Part shown: positions 1 through 32,000 of the stretch, one piece after another | Layout: every line of letters starts with the position of its first letter | Numbering within the stretch: position 1 is the first letter of the stretch | NCBI RefSeq assembly: GCF_000341895.1 | Contig: NC_020409.1 | Location: 2,100,001 to 2,132,000 of the forward strand | DNA: 32,000 bases | Reading direction: 5' to 3' | Source of the DNA: Pseudodesulfovibrio piezophilus C1TLV30 | GTDB lineage: Bacteria > Desulfobacterota > Desulfovibrionia > Desulfovibrionales > Desulfovibrionaceae | Translations under genes and position numbers: made by a program | The notes under the pieces: generated by a model | Seen by the model: the letters and a program-made list of their open reading frames with translations, nothing else | Told to the model about the DNA's origin: nothing | Databases searched by the model: none

Positions 1-71
1 CTGCGCCTTCGATTTTTCAAGGGATAATGGCTCATCAACAACGTCATCCGACACAGAAACAGGAGAAAAGT

Positions 72-269
72 ATGCCCGTAGTCAAAGTCAAAGGCATGAG
101 CTGCCAGCACTGCGTCAAGTCCGTCACCGAAGCTCTGAAGGCACTGAAAGCCAAGGATATCTCCGTTGACCTGCTCTCCGGCGATGTCACATACGCCGAA
201 GAAACTCCCATCACGCCTGACGCGGTCAAGGAAGCAATCACCAAGATCGGTTTCGAAGTCGAAGCCTAG
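72..269 (+). CDS. copZ: Heavy-metal-associated (HMA) domain metallochaperone, CopZ-like
   Basis: The 65-aa product MPVVKVKGMSCQHCVKSVTEAL... carries the GMxCxxC metal-binding loop and has the usual CopZ/Atx1 length. AGGAG at 61-65 sits 6 nt before ATG 72, which favours this start over the ORF-track start at 27. Confidence 0.85.
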   Translation: MPVVKVKGMSCQHCVKSVTEALKALKAKDISVDLLSGDVTYAEETPITPDAVKEAITKIGFEVEA

Positions 270-297
270 TCCTTCTCAGGCCAATACAGCCTGACGC

Positions 298-347
298 AAA
301 AAGATCACAAACCACGTTTCGCAATGAACGAGGTTTGTGATCTTTTT
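298..347. terminator. Bidirectional hairpin between convergent genes
   Basis: Perfect 16-bp inverted repeat, aaaaagatcacaaacc (298-313) pairing with ggtttgtgatcttttt (332-347), with an 18-nt loop. A/T runs at both stem ends would give a U-tract on either strand. Confidence 0.6.
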
Positions 348-421
348 GCATCAGGTCCATGCCACCCTTTCTTTTTCAGCACAACTCAGGGGAACAAGAC
401 GGACGAGAGCTTTCGTCCCCA

Positions 422-646
422 TCACGAGGCATCCTTCATGGGCAATGGCCCAAGGCTACCATGCCTCTCTCCAGGCATCTCGGCATCGCTCATGGAACGA
501 AACGGCTTGAACAAATGCAGGCAGTCAGCCTGAATAGGACCATTCTCGATCAGACAGTCACTGCACATTTTGCCGCCTTCGGTCTCCATGAAAAAATCCG
601 TGTTGTCGATAACACGAAGACACTGATCACAAACATGCTTTTTCAT
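422..646 (-). CDS. Small Cys4 zinc-ribbon-like protein (74 aa), function unknown
   Basis: This is the 3-prime part of ORF 422..1012(-). The internal ATG at 646 is preceded by GGAGGA (revcomp of 655-660). The product MKKHVCDQCLRV...KMCSDCLIENG has a CxxC-x18-CxxC arrangement. The upstream part of the long ORF is antisense to the 798..1724 gene and was discarded. Confidence 0.45.
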   Translation of the reverse strand: MKKHVCDQCLRVIDNTDFFMETEGGKMCSDCLIENGPIQADCLHLFKPFRSMSDAEMPGERHGSLGPLPMKDAS

Positions 647-763
647 AGAATATTTCCTCCAGGTAAGCAGTGACAGAATAAGCCTGACACCTGAAGACAT
701 TACAAAATGCATGCCCTGCTCTCTCCTCAAAACCCTTTGATATGTTTTTTTACATTCAGACCA

Positions 764-790
764 TAAAGATTTTCCCCTGACGGACGATAA
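764..790 (+). promoter_or_regulatory. Sigma-28 (FliA)-type promoter candidate
   Basis: TAAAgatt (764-771), N11, GACGATAA (783-790), compared with the consensus TAAAGTTT-N11-GCCGATAA. The -35 core matches 4/4, the extended -35 matches 7/8, the -10 matches 7/8, and the spacing is exact. It points into the 798..1724 gene. Confidence 0.5.
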
Positions 791-797
791 GAAAAGC

Positions 798-1724
798 ATG
801 AGAATACAAGGCAGCCATATGAATCTCGGCTTCATGCAGGAGATGACAGTCAACAAGGCCCAGAGCGATGACTCCGGGACCGGCTCCGCTTTTGTGCTCA
901 ACACCACGGGCAACACCAAGGCAAGTGCCTCGGCCCAGATAGCCCAAGCCATCGGTCTCGATCCCGCCCAACTCGGCATGAAGACTGCCACCGAGACCAA
1001 GGCCGGAACCACGATCCAGCAGGATACCGCCTCGGCATCTCAGAGCCAGCCCATCACTTTGGGGACGGTTTTTGCTGATGAGGTCATCCGCCGTCTGGAA
1101 GAAAACGGCGCGACCAATGAGAGCGACGGACAGCCCAAGGATTCAGGCGATCTTCGAGATTCCCTTGCCCAAACCATGGACTGGATACGTGAGCGCTACG
1201 GGGATGAAACCGCTGCCGCTGCGTCCGGCATGATTCTTCAATCCACTTCTTCCGGCGTCAACGAAGAAACTCTCGGAGAGGGACTCCTCAACAGCCTCAA
1301 GCTCATTGACCGCAATTTCGGGATTGCCGCAGGCGATACGGCCATCGCCAATTTCAATCAGGGGATCAACAGCGAAATCAATGACTATTTCGACAACGGC
1401 AAGGCTGAGGTCTTCTATGCCTCCGAGACTTCGGCCGAAACCGCCGGGAGCAGCACCACTCAGAGTTTCAGCTCCCGATCCCTGGCTCGTACACTCGAAT
1501 CTTCTTCGGACACCGATGAAACTCTCAGCGTCTCCGAACAGCTCCTCGAAGACCTCCAGAACGAATTGGATGATGTCGCGGCTCTTCAAAACCTGACATC
1601 ACAACTCGAAGACCAGTTCAACCCGGCTGAATTCGTGACACAAAGCGCCACGCAGAACGCCATTTCCGCATATACCCAGCCGTCCGTCCCGGCCGAGCCT
1701 CAGTTTACGAACCTCGCGGTCTAG
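798..1724 (+). CDS. Hypothetical acidic, Ser/Thr/Gln/Asn-rich, Cys-free protein (about 300 aa)
   Basis: Long ORF with no TM segment, no signal peptide and no Cys. A central, probably helical core (DLRDSLAQTMDWIRERYG...LLNSLKLIDRNFG) is flanked by low-complexity S/T/A/E tracts. The start is uncertain: the sigma-28 -10 ends at 790, so ATG 798 would be near-leaderless. ATG 819 has AAGG at 807-810 and is the alternative. Confidence 0.65.
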   Translation: MRIQGSHMNLGFMQEMTVNKAQSDDSGTGSAFVLNTTGNTKASASAQIAQAIGLDPAQLGMKTATETKAGTTIQQDTASASQSQPITLGTVFADEVIRRLEENGATNESDGQPKDSGDLRDSLAQTMDWIRERYGDETAAAASGMILQSTSSGVNEETLGEGLLNSLKLIDRNFGIAAGDTAIANFNQGINSEINDYFDNGKAEVFYASETSAETAGSSTTQSFSSRSLARTLESSSDTDETLSVSEQLLEDLQNELDDVAALQNLTSQLEDQFNPAEFVTQSATQNAISAYTQPSVPAEPQFTNLAV

Positions 1725-1738
1725 CCAGGCTCCGTCCG

Positions 1739-1787
1739 CAGACAAAGGCAAGGCCGGTTCTATAAGAACCGGCCTTGCCTTTGTCTG
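1739..1787. terminator. Long perfect GC-rich hairpin between convergent genes (terminator-like, no U-tract)
   Basis: cagacaaaggcaaggccggttc (1739-1760) pairs with gaaccggccttgcctttgtctg (1766-1787) across the loop tataa, giving a stem of about 22 bp. It lies between the stop at 1724(+) and the dapF stop at 1847(-). Confidence 0.5.
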
Positions 1788-1846
1788 GAGCGCACAGTGT
1801 TTGTGAAAAAAAGGCCGCCCACAAGGACGGCCTAAAAAACTCTCTC

Positions 1847-2704
1847 TCAAAGAGCTTCAATCAATCCGAGAGGCCCAAGGTAGACTTCCCCTTTGAAAGT
1901 CAGTTCGGCCGCACCCTGCAAAAAAACATTGCCGTCCTCCAGAAAAACGGTCAGCACTTCACCACCTGTGGTCGTCAAATCAGCCCGACTCTCAGTCAGA
2001 CCGAGACTGTTGGCTACAAGTTGCGTGGCAGCGGCACCAGTACCGCAAGCATAGGTTTCAGCCTCAACACCCCGTTCATAGGTCCGCAAAAGCAGGGTAT
2101 TCTCATCCTTGACCTGAGCGAAATTGACATTGGTCCCTGCCGGAGCAAAAGACTCGTGGTAGCGAAGCTTCGGACCAAGATTCATGATATCGAGACTCTC
2201 GACATCATCAACAAAAACAACACAATGAGGCACGCCGGAATCCGCGAAATGCACTGTCAGTGGTTCTCCGTCGACCTCAAGCTTGATATTTGTCTTCAAT
2301 CCCTTGGGTGGCGTCAACTGCACCTTGACACGTCCGGCATCCGGCCCATGAACCAGAACCTGGGCCTTGATAGGACCGGCGTCGGTCCCGAAGACATGCT
2401 CAGCCGGGGCCAGCCCGATGGCATGGGCAAGCTTGCCCGCGCAGCGCGATGCATTGCCGCACATTTCTGCCCGTGAACCATCAGAATTGTAGAAATGCCA
2501 ACGGTAATCGAGGGAAGGATCATCTGATTCCTCCAAAAAGAACACCCCATCCGCCGAGATACCAAATGCACGGGCACAGAGTTTTTGGGCCCACATGTCC
2601 ATGACTTCCTGTCCGACTTTGGCTTCACGATTATCGATGACAACAAAATCATTGCCGCAGCCCTGCATCTTGTAAAAAGGAATGGATGTACCAAAAATAT
2701 TCAT
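1847..2704 (-). CDS. dapF: Diaminopimelate epimerase
   Basis: The N-terminus reads FYKMQGCGNDFVVIDNR. Both catalytic Cys motifs are present (EMCGNASRC and YACGTGAAA). The product is 285 aa. GGAG lies just upstream of ATG 2704 on the minus strand. Confidence 0.95.
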   Translation of the reverse strand: MNIFGTSIPFYKMQGCGNDFVVIDNREAKVGQEVMDMWAQKLCARAFGISADGVFFLEESDDPSLDYRWHFYNSDGSRAEMCGNASRCAGKLAHAIGLAPAEHVFGTDAGPIKAQVLVHGPDAGRVKVQLTPPKGLKTNIKLEVDGEPLTVHFADSGVPHCVVFVDDVESLDIMNLGPKLRYHESFAPAGTNVNFAQVKDENTLLLRTYERGVEAETYACGTGAAATQLVANSLGLTESRADLTTTGGEVLTVFLEDGNVFLQGAAELTFKGEVYLGPLGLIEAL

Positions 2705-2826
2705 TATTTTCTCCGGGATTTCTTTCTGTTTAGTCTGACTTCTAAGATATCGTCCAATTCCTTTTGGATATGGATGACGAAGAAAGTGTGCTGTCCAGAC
2801 CGAAAAAGGTCAAGGGAGTTGCGACG

Positions 2827-4089
2827 TCAACGAGAATCTCTGGAAGTCTGAAACCGAGCGAGAAACGTGCTTCGCCGCGCCTTGGTCATAACCCAAAAAG
2901 CGAGAAAACCGATGACCACAATCACCTGCCAATGAGACTGAAGGAGAACAGCCAGAATGCCGAGGCTGAGGATTCCAGCTATTCCCTTGGGCAAAGGGGA
3001 GGAAAAAATCCTGACGGCGGCCACGGTACAGAGAAGGGCGTTGGTCAGGAAAAAGCCATCTGCCACGGCAACAAGCATTGCCAAATCGAAAAAACCTGCC
3101 CCGACCATACAAAAAAGAAAAAGATGGATACAGGTATATCCCGTAATGACAACCCAGGGAATCCCGAAACAATTACGCCGATTCAGCACATCCGGCAGGC
3201 CGGTTTCCTGAGAGAGGTGGGCAACGAGTCTGGAGACTGCCCCGACAACGACAAGATAAGTGGTCATGCATAATCCGGCAGTCATGGCGGCATTGACCCA
3301 CGGCGCATATACCCCGAAAAGCGGATACAGGAGCGCAGCAACGCCATGCCCGGCCTCCACCGGGAATTGGCCGTATTGCAACCCTGCCGCTACAGCCATG
3401 AAGACCAGCCCGATGATACAGGCTGCCAGAATGGCGGCACGAGGCACTGTTCGGCGCGGATCAACAACTTCATCCCCATAATTACCGACAACTTCCCAAC
3501 CGACCACGGCCCAAAAAAGCAGTAGCATCGTATACCCCATGGTGCCGGAATCAAATTCCGGCAATGCAGTGGGAGCCTGACTGTGAAAAACAAGAACCAG
3601 TCCAGCTCCGGTCAAGAGTAAACCGGTCGCCGATGAAGCCAGAACCAAAGTGATCCGGCTCATGTTCCGCAGACCACTCAGGATCAGCCCGGCGCACACG
3701 ACCTGAATAATCCCTCCCGCCACAGCCTGGCCCAGTTCTGTCTGTGGAGCGATCTCCGGCGGCAGATACGTAACAATGGTCAGGACGACCGCAGCAGGAC
3801 CGAAGAACAACGCACAGATCAACGCATATGCCGAGAACTGTTTAGCCGCAGGACCAAAGGCATACTCGACAGCATTGGCGGCACCACCTTCTCCTGGTAG
3901 CAAAATACCGATCCTGGCAAAAACATATGCCAGTGCAATCCCGAAAAGACTGATAAGTGCCCAACCAACCAAGGCCCAATCTCCGGCAACAGCAATCGCC
4001 ATGGGAGGAAGCACAATGATCCCCGCTCCAAGGATAGAGCCTATCATCATGCAGCACAAAGAAAGTGTTCCAATTTTCCGTTGATTCAT
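2827..4089 (-). CDS. APC-superfamily amino acid/polyamine permease
   Basis: About 12 predicted TM segments. The N-terminus MNQRKIGTLSLCCMMIGSILGAGIIVLP matches the APC signature around TM1. Start taken at ATG 4089 (Met39 of the track ORF) because the upstream 38 aa are non-membrane and have poor context. Confidence 0.8.
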   Translation of the reverse strand: MNQRKIGTLSLCCMMIGSILGAGIIVLPPMAIAVAGDWALVGWALISLFGIALAYVFARIGILLPGEGGAANAVEYAFGPAAKQFSAYALICALFFGPAAVVLTIVTYLPPEIAPQTELGQAVAGGIIQVVCAGLILSGLRNMSRITLVLASSATGLLLTGAGLVLVFHSQAPTALPEFDSGTMGYTMLLLFWAVVGWEVVGNYGDEVVDPRRTVPRAAILAACIIGLVFMAVAAGLQYGQFPVEAGHGVAALLYPLFGVYAPWVNAAMTAGLCMTTYLVVVGAVSRLVAHLSQETGLPDVLNRRNCFGIPWVVITGYTCIHLFLFCMVGAGFFDLAMLVAVADGFFLTNALLCTVAAVRIFSSPLPKGIAGILSLGILAVLLQSHWQVIVVIGFLAFWVMTKARRSTFLARFQTSRDSR

Positions 4090-4201
4090 TCCTGATCTCT
4101 TTGGTTGATTTTTTACGACCTTCGTGGAATATGGTGGAAAAATCAAATTCATATATTTTGAAGATGCGTTCGGAAAAACAGAACGCTCGACGGAGTCAAC
4201 C

Positions 4202-5095
4202 ATGGATATACGAAGCTTGCGATGTTTTTTGGCCGTGGCTTTTGAAGGGAACCTGACGCGAGCTGCCGAATCACTCTTTCTGAGTCAGTCAGCCCTGAGC
4301 GGACAGATCAAGCAATTCGAGGAAGAGCTTGCATATCCCCTGTTTATTCGACAGGCACGGGGCATGGCCCTGACTGCCGAGGGTGAATCCCTGCTTCCTT
4401 ATGCACGCAGCGCTATCCAGGCCATGGAAGATTTCAAGGTCAGAGCCGAGTCCCTGCATAAAAGGGCAGCCAGCAATCTCACCGTGGGGCTGAATACCGA
4501 TCCCGCTTTTCTGCGAATGGGAGCATTGGCCCGCAATATGCGGGTGTCTGTCCCGGAAATGCAGCTCTCCTTTATTGTGTCCCAAAGCCGCCATACTGCG
4601 GAATCTCTGCGTTCAGGCGATATGGATATCGGCTTTCGCTTCGGCCAGTGGGGAGAAGAAGGTATTCACGACGAGTATATCGCTCCGGTTTCCCTTGCCA
4701 TTGCCATCCCCACAACCATGGCAGAGAGCCTCGAACCCGGCGATTGGCGCGGCCTTGCTGCCCTGCCATGGATATATACCTTTCGCGGCTGTCCCTTTCA
4801 CGTGGCCCTTCGTGAACGCATGTCCGCCTTTGGTGTGGAGCCGAACCCGGTCGAGCAGACCGTAGATGAAGGAATCATGCGTGAACTCGTGGCCGAGGGA
4901 GTCGGCGTGGCCATTCTCCGGGAAAACGATGCCAAGCGGCTGGAAAAGCATTCGCTCGCCGTGCTCTGGCCCGAACGGCTTCAAGTGCCGCTCTGCCTCT
5001 CGTACCCGGCAGGCAAGGGCTATGACTCTCCGCTGCGGGAATTTCGCGATGTCGTCCGAACCGTCTGGCAGGAGCCAATCTTGCTCAGTGCCTAG
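4202..5095 (+). CDS. LysR-family transcriptional regulator
   Basis: MDIRSLRCFLAVAFEGNLTRAAESLFLSQSALSGQIKQFEEELAYPLFIRQARGMALTAEG is a canonical LysR winged-HTH. It is followed by a substrate-binding domain of about 200 aa. The gene is divergent from the permease gene. Start at ATG 4202. Confidence 0.9.
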   Translation: MDIRSLRCFLAVAFEGNLTRAAESLFLSQSALSGQIKQFEEELAYPLFIRQARGMALTAEGESLLPYARSAIQAMEDFKVRAESLHKRAASNLTVGLNTDPAFLRMGALARNMRVSVPEMQLSFIVSQSRHTAESLRSGDMDIGFRFGQWGEEGIHDEYIAPVSLAIAIPTTMAESLEPGDWRGLAALPWIYTFRGCPFHVALRERMSAFGVEPNPVEQTVDEGIMRELVAEGVGVAILRENDAKRLEKHSLAVLWPERLQVPLCLSYPAGKGYDSPLREFRDVVRTVWQEPILLSA

Positions 5096-5143
5096 GTTGG
5101 GGGTGGCGGAGCACTGCCCACCCATGCTACCCGTACTTGCGTC

Positions 5144-5920
5144 ATGATCGTTCAAACAATCATATCCCCCTGCTGGCAGGCGTCCCCCTCCGCTCTTGCC
5201 TCGAGCGTAAGCCATCTGGAGAACCTGCTCCAACATGCTCCGGACGAAACAGAGCTTTTCTTCCGCGCCGATGATATCGGTGTGCCAAGCAAGAACTGCC
5301 GCCACATGTTGGCACTCTTTGCCCGGCATCACATCCCGCTACACCTGGCCGTGACCCCGGCCTGGCTTTCTGAAACGCGATGGCAGATCCTCAGGGAATG
5401 GGCCGGGAAAGAGGACTCTCTCTGGATTTGGCACCAACACGGCTGGCGACACCAGAACCATCAGAAGAGTGGGAAAAAAGGAGAATTCGGCCAGGACCGC
5501 TCCAGCGAAGCAAAGCAGGCCGACATCATCAAAGGTCGCGAAAAACTGATTGGACTGATGGGGACCGACTTCGCGCCAGTCTTTACCCCGCCGTGGAATC
5601 GATTCGACACGGTGACCGGAGGCATTCTCGCTGAAGCGGGCTATCGTGCGGTTTCCCGATCAGTCGGCGAAATGAAAAAAGTCCCCTTGCCTGCCTGCCT
5701 GCCTGATTATGCCATCAACGTGGACCTGCATACGCGCTCGGAAGCCCTCCCCCAAAATGGACTCCAGACCCTGCTCGATGAATTTCGTCTGGCAATGGAT
5801 TCCGGTCGAATAGGAATCATGCTGCACCACCAACGCATGAACGACGCCTCTTTTTCCTTTCTGGACAGTCTCTTGTCGCTCGCAAAAAAAATAAAACGAT
5901 TCAAATTGACAACTCTATAA
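5144..5920 (+). CDS. Polysaccharide deacetylase-like (NodB/CE4-like) protein
   Basis: Motifs appear in the NodB order: FRADDIG (Asp-Asp), WHQHGWRH (H-x3-H metal ligands), FTPPWNRFD (RPPxG-like). There is no obvious signal peptide. The family assignment rests on motif recognition only. Confidence 0.55.
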   Translation: MIVQTIISPCWQASPSALASSVSHLENLLQHAPDETELFFRADDIGVPSKNCRHMLALFARHHIPLHLAVTPAWLSETRWQILREWAGKEDSLWIWHQHGWRHQNHQKSGKKGEFGQDRSSEAKQADIIKGREKLIGLMGTDFAPVFTPPWNRFDTVTGGILAEAGYRAVSRSVGEMKKVPLPACLPDYAINVDLHTRSEALPQNGLQTLLDEFRLAMDSGRIGIMLHHQRMNDASFSFLDSLLSLAKKIKRFKLTTL

Positions 5921-5965
5921 GCTCTTACATGTAGGAAATATTCGCAGATTCCTCACGCGATTCCC

Positions 5966-5994
5966 TTGTCATGGCTGGCCCCCTCGCTTAGTAT
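5966..5994 (+). promoter_or_regulatory. Possible sigma-70-type promoter for the ABC operon
   Basis: TTGTCA (5966-5971), 17 nt, TAGTAT (5989-5994). If it is used, the transcript would start at or after the ATG at 5995, so the true start of the first gene could be GTG 6004 or ATG 6034/6037. This is a weak call. Confidence 0.25.
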
Positions 5995-6741
5995 ATGGAG
6001 AACGTGGAAATTCAACCGGTTAATCATGGGGGCATGATGGGATGGCATAGCCGAGAGCAAAAAGGACTCACAGAAAATCAGGAAGACCGCATAAAAAGGC
6101 TCATTACCCTGCCCTTTGCCAAATCGGTGGAGATCAGCTTCAAGAGTCTCAAGGTGCGTTTTTTTCGCTCCATGATCACCGTATCCAGCCTGGTTCTGGC
6201 TGTCTCCTTTCTGTCATTTGTTCTGGTCAATCTCGATATCGCCTCCGGCCTGCTTCGGGAAGGTGGCACCGATGCTGCCCGGTCACTGGCTCTGGCCGGG
6301 TATGACGTCAACCTTGCCCAGGGGCTGGTTGCCATGTCGGCGAAGGAACGGTGGATCATCATCCTTTCCCTGCTCGTCTGTACCGTTGGCATCATCAATG
6401 CCCAATTGATGTCGGTCACCGAACGGTTCTCAGAAATCGGAGTCATGAAATGCCTGGGTGCTCTGGACTCCATGATTCTCAAGCTTTTTCTGCTCGAAGC
6501 CGCCATGCAGGGAATATTCGGCGCGGCCATCGGAGCAGTGACAGGCTTTGTTTTCTCCCTGGTCACCGGGTTTTTCCGATTCGGCCCCATGGCCCTTTCC
6601 GGGTTGTCCCTGACGGACGCCCTCGGCTCCGTGGGATTGGCGACCCTCGGCGGCTGCAGCCTGAGTCTTATCGGCGTTCTCTATCCCGCACTTCTCGCAG
6701 CACGCATGGAACCAATCAACGCCATCCGCGCCGAGCACTGA
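5995..6741 (+). CDS. Minimal FtsX/MacB-type ABC permease (4 TM, very short periplasmic loop)
   Basis: TM1 is MITVSSLVLAVSFLSFVLVNL and only about 45 aa separate it from TM2. The FtsX core is ERFSEIGVMKCLGALDSMILKLFLLEAAMQGIFGAAIGAVTG. The C-terminus LYPALLAARMEPINAIRAEH is typical of the family. The start is uncertain (see the promoter note). Confidence 0.8.
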   Translation: MENVEIQPVNHGGMMGWHSREQKGLTENQEDRIKRLITLPFAKSVEISFKSLKVRFFRSMITVSSLVLAVSFLSFVLVNLDIASGLLREGGTDAARSLALAGYDVNLAQGLVAMSAKERWIIILSLLVCTVGIINAQLMSVTERFSEIGVMKCLGALDSMILKLFLLEAAMQGIFGAAIGAVTGFVFSLVTGFFRFGPMALSGLSLTDALGSVGLATLGGCSLSLIGVLYPALLAARMEPINAIRAEH

Positions 6742-6750
6742 GGATTTTAC

Positions 6751-7530
6751 ATGTCTGAACAAAAGAAAACAATCGTCCGAGTCATTGGCGTGAGGAAGAC
6801 TTTCACCATTGGCAAGCAGAAACTCCAGGCTCTCAAGGGAGTCGATCTTGAAATATTCTCCGGTGAATACATTTCCATCATGGGACCATCGGGGTCAGGG
6901 AAATCAACTCTTTTCAATATGATCGGCGGGCTGGACAAACCCACTGACGGCAAGGTGTTCATCGATGAAGTCGATATCTCGCAACTTGATGCCTATGAGC
7001 TGGCATGGCTCCGCAATCGCAAAATCGGATATATTTTCCAGACATTCAATCTGATTCCGGTCATGACCGCCCTTGAGAACGTGACTCTCCCCATGACCTT
7101 TGCCGGGATGAATAATGACGATGCCCAGGAAAAAGGCATCGAACTGCTCAAATTGGTCGGACTGGGGGAGCGTTTCCAGCACAAGCCGCTGGAACTGTCC
7201 GGCGGTCAGCAGCAACGCGTAGCCGTAGCCCGTTCCCTAGCCAATGACCCGGCCATCATCCTGGCAGACGAACCCACGGGAAATCTCGATCTGACTACAG
7301 GCGAAGAAATCATCGAACTGCTCCAGATGCTCTCCAGCGAGCGAGGCGTGACCGTCATTTCCGCAACCCACGATTACAAAATGCTCAACGTTTCCGATCG
7401 CGTGGTCTGGGTGCGGGATGGCATGGTGGACAGAGTGGAGAAAAGGGAAGAACTCGATATCTCCATTGGAGGCATAGGAGAAAAACTCACTGGACAGAAA
7501 AAGGAATCCCAGACCGGAGGGCACTCCTAA
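6751..7530 (+). CDS. ABC transporter ATP-binding protein (MacB/LolD/FtsE-like NBD)
   Basis: Walker A is GPSGSGKST, the signature is LSGGQQQRVAVARSL, and Walker B is ILADEPTGNLD. The gene starts 9 nt after the upstream permease and ends 3 nt before the giant gene. Confidence 0.95.
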   Translation: MSEQKKTIVRVIGVRKTFTIGKQKLQALKGVDLEIFSGEYISIMGPSGSGKSTLFNMIGGLDKPTDGKVFIDEVDISQLDAYELAWLRNRKIGYIFQTFNLIPVMTALENVTLPMTFAGMNNDDAQEKGIELLKLVGLGERFQHKPLELSGGQQQRVAVARSLANDPAIILADEPTGNLDLTTGEEIIELLQMLSSERGVTVISATHDYKMLNVSDRVVWVRDGMVDRVEKREELDISIGGIGEKLTGQKKESQTGGHS

Positions 7531-7533
7531 CCC

Positions 7534-10500
7534 ATGTCCAGCAGGCAGCGCGGCAGCATAAACCGGACGCCATGGAGATCGGAAGGACCACACCGTTCCT
7601 TGCGAAACTGGCAACTGTACACCCTCATCATCTTTTTAGCACTGGCCTGGGCCTCCACTGCCATGGCAGATGAGACCTCGCTGATCCGCAGGCTGTCAGA
7701 CCTCGGCGACCGATCCGCAGGCTCTCCCGGCGCTGTTGCTGCCGCCGATATGGTGGAAAACGAATTCCAACGTCTTTTCCCGAACGCCATCATCGGCAGG
7801 CAAACCTTCCACATCCCAACTATCAAGCAAACAAATGTGACGTTGACGATTTCGGATCAGACGCGTTCGATACAACTGAGTCAGCTGCGGGTCAATGCAC
7901 TCTCGCCGGGAGCCATCGCGCCTCCCGGCATCGAAGCCCCCTTACTCTATGTCGGGCAGGGAGCCCTCACCGATTTCAATGGTCACGATGTCCAGGGTGC
8001 TGTTGTTCTCATGGATATGGATTCGGCGAAGAACTGGAACAATGCAGCCATGCTCGGTGCTCGGGCACTCATCTTTCTGGGGCGCGGCGGCAATGGCGGT
8101 CCTGCTCCACGAGCACTTTTCAAGGACAAATTCGAACAGACCCCGGTGGATTTCCCGCTTTTCTGGGTCGCACGCGAACGAGCCGAGTCCCTGTTCGGCA
8201 CCAATTTCCCCAGCCAGGGCACGGCTGTCCTGACTCGTATCCGCCTGACCTCGGCATCGGCATGGCACAAGAGTTCCGCCGAAAATATCTATTGCATGAT
8301 CCCTGGCAGTGACCCTGAACTTTCGCACCAGACACTCATCATTCAGGCCCCTTATGACGACAGCGCACTTGTGGCTGGCGACGCCCCCGGAGCCGAAGAA
8401 GCCGTTTCCATGGCCACCCTCCTGGACACGGCTGCCGAATTTGCAGAAAACCCTCCCCAAAGATCACTCTTCCTCCTGGCGACGGCCGGAACAGGGCAGG
8501 CCCAGGCAGGGATGCGTGAATTCACCTACGCTCTGGTCACGAAGGGAAAGGAACTCAAGGAGCGCAAAAACAGACTTGAACAACAGGTCATCAACGCCGG
8601 ACGTGTTCTTGAGATACTGCGTCCCATCAAGCCTCTCGAACAAGCAGCACTGTCAACAGAACAGATCGTCCTGCTCAAGAAGGCTTTCAAGGCCGTGGTT
8701 CGCAACGCAGAGGACACTCTGACCAATGAATTGATGCGCCTGCGCCTGCTCAATGCAGAAGGAGCACAGGAAAAAAGGAACCCGGCACGGCAAAAGCGTA
8801 TCAAGGAACTGGCAGACCGCAGGATTCGACTCAAACGCTTGAACTGGGTCAATTCCACCACGGACGATTTCCCTCTGGCCCGAGAGGAACACACCGTGCT
8901 GCTCGACTTCATTCCCGCAGCCATAACCCTCCAGGCAGCGATTCTCGACGATGCCACGGGGCAACTCAAGGAGATAACCTCGGCCCGCGCCATGCGCGAC
9001 GCCATCGGGGACCGAAGTATCGCAGCCCACGTTTCCCTACACCTCTCCAGCCATGGCAACGGTGTCGGCGCATTCGACAAGGGGTGGCTCAATAATCTGA
9101 AGCCGACCATCAACCGGACCGCCTTTTTCCGCCCCATTGATACTGTCCTCAAAAACAGCATGAAAACGTTCGCTGAAGAACGCCCGGACATTGCAGCCCT
9201 CTTTCACGATACCCTGCGGCCGGGAAAACGCGCCTGGCAGAGTTACCTTCCCGATCAGCCGGAGCTGGGAGGCGAACCCATGGCCCTGGCCGGATTTGCC
9301 GGGCTGACTCTGGCGACTGTCCACGATGTTCGCCCAACATGGGGCACACCCTATGATCAGCCGGAGCGAGTCAATTTCACCTCCATGAGAAAACAGAGTG
9401 AATTAGTCAAACACTTACTAAACGCTCTGGCATCCCAGCCCATTGAAAATGCCGGAGAACGTGGCAGGAACAACTTTGTCACCATAGAAGGCCGTGCCAA
9501 TCTTCTGAGAAAAGGAGAGATCTTCCCGGATCGCCCCGGAACCGGCATGGTCGTGCTCGCCTTCCAATGGCAAACCCGCAACTACGCCATGGTTGATACG
9601 GCGGGGACATTCCGGATTCCGGGCTTGGCCAGCAAAAAGGTCAGTTATCACAAGGCCGTGATCGAGGCATTCAAATTCAATGAAAAGACAGGCCTGGCCG
9701 ATTGGGCCATCGACAAGCCCAAAACAGGAAGAGATGCCTACCGCATCAAGCTTAACCGTGCGGTCCAATCCACGGACCTGATCCTCTTCGCCTGCACCCA
9801 GACAACACTGTTCGATCTCTTTGATCCGAGGACATTCAAATACCTTTACCGCCCCACGCTCATTGACGGCCGAACCGAAGCACCGCCGGTCAGCTATTGG
9901 TACAGCCGACTCGACACGCGCCGATCCACCCTCGGCACACTCTTTCTGGAACCAGACACCCCCCTCAAACTGACCCTGTCAGACACAGTACTCGATAAAA
10001 AAGTCCTGCTCCTCAATGCCGATGAAAAACACCCTCAAGGACTGGGGTATATCGCCAGACAATGGCCGGTCATTCCCATGACTGAATATCGGGCCGCCCG
10101 CGATATGTGGTCGCTCCTGGCTCCGCGTATTGAGACACTGGAATCAAAAGGCATCGTCAATGAACGCATCCGTACCCTGCGGCATCTCGGCATCAACGAC
10201 CTGAACCGGGCCGGGCAGTACAAGACAGAGAAACAGTGGGATAAGTTCGTAGAAGCGGCACGATCCTCCCTGGCCAAGGCAAGCCGGGTCTACAACGATG
10301 TGGACAAGACCCAGAAAGACGTGCTGGTTGGAGTCCTGTTCTATGTCGCGCTGTTCGTTCCCTTTGCCTACTGCATGGAGCGGCTCTTTTTCTCATTCGC
10401 TGACATCAGGAAACGCATCAGCGCATTTCTCGGCTTCCTGATCGCTATCATCGGCGTCATCTACATGGTCCACCCTGCATTTCAGCTCACCTATTCTCCC

Positions 10501-12510
10501 CTGGTGGTGATCCTCGCCTTTTTCATTCTCGCTTTGTCACTGCTGGTTTCCCTGATCATCTTTTCCCGCTTTGAACGAGAAATGGTCGAGTTGCAAAAAC
10601 GATCCGCCCATATCAAGCTGACCGGAATCAGTCCGGCAGCGGCCTTTGGTGCGGCCTTCGTGCTCGGGGTCGGCAATCTCAAACGAAGGCCCATTCGCAC
10701 ATTCCTGACCTTTGCCACCCTTGTCATCCTCACTTTTACCATCATGAATTTCACCACGGTTAAATCCGTGCGGCAGAAAGGCTGGGCCACCTTCAGCGAC
10801 ATCGCGACGTACAACGGACGACTCCTCAAATACTTCAACTGGCAAAACGTTCCGGTCGAAGCTCTCTCCGTGCTCGAAAATGCCTATCAGAACAAAGGCA
10901 TCGTCGTGCCCAGGGCATGGTATGACACGGGCCTGACCTCCGATAAATCCCGTGCTCCGCTCATCCCTGTCACCATGAATGGGGTGGAGACCCCTGCCCG
11001 AGGCATGATCGGATTGTCCTTCCTTGAGCCACAGGTCAGCGGACTGGATCGTATCCTGGTCAAAGGACGTTGGTTCGAAAAAGGGGAACGCTTCGTTGCC
11101 ATGCTCCCCGAACGCATGGCAGCACAGCTCAATGCCGATCCCAACGACCCGCAACGTAATACGTTGACCATATGGGGACTCGAAATCAAGCTGGTCGGTA
11201 TTTTTCGGGATGACGGACTGCGAGACAATCCAGATCTTGACGGCGAACCCATGACGCCCATAGTGTTTCCGAACCAGGCCGCCACCCAGCTTTCCGAAGT
11301 CGAAGCCGAAGCTATCGAAGACGGCGATGATGTCGTTTCCACCGAGTCCCGCTATCAACATATTCCAGGCTATGAAACCGTCATTATCCCGGCCGAAAAC
11401 ATGCTCGCCATCGGCAATGGCAAACTCAAGGGTATTGCCGTCAAGCCCAATGAAGGCGTAACCGAAGTTTCCGGGGATCTGGGTGACCGTTTCGGCATGT
11501 TGCTCTTTCGAGGCAGTGACTCCGGGACTTCCCTCTATTTTGCCACCGATGCCGTCAACTATTCAGGTATGGCCAATATCCTGATCCCCCTTGCCATTTC
11601 CATCCTGATTGTCCTGAACACCATGGTCGGTTCGGTTTATGAGCGCAAATCGGAAATTGCGGTCTACACTTCAGTGGGACTGGCTCCCCCCCATGTAGCC
11701 TTTCTGTTCATTGCCGAAGCCCTGGCATTCGGCGTTATCTCCGTGGTTGTCGGCTACCTGCTGGCACAAGGCTCTTCAGCGTTTCTGGCAGGAACGCCCC
11801 TCTGGGCAGGCATGACTGCCAACTACTCTTCCACCGCAGGCGTGGCCGCCATGCTTCTGGTTCTCGGCGTGGTACTGGTGTCGGCCATTTATCCGGCCAG
11901 GGTTGCCGCACGAATTGCCATCCCCGACGTCAACAAATCCTGGACCATGCCCAAGGCACACGGAGATGAACTGATCGTGATCCTGCCATTTCTGATCAAA
12001 GTTGACGAAATGGCTTCGGCCGGAGGATTTCTGCAACAATACTACATGGCACACCATGATGTTTCCCACGGAGCTTTCTGCACAGACGACATGCGATGCA
12101 ACTTTCTGGACCTGGAGCAACAGGAACTGAAAACCGGACTGCTCATGGGCTTGCCGGACGGCCACCCCATGCCCGATGATCTCTGCTTTTCCCTAGACCT
12201 GCGAGTCTGGCTGGCTCCCTTTGATTTCGGTGTGCGCCAAAAGGTCAAACTTGTCTTCTGCCCATCCGATCTCTACCAAGGATTCCGTCAGGTCCGCGTG
12301 GTCATCCTGCGTGAAGCAGGGGAACACAAGGCGTGGGAAGGGTTGAACAGAAATTTCCTCAATGACCTGAGAAAACAGCTCTTGGCCTGGCGATCTCTGG
12401 ACGAAGAAGCTGTGGAACACTATGCTGTGACCCTGAACTCCCACATGAAACGAGTCATGGATGGAATGACTCCGGACGCCATGAACGAAAACGACGAAGG
12501 CTCAATATGA
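7534..12510 (+). CDS. 1658-aa fusion protein with five parts: signal/anchor, M28/PA peptidase-like periplasmic module (degenerate active site), coiled coil, extra TM bundle, and FtsX/MacB-type permease with a C-terminal cytoplasmic extension
   Basis: - The N-terminus has a basic stretch followed by LIIFLALAWASTAMA-DE.
- An M28-like start SAGSPGAVAAADMVENEF is followed by a PA-like insert (VQGAVVLMDMD...GARALIFL) and the motifs IIQAPYDDS, GAEEAVSMATLL and LLATAGTGQAQAG.
- A Lys/Glu/Arg-rich helical segment runs from about 8540 to 8940.
- Three TM segments occur around 10321-10575.
- The FtsX N-motif is LKRRPIRTFLTFATLVILTF, followed by a periplasmic domain of about 230 aa.
- The FtsX core is YERKSEIAVYTSVGLAPPHVAFLFIAEALAFGV...IYPARVAARIAIPD, followed by about 190 more aa. 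Confidence 0.85.
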   Translation: MSSRQRGSINRTPWRSEGPHRSLRNWQLYTLIIFLALAWASTAMADETSLIRRLSDLGDRSAGSPGAVAAADMVENEFQRLFPNAIIGRQTFHIPTIKQTNVTLTISDQTRSIQLSQLRVNALSPGAIAPPGIEAPLLYVGQGALTDFNGHDVQGAVVLMDMDSAKNWNNAAMLGARALIFLGRGGNGGPAPRALFKDKFEQTPVDFPLFWVARERAESLFGTNFPSQGTAVLTRIRLTSASAWHKSSAENIYCMIPGSDPELSHQTLIIQAPYDDSALVAGDAPGAEEAVSMATLLDTAAEFAENPPQRSLFLLATAGTGQAQAGMREFTYALVTKGKELKERKNRLEQQVINAGRVLEILRPIKPLEQAALSTEQIVLLKKAFKAVVRNAEDTLTNELMRLRLLNAEGAQEKRNPARQKRIKELADRRIRLKRLNWVNSTTDDFPLAREEHTVLLDFIPAAITLQAAILDDATGQLKEITSARAMRDAIGDRSIAAHVSLHLSSHGNGVGAFDKGWLNNLKPTINRTAFFRPIDTVLKNSMKTFAEERPDIAALFHDTLRPGKRAWQSYLPDQPELGGEPMALAGFAGLTLATVHDVRPTWGTPYDQPERVNFTSMRKQSELVKHLLNALASQPIENAGERGRNNFVTIEGRANLLRKGEIFPDRPGTGMVVLAFQWQTRNYAMVDTAGTFRIPGLASKKVSYHKAVIEAFKFNEKTGLADWAIDKPKTGRDAYRIKLNRAVQSTDLILFACTQTTLFDLFDPRTFKYLYRPTLIDGRTEAPPVSYWYSRLDTRRSTLGTLFLEPDTPLKLTLSDTVLDKKVLLLNADEKHPQGLGYIARQWPVIPMTEYRAARDMWSLLAPRIETLESKGIVNERIRTLRHLGINDLNRAGQYKTEKQWDKFVEAARSSLAKASRVYNDVDKTQKDVLVGVLFYVALFVPFAYCMERLFFSFADIRKRISAFLGFLIAIIGVIYMVHPAFQLTYSPLVVILAFFILALSLLVSLIIFSRFEREMVELQKRSAHIKLTGISPAAAFGAAFVLGVGNLKRRPIRTFLTFATLVILTFTIMNFTTVKSVRQKGWATFSDIATYNGRLLKYFNWQNVPVEALSVLENAYQNKGIVVPRAWYDTGLTSDKSRAPLIPVTMNGVETPARGMIGLSFLEPQVSGLDRILVKGRWFEKGERFVAMLPERMAAQLNADPNDPQRNTLTIWGLEIKLVGIFRDDGLRDNPDLDGEPMTPIVFPNQAATQLSEVEAEAIEDGDDVVSTESRYQHIPGYETVIIPAENMLAIGNGKLKGIAVKPNEGVTEVSGDLGDRFGMLLFRGSDSGTSLYFATDAVNYSGMANILIPLAISILIVLNTMVGSVYERKSEIAVYTSVGLAPPHVAFLFIAEALAFGVISVVVGYLLAQGSSAFLAGTPLWAGMTANYSSTAGVAAMLLVLGVVLVSAIYPARVAARIAIPDVNKSWTMPKAHGDELIVILPFLIKVDEMASAGGFLQQYYMAHHDVSHGAFCTDDMRCNFLDLEQQELKTGLLMGLPDGHPMPDDLCFSLDLRVWLAPFDFGVRQKVKLVFCPSDLYQGFRQVRVVILREAGEHKAWEGLNRNFLNDLRKQLLAWRSLDEEAVEHYAVTLNSHMKRVMDGMTPDAMNENDEGSI

Positions 12511-14513
12511 ACGGACGAATCAGGATACGGGCGCTTGTGACCGGGCTTTTGCTCGGCCTTTTCCTCTGTATCTTCACACCCTACAACAACACCGTTCTTC
12601 ATAATACTCCGCTGGGCGGCGGCCATTTTCCCCTGGCTCCCTTCTTTATCATCGCATGGTTGTTCGTACTCGACGCCCTTGCTGCCCGACTCAGCCGCCG
12701 ACGCCCCTTTTATTCCGGCGTGGAATTGCTCGTGATCTGGCTGATGACCGTATTGTTCACATCCATCGGCTATGCCGGGCTCAGCGAGTGTTTCTTCATC
12801 AACATCACCGCACCAGAACACTTTGCGCAAGATGCCTATCGCTGGACGGAAGTCCTGACTCCCCTGCTGCCAAAATCATGGTTTCCGGACTCCACTCAGG
12901 CTGTGCATGTTTTTTATGAAGGTATCAGAAATGGCCGTACCATGGGCGTCCTCGAAGTCCTGTCGTCCATACCCTGGCATGTCTGGCTTCCCGTGCTGGC
13001 TGTCTGGGCCTTGTTCATTCTGGGAGCTTTTTTTGTCATGATCTGCCTGATGGTCCTCTTCGGCCGTCAATGGGTGGTCAACGAGCGCGTCCTGTTCCCC
13101 CTCGTCCGTGTTCCCATGCTCATGGGCGAAGCCCTGGACCAAAGACAATTCCTGGACTGGTGGTCCAACCGATATCTGCTCATCGGATTGACCTTTGCCG
13201 GAGCACTGCACCTGCTCAACGGACTGCATTTCTATTTTCCCTCAATTCCCCAGATGCCCACACTGGTGCTGGCCGGCACCTACTTCCCGAAGTTCGGCCT
13301 CTTTTCCGGCTTCCACAAGCTCAAAATGTTTTTTGTTCCCGCTTTCATCGGCTTCGCCTTCCTGACAACACGACAAATATCCTTTTCCATGTGGGTCTTT
13401 TACATCCTCGGCGGCCTCCTCTTCGGGGTGCTCTATATCTTTGGCTGGCAACTCCCGGAAGCCGCACTCGGCACGACCCTTGGACCTGACCTTGCCCGGC
13501 CCGAAGGCGCGCAGACCATCGGAGCCTACATTATCTTCTTTATTTTTCTGCTCTGGCTGGCCCGCCATCACCTGAAAGAAACCGTTATCTGCTTCCTGCG
13601 ACCGGTCTGCCACAGTTCCGAACTGGAAGGGAAAGGGAAATTCGACACCATCCCCAAGGAATGGGGACCGCCCATCTGGCCGCTATGGGGACTCATTGGC
13701 GGACTGGTCGGTCTCTCCGCCTGGTGCTGGTTCTTCGGCCTGCCTCTCCTGGCCGCGCTCTTCCTGCCACTAATGTTTCTCATCTTCACTCTGGTGACCA
13801 GTCGCATCGTCTGTCAGGGAGGACTTCCCTATTTCACGCTCACAGCAGCCCCATCCGACGCTTTGATGGGGTTCTTCGGCACAGGCTTTTTCGGGACTGT
13901 CGGAATCGCCGCCACCGCAGTTATGCAAAAGGTCCTCTTCCTCGACATGCGTGAGGCTCTCGCCCCCACTCTTTTTCATGGTTCAAAGATCAGGCAGGAA
14001 GCCCGACAGCGTCATCTCGTGCTTATAGCCATCGGCATAGCATTGGTCCTTGCCCTGACTACAGCCTTTGTGACCATGTTGTTTCTCGGCTACAAATACG
14101 GTCTCCGGGAACTTGGCCTGGATTGGGCAACTCAGACCGTTCTCGCCAACTACCAAAACGCCCAGCGGCTTGTGGACCAGCCCGTGGGACCCAATGGATG
14201 GACTCTCACCTATGCCGGGGCAGGAGCCGTTGTCATGGGATTACTCATTTTCTGCTACTATAAGATTCCCTGGTGGCCCCTGCATCCTCTCGGCTATCTC
14301 GTCGCCTATTCCGGGGGAATGAAGATTCTCTGGTTCCCGTTCTTTCTTGGCTGGTTATGCAACCACCTCGTTCTCCATTATGGTGGCACGGCCTTGTTCA
14401 ATCGTGTCCGTTTTCTTTTTGTCGGCCTGATCCTCGGCGACTTTCTGATGGGAGGTGTTTTTACTATAGTCGGCTTGTTCAACAACCAAAGCTACTCTGT
14501 TTTCCCTCTTTAA
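12507..14513 (+). CDS. Polytopic membrane protein (668 aa), distant OPT-superfamily-like; possibly the DUF6785/DUF6784 type
   Basis: ATGA start/stop overlap with the giant gene. At least 14 hydrophobic segments. NERVLFPLVRVP and the C-terminal WWPLHPLGYLVAYS...FLGWLCNHLVLHYGG...GLILGDFLMGG resemble OPT-type motifs. The DUF names come from memory and are unverified. Confidence 0.75.
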   Translation: MNGRIRIRALVTGLLLGLFLCIFTPYNNTVLHNTPLGGGHFPLAPFFIIAWLFVLDALAARLSRRRPFYSGVELLVIWLMTVLFTSIGYAGLSECFFINITAPEHFAQDAYRWTEVLTPLLPKSWFPDSTQAVHVFYEGIRNGRTMGVLEVLSSIPWHVWLPVLAVWALFILGAFFVMICLMVLFGRQWVVNERVLFPLVRVPMLMGEALDQRQFLDWWSNRYLLIGLTFAGALHLLNGLHFYFPSIPQMPTLVLAGTYFPKFGLFSGFHKLKMFFVPAFIGFAFLTTRQISFSMWVFYILGGLLFGVLYIFGWQLPEAALGTTLGPDLARPEGAQTIGAYIIFFIFLLWLARHHLKETVICFLRPVCHSSELEGKGKFDTIPKEWGPPIWPLWGLIGGLVGLSAWCWFFGLPLLAALFLPLMFLIFTLVTSRIVCQGGLPYFTLTAAPSDALMGFFGTGFFGTVGIAATAVMQKVLFLDMREALAPTLFHGSKIRQEARQRHLVLIAIGIALVLALTTAFVTMLFLGYKYGLRELGLDWATQTVLANYQNAQRLVDQPVGPNGWTLTYAGAGAVVMGLLIFCYYKIPWWPLHPLGYLVAYSGGMKILWFPFFLGWLCNHLVLHYGGTALFNRVRFLFVGLILGDFLMGGVFTIVGLFNNQSYSVFPL

Positions 14514-14632
14514 CCTGACAAATGGAAAAACTCTGTTGATATGAAAAACTTCTCCCCTGACGCACTGACACAATAAAAAACAAAGCCGCCCTCCTCTTTC
14601 CCTGCGAGACAGAGTGATCTCCAGAAGAAAAG

Positions 14633-16621
14633 ATGGTCTGGAGGCCGGGAACATGGACCCCTATGTACGACGACAAAGAACTCCAGGAATACCGAAATTT
14701 AATGAAGCCCCCCGAGCATTTCGAGGAGGGCTTTGACTGGAAAACCATTGTCGGTGCGGTGTTCATCGGTTTTCTGATGATGCCCGGCTCCATGTACCTG
14801 CAATTGGTCATCGGACAAGGCATCGGCCCGGCAGCGCGGTGGGTGACGATCATCCTTTTTGCCGAGATCGCAAAACGCTCATATACCCATCTGAAACAAC
14901 AGGAAATTTTCCTTCTTTACTATATGGCTGGGGCTGCGCTGGCGTCTCCATTCCAAGGGTTGCTCTGGAATCAATACCTTATCCAGTCCGATGCAGCCCG
15001 GATGCTCGGATTGACGGAGTTCATCCCGCACTGGGTCGCCCCGGCACTAGGATCCGGCTCCTACCTGGAGCGGACCTTCATGCACCGCGATTGGCTGGTG
15101 CCGATCATGCTGTTGGTGGGTGCGCAACTCGTCCAGCGCATTGACCATTTCGGATTAGGATATTCCCTGTACCGTATCACTTCGGATGTGGAAAAGCTCC
15201 CGTTTCCCATGGCTCCGGTGGGAGCATTGGGTACTATGGCCCTGGCTGAGTCCACCGAGGATCGCAAGACAGGGTGGAAATGGCGAATCTTTTCCATCGG
15301 CGGCGTAATCGGTCTGCTCTTCGGCTTTTTCTATGTTCTCCTTCCCGCGCTCTCCGGCCTGCTGTTCACAGAACCAATACGGCTGATTCCCATCCCATGG
15401 ATCGAACTCACCCAGTACACGGAAGCCATGCTCCCGGCAGTGGCAACTGGTATCCAGTTCGATCTGGGACTGGTCTTCGTGGGGATGGTCCTGCCATTCT
15501 GGGCTGTGATCGGCGGCTTGCTGGGACTGGTTATCACCATCATCGCCAACCCCATCCTGTACACCCATGGCATCCTGCATCGCTGGCATCCAGGCATGGC
15601 CACGGTTGAAACCGTTTTCGCCAATAATTTTGATTTCTACATGAGTTTCGGCATTGGACTGGGGCTGGCAATCGGGGCCGTCGGCATTTACCACGTCCTG
15701 CGATCATTCAAGGATTCAAGAGGAAACGGATTGGACTTCTCGGCCCTGTTCAATCCGCCCAAAGGACGTGGCGACATCAATTTCTGGGTTTCCATCGGCA
15801 TCTATGTCTTCTCGACGCTCTGCTACATCGCTTTTTGCGTCTGGCTGGTACCGTCATTCCCATGGATATTCTTCGTTATCTACGGCTTCATCTACACACC
15901 TGTCATATCGTACATTACAGCACGGATGGAGGGTGTGGCCGGGCAGTTCATAGCCCTGCCCATGGTGCGTGAATTTTCCTTCATTGCCGGAGCCAAGTTC
16001 TTTGGCTACCAGGGGTTGGAGATCTGGTATGCTCCAATTCCCATCCATAACTATGGCGAAGCAACCGTCCAGTTCCGGCAAATTGAACTGACCGGAACAA
16101 GCCTGCGCGGCATCATCAAGGCCGAGATCATCGTTTTCCCCATCGTGATGATCACCTCGCTTCTCTTCTCGCAATTCTTATGGCAACTCGCACCGATCCC
16201 CTCACCGGAATACCCTTTCGCGCAGGAATTATGGCATTTACAGGCATTGAATACCTTGCTCATGCAGACTTCGACACTGGAAGGCAATTCCCTGTTCTTC
16301 GAAGCGCTTTCCGGTCCCATTGTCCTGTCCGGACTGGGGCTTGGCCTTGGTATGTATGCGGTGCTCAATATTCTGGGACTTCCGGTCCTGCTGATCTACG
16401 GGGTGGTCCGAGGTTTGGGCCAATCCACCCCCCATGGTATGATATTGGAAGTCATCGGGGCTATGCTTGGGCGTCTGTATTTTCTGAAAAAATATGGGAC
16501 CCAGTGGCGGCACTACGCCCCGGTTCTGCTGGCCGGATTCTCCTGCGGCATGGGCTTGACCGGCATGTTCGCCATGGGCTGCACCCTGATTCTCAAGTCA
16601 CTGGGCCGCCTTGCCTATTAG
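14633..16621 (+). CDS. Polytopic membrane protein (662 aa), OPT (oligopeptide transporter) superfamily-like
   Basis: The N-terminal FDWKTIVGAVFIGFLMMPGSMYLQLVIGQGIGPAARWVTIILFAEIAKR resembles the OPT TM1-2 region. EKLPFPMAPVGALGTMAL resembles the OPT L-P-(F/Y)-P-x-G motif. The C-terminal GAMLGRLYFLKKYG...LLAGFSCGMGLTGM is OPT-like. ATG 14663 is an alternative start. Confidence 0.75.
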   Translation: MVWRPGTWTPMYDDKELQEYRNLMKPPEHFEEGFDWKTIVGAVFIGFLMMPGSMYLQLVIGQGIGPAARWVTIILFAEIAKRSYTHLKQQEIFLLYYMAGAALASPFQGLLWNQYLIQSDAARMLGLTEFIPHWVAPALGSGSYLERTFMHRDWLVPIMLLVGAQLVQRIDHFGLGYSLYRITSDVEKLPFPMAPVGALGTMALAESTEDRKTGWKWRIFSIGGVIGLLFGFFYVLLPALSGLLFTEPIRLIPIPWIELTQYTEAMLPAVATGIQFDLGLVFVGMVLPFWAVIGGLLGLVITIIANPILYTHGILHRWHPGMATVETVFANNFDFYMSFGIGLGLAIGAVGIYHVLRSFKDSRGNGLDFSALFNPPKGRGDINFWVSIGIYVFSTLCYIAFCVWLVPSFPWIFFVIYGFIYTPVISYITARMEGVAGQFIALPMVREFSFIAGAKFFGYQGLEIWYAPIPIHNYGEATVQFRQIELTGTSLRGIIKAEIIVFPIVMITSLLFSQFLWQLAPIPSPEYPFAQELWHLQALNTLLMQTSTLEGNSLFFEALSGPIVLSGLGLGLGMYAVLNILGLPVLLIYGVVRGLGQSTPHGMILEVIGAMLGRLYFLKKYGTQWRHYAPVLLAGFSCGMGLTGMFAMGCTLILKSLGRLAY

Positions 16622-16734
16622 CCCCCTCGTGTTCACCTGCACGATGCTGGTGTTTTGCTTCAAGGGCAACGGCGGCACATTGCATGAAACCATCCGTCAT
16701 CAGCGCTCCGCCTCACCGGACCTCAGCGCCAGAC

Positions 16735-16780
16735 AAAAGACCTGATGCTTCATACTCGAAGCATCAGGTCTTTTATTTCC
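16735..16780. terminator. Bidirectional rho-independent terminator
   Basis: aaaagacctgatgcttc (16735-16751) pairs perfectly with gaagcatcaggtctttt (16758-16774) across the loop atactc. T-runs follow on both strands. It lies between the operon end (16621, +) and the topA stop (16843, -). Confidence 0.75.
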
Positions 16781-16842
16781 ATTCGTAACGGTGGGTACCC
16801 ACTCGCCCTTTTGAACGAAGCAAGAACCCGTCAGAGGCGTGC

Positions 16843-19260
16843 TTATTTCTCTGCGTCCATTTCCCTTGTATATCCGCACCCTTTTTGGGGGCATGCGATA
16901 TGTTCCCCTTTGTCCTTGGTGGTCTTTCGGGTCAGAATAGGATGCTGGCACTTGGGACATGGCTCATTGACAGGCCAATTCCAGACGGCATAATCGCACT
17001 TGGGATAGGTGGAGCAGGAATAAAAGAGCTTGCCCCGGCGCGATGACTTTTCAACCAACTCCCCTTCACACCCCTCATTGGGGCAGGGAACCCCTGTCGA
17101 AAAAGGCGCGGCATAGGTGCAGTCAGGATAGTTGGAACAGGCGATAAAACGGGAGCCTGTCCGGGCCTTCTTGAGAAGCAATTCCCCCCCGCATTCCGGA
17201 CAGGTGCCGACAACCTTGGGTTTTTCGCTCTCAATGACCTTGATTTTGCCGTTTTCATCCCGCTCAAAATTGACGATATTCTTGCAATCCGGGTAGCCCG
17301 TGCAGCCGAGGAATTCACCCCGCCTGGACTGCTTGATGGCCATGGGACGTCCGCATTTGTCGCATTTAACGCCGGTTTCTTCCGGCTTCTCACGCTCCAC
17401 TATCTGGATAGCCCCCTGCTCGTCACGGGTGAAATTCTTGATTGTCCGACAGGATGGAAAGCCTGTACACCCCAGGAATTCCCCAGTTTTCCCAAACTTG
17501 ATGGCCATGGGTTTTCCACAATTCTCACAGACAATTTCGGTTTCCTGCTGAGAACGGGCCATTTCCGTCCGGGCCTTGTCGAGGGTCGGATAGAAATCTC
17601 CCCCAAAGTCATTGAGCAATTTAACCCAGTCCTGCTTGCCTGCGGCCACATCATCAAGCAGATTTTCCATCTGTGCGGTGAACCCGACATCCATAAGAGC
17701 CTTGAAATGCTCGGAAAGCTGGTTGGAGACGGTAAAACCCAGTTCGGTAGGAACAAAACGCTTTTCTTCCTGACGGGCATATTCCCGGTCGAGCAGTGTG
17801 GAAATAATTGCGGCATACGTCGAAGGACGGCCGATACCGAGTTCCTCCAGCGTCTTGACGAGCGATGCTTCCGAATACCGTGGCGGCGGCTGAGTGAACT
17901 TTTGTTCCTTTTTCAACTCATTGAGGGCGAGGATATCGCCTTCAGCCAGCTTGGGTAGTTCGGTATCACCATCACTGCTTCCCTTGTCCATGGCAGCCAG
18001 GAAACCGGGAAAGAGCAGACGTTCTCCCTTGGCCCGCCACTGGGTGCGCGGAGCCTTGACCAGAACGGTGGTATCCCAGAACGTGGCAACAGCCATCTGT
18101 GAAGCTACAAAGCGCTGCCAGACCAATCGGTAAAGCTTGTGCTGTTCGGACGGAAGATAGGATTTGACGTCATCAGGCGTGATGGAGACATCAACGGGAC
18201 GGATCGCTTCATGCGCGTCCTGGGCGCTCCCCTTGGTCTTGAAGTGCCGTGTTTTGGGCGGATAATAATCGTCACCGAACTTGTCGAGAATCAATTCCCT
18301 GGCCGCATCCTGCGCGTCCTTGGCAATGCGCACCGAATCGGTACGCATGTAGGTGATGAGAGCCGTGGTTCCACGCTTGCCAAGCTCCACACCTTCATAG
18401 AGACGCTGGGCAATGGACATGGTCCGCTTGGCAGAATAGCCCATACGCCTGTTGGCGTCCTGTTGCAGGGTCGAGGTAATATATGGCGGCAGAGGCGAAC
18501 GTTTGCGCTGCTTCTCCTGCACGGAATCCACCACGAATTCTCCATTCTCCAAAGCATCCTGAAGAGATTCGGCCTCGGTCTGGGTACCGATGTGATTGAC
18601 GCCCGGTTTGACGGCCTTCTCTTCCAGCTTGTGAAGATCGAGCCAGAACGGTGGCGGAGTGGAACCTTCCAGCAACACCTTGAACGGCCAGTATTCATCG
18701 GCCCGAAAAGCGCGGCGCTCCTTCTCCCGCTCCACCAGAATCTTGAGGGCAACGGACTGAACCCGCCCTGCGGAAATTCCGCGTTTGACATTCTTCCAGA
18801 GAATCGGAGAAATCTTGTAACCAACCAGGCGATCAAGAATTCGACGCGCCTGCTGGGAGTCAAACAGGTTCTCATTGAGTTCCTGTGCGTCCTCAAGAGC
18901 TCCCTTGACTGCTCGAGCAGTAATTTCGTTGAACTGAATACGTCGGATTTTCTTGTTGACTGGCTTGATAAGCTCGGCAACATGCCACGCAATAGCCTCT
19001 CCCTCGCGGTCGGGGTCAGGTGCGAGATAGACGGTATCCGCTTTTTTGGCGGCGGCTTTCAGGCGTTTGACGACCTCCTCCTTGCCCTTGATGACCTCAT
19101 ATTGCGGGGCGAAGTCATTTTCTTCATCCACACCGAGGTCGCGGGTTGGCAGGTCGCGGACATGTCCGACAGAGGCGTCGACCATATAGTCCTTACCCAG
19201 GAACTTACTGATGGTCTTCACTTTGGCGGGGGACTCAACGATGATTAAATCTTTTGACAT
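16843..19260 (-). CDS. topA: DNA topoisomerase I
   Basis: MSKDLIIVESPAKVKTISKFLGKDYMVDASVGHVRDLP forms the Toprim N-terminus. The type IA core is present, and the C-terminus carries five CxxC...CxxxxxC zinc ribbons. Confidence 0.97.
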   Translation of the reverse strand: MSKDLIIVESPAKVKTISKFLGKDYMVDASVGHVRDLPTRDLGVDEENDFAPQYEVIKGKEEVVKRLKAAAKKADTVYLAPDPDREGEAIAWHVAELIKPVNKKIRRIQFNEITARAVKGALEDAQELNENLFDSQQARRILDRLVGYKISPILWKNVKRGISAGRVQSVALKILVEREKERRAFRADEYWPFKVLLEGSTPPPFWLDLHKLEEKAVKPGVNHIGTQTEAESLQDALENGEFVVDSVQEKQRKRSPLPPYITSTLQQDANRRMGYSAKRTMSIAQRLYEGVELGKRGTTALITYMRTDSVRIAKDAQDAARELILDKFGDDYYPPKTRHFKTKGSAQDAHEAIRPVDVSITPDDVKSYLPSEQHKLYRLVWQRFVASQMAVATFWDTTVLVKAPRTQWRAKGERLLFPGFLAAMDKGSSDGDTELPKLAEGDILALNELKKEQKFTQPPPRYSEASLVKTLEELGIGRPSTYAAIISTLLDREYARQEEKRFVPTELGFTVSNQLSEHFKALMDVGFTAQMENLLDDVAAGKQDWVKLLNDFGGDFYPTLDKARTEMARSQQETEIVCENCGKPMAIKFGKTGEFLGCTGFPSCRTIKNFTRDEQGAIQIVEREKPEETGVKCDKCGRPMAIKQSRRGEFLGCTGYPDCKNIVNFERDENGKIKVIESEKPKVVGTCPECGGELLLKKARTGSRFIACSNYPDCTYAAPFSTGVPCPNEGCEGELVEKSSRRGKLFYSCSTYPKCDYAVWNWPVNEPCPKCQHPILTRKTTKDKGEHIACPQKGCGYTREMDAEK

Positions 19261-19414
19261 AGTCGGAACTCATAGCCGCTTTACCGTGCCCATGGCAAGC
19301 CGGACGGCTTTTTTAGTTTGTTTCGAGGGGGGTGCTATGCACATTTATTCAGCGGCACGTCAACCCTTCTTATATAGATAATGGGCGAAATATGATTGTC
19401 CACTCAATCCATCG

Positions 19415-19456
19415 ATAAAAAAGTGCTTCTTCTCGTATCCATCCGAAAAGAAGCAC
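19415..19456 (-). terminator. Rho-independent terminator downstream of the glycosyltransferase gene
   Basis: On the minus strand, gtgcttctt, a 16-nt loop and aagaagcac (plus-strand coordinates 19423-19456) are followed by TTTTTT (plus-strand A-run 19417-19422). This is 36 nt after the stop at 19492. Confidence 0.6.
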
Positions 19457-19491
19457 ATCTGCACCTAATAAGCAATGATACAAGTACTCTA

Positions 19492-21111
19492 TTACAATTC
19501 AAGACTCAGACAATCCAATTGCCTGAGTGCATCCAGATGCTCCGAGTGCTTGAAAAAAAATTTGATATCATTACCAAGGGCATTGGAAAACGCCCTGTTA
19601 TCAGTAGGACGACTTATGACGTTGGTTCCGCTACTTTGATGGTGAACACAGGTCACGGTGCCACAATACATGACTTTATGACCAGCAAGGCACATGGCAA
19701 GATCGTGATCGATATCGTCTATCTGCGACGGAGAGAAACGGATATCAAAACCATGCGGCGCGTCCCTGAGAGCCTTGGTTCTGAGCAGGTGTTGGCAGCC
19801 CATGACATTACGAGTTTCCCGAATGAAGGCATAGGTGCCGATGTCATAATGCTTGAAGGGCGTGTCGTTGCTCATGAGCAACAGACCGTGGTCTGCCACG
19901 GCAACATGCCTGTAAAGATACTGAAGCATGGCCGGTGTTCCGGGATGAACAATCTTGCAGCCCACCACAGCAATGGACGCATCTCTTTCTGCCACAGTCA
20001 GAAACTGGGACAGCCAGTCTTTTTGCACAGTCACGTCATCGTCAAGAAATGCCACATATTCCGATTGCCGAATTTCAGGTAACCCCAGCAACCAGTTCCG
20101 AGCGGCGGGAGCGCCGATGTTGACATGCAGGTCATGGAGAATAATCTCATTCTCAGGAAACCATGCCCGAGCCTCTTCCACCACATCCCTGCTGTAATCC
20201 GTGCACCCGTTGAGCAGGATATCAATGCGAGCCGGACCGATATCGGACTGACTCAGGCTTTCCAATGTCTGACGAAGCAGGGACGCCTTGTTCCAGGAAT
20301 AGAGGCAGATATTGACCCGGCAACTGGCAAGTAAGGAATGATCCGGCTGAAATGGCGACCGAAGTTCCCGCACGCGGGATTGAAGCGGTCCCTGTAACGG
20401 ATCCATAGCCAACGACTGTTCATACAAAGCCACGGCCTGATCAATTTCTCCTTTGAAAACAAACATCTCCGCAGCCATGTTGAGCGAGCTTTCTCTGAGC
20501 TGAGCCGGTCTGAGCTTGTGCCACAATGACCATGCCTTATCCATGCTTCCGAGGAATGCATAATGGTTGAAAAGCAGGATGTCCCATTCCTGTTTGAGAG
20601 GCAGGGGAGGTTTGAACTGATGAATCCACTCTCCCGGTTCCCTGCCCAGTAACTGGCCTATGTACAGAGCATGCTGCGCAGCCGGGACATGGTTTGGATG
20701 GGCGCTCAGCAGTTGCGAAAGATACCCGAGTACTTCTTCGGACTCATCCTGTTTGAGATTTTCTATCAATGTGTAGGTTTCGGCGGACTCATTGGTAGAC
20801 TGGACCAACTTGAGCCGATTTTCAATCATCGGATTTCCCGTGAGCTGGAAAGTGGACTCAAGGAAGCCCGGTTTGAGTGGGCAGAGTTGAAGTATTTTAT
20901 CCATGAGATACAAAAGCATCTTCTGGGCTTCCGGTGAGTGGTTGATGGCAGGATCAGCAGAAAGCCTGTCGATGAGACAGGCTCCCCCTGATGTATCAAT
21001 CAGGAATGAATTGAGATGGTTGTGGATATACCGAAGCAACTCATCAAGGGGAATCTCCCGTATTTGTGCCGGTAAACCCAATTGAAACAGCCTCAAATAA
21101 TTCTCATTCAT
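19492..21111 (-). CDS. TPR-like N-terminal domain fused to a family-2 glycosyltransferase (copy A)
   Basis: The C-terminal half reads VNICLYSWNK...ILLNGCTDYSRDVV...NIGAPAARNWLL...YVAFLDDDV...FDIRFSPSQIDDIDHDLAMCLAGHKVMY, a GT-A fold with a DxD motif. The N-terminal ~270 aa are helical repeats (SLNMAAEMFVFKGEIDQAVALYEQSLAMDP). AGAGG lies upstream of ATG 21111. Confidence 0.85.
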   Translation of the reverse strand: MNENYLRLFQLGLPAQIREIPLDELLRYIHNHLNSFLIDTSGGACLIDRLSADPAINHSPEAQKMLLYLMDKILQLCPLKPGFLESTFQLTGNPMIENRLKLVQSTNESAETYTLIENLKQDESEEVLGYLSQLLSAHPNHVPAAQHALYIGQLLGREPGEWIHQFKPPLPLKQEWDILLFNHYAFLGSMDKAWSLWHKLRPAQLRESSLNMAAEMFVFKGEIDQAVALYEQSLAMDPLQGPLQSRVRELRSPFQPDHSLLASCRVNICLYSWNKASLLRQTLESLSQSDIGPARIDILLNGCTDYSRDVVEEARAWFPENEIILHDLHVNIGAPAARNWLLGLPEIRQSEYVAFLDDDVTVQKDWLSQFLTVAERDASIAVVGCKIVHPGTPAMLQYLYRHVAVADHGLLLMSNDTPFKHYDIGTYAFIRETRNVMGCQHLLRTKALRDAPHGFDIRFSPSQIDDIDHDLAMCLAGHKVMYCGTVTCVHHQSSGTNVISRPTDNRAFSNALGNDIKFFFKHSEHLDALRQLDCLSLEL

Positions 21112-21212
21112 TGTTCGTACCTCTCATGAAGTGTTTTCGGCACATTTCAGGAGAGCTTTAGAAAATAAATGTTTCAAAGGAGGCAAACGCCCTTCCTCGG
21201 GCATGCTGCTCC

Positions 21213-22856
21213 CTAGAATTCCGGCAATCGTACCCCCAGGTCAAGGGACAGATTATCAAGAGCCTTGACAGCGTGCATGTGTTCCAGGTGCTTGAAGTAA
21301 AACTTGATATCATTCCCCATTGTGCTCCCGGTTGCCGCGATATTGTCATTGATTCGTTTGAAATTGACACCGCTTGATTGATGATGAACACAAGTCACCA
21401 AACCACAATACATCACCTTATGCCCTTCGAGACAGACGGCAATGTCATGATCGATGTCATCCACCTGGGATGGAGAGAACCGGATATCAAACCCGGCCTT
21501 GATATTCTTCACGGCACTGGTCCGCAGCAGATGCAGGCATCCCATGACATTGCGAGTTTCCCGAATGTAATCATAGGAGTGCGTATCATAGGAACCCAGT
21601 GGGGAATGAATGGACATCTTTAACAAGCCGTGATCCGCAATGGCCACATAACGGAAAAGATACTGGATGAGTGAAGGCATGCCTGGATGGACAATCTTGC
21701 ACCCGACCACGCCGATGGAGTCATCCTGTTCGGCAACAGTCAGGAAGGAGGCCAACCAGTTTTCCGGCACGGTCACATCGTCATCAAGAAAAGCAATATA
21801 CTGGGACTCCTGCACCTCCGGCAACCGCATCAGCCAGTTCCGCGCAGCCGGTGCGCCAATATTCACATGCAAGTCGTGAATAACCACTTTGTTGTTCGGG
21901 AAAAGGGGACACGCCGCATCCACAATGGCGCGGCTGTCATCCGTACACCCGTTGAGCAGGATATGAAGCGTGGCTGAACCGATATTGGACCGGCTCAGAC
22001 TCTGCAAGGTCTGCCCGAGGATTTCCCCCTTGTTCCAGGAATAGAGACATATGGAGACCGAACTGGAATCCGTGAGGGAGGCATCCGGCTGAAAGGGGTG
22101 CTCCAATTCACGCACCCGCAACCGCACCGGGGTCTGGCGTGGGTCCTGTTCGAGTGACGCTTTGTAAAGCGCGATCCCTTTGGCTCTATCGCCGGACGCG
22201 ATGAACATCTCTGCGGCCATGTTGAGAGAAGTCTCCCGCACCATATCCATATGCAGGGAATCCCAGATTTTCCTCGCGCTGTCATAATCACACAAGGACG
22301 CATGGTGGTTGAAAAGAGCAATATCCCAATCGCGCCGAATGGCCTGGGGGCAGACAAAATCATCGCGCCAGTGACCGTAGGGGATGCCGAGGTGACGATC
22401 GACAGTCAGTGCGAACTGGGCGGCCGCGATATGATCCGGGTGCGCCTTGATCAGTTGGGCGATGAAGGTGGCGACATCTTCCGCATCCTTTTTGATGTCC
22501 AATCCTGAAATCTGGTCGTATATCTCTTTGTCGAGATTTCGTTCGGCGATGAGGTCCATTCGTTGTTGCGCAGCGGTATTGCCCGTCAATTTCACGACCG
22601 CACCCAGTAAGCCCGGCCTGAAAGGACGAAGCTGAAGGGCTTTGTCGAGCAGATAGAGCAGTGCACGGGTGGCCTGGGTATGTTTTCCGGTCTCGGGATC
22701 ATTGGCGAACCGTTCGATGAAGCAGAAGCTGACCGACTCATCCAACAGGAAATTATGGAGATGATTCAACACATACTCGACCATCTCATCAAGGGTCAAT
22801 TCCTTGAGTTGCGCTGCCATGCCGTATTGGTAAATCTGAAAATACTGTTCGTTCAT
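21213..22856 (-). CDS. TPR-like N-terminal domain fused to a family-2 glycosyltransferase (copy B, paralogue of 19492..21111)
   Basis: The product is collinear with copy A over its full length, for example SLNMAAEMFIASGDRAKGIALYKASLEQDP, ILLNGCTDDSRAIV, NIGAPAARNWLM, YIAFLDDDV, FDIRFSPSQVDDIDHDIAVCLEGHKVMY. Start taken at ATG 22856 (MNEQYFQIYQ), which aligns with MNENYLRLFQ of copy A. Confidence 0.85.
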   Translation of the reverse strand: MNEQYFQIYQYGMAAQLKELTLDEMVEYVLNHLHNFLLDESVSFCFIERFANDPETGKHTQATRALLYLLDKALQLRPFRPGLLGAVVKLTGNTAAQQRMDLIAERNLDKEIYDQISGLDIKKDAEDVATFIAQLIKAHPDHIAAAQFALTVDRHLGIPYGHWRDDFVCPQAIRRDWDIALFNHHASLCDYDSARKIWDSLHMDMVRETSLNMAAEMFIASGDRAKGIALYKASLEQDPRQTPVRLRVRELEHPFQPDASLTDSSSVSICLYSWNKGEILGQTLQSLSRSNIGSATLHILLNGCTDDSRAIVDAACPLFPNNKVVIHDLHVNIGAPAARNWLMRLPEVQESQYIAFLDDDVTVPENWLASFLTVAEQDDSIGVVGCKIVHPGMPSLIQYLFRYVAIADHGLLKMSIHSPLGSYDTHSYDYIRETRNVMGCLHLLRTSAVKNIKAGFDIRFSPSQVDDIDHDIAVCLEGHKVMYCGLVTCVHHQSSGVNFKRINDNIAATGSTMGNDIKFYFKHLEHMHAVKALDNLSLDLGVRLPEF

Positions 22857-23138
22857 GCAGGGACCGCCTTTGCTCGCTCCGGGTGATGTCATCAAGGGTG
22901 ATTGTCTCTCCCTATGCCACGCAGTCGGACATCATGACAAGGGCACCAGGGGCTTGAGGATGCCTCTTCTTTTGTTCCTTTACAGCGGCTATAGATTATT
23001 TCTAGAGTTAATGATCTGAAAAAATTGCACCTTTTTTCTATCATGTGCTTTTTGCAAAAAATCGGGTAGTTACATTGAATAGAGTCGTGATATATGTTTA
23101 TACAGCGCAAGGAATGTGCGTTTTCTTCATTAATTCAT

Positions 23139-23165
23139 TAAACTAAATGCAAAACGGGCCGATAA
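23139..23165 (+). promoter_or_regulatory. Sigma-28 (FliA)-type promoter, exact consensus core
   Basis: TAAA (23139-23142), N15 (ctaaatgcaaaacgg) and GCCGATAA (23158-23165) give a perfect match to TAAA-N15-GCCGATAA. The site is 37 nt upstream of the yggS ATG and is oriented toward yggS and the mot/fli genes. Confidence 0.6.
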
Positions 23166-23201
23166 GATGGAAGAGCTTACTGCCCGGACTTGTTGAATAT
23201 T

Positions 23202-23909
23202 ATGATCGACAGAAAAAATGAACTGGCTGAGCGGACCACTCTGGTCAGGGAAGAGTTGGCTGAGGCGGCAAAAAAAGCGGGACGTACTCCCGATGACATC
23301 ACTCTGGTGGCGGTCTCGAAACTCCACCCGGCAAGTGACATCAGGGCGCTCGCCGAAACCGGACACGTTGACTTCGGCGAGAACTATGTGCAGGAGGCCG
23401 TGGACAAGCAGAAAACCCTGGCTGACCTGAAGGTCAATTGGCACTTCATCGGCGGCCTGCAGTCCAACAAGGCAAAGTTTGTGGCCGGAAAATTCGGGCT
23501 TGTTCACAGTGTTGACTCGCTGAAGCTGGCCCAGGCCCTTTCCCGGAAAGCGTTGGGGCAGGAGACGGTTCAGGATATTCTCATTCAGGTGAATATCGCC
23601 GGAGAAGTCCAGAAATCCGGGATTGTGGTTGAAGAACTGCCCTCTTTGGCAGAGGCTGTCATGGAAATGGAAGGCATCCGCCTCGTTGGGTTGATGACGT
23701 TGCCACCTTTTTTTGATGAACCGGAACGCGCACGACCCGTTTTTTCCCGACTTCGCGAGTTGAAGGACATGGTGGAAAGTCAGGTTGGTGCAAGGTTGCC
23801 ACACCTCTCCATGGGGATGACAGGAGATTTCATCCCGGCCGTGGAAGAGGGAGCAACTCTGGTCAGGATAGGCACGCGTATTTTCGGGGTGAGACCCCCC
23901 AAGGTATAA
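23202..23909 (+). CDS. yggS: YggS-family pyridoxal-phosphate homeostasis protein
   Basis: ITLVAVSKLHPASDIRALAETGHVDFGENYVQEA contains the PLP-binding Lys. WHFIGGLQSNKAKFV, SMGMTGDF and VRIGTRIFG follow. ATG 23202 aligns with the E. coli YggS N-terminus as I remember it. The track start at 23190 is a TTG. Confidence 0.9.
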   Translation: MIDRKNELAERTTLVREELAEAAKKAGRTPDDITLVAVSKLHPASDIRALAETGHVDFGENYVQEAVDKQKTLADLKVNWHFIGGLQSNKAKFVAGKFGLVHSVDSLKLAQALSRKALGQETVQDILIQVNIAGEVQKSGIVVEELPSLAEAVMEMEGIRLVGLMTLPPFFDEPERARPVFSRLRELKDMVESQVGARLPHLSMGMTGDFIPAVEEGATLVRIGTRIFGVRPPKV

Positions 23910-24031
23910 CAACTGGGTTGGAAAACGTCCGGGGCTGATCGGTGATCGCCGCGTCCGAAGCACATGGCTTCGGGTTTCGTCTCAACGGACGAGACTCGGA
24001 CGAAATTGCCCGACCAGTCTGAGGAAACCGT

Positions 24032-24793
24032 ATGGATCTCGCAACTGTAATCGGCATTGTACTTTCGTTCGGTCTGGTTGTTTCGGCTATTTTATCCGGC
24101 TCCAGTCTGATCATCTTCATTTCCGTCCCCTCCTTTCTCATCGTCATTGGCGGGACACTTGGCGCGGCCATGGTCAACTATCCCATGGGCTATGTCATCG
24201 GTGTCATCGGCGTTATCAAGAACACCTTCTTTTCAAATCTTGAATCACCCGTGAATATCATTGAACAGTTCAAGGACTACGCCAACCGCGCCCGTCGCGA
24301 AGGCATCCTGTCCCTGGAGCCACTGATCAAGGAAATAGACGATGAATACATGCGCAAAGGCTTGCAACTGACAGTGGATGGTCTGGAACCGCAGACCATT
24401 CAGGAAATCCTTGAAACCGAGGTCTCTTACCTCAGCGAACGCCACGCGACCGGGGCGGACGTCGTGGCTGTCCTTGGTACGCTGGCCCCGGCCATGGGCA
24501 TGATCGGCACGGTTGTCGGGCTGGTACAGATGCTTCAAACCATGTCGGACCCGTCTTCCATCGGCCCGGCAATGGCTGTGGCCTTGCTCACCACCCTGTA
24601 TGGAGCGATCCTGTCCAACCTCGTCTTCAATCCCATGGCAGGCAAACTCAAGGCGCGCAGCAAAGAAGAAACGCTCCTGCGGGAAATGATCATGGAGGGG
24701 ATTCTGTCCATCTCCAAAGGTGAAAATCCCCGTATCATAGAAGAAAAGCTCAACAGCTTCCTTCCGCCCAAAGACAGAGTTTCCTCGGACTAA
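24032..24793 (+). CDS. motA: Flagellar stator protein MotA (MotA/TolQ/ExbB family)
   Basis: 253 aa with 4 TM segments. The C-terminal channel region reads LAPAMGMIGTVVGLVQML...GPAMAVALLTTLYGAILSNLVFNPMAGKL. The gene is followed directly by the motB genes. Confidence 0.9.
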   Translation: MDLATVIGIVLSFGLVVSAILSGSSLIIFISVPSFLIVIGGTLGAAMVNYPMGYVIGVIGVIKNTFFSNLESPVNIIEQFKDYANRARREGILSLEPLIKEIDDEYMRKGLQLTVDGLEPQTIQEILETEVSYLSERHATGADVVAVLGTLAPAMGMIGTVVGLVQMLQTMSDPSSIGPAMAVALLTTLYGAILSNLVFNPMAGKLKARSKEETLLREMIMEGILSISKGENPRIIEEKLNSFLPPKDRVSSD

Positions 24794-24824
24794 CAAGTCC
24801 CTCACCCGTACCTGTGAGAATGGC

Positions 24825-25646
24825 ATGGCAAAAAAAGAACAAAAACTGATCTGTGAGGAGATGCCTCCCTGGATGATCACGTTCTCAGACGTCATGACGC
24901 TGATGCTGACCTTTTTTGTGCTCCTGGTTTCCATGTCGCAGATCGACTCGCGGAGAAAGCTCGTTGCCCTCGGTTCCATCATCGGAACTTTCGGTTGGCA
25001 GGACGCCAGCTATGAGGTTTTTTCCAAGACAGACACTCGGCGCACGGTTGAACCGGGGCCAATCGACAGCGGAGACCTCGAACCGCTCAAGGAACTCAAA
25101 TGGGAAAATGTGGACAAGGATATCAATTTCCGATCCAATCGATTCGTTCAGATTCTTTCCATCAATTCCAGTCTCCTTTTCCCCCCTGGGGGGATACAGT
25201 TATCCGACGCGGGGCAGGCTCTGCTCAAGGACTTCATGCCTGTCTTTGCCCAGGTCCAATTCCCCCTGCTTCTGGCCGGGCACACAACAGAGCTTCGTGA
25301 TGAATTGGGCAATAATTATGAACCGGGCGATGACACCCAAACCCCGGACCTGTCATGGAAAATTTCCCTGGACAGAACCCTGGCTGTCTACAGTTACCTT
25401 CTGGAACAGGGGATGCGCCCGGAGATGCTCAAGGTTGAAGCCTTCGGGAAGTATGCTCCCTATTACCCGCGCAATACCTCTGAAAACCGAGCGAAAAACC
25501 GGCGCGTGGATATTGTGCTCGACAAACGCAGTCTGGATGCGGGCGAACGCGTCCGCCAAATTGCCCCCCAACCCCGGAACACGCCGGACACATTGGATAT
25601 CGACGGCTTTGAATTTGATCTCAGGCCACCGGCAGGACTGGAGTAG
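24825..25646 (+). CDS. motB: MotB-like stator subunit 1 (OmpA-like C-terminal domain)
   Basis: The N-terminal TM segment PPWMITFSDVMTLMLTFFVLLVSMS carries the conserved proton-binding Asp. The C-terminal OmpA-like peptidoglycan-binding domain includes SWKISLDRTLAV and NRAKNRRVDIVL. Confidence 0.8.
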   Translation: MAKKEQKLICEEMPPWMITFSDVMTLMLTFFVLLVSMSQIDSRRKLVALGSIIGTFGWQDASYEVFSKTDTRRTVEPGPIDSGDLEPLKELKWENVDKDINFRSNRFVQILSINSSLLFPPGGIQLSDAGQALLKDFMPVFAQVQFPLLLAGHTTELRDELGNNYEPGDDTQTPDLSWKISLDRTLAVYSYLLEQGMRPEMLKVEAFGKYAPYYPRNTSENRAKNRRVDIVLDKRSLDAGERVRQIAPQPRNTPDTLDIDGFEFDLRPPAGLE

Positions 25647-25648
25647 CC

Positions 25649-26371
25649 ATGGCCAGAAAAAAGAAAGAAAATTGTCCGCCTCTCGCGCTTTGGCTGGTCA
25701 CTTTTTCCGACCTGGTCACACTGCTGCTGACATTTTTCGTTCTGTTGCTGACAATGTCCTCCATGGACAATTCCGTCCTGACTCGTGTCACCTTGCACAC
25801 GGCCGATCTCGGCCTGCTGGACAAACGCGGTTCAGGCCGAGTCAATGCCAAGGAACGGCTCATAATCGATCTTATGGAACGGCCATGGGAAGTTCTCGAC
25901 AAGAAACAACGCCTCAAGGATCTGCTCTTTCCGGATGATGAGCTTCCCGAAGAAATCGAGAAATCAGACCTCAATGACAATCTTGAAGTCCTGGCGAAAC
26001 CTGACGGCGTTGCCTTGGTCTTCACGGACAAATTATTATTTGCCCCCGGTTCCAGCGAACTCTCCTCCCGAGGACAATTCGTCATTAACAGACTGATACC
26101 AATGATGACCCAGACCCGAGCACCGATCAACATCGCAGGATATACGGACGCCACGGAGGCATCACAAACGCCGCTGGAACTCTCAGGCGATCGGGCTTTG
26201 TCAGTCCTGACATATCTGGTATCCTCCGGAGTGGAAAACAATCGATTCTCCCTGTCTGCCTATGGAGACAGTGCCCCGGTGAGGGATGATCTGGGCAGAC
26301 CGGCCGCGTCGGACATGAATCGGCGGGTCGAAATACTTTTGAAAACAGCCCGACCCATCGGCGGCTATTGA
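25649..26371 (+). CDS. MotB-like stator subunit 2 (OmpA-like C-terminal domain)
   Basis: The gene starts 2 nt after the previous stop. The TM segment LALWLVTFSDLVTLLLTFFVLLLTMS also carries the conserved Asp. The OmpA-like domain includes IAGYTDAT, LSGDRALSV and NRRVEILL. Confidence 0.8.
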   Translation: MARKKKENCPPLALWLVTFSDLVTLLLTFFVLLLTMSSMDNSVLTRVTLHTADLGLLDKRGSGRVNAKERLIIDLMERPWEVLDKKQRLKDLLFPDDELPEEIEKSDLNDNLEVLAKPDGVALVFTDKLLFAPGSSELSSRGQFVINRLIPMMTQTRAPINIAGYTDATEASQTPLELSGDRALSVLTYLVSSGVENNRFSLSAYGDSAPVRDDLGRPAASDMNRRVEILLKTARPIGGY

Positions 26372-26468
26372 TGACCTCCCCCAAAGGGACTGTCTAAACT
26401 TTGTCTGGAAAACCCGAGGAAATCGGGCTATGAACTGACAAGTCAAACGGAAAATAAAGGTGGCCAGC

Positions 26469-26972
26469 ATGGCTAAAGAAGAATTGCCACAGGAAGAAAA
26501 GAAAAAGGGCGGAATGCTCAAGTGGATCATTATTGCCGTTCTGCTCATCGCCCTCGGTGTCGGCGGCTATTTCGGATATACCATGTTTCTTGCCGCCCCG
26601 GAGGAAGAAGCAGCCAGTGAACAACAGGCTGCCGACAAAGGGGATGAGCAGGCTCCTCTGGAATCACTGGAAGGAACCCTGACCCCACTGCCCGTGTTCC
26701 TCGTCAACCTGGCTGACCCCTTGGGGCGCAGGTATCTCAAGCTTGGCATGGAGGTCGAAGTTCGCGACCCTGAGGCACAGGCGGCGTTGACCAAGTATGA
26801 GGCCAAGATCAAGGATACGCTGCTGCTCCTCCTGTCCAGCAAAACTTATGAATCGCTCTCCAGCATAGAATCCAAGGTGGAACTCAAGCAGGAAGTGGCT
26901 GATCGACTCAACCAGATACTTGGCAAAGGCAGTGTTCTTCGCGTGTATATCACCGAGATGGTTATCCAGTAG
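26469..26972 (+). CDS. fliL: Flagellar basal-body-associated protein FliL
   Basis: A single N-terminal TM segment (WIIIAVLLIALGVGGYFGY) is followed by the FliL core FLVNLADPLGRRYLKLGMEVEV...IKDTLLLLLSSKTYESLSS...VYITEMVIQ. AAGGTGG at 26457-26463 favours ATG 26469 over GTG 26460. Confidence 0.85.
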   Translation: MAKEELPQEEKKKGGMLKWIIIAVLLIALGVGGYFGYTMFLAAPEEEAASEQQAADKGDEQAPLESLEGTLTPLPVFLVNLADPLGRRYLKLGMEVEVRDPEAQAALTKYEAKIKDTLLLLLSSKTYESLSSIESKVELKQEVADRLNQILGKGSVLRVYITEMVIQ

Positions 26973-27053
26973 CACGCCTTTTGCATAAGTTAATGCGGGC
27001 CGTCCTGCTTTTGACGGCGGTGACAGGAACAAAGTTTTCATGAGGTAAGCGAC

Positions 27054-27608
27054 ATGGCCGACGATCAAGATAAATTGGCACAGGAATGGGCGGACGCACT
27101 GCTGGACGGGGGTGATTCAGATGACCCATTGGCAGGGCTGGATAACGTGACTGACCCGGCTGATGCCGGAAGTGCAGACGTGGGCAACGAGGAAGAATCT
27201 CTTGCCGACGAATGGGCAGCCGCCCTGGCTGATTCCGAGCAGGATGAGGTGAAGCACGAAAAGGAACAGGCTTTTCTCTCCACCCAGACACACGAGTACG
27301 ACCTGCCGGATATGGGACCGGACGCCAAGGCCGGAAGTTCAAGCGGCAAGCGTGATCTCGACTTCATTCTCGATATTCCGCTTGAAGTCTCTGCCGAGTT
27401 GGGCCGGACAAAGCTACTTATCAACGAACTGCTCCAGTTGGGGCAGGGATCGGTTGTCGAGTTGAACAAACTGGCTGGCGAACCAATGGAAATATATGTC
27501 AACGGCAAGCTCGTTGCGCGCGGCGAAGCCGTTGTCATCAACGAAAAATTCGGTATCAGGCTGACGGATATCATCAGCCCCATCGAACGGGTGAAGCAAC
27601 TTGGATAA
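27054..27608 (+). CDS. fliN: Flagellar motor switch protein FliN (acidic N-terminal extension plus SpoA domain)
   Basis: The C-terminal sequence LDFILDIPLEVSAELGRTKLLINELLQLGQGSVVELNKLAGEPMEIYVNGKLVARGEAVVINEKFGIRLTDI is a canonical FliN/SpoA domain. Confidence 0.9.
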   Translation: MADDQDKLAQEWADALLDGGDSDDPLAGLDNVTDPADAGSADVGNEEESLADEWAAALADSEQDEVKHEKEQAFLSTQTHEYDLPDMGPDAKAGSSSGKRDLDFILDIPLEVSAELGRTKLLINELLQLGQGSVVELNKLAGEPMEIYVNGKLVARGEAVVINEKFGIRLTDIISPIERVKQLG

Positions 27609-28008
27609 CCTCCTTGGCACCAATGCCTCGGCAGTAAGTCCCATGAATCTCCCGGTCGCTGATACCGGACAGACCATTCTGGTCACGTTGGGATATCTCT
27701 GTCTGCTTCTCGGGGTCATTTTTCTGGCATACTGGCTCCTCAGAAAACTGGGGTTTCACGGAATGAGCACCCAGGGTGGCAAGGCGGCTCCCCGACTCGT
27801 CTCCCGCCTGATGCTGGGTAATCGACAAAGTGTGGCCGTCATTCGCTACAGGGAAACGGATTTGGTCATAGGCGTTACCGAAGAGCGTATATCACTGCTC
27901 AAGGAATTTGATGCAGACCAAAGCACAAACGAGGAAGACCCTCGGCCCGCCCCGAAAACATTTGCCGCGATACTGAAACGAACCAAAAGGAATGAGGAGC
28001 AAGGATGA
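27601..28008 (+). CDS. fliO: Flagellar biosynthesis protein FliO
   Basis: A small protein with a single TM segment (ILVTLGYLCLLLGVIFLAYWLL), encoded between fliN and fliP. RLMLGNRQSVAVIRYRETDLVIGVTEERISLLKE matches the FliO pattern. The start is either TTG 27601, which overlaps the fliN stop, or ATG 27643. The stop overlaps the fliP start (ATGA). Confidence 0.7.
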   Translation: MDNLLGTNASAVSPMNLPVADTGQTILVTLGYLCLLLGVIFLAYWLLRKLGFHGMSTQGGKAAPRLVSRLMLGNRQSVAVIRYRETDLVIGVTEERISLLKEFDADQSTNEEDPRPAPKTFAAILKRTKRNEEQG

Positions 28009-28775
28009 TGAGGGTCACTGGAAAACGCCTGACGATTTTCCTGCTCGCCCTCGGCGCAACACTGTTGCTCCCTCTGCTGGCCCAGGCACAGACTCCGAGC
28101 ATCCCCAAGCTGACCATGGAACTGGCTGCCGGGCAAGCCGAGCCGGGCGACATCTCGACTCTGCTCGAAATCCTCTTTGCTCTTACCGTGCTCAGCATGG
28201 CCCCGGCCATCATGCTGACCATGACCTCATTCACCCGCATCATCATTGTCTTCCATTTTCTGCGCCAAGCCATGGGAACCCAGCAGATGCCTCCCAACCA
28301 GATTCTGGCGGGACTGGCCATCTTCATGACCGTCGTCATCATGGCCCCCGTGGGCACGGCCATCAATAACACGGCCCTGCAACCCTATCTCAATGAGGAA
28401 ATCCAATTCCAGGAAGCCCTGGACCGGGCGCAGGTTCCCATCCGGGAATTCATGTTTAAGCACACCCGAGAAAAGGACCTGTCCATCTTCTATTCCATCA
28501 CCAAGGAAGACCGCCCGAAAAACAAGGAGGAGGTCAACACCCTGATGCTGGTGGCTGCCTTTGCCATTTCCGAGCTGAAGACAGGTTTTACCATCGGTTT
28601 TCTTATTTATATTCCATTCCTTATCCTGGATATGGTCGTGGCCTCCATCCTGCTTGCCATGGGTATGATGATGTTGCCGCCGGTCATGATATCCCTGCCG
28701 TTCAAGATTCTACTTTTTATTCTGATCGACGGCTGGAATCTACTCATCGGATCGCTGGTCAATACGTTTCAGTAG
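28005..28775 (+). CDS. fliP: Flagellar export apparatus protein FliP
   Basis: A signal peptide (LLLPLLAQAQ) is followed by LLEILFALTVLSMAPAIMLTMTSFTRIIIVFHFLRQAMGTQQMPPNQILAGLAIFMT and GFLIYIPFLILDMVVASILLAMGMMMLPP, the hallmark FliP/SctR sequences. Confidence 0.95.
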   Translation: MMRVTGKRLTIFLLALGATLLLPLLAQAQTPSIPKLTMELAAGQAEPGDISTLLEILFALTVLSMAPAIMLTMTSFTRIIIVFHFLRQAMGTQQMPPNQILAGLAIFMTVVIMAPVGTAINNTALQPYLNEEIQFQEALDRAQVPIREFMFKHTREKDLSIFYSITKEDRPKNKEEVNTLMLVAAFAISELKTGFTIGFLIYIPFLILDMVVASILLAMGMMMLPPVMISLPFKILLFILIDGWNLLIGSLVNTFQ

Positions 28776-28958
28776 TCACACGAAACGGCCTTCCCAGGGA
28801 GTGGTGCGCCATGATACACTACGGTACTCGGAGCAGACGTCCTTCAGGCAGACCCTTGACAGACAAGCAAAAAGCCTCACCCGACAGGCATGTGTTCAGG
28901 ACAGGACTTTAATTTTCGTAACGTATTCGTTGAAGAGTCTTTTTATGGAGAATCTCCC

Positions 28959-29228
28959 ATGACGCCAGAATTTGTTGTCGGTTTTGCCAGACAGGCCATT
29001 GAGATGACACTGATCATCTCTTTGCCCATGCTCGGCATCGGCATGGTGGTGGGAATCTTCATTTCGATCCTTCAGGCTGCCACGCAGATTCAGGAGATGA
29101 CCCTGACCATGGTTCCCAAAATCGTGGCGATCTTTGTGGCCCTGCTCATTGCATTCCCATGGATAATGGATAAAATGATGACGTATACAACTAATCTTTT
29201 CCTCAATCTTCCCAATTATATACGATAA
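28959..29228 (+). CDS. fliQ: Flagellar export apparatus protein FliQ
   Basis: The 89-aa product MTPEFVVGFARQAIEMTLIISLPMLGIGMVVGIFISILQAATQIQEMTLTMVPKIVAIF is canonical FliQ/SctS. GGAG at 28947-28950 supports ATG 28959 rather than the track start at 28890. Confidence 0.95.
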   Translation: MTPEFVVGFARQAIEMTLIISLPMLGIGMVVGIFISILQAATQIQEMTLTMVPKIVAIFVALLIAFPWIMDKMMTYTTNLFLNLPNYIR

Positions 29229-29357
29229 AAAAATCCTTGTCGCTTCTCCCCTTCTCGACGTTTTTTCCCCTTTTTCAAGATGCTGACAAGCATGAGGAAA
29301 ACACGTACCTTCTTCTCTGCGGCGAATTGACCCCATAACAACGTTCACGAGTACCTG

Positions 29358-31769
29358 ATGAAGAAAATGACCCCTTTGCCGGCCCAAGGACTTTCCCCAG
29401 CCAAGCTGCGCGCATCCCTGTCCCCGGAACGCGTTCCCTTTGCGGACAGCTCGAAAATCCCTGCCCGCAATGCTTACCCCAGCTTTCAACCTCGGGCGAT
29501 CCAGGCACTTTCCCTGGCCCTGGAGATTCCGGGGAATGAGCATAATGTCTATGTCTCAGGTGAACCGAACATGGGACGGACCTATTTCGTCAAATCCTTC
29601 CTAAAACCCGCAGCTGCCAAACGTCCGGCTCCATGTGACTGGATTTTTCTGCATAATTTTGAAGACAACGATCGTCCAACCTGCCTCGCCGTCCCCGCTG
29701 GACAGGGACGCAAACTCAAACAGGCCCAACACAAGGCCATGACCTTGATTCGTCAGGAAATTCCCGCACGCTTTGAAAAAGATGCCTTCCAGAAAAAACA
29801 CGAAAGCATGGTCAAGAAATTCAATACCAGACGTGAAGAACTTTTTAGCCGCATGGATGCCACGGCTGAAAAAGAGAACTTCAGTCTGAGCCTGGATGAC
29901 GACGGTGTCTTGACGCTTTCCCCCATCGTGGACGGTGAAGTTGTTTCGGACAAGGATTTCGACAAGTTCAAACCGGCTCAGCGAAAAGAATTGAAGGCCA
30001 AAGGCGAAGACCTGCTGGCACGAGTCAGTTCCATCCTGCGCCAGGTCAATCAAAATGAAGTGGAAATGCGCGACTCCGAAACCGATCTCCATCGGGAAAC
30101 GGCCAAAATGGTCATGGAAGAATGCTTTTCATCAGTAAGCCAGAAATTCAAGACCATTGAAGGGTTGACCGATTATTTCGAGGCTCTTGTGGAAGAGGTT
30201 GTGGAGAATGTCGACCAATTCATGCCAAAGGATTCATCCCTTGCAGGGTTGCTTCCCGAGGGAATGCAGGGGGGAGAAGATTTTTTCAACCGCTTTGAGA
30301 TCAATCTCTTCGTAGACAACGGCAAAACAAAGGGCGCGCCGGTGGTCGTGGAGGATCACCCCACGGCTTTCAACCTGCTCGGCTCCATTGAACGCGAAGC
30401 TGAAATGGGTGCTTTGTACACGGACTTTTCCTTGATCAAAGCTGGCTCCCTGCACAAGGCCAATGGTGGTTTTCTCATTCTCAACATTGAAGACCTGCTC
30501 TCCAATCCCAACTCATGGGAAGGCCTTCTCCGCGCCCTGCGTTCAGGACAATCTCGTATTGAGGACCCGGTGGACCCGGACCAGGTACGTGCCCGGACTC
30601 TTCAGCCCGCGCCCGTCAATCTGGATATCAAGATCATCCTCATCGGCACAGACGAACACTATGAGATGCTTCTCTACAACGATGATCGTTTCGACAAATA
30701 TTTCAAACTTAAGGCGCACCTTCAGCACGCCGCACCACGCACGGCTGCCAATATCAAGAGCTACCTATACGTCATAGGGCAAACGGCTCGCGAAGCCAAA
30801 ACCCTGCCATTTACCCGTGAAGCCTTGGCCGGTCTGGTGGATTTCGCTTCCCGCCTGGTTGAAGACCAGAAGCGGATTTCACTCTATGTCCCCCTGATTC
30901 GCGAACGTATGATCGAAGCGTCTGCCATGGCCCGTATGGCTGGCAAAAACACTGTCGGCCTGCCTGAATTGGCCGATGCCGTTTATGCCAAGGACTATCG
31001 TGTCAATCTCTACGAAGAAGAGTTCATGACCGACTATGACCGGCAGGTCATCAAGGTGGAAACCTCGGGCGAAGCTGTGGGACGCGCAAACGGTCTGTCC
31101 GTCACTCAATTCGGCGACTATGAATTCGGTTTGCCACATCAGATTTCCTGCACAGTGGGTGTCGGACACGGCGGCATTCTTGATTTGGAACGCGAAGCGC
31201 AGATGGGTGGCCCGATCCATACCAAAGGCATGATGATCATCAAATCCTATCTGGTACGTCTGTTCGCCCAAGACAAACCCATCGTCCTCACCGGCTCACT
31301 CTGCTTCGAACAATCCTACGGCGGCATTGACGGAGACTCCGCATCAGGAGCGGAGTTGGCATCCCTCCTCTCGGCGTTGTCAGGTGTGCCGATCAACCTT
31401 TCCTATGCCTTTACCGGAGCAGTTTCCCAATCCGGTGCAGTCATGGCCGTCGGCGGTGTCAACCGTAAAATCGAAGGGTTTTTCGAAGTCTGCCGTCGCA
31501 GGAAACTCACAGGAAATCAGGGAGTGATTCTCCCTGCCGACAACGTGGTCAATCTAATGCTCAAGGATGAGGTGGTCCAGGCTGTTGCCGAAGGGAAATT
31601 CACCATATTCCCGGTCAAGACCATTGAGGAAGCAATGCTTATCCTCACAGGCATGCGATGCGGAAAACCAAATAGACACGGAAAATATCCTACAAACTCT
31701 CTCTATCATAGAGTCAACCGCAGGCTCGCCGAACTGGGTACGCTTGCAGCACCAGGCAAAGAAGCATAA
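29358..31769 (+). CDS. Lon-like serine protease, LonC-type (AAA-like module with inserted helical domain plus S16 protease domain)
   Basis: The P-loop-like sequence is GEPNMGRT, with Arg where the Walker A Lys would be. A long Lys/Glu-rich insertion lies between it and GGFLILNIEDLL. The C-terminal Lon protease domain has GIDGDSASGAEL (catalytic Ser) and VGGVNRKIEGFF (catalytic Lys). Confidence 0.85.
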   Translation: MKKMTPLPAQGLSPAKLRASLSPERVPFADSSKIPARNAYPSFQPRAIQALSLALEIPGNEHNVYVSGEPNMGRTYFVKSFLKPAAAKRPAPCDWIFLHNFEDNDRPTCLAVPAGQGRKLKQAQHKAMTLIRQEIPARFEKDAFQKKHESMVKKFNTRREELFSRMDATAEKENFSLSLDDDGVLTLSPIVDGEVVSDKDFDKFKPAQRKELKAKGEDLLARVSSILRQVNQNEVEMRDSETDLHRETAKMVMEECFSSVSQKFKTIEGLTDYFEALVEEVVENVDQFMPKDSSLAGLLPEGMQGGEDFFNRFEINLFVDNGKTKGAPVVVEDHPTAFNLLGSIEREAEMGALYTDFSLIKAGSLHKANGGFLILNIEDLLSNPNSWEGLLRALRSGQSRIEDPVDPDQVRARTLQPAPVNLDIKIILIGTDEHYEMLLYNDDRFDKYFKLKAHLQHAAPRTAANIKSYLYVIGQTAREAKTLPFTREALAGLVDFASRLVEDQKRISLYVPLIRERMIEASAMARMAGKNTVGLPELADAVYAKDYRVNLYEEEFMTDYDRQVIKVETSGEAVGRANGLSVTQFGDYEFGLPHQISCTVGVGHGGILDLEREAQMGGPIHTKGMMIIKSYLVRLFAQDKPIVLTGSLCFEQSYGGIDGDSASGAELASLLSALSGVPINLSYAFTGAVSQSGAVMAVGGVNRKIEGFFEVCRRRKLTGNQGVILPADNVVNLMLKDEVVQAVAEGKFTIFPVKTIEEAMLILTGMRCGKPNRHGKYPTNSLYHRVNRRLAELGTLAAPGKEA

Positions 31770-31785
31770 ACCGTCCTTTCCCGTC

Positions 31786-31832
31786 CAAGACAATACGGCC
31801 TCGCATCCTGGATGTGAGGCCGTATTGTCTTG
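31786..31832. terminator. Long perfect hairpin between convergent genes (terminator-like, no U-tract)
   Basis: caagacaatacggcctc (31786-31802) pairs perfectly with gaggccgtattgtcttg (31816-31832) across a 13-nt loop. It lies between the Lon-like stop (31769) and a minus-strand stop at 31873. Confidence 0.6.
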
Positions 31833-31872
31833 ATAAACCGTTCTATCACGCTGTCCAAGGAATCCCAAAACC

Positions 31873-32000
31873 CTACCCTTCCATCATGATTTTCCTGATT
31901 TTATCCGCAAAATCCTGACTTCCTGCCCCTTTGGGAACAAGCTCAATCTGTGCGGCGCTTGCAATGCCGATCCCCAACTCCGCAGCTCGCCGAATCTGCT
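31873..32000 (-). CDS. 3-prime end of an unidentified minus-strand gene (truncated by the window edge)
   Basis: My own translation of the minus strand gives ...QIRRAAELGIGIASAAQIELVPKGAGSQDFADKIRKIMMEG* with a TAG stop at 31875-31873. This is the only open frame here and it reads as protein-like. It is too short for the ORF track and for any family assignment. Confidence 0.35.
   Translation of the reverse strand, partial: QIRRAAELGIGIASAAQIELVPKGAGSQDFADKIRKIMMEG

Follow-up and report, generated by a model that had tools for sequence, protein, structure and literature searches.

A five-gene operon joining an FtsX-type ABC module with a giant subunit to two OPT-like membrane proteins in Pseudodesulfovibrio piezophilus

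The window analysed here, a stretch of 32,000 nucleotides of the genome of Pseudodesulfovibrio piezophilus, contains a block of five open reading frames, all on the + strand, between positions 5995 and 16621: gene 1 (5995-6741, 248 aa), gene 2 (6751-7530, 259 aa), gene 3, called the giant in what follows (7534-12510, 1658 aa), gene 4 (12507-14513, 668 aa) and gene 5 (14633-16621, 662 aa). They are separated, in this order, by 9 nt, by 3 nt, by a 4-nt ATGA overlap of genes 3 and 4 and by 119 nt. The tight packing had been pointed out in an earlier, sequence-only reading, together with the lack of a hairpin in the last spacer, and indeed this spacer has no significant structure (z = 0.16). The same reading had set beforehand that terminators splitting the block would refute it; no convincing terminator was found within the five genes, and the sole strong one, an intrinsic-terminator-like hairpin (16735-16774, + strand, a 17-bp stem followed by a T-run), lies downstream of gene 5, before the convergent gene topA (16843-19260, - strand). 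A weak sigma-70-like promoter match directly before gene 1 (5966-5994, + strand, 9 of 12 consensus positions) is no better than expected from shuffled sequences and gives no evidence of function. The composition is native. From the short gaps, the overlap, the unstructured spacer and the terminator after gene 5, we concluded that the block is one operon; it probably encodes a composite inner-membrane machine.

Two other genes of the + strand precede it. The first (4124-5095) encodes a LysR-family regulator (Pfam HTH_1 and LysR_substrate); elsewhere a LysR gene stands upstream of the operon only in Pseudodesulfovibrio pelocollis (locus L004), and the protein is possibly a local regulator of the operon, conserved in close relatives only. 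The second (5144-5920) encodes a DUF2334 protein of the CE4-like polysaccharide-deacetylase fold (Pfam Polysacc_deac_1 and DUF2334, both E 1.3e-6), the translation of which carries the motifs ADD, HGWRH and LHH; it has no TM segment by hydropathy and is described as cytoplasmic. A homologue is found at 38 of 84 loci, in most cases upstream and in the same orientation, and often immediately adjoining. We call this gene an accessory gene of the operon.

Gene 1 is a minimal FtsX-type protein: its residues 121-240 match Pfam FtsX (E 4.9e-14), hydropathy gives four TM segments, and the loop between TM1 and TM2 counts just about 40 aa. It is 27% identical to the TM2-TM4 region of the giant (E 8e-7), and its coupling-helix motif, TERFSEIGV, has an ER..EI pattern common to both FtsX proteins. 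Gene 2, with a median identity of 78% across loci, matches Pfam ABC_tran (E 1.4e-33), and its translation has an intact Walker A (GPSGSGKST), signature (LSGGQQQR), Walker B (ILADEPT) and H-loop. The best NCBIfam models for it are LolD, MacB (NBD), DevA (E 2e-62) and FtsE, every one of them below its cut-off; judged from these profiles, the ATPase belongs to the LolD/MacB/DevA/FtsE group. With Pfam FtsX found in the giant as well, the composition proposed earlier, one nucleotide-binding protein and two very unequal FtsX-type permeases of 248 and 1658 aa, is borne out.

The giant (CCH49235.1 / WP_015415279.1; 1658 aa according to NCBI, 1636 aa according to JGI) matches Pfam FtsX at residues 1350-1461 (E 7.5e-10) and, weakly, PA, while hydropathy predicts seven TM segments and a signal-peptide-like N-terminus. 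All its parts are given here by residues and by positions on the + strand. The hydrophobic helix of the N-terminus (residues 24-45, 7603-7668; modelled as a helix over 24-39, with low pLDDT) ends in AMA followed by DE. It is followed by a head resembling the PA-domain M28 aminopeptidases (residues 46-640, 7669-9453; profiles and Foldseek, model pLDDT 89), which a helical insertion interrupts (residues 338-491, 8545-9006). The profile matches of the head are PDB 2ek8 (E 1.5e-10), YwaD (6e-10) and the transferrin receptor (1.6e-5); those of Foldseek are 2ek8 (1.2e-17), then BSAP, PaAP, TfR1 and GCPII. In this head 'APYDDS' stands in place of 'SHHDS' and 'ATAGTG' in place of 'GAEENG', neither the catalytic Glu-Glu pair nor the first His ligand is retained, and the loss of catalytic residues is family-wide, including in the one archaeal member examined. 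To call the head a pseudo-peptidase, without the canonical catalytic site, is correct as far as its sequence can tell; by analogy with the transferrin receptor and nicastrin, the lost zinc-site and catalytic residues suggest a binding role.

After the head comes a beta-rich extracytoplasmic domain (residues 648-845, 9475-10068), modelled as all-beta with a pLDDT mostly above 90. It has no assigned fold, and it is not covered by the M28-type Foldseek alignments (target length 400-700) which dominate the match list. The PA-M28 fold, the helical insertion and this domain, as seen by profiles, model and Foldseek, agree with the extracytoplasmic module of about 880 aa, part pseudo-peptidase, part coiled-coil and part beta-rich, that had been read from the sequence. 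Long helices then lead to three extra TM helices (930-1009) within residues 850-1009 (10081-10560; hydropathy and model), a region in which the loop motif HPAFQLTYSP is invariant in the alignment columns. The MacB/FtsX-fold module (residues 1033-1461, 10630-11916; Pfam FtsX and Foldseek) is made of an amphipathic helix, TM1, a periplasmic domain of about 270 aa (10762-11577) and TM2-4, and its coupling-helix motif is YERKSEIAVY. Foldseek matches it to MacB 5gko (1.4e-13), then to 5xu1, LolCDE, HrtBA, YtrEF and FtsEX, as well as to the MacB periplasmic domain 5lj8, and homologues of the giant match MacB_PCD. The protein ends with a cytoplasmic alpha/beta domain (residues 1462-1658, 11917-12507) marked by the motifs WLAPFDFG and RKQLLxWR and by invariant columns. 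This domain has no Pfam or PDB sequence match, Foldseek gives weak Bet v 1/PYL-like matches and no others (E 0.02-0.07), and none of the remote or archaeal relatives has lost it.

The products of genes 4 and 5 contain about 15 hydrophobic segments apiece, in keeping with the at least 14 TM segments announced for each of these proteins of about 660 aa. Gene 4 matches Pfam DUF6785 (E 9e-145) and DUF6784 (E 1e-31), while the gene 5 protein itself reaches the threshold of no Pfam family. The Pfam check set beforehand was thus met for FtsX, ABC_tran, a weak PA, DUF6785/DUF6784 and, in homologues of the giant, MacB_PCD, and failed for gene 5 itself. Among the wider relatives of gene 5, however, 18 of 45 match Pfam OPT (PF03169; best E 1.3e-17), and 'peptide transporter' and 'OPT/YSL family' are found among the NCBI names of its homologues. 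An hhalign comparison of the gene-4 and gene-5 families runs end to end over 571 columns (84% probability, E 7e-6) and aligns the motifs NERxxFPL and EKLPFPM. On these profile comparisons the two proteins are mutually distant members of the OPT superfamily, and the earlier description of both as OPT-like stands. Gene 5 is about 79% identical across loci (median), against about 46% for the giant. Since its homologues have 651-653 aa and start with MYDDKEL, its true start is probably Met11, at position 14663, which brings the spacer after gene 4 to about 149 nt. PDZ or beta-propeller domains are inserted in some of the relatives of gene 5, and in two genomes of the Pseudodesulfovibrio group two amino-acid-binding-protein-like genes lie between genes 4 and 5.

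Relatives of the giant occur in at least 598 species genomes, and the operon in hundreds of genomes of sulfate reducers. Among the best 80 loci, both upstream genes are present at 67 of the 69 with upstream coverage and both downstream genes at 56 of the 57 with coverage; a check of co-occurrence had been set beforehand, and the five genes pass it almost without exception. They keep the same order and strand in essentially every related genome with a sufficient contig, which means that the arrangement is more than chance, and many genomes retain the ATGA overlap between genes 3 and 4. Genes for glycosyltransferases, phosphatases and deacetylases immediately precede the operon in many Desulfobacterota. 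Full-text literature, sequence and structure searches revealed no characterised homologous operon and no study of a combination of FtsX-ABC and OPT-like proteins; the earlier reading, too, knew of no characterised system of this composition.

Farther away, a triad made of the giant, the OPT-like protein and DUF6785 recurs in metagenomes and in Bathyarchaeia: the three genes are together at the Bathyarchaeia locus L090 and at L091 and L092, two metagenomic loci from the same lineage. Giant and OPT-like genes remain neighbours from Desulfobacterota to Bathyarchaeia, with gene 5 identity down to 25%; the two OPT-like genes exchange their order yet stay with the giant, and at five of five remote metagenomic loci the OPT-like gene is directly preceded by a homologue of the C-terminal part of the giant. 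No ATPase or small FtsX gene adjoins the triad at the archaeal and planctomycete-like loci, where the neighbours are catabolic (catabolic or functionally unrelated at L090 and L091). This indicates, by comparison of gene neighbourhoods, that the triad and not the five-gene set is the conserved ancient core. It also means that ATP coupling may not be intrinsic to the core, unless the missing genes are elsewhere. With the triad present in archaea, the core is less likely to serve the outer membrane or peptidoglycan specifically, which weakens the analogy with FtsEX-EnvC drawn earlier.

We propose the following machine. The two FtsX subunits would pair asymmetrically, as a heterodimer of the LolCDE kind served by two copies of the ATPase, and binding and hydrolysis of ATP would move the periplasmic head, as inferred from other type VII ABC mechanotransducers. 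Such mechanotransducers do not themselves offer a substrate any path across the membrane. The OPT-like pair may be the transmembrane conduit, coupled to the giant via the extra TM helices and/or the C-terminal domain, both points being again inferred. The dead aminopeptidase/PA head could then be a receptor, as in the transferrin receptor or nicastrin, binding a peptide-containing substrate outside the cytoplasmic membrane, which would pass to the OPT-like proteins and be taken up; in Desulfobacterota the ATPase module would supply power or gating. To our knowledge, all characterised OPT transporters are importers. The architecture of this composite machine seems probable to us, with protein contacts that are inferred, while the uptake role, whose substrate and direction have no experimental support, is rather doubtful. 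Taken as a whole, with pairing, contacts, substrate and direction all inferred and no experiment, the statement remains tentative, our doubt slightly outweighing our belief.

As to peptide-like uptake, the observations counted toward it are the receptor-like dead aminopeptidase fold, the PDZ and beta-propeller insertions in gene 5 relatives, the amino-acid-binding-protein-like genes between genes 4 and 5 and the catabolic neighbours at the archaeal and planctomycete-like loci; the upstream glycosyltransferase, phosphatase and deacetylase genes of many Desulfobacterota point instead to biosynthesis and export. The failure of gene 5 to reach any Pfam threshold and the mere 84% probability of the gene 4/5 match were counted against our best explanation.

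These upstream genes could mean that the operon exports or assembles an envelope glycoconjugate or glycolipid, a reading we find unlikely without dismissing it. Cytoplasmic glycosyltransferases would make the product together with a phosphatase and the DUF2334 deacetylase, the OPT-like proteins would pass it across the membrane, and the MacB-type module would push it outward via a tall periplasmic assembly, like MacB/DevBCA, with no membrane-fusion protein as an additional component. In favour of this reading, type VII ABC systems do their work at the periplasmic face, and for most of those characterised this work is extrusion or extraction. The genes found repeatedly upstream, most of them in the same orientation, fit it as well (GT28-C-like at 46 loci, GT4 at 34, His_Phos_1 at 33, DUF2334 at 38 including the window), as do the good score of the ATPase against DevA (E 2e-62) and the existence of relatives of the giant with a beta-galactosidase-like head in place of M28 (PADLOC PDLC01990). 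However, no glycosyltransferase/phosphatase cluster lies upstream beside the operon in the window, in G20 (L084) or in L002, where a single Glycos_transf_2 gene is downstream of the operon; the neighbours at the archaeal loci L090 and L091 do not fit either, the clusters share no conserved gene for a membrane-fusion or outer-membrane partner, and we know of no exporter in the OPT family.

It is still less probable that two independent systems happen to be neighbours, with genes 1-3 encoding a mechanotransducer of the FtsEX/Lol type that works on a target in the envelope, and genes 4-5 encoding two ordinary proton-driven OPT-type peptide importers. Each part does come from a family which works alone elsewhere, genes 4 and 5 are 119-149 nt apart, and some lineages lack the ATPase and small FtsX genes beside the triad. 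Against this stand the start/stop codon overlap of genes 3 and 4, the near-constant presence of both downstream genes (56/57 loci), and the persistence of the giant/OPT-like adjacency up to Bathyarchaeia, at 25% gene 5 identity and through changes of order. We give very little credit to a membrane effector of signalling or defence, in which the C-terminal domain of the giant would bind a small-molecule signal and switch the membrane module. The idea comes from PADLOC PDLC01991 'CARF_m8--CARF_LolE_TM', a model of proteins that are related to the giant and are catalogued with the CARF-domain sensors. It matches residues 866-1494 of the giant (E 4e-49), and in remote relatives the match reaches deeper into the C-terminal domain, up to model position ~684 of 810, this domain being conserved and without an assigned family. 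Yet the C-terminal domain alone matches no PADLOC model, the secondary structure predicted for it shows no clear Rossmann/CARF pattern, no CARF protein is among the best 50 Foldseek matches listed, no CRISPR or other defence genes were found at the loci examined, and the composition is native.

The proposed machine can be compared with several known systems. With 'CARF_m8 - LolE_TM' of PADLOC (PDLC01991/PDLC01990) the giant has a clear homology over the extra TM helices and the FtsX module (E 4e-49), and its remote relatives beside OPT-like genes match even better, but the model beyond position ~590 is left unmatched by the giant. With the transferrin receptor, nicastrin and the PA-domain M28 aminopeptidases (2ek8, YwaD/BSAP, PaAP) the head shares a PA-inserted M28 fold, deprived of zinc-site and catalytic residues as in the two former; unlike all of these, it is fused to an ABC permease and has, in Desulfobacterota, a helical insertion of 150 aa. 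The OPT/YSL family (PF03169, TC 2.A.67) is approached by gene 5 through its family overlap (18/45) and by size and number of hydrophobic segments, gene 4 being more distant; known OPT proteins are lone proton symporters, whereas here the two genes, themselves below the OPT threshold, form an obligate pair adjoining an FtsX-type protein. A sequence search found no solved structure for the OPT-like proteins.

FtsEX-EnvC is likewise an FtsX-fold ABC system whose ATP cycle moves an extracytoplasmic, inactive peptidase-like/coiled-coil partner. In our case the inactive module and a helical hairpin are within the giant polypeptide itself, the pseudo-enzyme is of the M28/PA type and not LytM, the FtsX and FtsE models stay below cut-offs, and the triad also occurs in archaea, where peptidoglycan is absent. 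MacB (MacAB-TolC) and pneumococcal Spr0693-0695 offer the closest solved folds for giant residues 1033-1461, periplasmic domain included (5gko, 5xu1, 5lj8), and mechanotransmission, as in MacB, is the mode of action expected here; but the ATPase is separate and not fused, the set of permeases is heteromeric, genes for a membrane-fusion protein or a TolC-like protein are not conserved near the operon, and OPT-like proteins would be coupled. As in LolCDE, finally, two different FtsX-fold permeases go with a single ATPase gene, for which LolD is the best NCBIfam model, and Foldseek matches the module of the giant to LolC and LolE. The Lol models nevertheless score far below their cut-offs (lolCE 45 bits vs 362, LolD 230 bits vs 308), the core is also found in archaea, which are without a Lol pathway, and the machine differs from LolCDE by one permease without periplasmic domain (gene 1), by what the giant has in addition (about 900 extracytoplasmic residues, three TM helices and a C-terminal domain), and by its OPT-like partners.

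The five genes form one operon on the forward strand, and an ORF scan reproduced exactly the coordinates which the sequence-only reading had assigned to them: gene 1, the small FtsX protein (5995-6741, 248 aa); gene 2, the ABC ATPase (6751-7530, 259 aa); gene 3, the giant FtsX-type protein (7534-12510, 1658 aa, the same protein as Pseudodesulfovibrio piezophilus CCH49235.1 / WP_015415279.1); gene 4, the DUF6785/DUF6784 membrane protein (12507-14513, 668 aa); and gene 5, the OPT-like membrane protein (14633-16621, 662 aa). Their successive spacings are 9 nt, 3 nt, a 4-nt overlap and 119 nt. This last spacer had been described as free of hairpins, and its folding is indeed at the level of shuffled sequence (z = 0.16). 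One hairpin alone is convincing as a terminator: at 16735-16774, where gene 5 and topA converge, a perfect 17-bp stem is flanked by an A-run and a T-run, and it has the appearance of a bidirectional terminator. There is no Rfam match, hence no regulatory RNA or riboswitch was found, and a mobile element or foreign island was rejected on the base composition, which is uniform over the window. Judging from its homologues, which are 651-653 aa long with the N-terminus MYDDKEL, the true start of gene 5 is probably Met11 (position 14663).

Gene 1 matches the four-helix FtsX domain PF02687 only (E 4.9e-14, above the Pfam cut-off). It has four hydrophobic segments and no extracytoplasmic domain (Porter with or without Sabre) between TM1 and TM2: a loop of about 40 aa replaces the periplasmic domain of MacB-type permeases. 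Gene 2 matches ABC_tran (E 1.4e-33), and its translation carries intact Walker A, signature, Walker B and H-loop motifs. Its top NCBIfam models are LolD, MacB, DevA, YbbA and FtsE, each below the equivalog cut-off. As far as sequence alone can tell, gene 2 qualifies as the cognate ATPase, of the MacB/LolD/FtsE clade and with its catalytic motifs intact. The coupling-helix motif is kept in both permeases, the small FtsX protein and the giant.

The giant matches Pfam FtsX (PF02687) with an E-value of 7.5e-10, above the cut-off, and its homologues match PF12704. A model of residues 1016-1658 (pLDDT 79.5) was compared with known structures by Foldseek: the C-terminal half matched MacB 5gko at 1.4e-13 and, further, the pneumococcal Spr0694 permease, LolC/LolE, HrtB, YtrF, BceB and FtsX. 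The approximately 270 aa which lie between TM1 and TM2 match structures of the MacB periplasmic domain by itself (5lj8 and 5c59), and this insertion qualifies as the extracytoplasmic domain (Porter with or without Sabre) of a type VII ABC system. Genes 1 and 3 both answer to the description of type VII ABC (MacB/FtsX-fold) permeases, as predicted from their sequences and from the model. Over its last 200 residues or so, the giant has a conserved alpha/beta domain, cytoplasmic by topology, in which the motifs WLAPFDFG and RKQLLxWR occur. This domain has no relative in Pfam and no sequence relative in the PDB; Foldseek matches to a Bet v 1-like fold were too weak for use. The PADLOC model PDLC01991 ("CARF_m8--CARF_LolE_TM") matches residues 866-1494 of the giant (window 10132-12015) with an E-value of 4e-49; the match spans model positions 11-585 of 810, in the TM region, and remote relatives of the giant extend it to position ~684. 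The C-terminal domain alone gave no PADLOC match. PDLC01990, a sister model of PDLC01991, matches more weakly, which suggests that there are relatives with a beta-galactosidase-like head.

The N-terminal half of the giant begins with a signal-peptide-like segment, and an AlphaFold2 model of residues 1-1015 reached a mean pLDDT of 89 and a pTM of 0.86. The best Foldseek matches of this half are PA-domain M28 aminopeptidases (2ek8 at 1.2e-17; also B. subtilis BSAP/YwaD and P. aeruginosa PaAP), with the transferrin receptor and glutamate carboxypeptidase II/III next in rank. Searching with a sequence profile built on residues 46-350 leads to the same proteins (2ek8 1.5e-10, TfR 1.6e-5, nicastrin 0.12) and homologues of the giant match PF04389 (M28), while the PA match of the window's own giant stays under the Pfam cut-off. 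When aligned with 2ek8/YwaD, the metal-ligand histidine of "SHHDS" is a phenylalanine in the giant family and a proline in the window ("APYDDS"), and in place of the "EE" (catalytic residue and ligand) of "GAEENG" the family has Gly-His and the window Gly-Thr; a Bathyarchaeia homologue retains the first histidine and has His-His for Glu-Glu. The last two of the M28 zinc ligands (His, Asp, Glu, Asp, His) were judged by manual alignment only. Because the histidine ligand and the Glu-Glu pair are replaced, we interpret the head (residues 46-640) as a predicted M28 fold without the canonical active site, like the transferrin receptor and nicastrin. The "pseudo-peptidase" module which had been proposed for the giant is thus borne out, since the PA-M28 fold is found by Foldseek and by profile without the Glu-Glu pair, and an active aminopeptidase was rejected on the catalytic residues. 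The model also shows long helices, a helical insertion of about 150 aa in the head (residues 338-491) that is missing in the archaeal protein, and a beta-rich domain (residues 648-845) for which no fold was identified in a whole-model Foldseek list dominated by the M28 part. Three extra TM helices, with an invariant HPAFQLTYSP loop, occupy residues 930-1009.

As to genes 4 and 5, the Pfam families expected from the sequence-only reading were met for FtsX, ABC_tran and DUF6784/DUF6785, but gene 5 was left without any match, even at an E-value of 10, and has no NCBIfam match either. Gene 4 matches DUF6785 (E 9e-145) and DUF6784 (E 1e-31) and no other Pfam family. The orthologues of gene 5 are named "peptide transporter" or "OPT/YSL family transporter" by NCBI, and an exhaustive phmmer search with gene 5 gave 1007 cluster representatives. 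Among 45 full-length family members defined by phmmer (25-84% identity), 18 match Pfam OPT (PF03169), the best with an E-value of 1.3e-17. BLASTP found no similarity between genes 4 and 5, so that direct paralogy cannot be claimed, and the link comes only from profile-profile comparison: hhalign aligned the two families end to end over 571 columns (84% probability, E 7e-6), placing the invariant NERxxFPL of gene 4 against EKLPFPM of gene 5. Each protein has about 15 hydrophobic segments. From the OPT matches among gene-5 relatives, the profile alignment and the segment counts, we take genes 4 and 5 to be putative divergent members of the OPT superfamily, the link of gene 4 holding at 84% probability. 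No solved structure is related to either of them by sequence or by profile. Some relatives of gene 5 are longer, at 800-1080 aa (P0262, P0266, P0269, P0271, P0285 and P0286), and these carry a beta-propeller (Reg_prop or WD40) or a PDZ domain inserted near gene-5 residue ~552.

When one genome per GTDB species was scanned, tblastn confirmed relatives of the giant in at least 598 species genomes. The best 80 of these come almost all from named Desulfobacterota lineages, including Pseudodesulfovibrio, Maridesulfovibrio, Halodesulfovibrio, Desulfomicrobium, Desulfobacterales, Desulfobulbaceae and Syntrophobacterales. The five genes had been treated as a unit, and they do stay together: of the 69 loci that extend 2 kb or more upstream, 67 have both the small FtsX and the ATPase genes, and of the 57 that extend 4.6 kb or more downstream, 56 have genes 4 and 5, always in identical order and strand. 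Many genomes also keep the ATGA at which genes 3 and 4 overlap. Against the window, the median identity of gene 5 is 79%, of the ATPase 78%, of the small FtsX protein 55%, of gene 4 50% and of the giant 46%. Over the Desulfobacterota orders (loci L002-L083), gene 5 (14633-16621) is about 79% identical (range 73-91%); it must therefore be strongly constrained and probably has an important function. To judge by these identities, the constraint is unusually strong for a polytopic membrane protein. The operon is also present in Oleidesulfovibrio alaskensis G20 (locus L084), where a Methyltransf_24 gene is inserted at 1183-2055 between the small FtsX and ATPase genes. The G20 orthologue of gene 5 is probably Dde_0728, a mapping inferred from gene name and position, and the orthologous genes as a group are probably Dde_0728-0733, likewise by inference. 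Dde_0728 ranks with the most strongly regulated genes of a transcriptome study (PMC10533852), and the literature found on it consists of an expression table only.

The synteny of the giant and OPT-like pair is very strong and deep. Directly downstream of a homologue of the C-terminal part of the giant, cytoplasmic domain included, five metagenomic loci carry a relative of gene 5 (25-49% identity). DUF6785 comes next in both loci which have enough contig and an identifiable protein (L085 and L086); the downstream ORFs of two others (L087 and L089) have no Pfam match. The lineage around one metagenomic relative of gene 5 is archaeal (Thermoprotei and Bathyarchaeia): a Bathyarchaeia locus (L090, 3304-11926) and a metagenomic locus of the same lineage (L091, 3582-11872) have DUF6785, giant and OPT-like genes, with giants of 1430-1463 aa that match Pfam M28 and FtsX, and neither contig has an ATPase gene or a small FtsX gene. 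A third locus of this lineage (L092, 3924-12828) has giant, DUF6785 and OPT-like genes with a 113-aa FtsX fragment, the ATPase gene being absent from the contig. As the archaeal giant retains the coupling-helix motif, an unlinked ATPase is still possible. A planctomycete-like bacterial contig (L001, 4903-16228) has the giant and DUF6785, with no ATPase gene nearby and no OPT-like gene within 10 kb. Its neighbours are DUF885, NamZ, GH4, SASA and GFO_IDH_MocA genes, which suggests catabolism of amino sugars or peptides. Compared with the set of five genes, the core is smaller and older. That archaea possess the triad of giant, OPT-like and DUF6785 genes speaks against a role bound to the outer membrane or peptidoglycan.

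The neighbours of the operon offer some clues. In Desulfobacterota a same-strand cluster often lies upstream (L009 330-8291, L046 2321-8418 and L069 2976-8190 are examples), made of two GT28-C-like and two GT4 glycosyltransferase genes with a His_Phos_1 histidine phosphatase gene and a DUF2334/CE4-like gene; the main rival reading, export of a glycoconjugate built by these glycosyltransferases, takes its substrate from there. The window has only the DUF2334/CE4-like gene of this cluster (5144-5920), preceded by a LysR regulator; its product appears to be cytoplasmic and its deacetylase motifs are apparently intact. We favour instead receptor-assisted uptake of a peptide-containing substrate, the uptake activity being inferred without transport data. 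The reasons are that OPT proteins characterised to date are, as far as we know, importers, that the head resembles a receptor-type dead aminopeptidase, that related proteins bear PDZ, propeller or binding-protein additions, and that the archaeal and planctomycete-like loci have catabolic neighbours. In two members of the Pseudodesulfovibrio group, P. karagichevae and "D. caledoniensis", the binding-protein additions are two tandem genes resembling family-3 periplasmic amino-acid-binding proteins, placed between genes 4 and 5 (L006 16950-18550, also L080).

Many Desulfobacterales have, downstream on the same strand, genes for two unknown proteins (~222 and ~298 aa) and a PqqD-like protein, and, on the opposite strand, genes for a cNMP-binding protein and for an MsbA-like ABC exporter of ~833 aa whose ATPase domain contains an insertion; examples of this recurrent set are L015 12162-17812 and, in G20, L084 16411-19411. 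This downstream set has a likeness to a peptide (RiPP-like) export gene set. That the genes belong to independent systems which merely neighbour each other is less likely than uptake; the loci where ATPase and small FtsX genes are missing beside the triad would suit it, and the synteny of the giant and OPT-like pair weighs on the other side. A signalling or defence role, towards which the PDLC01991 match could point, is also less likely, and a defence system was rejected, PADLOC having given only this LolE_TM-type match and generic ATPase matches.

MacB, LolCDE, FtsEX and HrtBA have no transmembrane pore and use ATP hydrolysis to move extracytoplasmic domains. By analogy with this established behaviour of type VII ABC systems, the giant and the small FtsX protein would form an asymmetric dimer with two copies of the ATPase, the ATP cycle would move the head, and the OPT-like pair may serve as the membrane conduit. 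The dimer has indirect support only, from the coupling-helix motif kept by both permeases and from the joint presence of the small FtsX and ATPase genes in 67 of 69 loci. There is a real chance, though we hold it to be less likely than not, that the giant and two OPT-fold proteins make up a hybrid transporter of a class not recognised before, conserved across Bacteria and Archaea, in which a pore-less type VII ABC mechanotransducer gates, loads or energises conduits of secondary-transporter fold through a dead-aminopeptidase receptor and a new cytoplasmic coupling domain. Such a union, if true, would offer a tractable bacterial model for the OPT superfamily, which to our knowledge is less well understood than any other major family of peptide transporters. 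The reach of the system includes sulfate reducers amenable to genetics, O. alaskensis G20 among them, and its core is found in Bathyarchaeia. For annotation, DUF6785/DUF6784 would be counted as OPT-superfamily members (at the 84% hhalign probability), the name "FtsX-like permease family protein" conceals a multi-domain machine, and the M28-like domain of the giant is not to be called an active peptidase.

All five genes had been predicted before and bear generic names; one of the families is a DUF in Pfam, and a computational catalogue includes the TM part of the giant. Literature searches (DUF6785/DUF6784, FtsX with OPT or M28/PA, DUF214, G20 tags) returned expression and methylation tables only and no functional study. 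The sequence-only reading knew of no characterised system of this composition, and searches of sequences, structures and literature brought up none. The type VII relatives given by Foldseek are MacB, LolCDE, HrtBA, YtrEF and FtsEX; membership of the Lol, FtsEX and MacAB systems was rejected on model thresholds and absent partner genes. The NCBIfam equivalog thresholds of LolCDE are missed (lolCE 45.4 bits against 362, LolD 229.6 against 307.75), as are those of FtsEX (FtsX models 15-30 bits against 225-255, FtsE 203 against 264.85), and the HlyD-family membrane-fusion partner of MacAB-TolC is absent from the operon and from the recurrent neighbour clusters. The accepted view of type VII ABC systems is that of motors doing work outside the membrane; their conserved physical or functional union with OPT proteins would, if true, be a new way to build a transporter.

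Follow-up and report, generated by a model that had tools for sequence, protein, structure and literature searches.

What is a peptidase-like domain doing at the N-terminus of a very large membrane protein that also carries an FtsX permease module, and can that domain still be a peptidase? An earlier note on this DNA, the 32,000-nucleotide stretch that we call the window, had read there an M28 layout with a PA-domain insert, the loss of zinc-binding and catalytic residues, and a tether to an FtsX engine.

The protein is the 1,658-residue product of an intact open reading frame of 4,977 nucleotides. It is a membrane protein of a sulfate-reducing bacterium, and its pseudo-M28 domain lies outside the cell membrane. 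Its parts are placed as follows (nucleotides of the window, strand, description and basis):

7534..12510, plus strand: giant open reading frame encoding a signal peptide, pseudo-M28/PA ectodomain, beta-rich domains, stalk helices, three transmembrane (TM) helices, MacB-like FtsX module and cytoplasmic tail
7534..7668, plus strand: N-terminal signal peptide or anchor, residues 1-45; hydrophobic core LYTLIIFLALAWASTAMA followed by DE, from the translation
7669..7917, plus strand: first segment of the M28-like domain, residues 46-128, with a conserved GDRSxGS motif; aligns to the N-termini of YwaD and 2EK8, helices and strands from the model
7918..8238, plus strand: PA domain inserted in the M28 fold, residues about 129-235, boundaries approximate; sub-threshold Pfam PA, alignments with YwaD, 2EK8 and the transferrin receptor (TfR), Foldseek
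8239..8541, plus strand: M28-like core with three degenerate motifs; hhalign against 1AMP, HMM alignment against YwaD, family table
8542..9006, plus strand: family-specific helical insertion of about 155 residues (337-491); model DSSP, alignments, conservation
9007..9453, plus strand: last third of the M28-like domain, residues 492-640; hhalign, second YwaD stretch, DSSP register, family table
9454..10080, plus strand: beta-rich ectodomain domains, residues 641-849; model pLDDT about 90
10081..10560, plus strand: long stalk helices (850-929) leading into three extra TM helices; DSSP and hydropathy scan
10690..11889, plus strand: complete MacB-type permease module; Pfam FtsX, MacB profile alignment, TM map
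11890..12507, plus strand: conserved C-terminal cytoplasmic domain, residues 1453-1658, alpha/beta; AlphaFold pLDDT 84

Homologues share an equal hydrophobic region and an A-x-A-like site at the N-terminus, and the signal peptide is probably cleaved, judging from these sequences. The hydropathy scan places the three extra TM helices at residues 930-948, about 963-983 and 991-1009. Neither the beta-rich domains (641-849) nor the C-terminal domain (1453-1658) has a Pfam match. The latter, as modelled, is possibly helix-grip-like; its Foldseek matches are weak and all are Bet v 1, PYL, CoxG or Rieske-oxygenase folds (E >= 2.6e-3, TM 0.3-0.4).

Taken alone, the query sequence gives little sign of its ancestry. 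Pfam finds FtsX in the giant protein, PA below threshold and nothing else, M28 staying below significance, and a single-sequence comparison with the M28/PA aminopeptidase 2EK8 reaches only E 0.045. A profile of 51 family members matches YwaD/BSAP (6HC6) at E 2e-14, 2EK8 at 4.7e-12, Vibrio aminopeptidase (1AMP) at 1.8e-5 and the transferrin receptor at 3.5e-3, with nicastrin (5A63) marginal at 0.18. The M28 family PF04389 is present in many homologues, in one of them (L074) with 39.9 bits where 21.3 are required. The AlphaFold model of residues 23-949 (pLDDT 91.3, pTM 0.88) points the same way: the top 50 Foldseek matches of the ectodomain are all M28/PA proteins, and the best in the PDB are 2EK8 (E 5.5e-19), then BSAP, PaAP, the transferrin receptor (E 1.5e-15) and GCPII/III, all of them M28 plus PA, with TM (target) of 0.55-0.65 for the M28 matches. 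For the PA insert itself, PF02225 matches residues 134-220 at E 2e-4 to 1e-3, its 19.6-21.8 bits falling just under the cut-off of 23.9, and is precomputed for some relatives. The region aligns to the PA domains of YwaD, 2EK8 and the transferrin receptor, the Foldseek matches are PA-bearing M28 proteins, and throughout the family the domain has an invariant Trp168 and Gly175. Residues 46-640 descend from a PA-domain-bearing M28 aminopeptidase and belong to M28 as a fold and homologous superfamily (MEROPS clan MH), with a PA fold inside the peptidase domain. The layout proposed from the letters is thereby supported by the family profile, the AlphaFold model and Foldseek.

The domain is longer than had been proposed. 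The span 7669-8523 (in frame, residues 46-330) had been taken as the whole, which left out the last third at 9007-9453. That third holds the fourth and fifth ligand positions, and its WGTPYD motif is the counterpart of the M28 'HT..D' motif. It lies beyond the helical insertion, which falls between the Glu-Glu position and the Asp179 position, forms four long helices in the model, carries conserved Asp394, Arg404, Arg430, Trp438 and Arg488, and has no counterpart in the alignments with YwaD, 2EK8 or AAP.

Can the domain hydrolyse peptides? As the reference for the chemistry we used the Vibrio proteolyticus enzyme, aligning the query by hhalign to the 1AMP sequence, checked as identical to 1AMP_A. 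For Asp179 and His256, the PA domain and the helical insertion were removed (251 columns, hhalign probability 89%). The equivalences are:

His97 of the Vibrio enzyme: Pro273 (8350-8352)
Asp99: Asp275 (8356-8358)
Asp117: Glu288 (8395-8397)
Glu151: Thr320 (8491-8493)
Glu152: Gly321 (8494-8496)
Asp179: His503 (9040-9042), in the motif SLHLSSHG
His256: Gly580/Glu581 (9271-9276), no His

The motif strings given in the earlier note are indeed present, QAPYDDS at residues 271-277 (8344-8364), GAEEAVS at 286-292 (8389-8409) and ATAGTGQAQAG at 316-326 (8479-8511). In the model the equivalent residues sit at the expected strand ends and helix starts, and the placing of His503 agrees with a strand end. 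At His256 the register is uncertain by one residue and hhalign confidence is low; there is no His anywhere in query residues 556-596. The claim that zinc-binding and catalytic residues were lost is thus borne out by the comparison with the Vibrio enzyme that the earlier note had proposed: substitutions affect the general-base Glu and each of the five zinc-ligand positions, and none of the positions of His97, Asp117, Glu151-Glu152, Asp179 and His256 holds the residue of an active co-catalytic zinc aminopeptidase. One detail has to be corrected. In the Vibrio enzyme the Asp of H-x-D is a second-shell residue and not a zinc ligand, and it is retained here as Asp275. With replacements at all ligand positions and at the general base, the M28-like domain is, to judge from its residues, incapable of co-catalytic two-zinc peptide hydrolysis.

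Conservation in orthologues was the second check proposed. Among 151 non-redundant relatives the losses of His97 and Glu151 are universal: position 97 is F141/P7/A2/Y1 and never His, and position 151, mostly H101/K34, is never Glu. The bridging Asp117, replaced by Glu in the query, is kept by 142 of the 151 and is the only canonical zinc ligand kept in most relatives. Position 152 is A90/S28/G26/D2 and position 179 is H105/Y36/F6/N2/D2; at position 256 the Gly580 register gives G133/S10/C5 and the Glu581 register E145. No member has the full canonical ligand set, and the ligand loss is ancient and common to the whole family. What replaced the ligands is itself conserved. About 60% of the 151 share the pocket consensus F-D-H-A-H-G-E, with Asp at position 117, His at 151 and 179, and Glu at 581. 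The columns of Asp99, Asp117, Phe97 and Glu581 rank 31-60 of 595 by entropy, and Arg328, Ser505, Ser506 and His507 are conserved at 90-99%, His507 in 136 of the 151. From the alignment and the secondary-structure register, these residues would cluster in space. The pocket is still conserved and is therefore probably a binding site rather than a decaying one.

The query itself is the outlier. Its pocket reads P-E-T-G-H-G-E, against F-D-K-S-Y-G-E in its own genus, from which it departs at three pocket positions; this could mean that the pocket matters less in this lineage. That its pocket is the most divergent of the 151 might even suggest a domain losing its function on the way to a pseudogene. 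We consider such decay extremely improbable: the reading frame of 4,977 nucleotides is intact, full-length orthologues at 32-73% identity occur in many orders with the same gene order, and AlphaFold models the entire ectodomain with confidence.

The same three unusual substitutions, which the query evidently tolerates, would also fit a purely structural role, in which the dead M28/PA domain spaces, oligomerises or stabilises a periplasmic assembly and has no specific ligand in the pocket. The transferrin receptor and GCPII are among the structural matches, inviting a likeness to the helical and protease-like domains of the transferrin-receptor dimer, and the further beta-rich domains and long helices of the ectodomain could carry the real function. 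Nevertheless, the vestigial pocket is among the best-conserved parts of the domain, across orders in which the protein is only about 45% identical overall, and this speaks for binding rather than for scaffolding alone. The family has also kept the PA domain, with its invariant Trp and Gly; in M28 proteins this domain usually forms a cap over the pocket. A scaffold without a ligand is, in our view, unlikely.

A different reading takes the replacement residues as a new active site. Since the old pocket of most relatives still has an Asp, a Glu and two or three His, it might contain a rebuilt metal site or support some new catalysis: a different, probably mononuclear, site (Asp 117, His 151, His 179, His507 and Glu581) would catalyse hydrolysis, or some other reaction, of a periplasmic substrate. 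Glutaminyl cyclase is one M28-fold enzyme with a changed function. More generally, the M28 fold also occurs in proteins whose metal content and function have changed (PMC4000134). The F-D-H-A-H-G-E signature, the retention of His507 in 136 of 151, and signature columns conserved far above the domain median all speak for such a site. It is not universally kept, however, as the Pseudodesulfovibrio clade has Lys and Tyr for the two His and the query has Glu, Thr, Gly and His, and in no family member is there an acidic general base at position 151. A neo-enzyme is thus quite improbable. Non-hydrolytic binding, to which we return below, is the reading that we prefer.

Around the giant gene, the window holds the following features:

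5144..5920, plus strand: accessory cytoplasmic protein, 258 aa, polysaccharide-deacetylase/DUF2334-like; Pfam E 1.3e-6 for both families
5995..6741, plus strand: small FtsX-type permease, 248 aa; Pfam FtsX E 4.9e-14, TM map
6751..7530, plus strand: ABC ATPase, 259 aa, LolD/MacB/FtsE type; Pfam ABC_tran E 1.4e-33
12507..14513, plus strand: polytopic membrane protein with DUF6785 and DUF6784, 668 aa; Pfam E 9.3e-145 and 1.1e-31
14633..16621, plus strand: polytopic membrane protein, 662 aa, OPT (oligopeptide transporter) superfamily, by transitive homology
16735..16774, no strand: hairpin with a 17-bp stem between the convergent OPT-like gene and topA; terminator scan

The tether to an FtsX engine stands: the M28 module is covalently joined to a complete FtsX/MacB-type permease, encoded beside an intact ABC ATPase. 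In the giant protein PF02687 matches residues 1350-1461 at E 7.5e-10, and hydropathy places TM1 at 1053-1071, a periplasmic domain at 1072-1348 and TM2-TM4 at 1349-1452. The family profile matches MacB 5LIL at E 3.5e-9, with residues 270-459 and 471-655 aligned over TM1 plus the periplasmic domain and over TM2-4, and several homologues contain PF12704 (MacB_PCD). This is the four-TM FtsX module of type VII ABC permeases, with its extracytoplasmic domain between TM1 and TM2, and the cognate cytoplasmic ATPase has intact motifs (Walker A GPSGSGKST, signature LSGGQQQR, Walker B ILADEPT and the H-loop). The best NCBIfam matches of the ATPase are LolD, MacB, DevA and FtsE, all below their cut-offs. 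The small FtsX protein has about 40 residues between TM1 and TM2 and no ectodomain; judging from gene order, the FtsX module of the giant protein probably forms a heterodimer with it. A tripartite efflux pump of the MacAB-TolC type was considered and rejected, as neither the window nor the conserved cluster contains a membrane-fusion (HlyD/MFP) or TolC-family gene.

The gene order small FtsX, ABC ATPase, giant protein, DUF6785, OPT-like recurs across Desulfobacterota, in loci from Desulfovibrionales, Desulfobacterales, Syntrophobacterales and others, and at least 456 genome stretches contain relatives. Where there is room for them, the small FtsX and ATPase genes lie upstream of the giant gene in 66 of 69 loci and the DUF6785 and OPT-like pair downstream in 49 of 52; in a few genomes the giant gene and ATPase lack the adjacent pair. 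The accessory deacetylase/DUF2334-like gene is found in only 30 of 83 loci. The start of the DUF6785/6784 gene and the stop of the giant frame overlap by 4 nt, and the hairpin beyond the OPT-like gene is likely the operon end. The OPT-like protein has no Pfam match even at E 10; its assignment to the OPT superfamily is transitive, 19 of 49 relatives (found at E <= 1e-47) matching PF03169 with a best E of 1.3e-17, and NCBI names its orthologues peptide transporter or OPT. It is the most conserved gene of the cluster, with 76-93% identity where the giant has about 45%, and is itself about 80% identical between orders; the ATPase is 75-95% identical across loci. Our literature search found no publication on any part of the five-gene system or on the giant family.

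Taken together, we hold with somewhat better than even confidence that the best explanation is a non-hydrolytic binding module on an ATP-driven MacB-type mechanotransducer. In the broader form left by the earlier note, a binding or scaffold module moved by ATP hydrolysis is plausible. The old pocket would be kept under selection, and the pseudo-peptidase most likely serves as a non-hydrolytic binding module, for which peptide-like molecules, metals or their chelates, and partner proteins are the candidate ligands. The signal peptide would export the domain, and the long stalk helices would hold it above a membrane part made of the three extra TM helices and the complete MacB-type FtsX module. 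This FtsX module and the small FtsX protein probably form a pair, joined by a dimer of the neighbouring ABC ATPase, in an asymmetric complex resembling LolCDE or BceAB. ATP binding and hydrolysis in the cytoplasm would then move the periplasmic domain, the 155-residue insertion and the pseudo-peptidase by way of the TM and stalk helices, which would amount to mechanotransmission and not to transport through the membrane. A bound ligand may in this way be captured, released or handed over, presumably with the DUF6785/6784 and OPT-superfamily proteins, the coupling to the OPT-like protein being suggested by gene order.

It is tempting to speculate further. In most members the rebuilt pocket could hold a single metal or other ligand, and the giant protein could be the extracytoplasmic receptor of a new kind of ABC-assisted system, one peculiar to sulfate reducers and related bacteria. 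We rate this proposal as rather doubtful. Its mechanotransducer may spend ATP to load, unload or gate the OPT-superfamily permease and its DUF6785/6784 partner; possible cargoes are peptides or metal chelates, which are in short supply in sulfidic habitats. The query protein may be a further-diverged variant of such a receptor.

Eukaryotic receptors such as the transferrin receptor and nicastrin provide examples of dead M28/PA domains, and FtsEX-EnvC is an example of a type VII ABC machine that drives a dead peptidase-fold factor; here both ideas are joined in one polypeptide. Oleidesulfovibrio alaskensis G20, a model organism amenable to genetic work, has the operon as the cluster around Dde_0728. 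The ligand of the pseudo-peptidase, once known, would give a function to a large and strongly constrained membrane system of sulfate reducers, and the few characterised non-peptidase homologues of M28 would gain a bacterial member.

Among known systems, the PA-domain M28 aminopeptidases (YwaD/BSAP 6HC6, Aneurinibacillus aminopeptidase 2EK8, P. aeruginosa PaAP 8ACK) have the same alpha/beta fold with PA inserted at the same place, and motifs remain recognisable round each ligand position (A-x-Y-D-S, P-G-A-D, the strand before E-E, W-G-T-P-x-D). The query differs from them in the substitution of all ligands and the general base, and in the 155-residue insertion between E-E and Asp179. Moreover, those are free secreted enzymes, whereas here the domain is the N-terminus of a membrane protein of 1,658 residues.

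Transferrin receptor and nicastrin are membrane-anchored and serve binding, not cleavage. Like the query, transferrin receptor 1 (1CX8, 1DE4) and nicastrin (5A63) combine an M28-like fold and a PA (apical) fold without a working zinc site, and proteins such as the transferrin receptor are recognised as a class of non-peptidase M28 homologues (PMC4000134). They are nevertheless eukaryotic and single-pass, their helical domain is C-terminal rather than inserted, they have no ABC engine, and in sequence they are only distantly related to the query (13% identity in the structural alignment).

FtsEX with EnvC, PcsB or RipC is a resemblance of working layout. In these systems a type VII ABC machine controls a degenerate or autoinhibited peptidoglycan-hydrolase factor via a coiled coil, a helical element that docks on the periplasmic domain of FtsX and passes on the ATP-driven movement; the 155-residue insertion would be the candidate for such an element in the query. 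The query system likewise has an FtsX-type permease, a cytoplasmic ATPase and a dead extracytoplasmic metallopeptidase-fold domain beside a long helical element, and to this extent the parallel with EnvC drawn in the earlier note survives as an analogy. Taken strictly, it would make the giant protein a regulator of cell division or the cell wall whose dead peptidase domain activates a peptidoglycan hydrolase. This we think very unlikely. The ATPase does reach 203.3 bits against the FtsE model, but the cut-off is 264.85, and against FtsX models (NCBIfam) the giant protein reaches 15.8 bits (E 0.0065) where 225 are required and the small FtsX protein 24.6-29.5 where 225-255 are. The dead domain of EnvC is LytM/M23 and bound in trans, whereas that of the query is M28 and fused in cis, probably in a heterodimer with a second, minimal FtsX protein. 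The conserved cluster contains no LytM, amidase or other cell-wall hydrolase gene, its partners being the OPT-like and DUF6785/6784 membrane proteins, and O. alaskensis G20 has the operon in addition to a separate ftsX, annotated as Dde_0115 (PMC12579266).

The architecture also resembles that of the type VII ABC mechanotransducers MacB, LolCDE and BceAB, which share with the query system an FtsX module of four TM helices whose periplasmic domain lies between TM1 and TM2. The nucleotide-binding domain is separate, as in LolD, and there are two different permease subunits, as in LolC/LolE. BceB combines a half with a small loop and a half with a large ectodomain, and here too one half is almost without an extracytoplasmic loop and the other has a large ectodomain. 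Unlike those systems, the cluster has the constant company of two large polytopic proteins, with no membrane-fusion protein or outer-membrane factor, and its giant permease is extended by about 205 residues at the C-terminus and by about 1,050 at the N-terminus, where the pseudo-peptidase, beta-rich domains, stalk helices and three TM helices have been added.

The ORF of the giant protein (window 7534-12510, + strand; 4,977 nt, 1,658 residues) contains the stretch 7669-8523 in frame, as residues 46-330. Translation returned the strings that the earlier note had reported there: QAPYDDS at residues 271-277, GAEEAVS at 286-292 and ATAGTGQAQAG at 316-326. Hydropathy and an AlphaFold model divide the chain as follows.

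Predicted layout of the giant protein (hydropathy and model)
Residues ~27-45: signal peptide with an A-x-A-like site
Residues 46-929: ectodomain, comprising the pseudo-M28/PA region, beta-rich domains (641-849) and long stalk helices (850-929)
Residues 930-948, ~963-983 and 991-1009: three extra TM helices
Residues 1010-1052: cytoplasmic linker
Residues 1053-1071: MacB-type TM1
Residues 1072-1348: periplasmic domain between TM1 and TM2
Residues 1349-1452: TM2-TM4
Residues 1453-1658 (window 11890-12507, + strand): conserved cytoplasmic tail

In the public-collection copy of the giant (P0001, an identical protein of 1,636 residues) the annotated start comes 22 codons after the ATG that we used (window 7534-7602, + strand); the longer form of 1,658 residues gains a basic N-region ahead of the hydrophobic core.

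The M28 layout with a PA insert that had been claimed for this module is supported by the family profile, the AlphaFold model and matches to PDB structures. The query sequence alone is insufficient to reveal it. Searched against Pfam and NCBIfam, even at E 10 and with fragments included in Pfam, the query gave no M28 match; Pfam returned FtsX (residues 1350-1461, E 7.5e-10) and, below threshold, a PA domain (134-220, E 1e-3), and phmmer against the PDB reached the M28/PA aminopeptidase 2EK8 at E 0.045. The M28 homology became visible only with a family profile or a structural model. A protein search recovered 89 homologues, nearly all of about 1,600 residues and the nearest from Pseudodesulfovibrio at 70% identity, and many of these carry a precomputed Peptidase_M28 match (PF04389). 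The profile built from 51 of the 89 matched the M28 enzymes 6HC6 (B. subtilis YwaD/BSAP; E 2e-14), 2EK8 (4.7e-12) and 1AMP (Vibrio proteolyticus aminopeptidase; 1.8e-5), transferrin receptor (3.5e-3) and, marginally, nicastrin (0.18), and MacB (5LIL; 3.5e-9), with both TM1 plus the periplasmic domain and TM2-4 aligned. AlphaFold modeled residues 23-949 with confidence (pLDDT 91.3, pTM 0.88), and each of the 50 best matches of this model in the PDB is an M28 protein that carries a PA domain (2EK8 at 5.5e-19, BSAP, PaAP, TfR, GCPII/III).

The Vibrio enzyme binds zinc through His97, Asp117, Glu152, Asp179 and His256 and uses Glu151 as general base. Our numbering was checked on the mature reference, which is identical to 1AMP_A over 291/291 residues. 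The equivalent residues in the query, and the residues found at each position in 151 non-redundant N-terminal regions (protein-search homologues and orthologues drawn from 80 genome loci), are given below.

Residues at 1AMP pocket positions in the query and in 151 relatives
His97: query Pro273; relatives F141, P7, A2, Y1
Asp99: query Asp275; relatives D147
Asp117: query Glu288; relatives D142, E4, G4
Glu151: query Thr320; relatives H101, K34, with Glu in none
Glu152: query Gly321; relatives A90, S28, G26, D2
Asp179: query His503; relatives H105, Y36, F6, N2, D2
His256: query Gly580/Glu581 by motif and secondary structure; relatives G133, then E145

The first five equivalences come from hhalign of the family against 1AMP, and an HMM alignment to YwaD repeats the first three. 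The whole family alignment ended at a helical insertion; only a construct with the PA domain and this insertion deleted ran through Asp179, pairing it with His503 (251 columns, probability 89%). The C-terminal third alone gave no hhalign alignment to 1AMP (two constructs, E 0.4). In the model, residue 273 lies at a strand end, 288 at a helix start, 320/321 three residues past a strand and 503 at a strand end, and M28 enzymes place their ligand-position residues likewise relative to strands and helices. The His256 equivalence is ambiguous: hhalign places it near Lys565/Arg566, and the register at Gly580/Glu581 rests on a conserved A-G-(F/Y)-P motif and a short helix from residue 581. Neither candidate stretch offers a histidine, as none occurs in residues 556-596 of the query. 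These equivalences indicate that the query has substitutions at the general base and at each of the five ligand positions, with the register at His256 less certain. Hhalign against 1AMP, the family profile and the model register bear out the earlier note's table of degenerate M28 motifs, with two amendments. First, the Asp of H-x-D (Asp99 of 1AMP), described there as a ligand, is one that we take to be a second-shell residue, and the query keeps it as Asp275. Canonical aminopeptidase chemistry has very probably been lost from the ectodomain.

Second, the domain extends further than had been proposed. In the AlphaFold model, about 155 residues of long helices (337-491) separate the Glu-Glu position from the Asp179 strand; neither YwaD nor 2EK8 nor the Vibrio enzyme has this insertion in our alignments. 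The M28 fold does not end at residue 330; its final third resumes past this insertion, at residues 492-640 (window 9007-9453, + strand).

The loss of the M28 ligands is common to the family and old. The most frequent pocket signature is F-D-H-A-H-G-E, and the Pseudodesulfovibrio clade has F-D-K-S-Y-G-E; because the change from His/His to Lys/Tyr tracks this clade, we counted it as approximately one event. The signature P-E-T-G-H-G-E belongs to the query only among the 151 relatives. Within its genus the query is an outlier at Pro273 (8350-8352), Glu288 (8395-8397) and Thr320 (8491-8493), where other Pseudodesulfovibrio have Phe, Asp and Lys. We rejected gene decay of the giant on the evidence of conservation. 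By entropy, columns 97, 99 and 117 and Glu581 stand at ranks 31-60 of 595, and the family is also close to fixed for Arg328, Ser505, Ser506 and His507 (the last in 136 of 151). The motif S-L-H-L-S-S-H-G at the Asp179 strand (window 9028-9057, + strand; residues 499-508) is nearly invariant in the family (Ser501 95%, Leu502 99%, His503 70% with Tyr at 24%, Leu504 100%, Ser505 98%, Ser506 97%, His507 90%). A new metal or ligand site could be built from this motif in combination with Asp at position 117, His at 151 and Glu581. Such a pattern is unlike a drifting relic, and the remodeled pocket is probably still in use for something other than two-zinc hydrolysis.

At the other end of the giant, the cytoplasmic tail is modeled confidently (pLDDT 84). 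Its Foldseek matches in the PDB are weak and all helix-grip folds (Bet v 1, PYR/PYL, CoxG and the Rieske-oxygenase alpha subunit; E at least 2.6e-3, TM 0.3-0.4), and we place the tail in no family; it may bind a small ligand on the cytoplasmic side.

The genes of the cluster (5144-16621) all lie on the + strand, head to tail.

Neighbors of the giant gene
5144-5920, + strand: deacetylase/DUF2334-like protein of 258 residues, cytoplasmic, with weak polysaccharide-deacetylase/DUF2334 similarity
5995-6741, + strand: small FtsX protein of 248 residues, with ~40 residues between TM1 and TM2
6751-7530, + strand: ABC ATPase with all motifs intact
12507-14513, + strand: DUF6785+DUF6784 polytopic protein, its start overlapping the stop of the giant gene
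14633-16621, + strand: OPT-like polytopic membrane protein of 662 residues
16735-16774: hairpin with a perfect 17-bp stem, between the convergent OPT-like gene and topA (16843-19260, - strand); probably a bidirectional terminator

A periplasmic domain is all but missing from the small FtsX protein, which implies a strongly asymmetric permease pair. The 662-residue protein has no Pfam or PDB match of its own, and sequence and profile searches of the PDB found nothing useful for it or for the DUF6785 protein. Its orthologues are named peptide transporter or OPT family by NCBI. Because 19 of 49 diverse relatives from an exhaustive HMMER search match PF03169 (best E 1.3e-17), we assign it to the OPT superfamily by transitive homology. 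The DUF6785/6784 and OPT-like proteins are not recognizable paralogues, as neither BLASTP nor hhalign detects similarity between them. Genes for a membrane-fusion protein, TolC, LytM or an amidase are absent from the cluster.

Our genome scan, with one genome per species, matched at least 600 stretches, and among the matches listed at least 456 encode a relative of the giant. The best 80 of these are almost all from Desulfobacterota (Desulfovibrionales, Desulfobacterales, Syntrophobacterales, Desulfatiglandales and others). The small FtsX and ATPase genes precede the giant gene in 66 of 69 loci, and the DUF6785 and OPT-like genes follow it in 49 of the 52 with room; of 83 related loci, 30 have a homologue of the deacetylase-like gene, in many cases immediately upstream. 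Across orders of Desulfobacterota the OPT-like protein keeps 76-93% identity where the giant has only about 45%; in the comparison with the query at that level of giant identity, the values are 76-82% for the OPT-like protein and 75-82% for the ATPase. The OPT-like protein is at least as conserved as the ABC ATPase. Oleidesulfovibrio alaskensis G20, a genetically tractable host, carries the whole cluster (CP000112.1 739612-761567, our locus L084), with Dde_0728 as the OPT-like gene and a Methyltransf_24 gene inserted between the small FtsX and ATPase genes. Its giant (1,720 residues) has a stronger M28 match and the pocket signature F-D-H-D-H-A-E, with Asp at the Glu152 position.

In two atypical loci (L027 and L074) the giant gene adjoins the ATPase gene only, and the small FtsX, DUF6785 and OPT-like genes are not adjacent. 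Housekeeping genes (der, mgsA, cinA, psd, leuB) flank the giant gene in L074; a tripartite efflux arrangement was rejected there, the upstream genes being der, mgsA and cinA, without MFP or TolC. In another related locus, L001, der is again found upstream of the cluster. Glycosyltransferase genes occur near the cluster in several loci (L001, L002). Our window also has a pair of neighboring genes for GT2 glycosyltransferase-domain proteins (540-560 residues, with long N-terminal extensions; 19492-22895, - strand), and a flagellar/motility block with motA, two motB-like genes, fliL, fliN and fliP, after which comes a gene for a LonB/LonC-like protease (24032-31769, + strand).

In this system one chain combines a pseudo-M28/PA ectodomain with a complete MacB-type permease; alongside it are a minimal FtsX protein as the second permease, a single ATPase gene that is intact, and two constant polytopic partners. 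We propose that the FtsX module of the giant, the small FtsX protein and two copies of the ATPase would form one complex. The TM and stalk helices might then relay ATP-driven motion to three parts: the periplasmic domain, the helical insertion and the pseudo-peptidase. The last of these would bind a ligand or partner without cleaving it. We lean slightly toward this picture of a binding module on a mechanotransducer as a whole. The OPT-family neighbor and the aminopeptidase ancestry, that is, gene names and descent only, hint at a ligand that is a peptide, peptide-like or a metal chelate; a peptide-related cargo seems to us rather doubtful.

Type VII ABC machines are known to drive peptidase-fold factors in FtsEX-EnvC, FtsEX-PcsB and FtsEX-RipC, and nicastrin is a non-peptidase homologue of the M28 enzymes. 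Such homologues are a recognized class, with transferrin receptors as the classic non-catalytic case and glutaminyl cyclase as an M28 homologue with changed activity (PMC4000134). The giant resembles both this class and the FtsEX-type systems in logic and is a member of neither. The earlier note's interpretation is supported in part, in that a pseudo-M28/PA domain sits on a complete MacB-type permease next to an intact ATPase gene; its comparison with FtsEX-EnvC is an analogy. The system falls below the FtsE/FtsX cut-offs, the dead domain belongs to M28 and not to LytM, the fusion is in cis, and the partners differ. The proposed pairing of giant and small FtsX would be a heterodimer like LolC/LolE, with an asymmetry like that of BceB. 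We found no literature on the giant family, DUF6785/6784 or the G20 locus (Dde_0724-0733), except that two G20 omics papers mention Dde_0728/0729 solely in lists of differentially expressed or methylated genes. Two known kinds of element, the pseudo-M28 domain and the type VII ABC mechanotransducer, are joined here in a conserved five-gene system that we could not find described. The dead-enzyme call by itself will not surprise specialists; what makes the system a worthwhile experimental target is how widely it occurs, how extremely its OPT-like protein is conserved, and its conserved, remodeled pocket.
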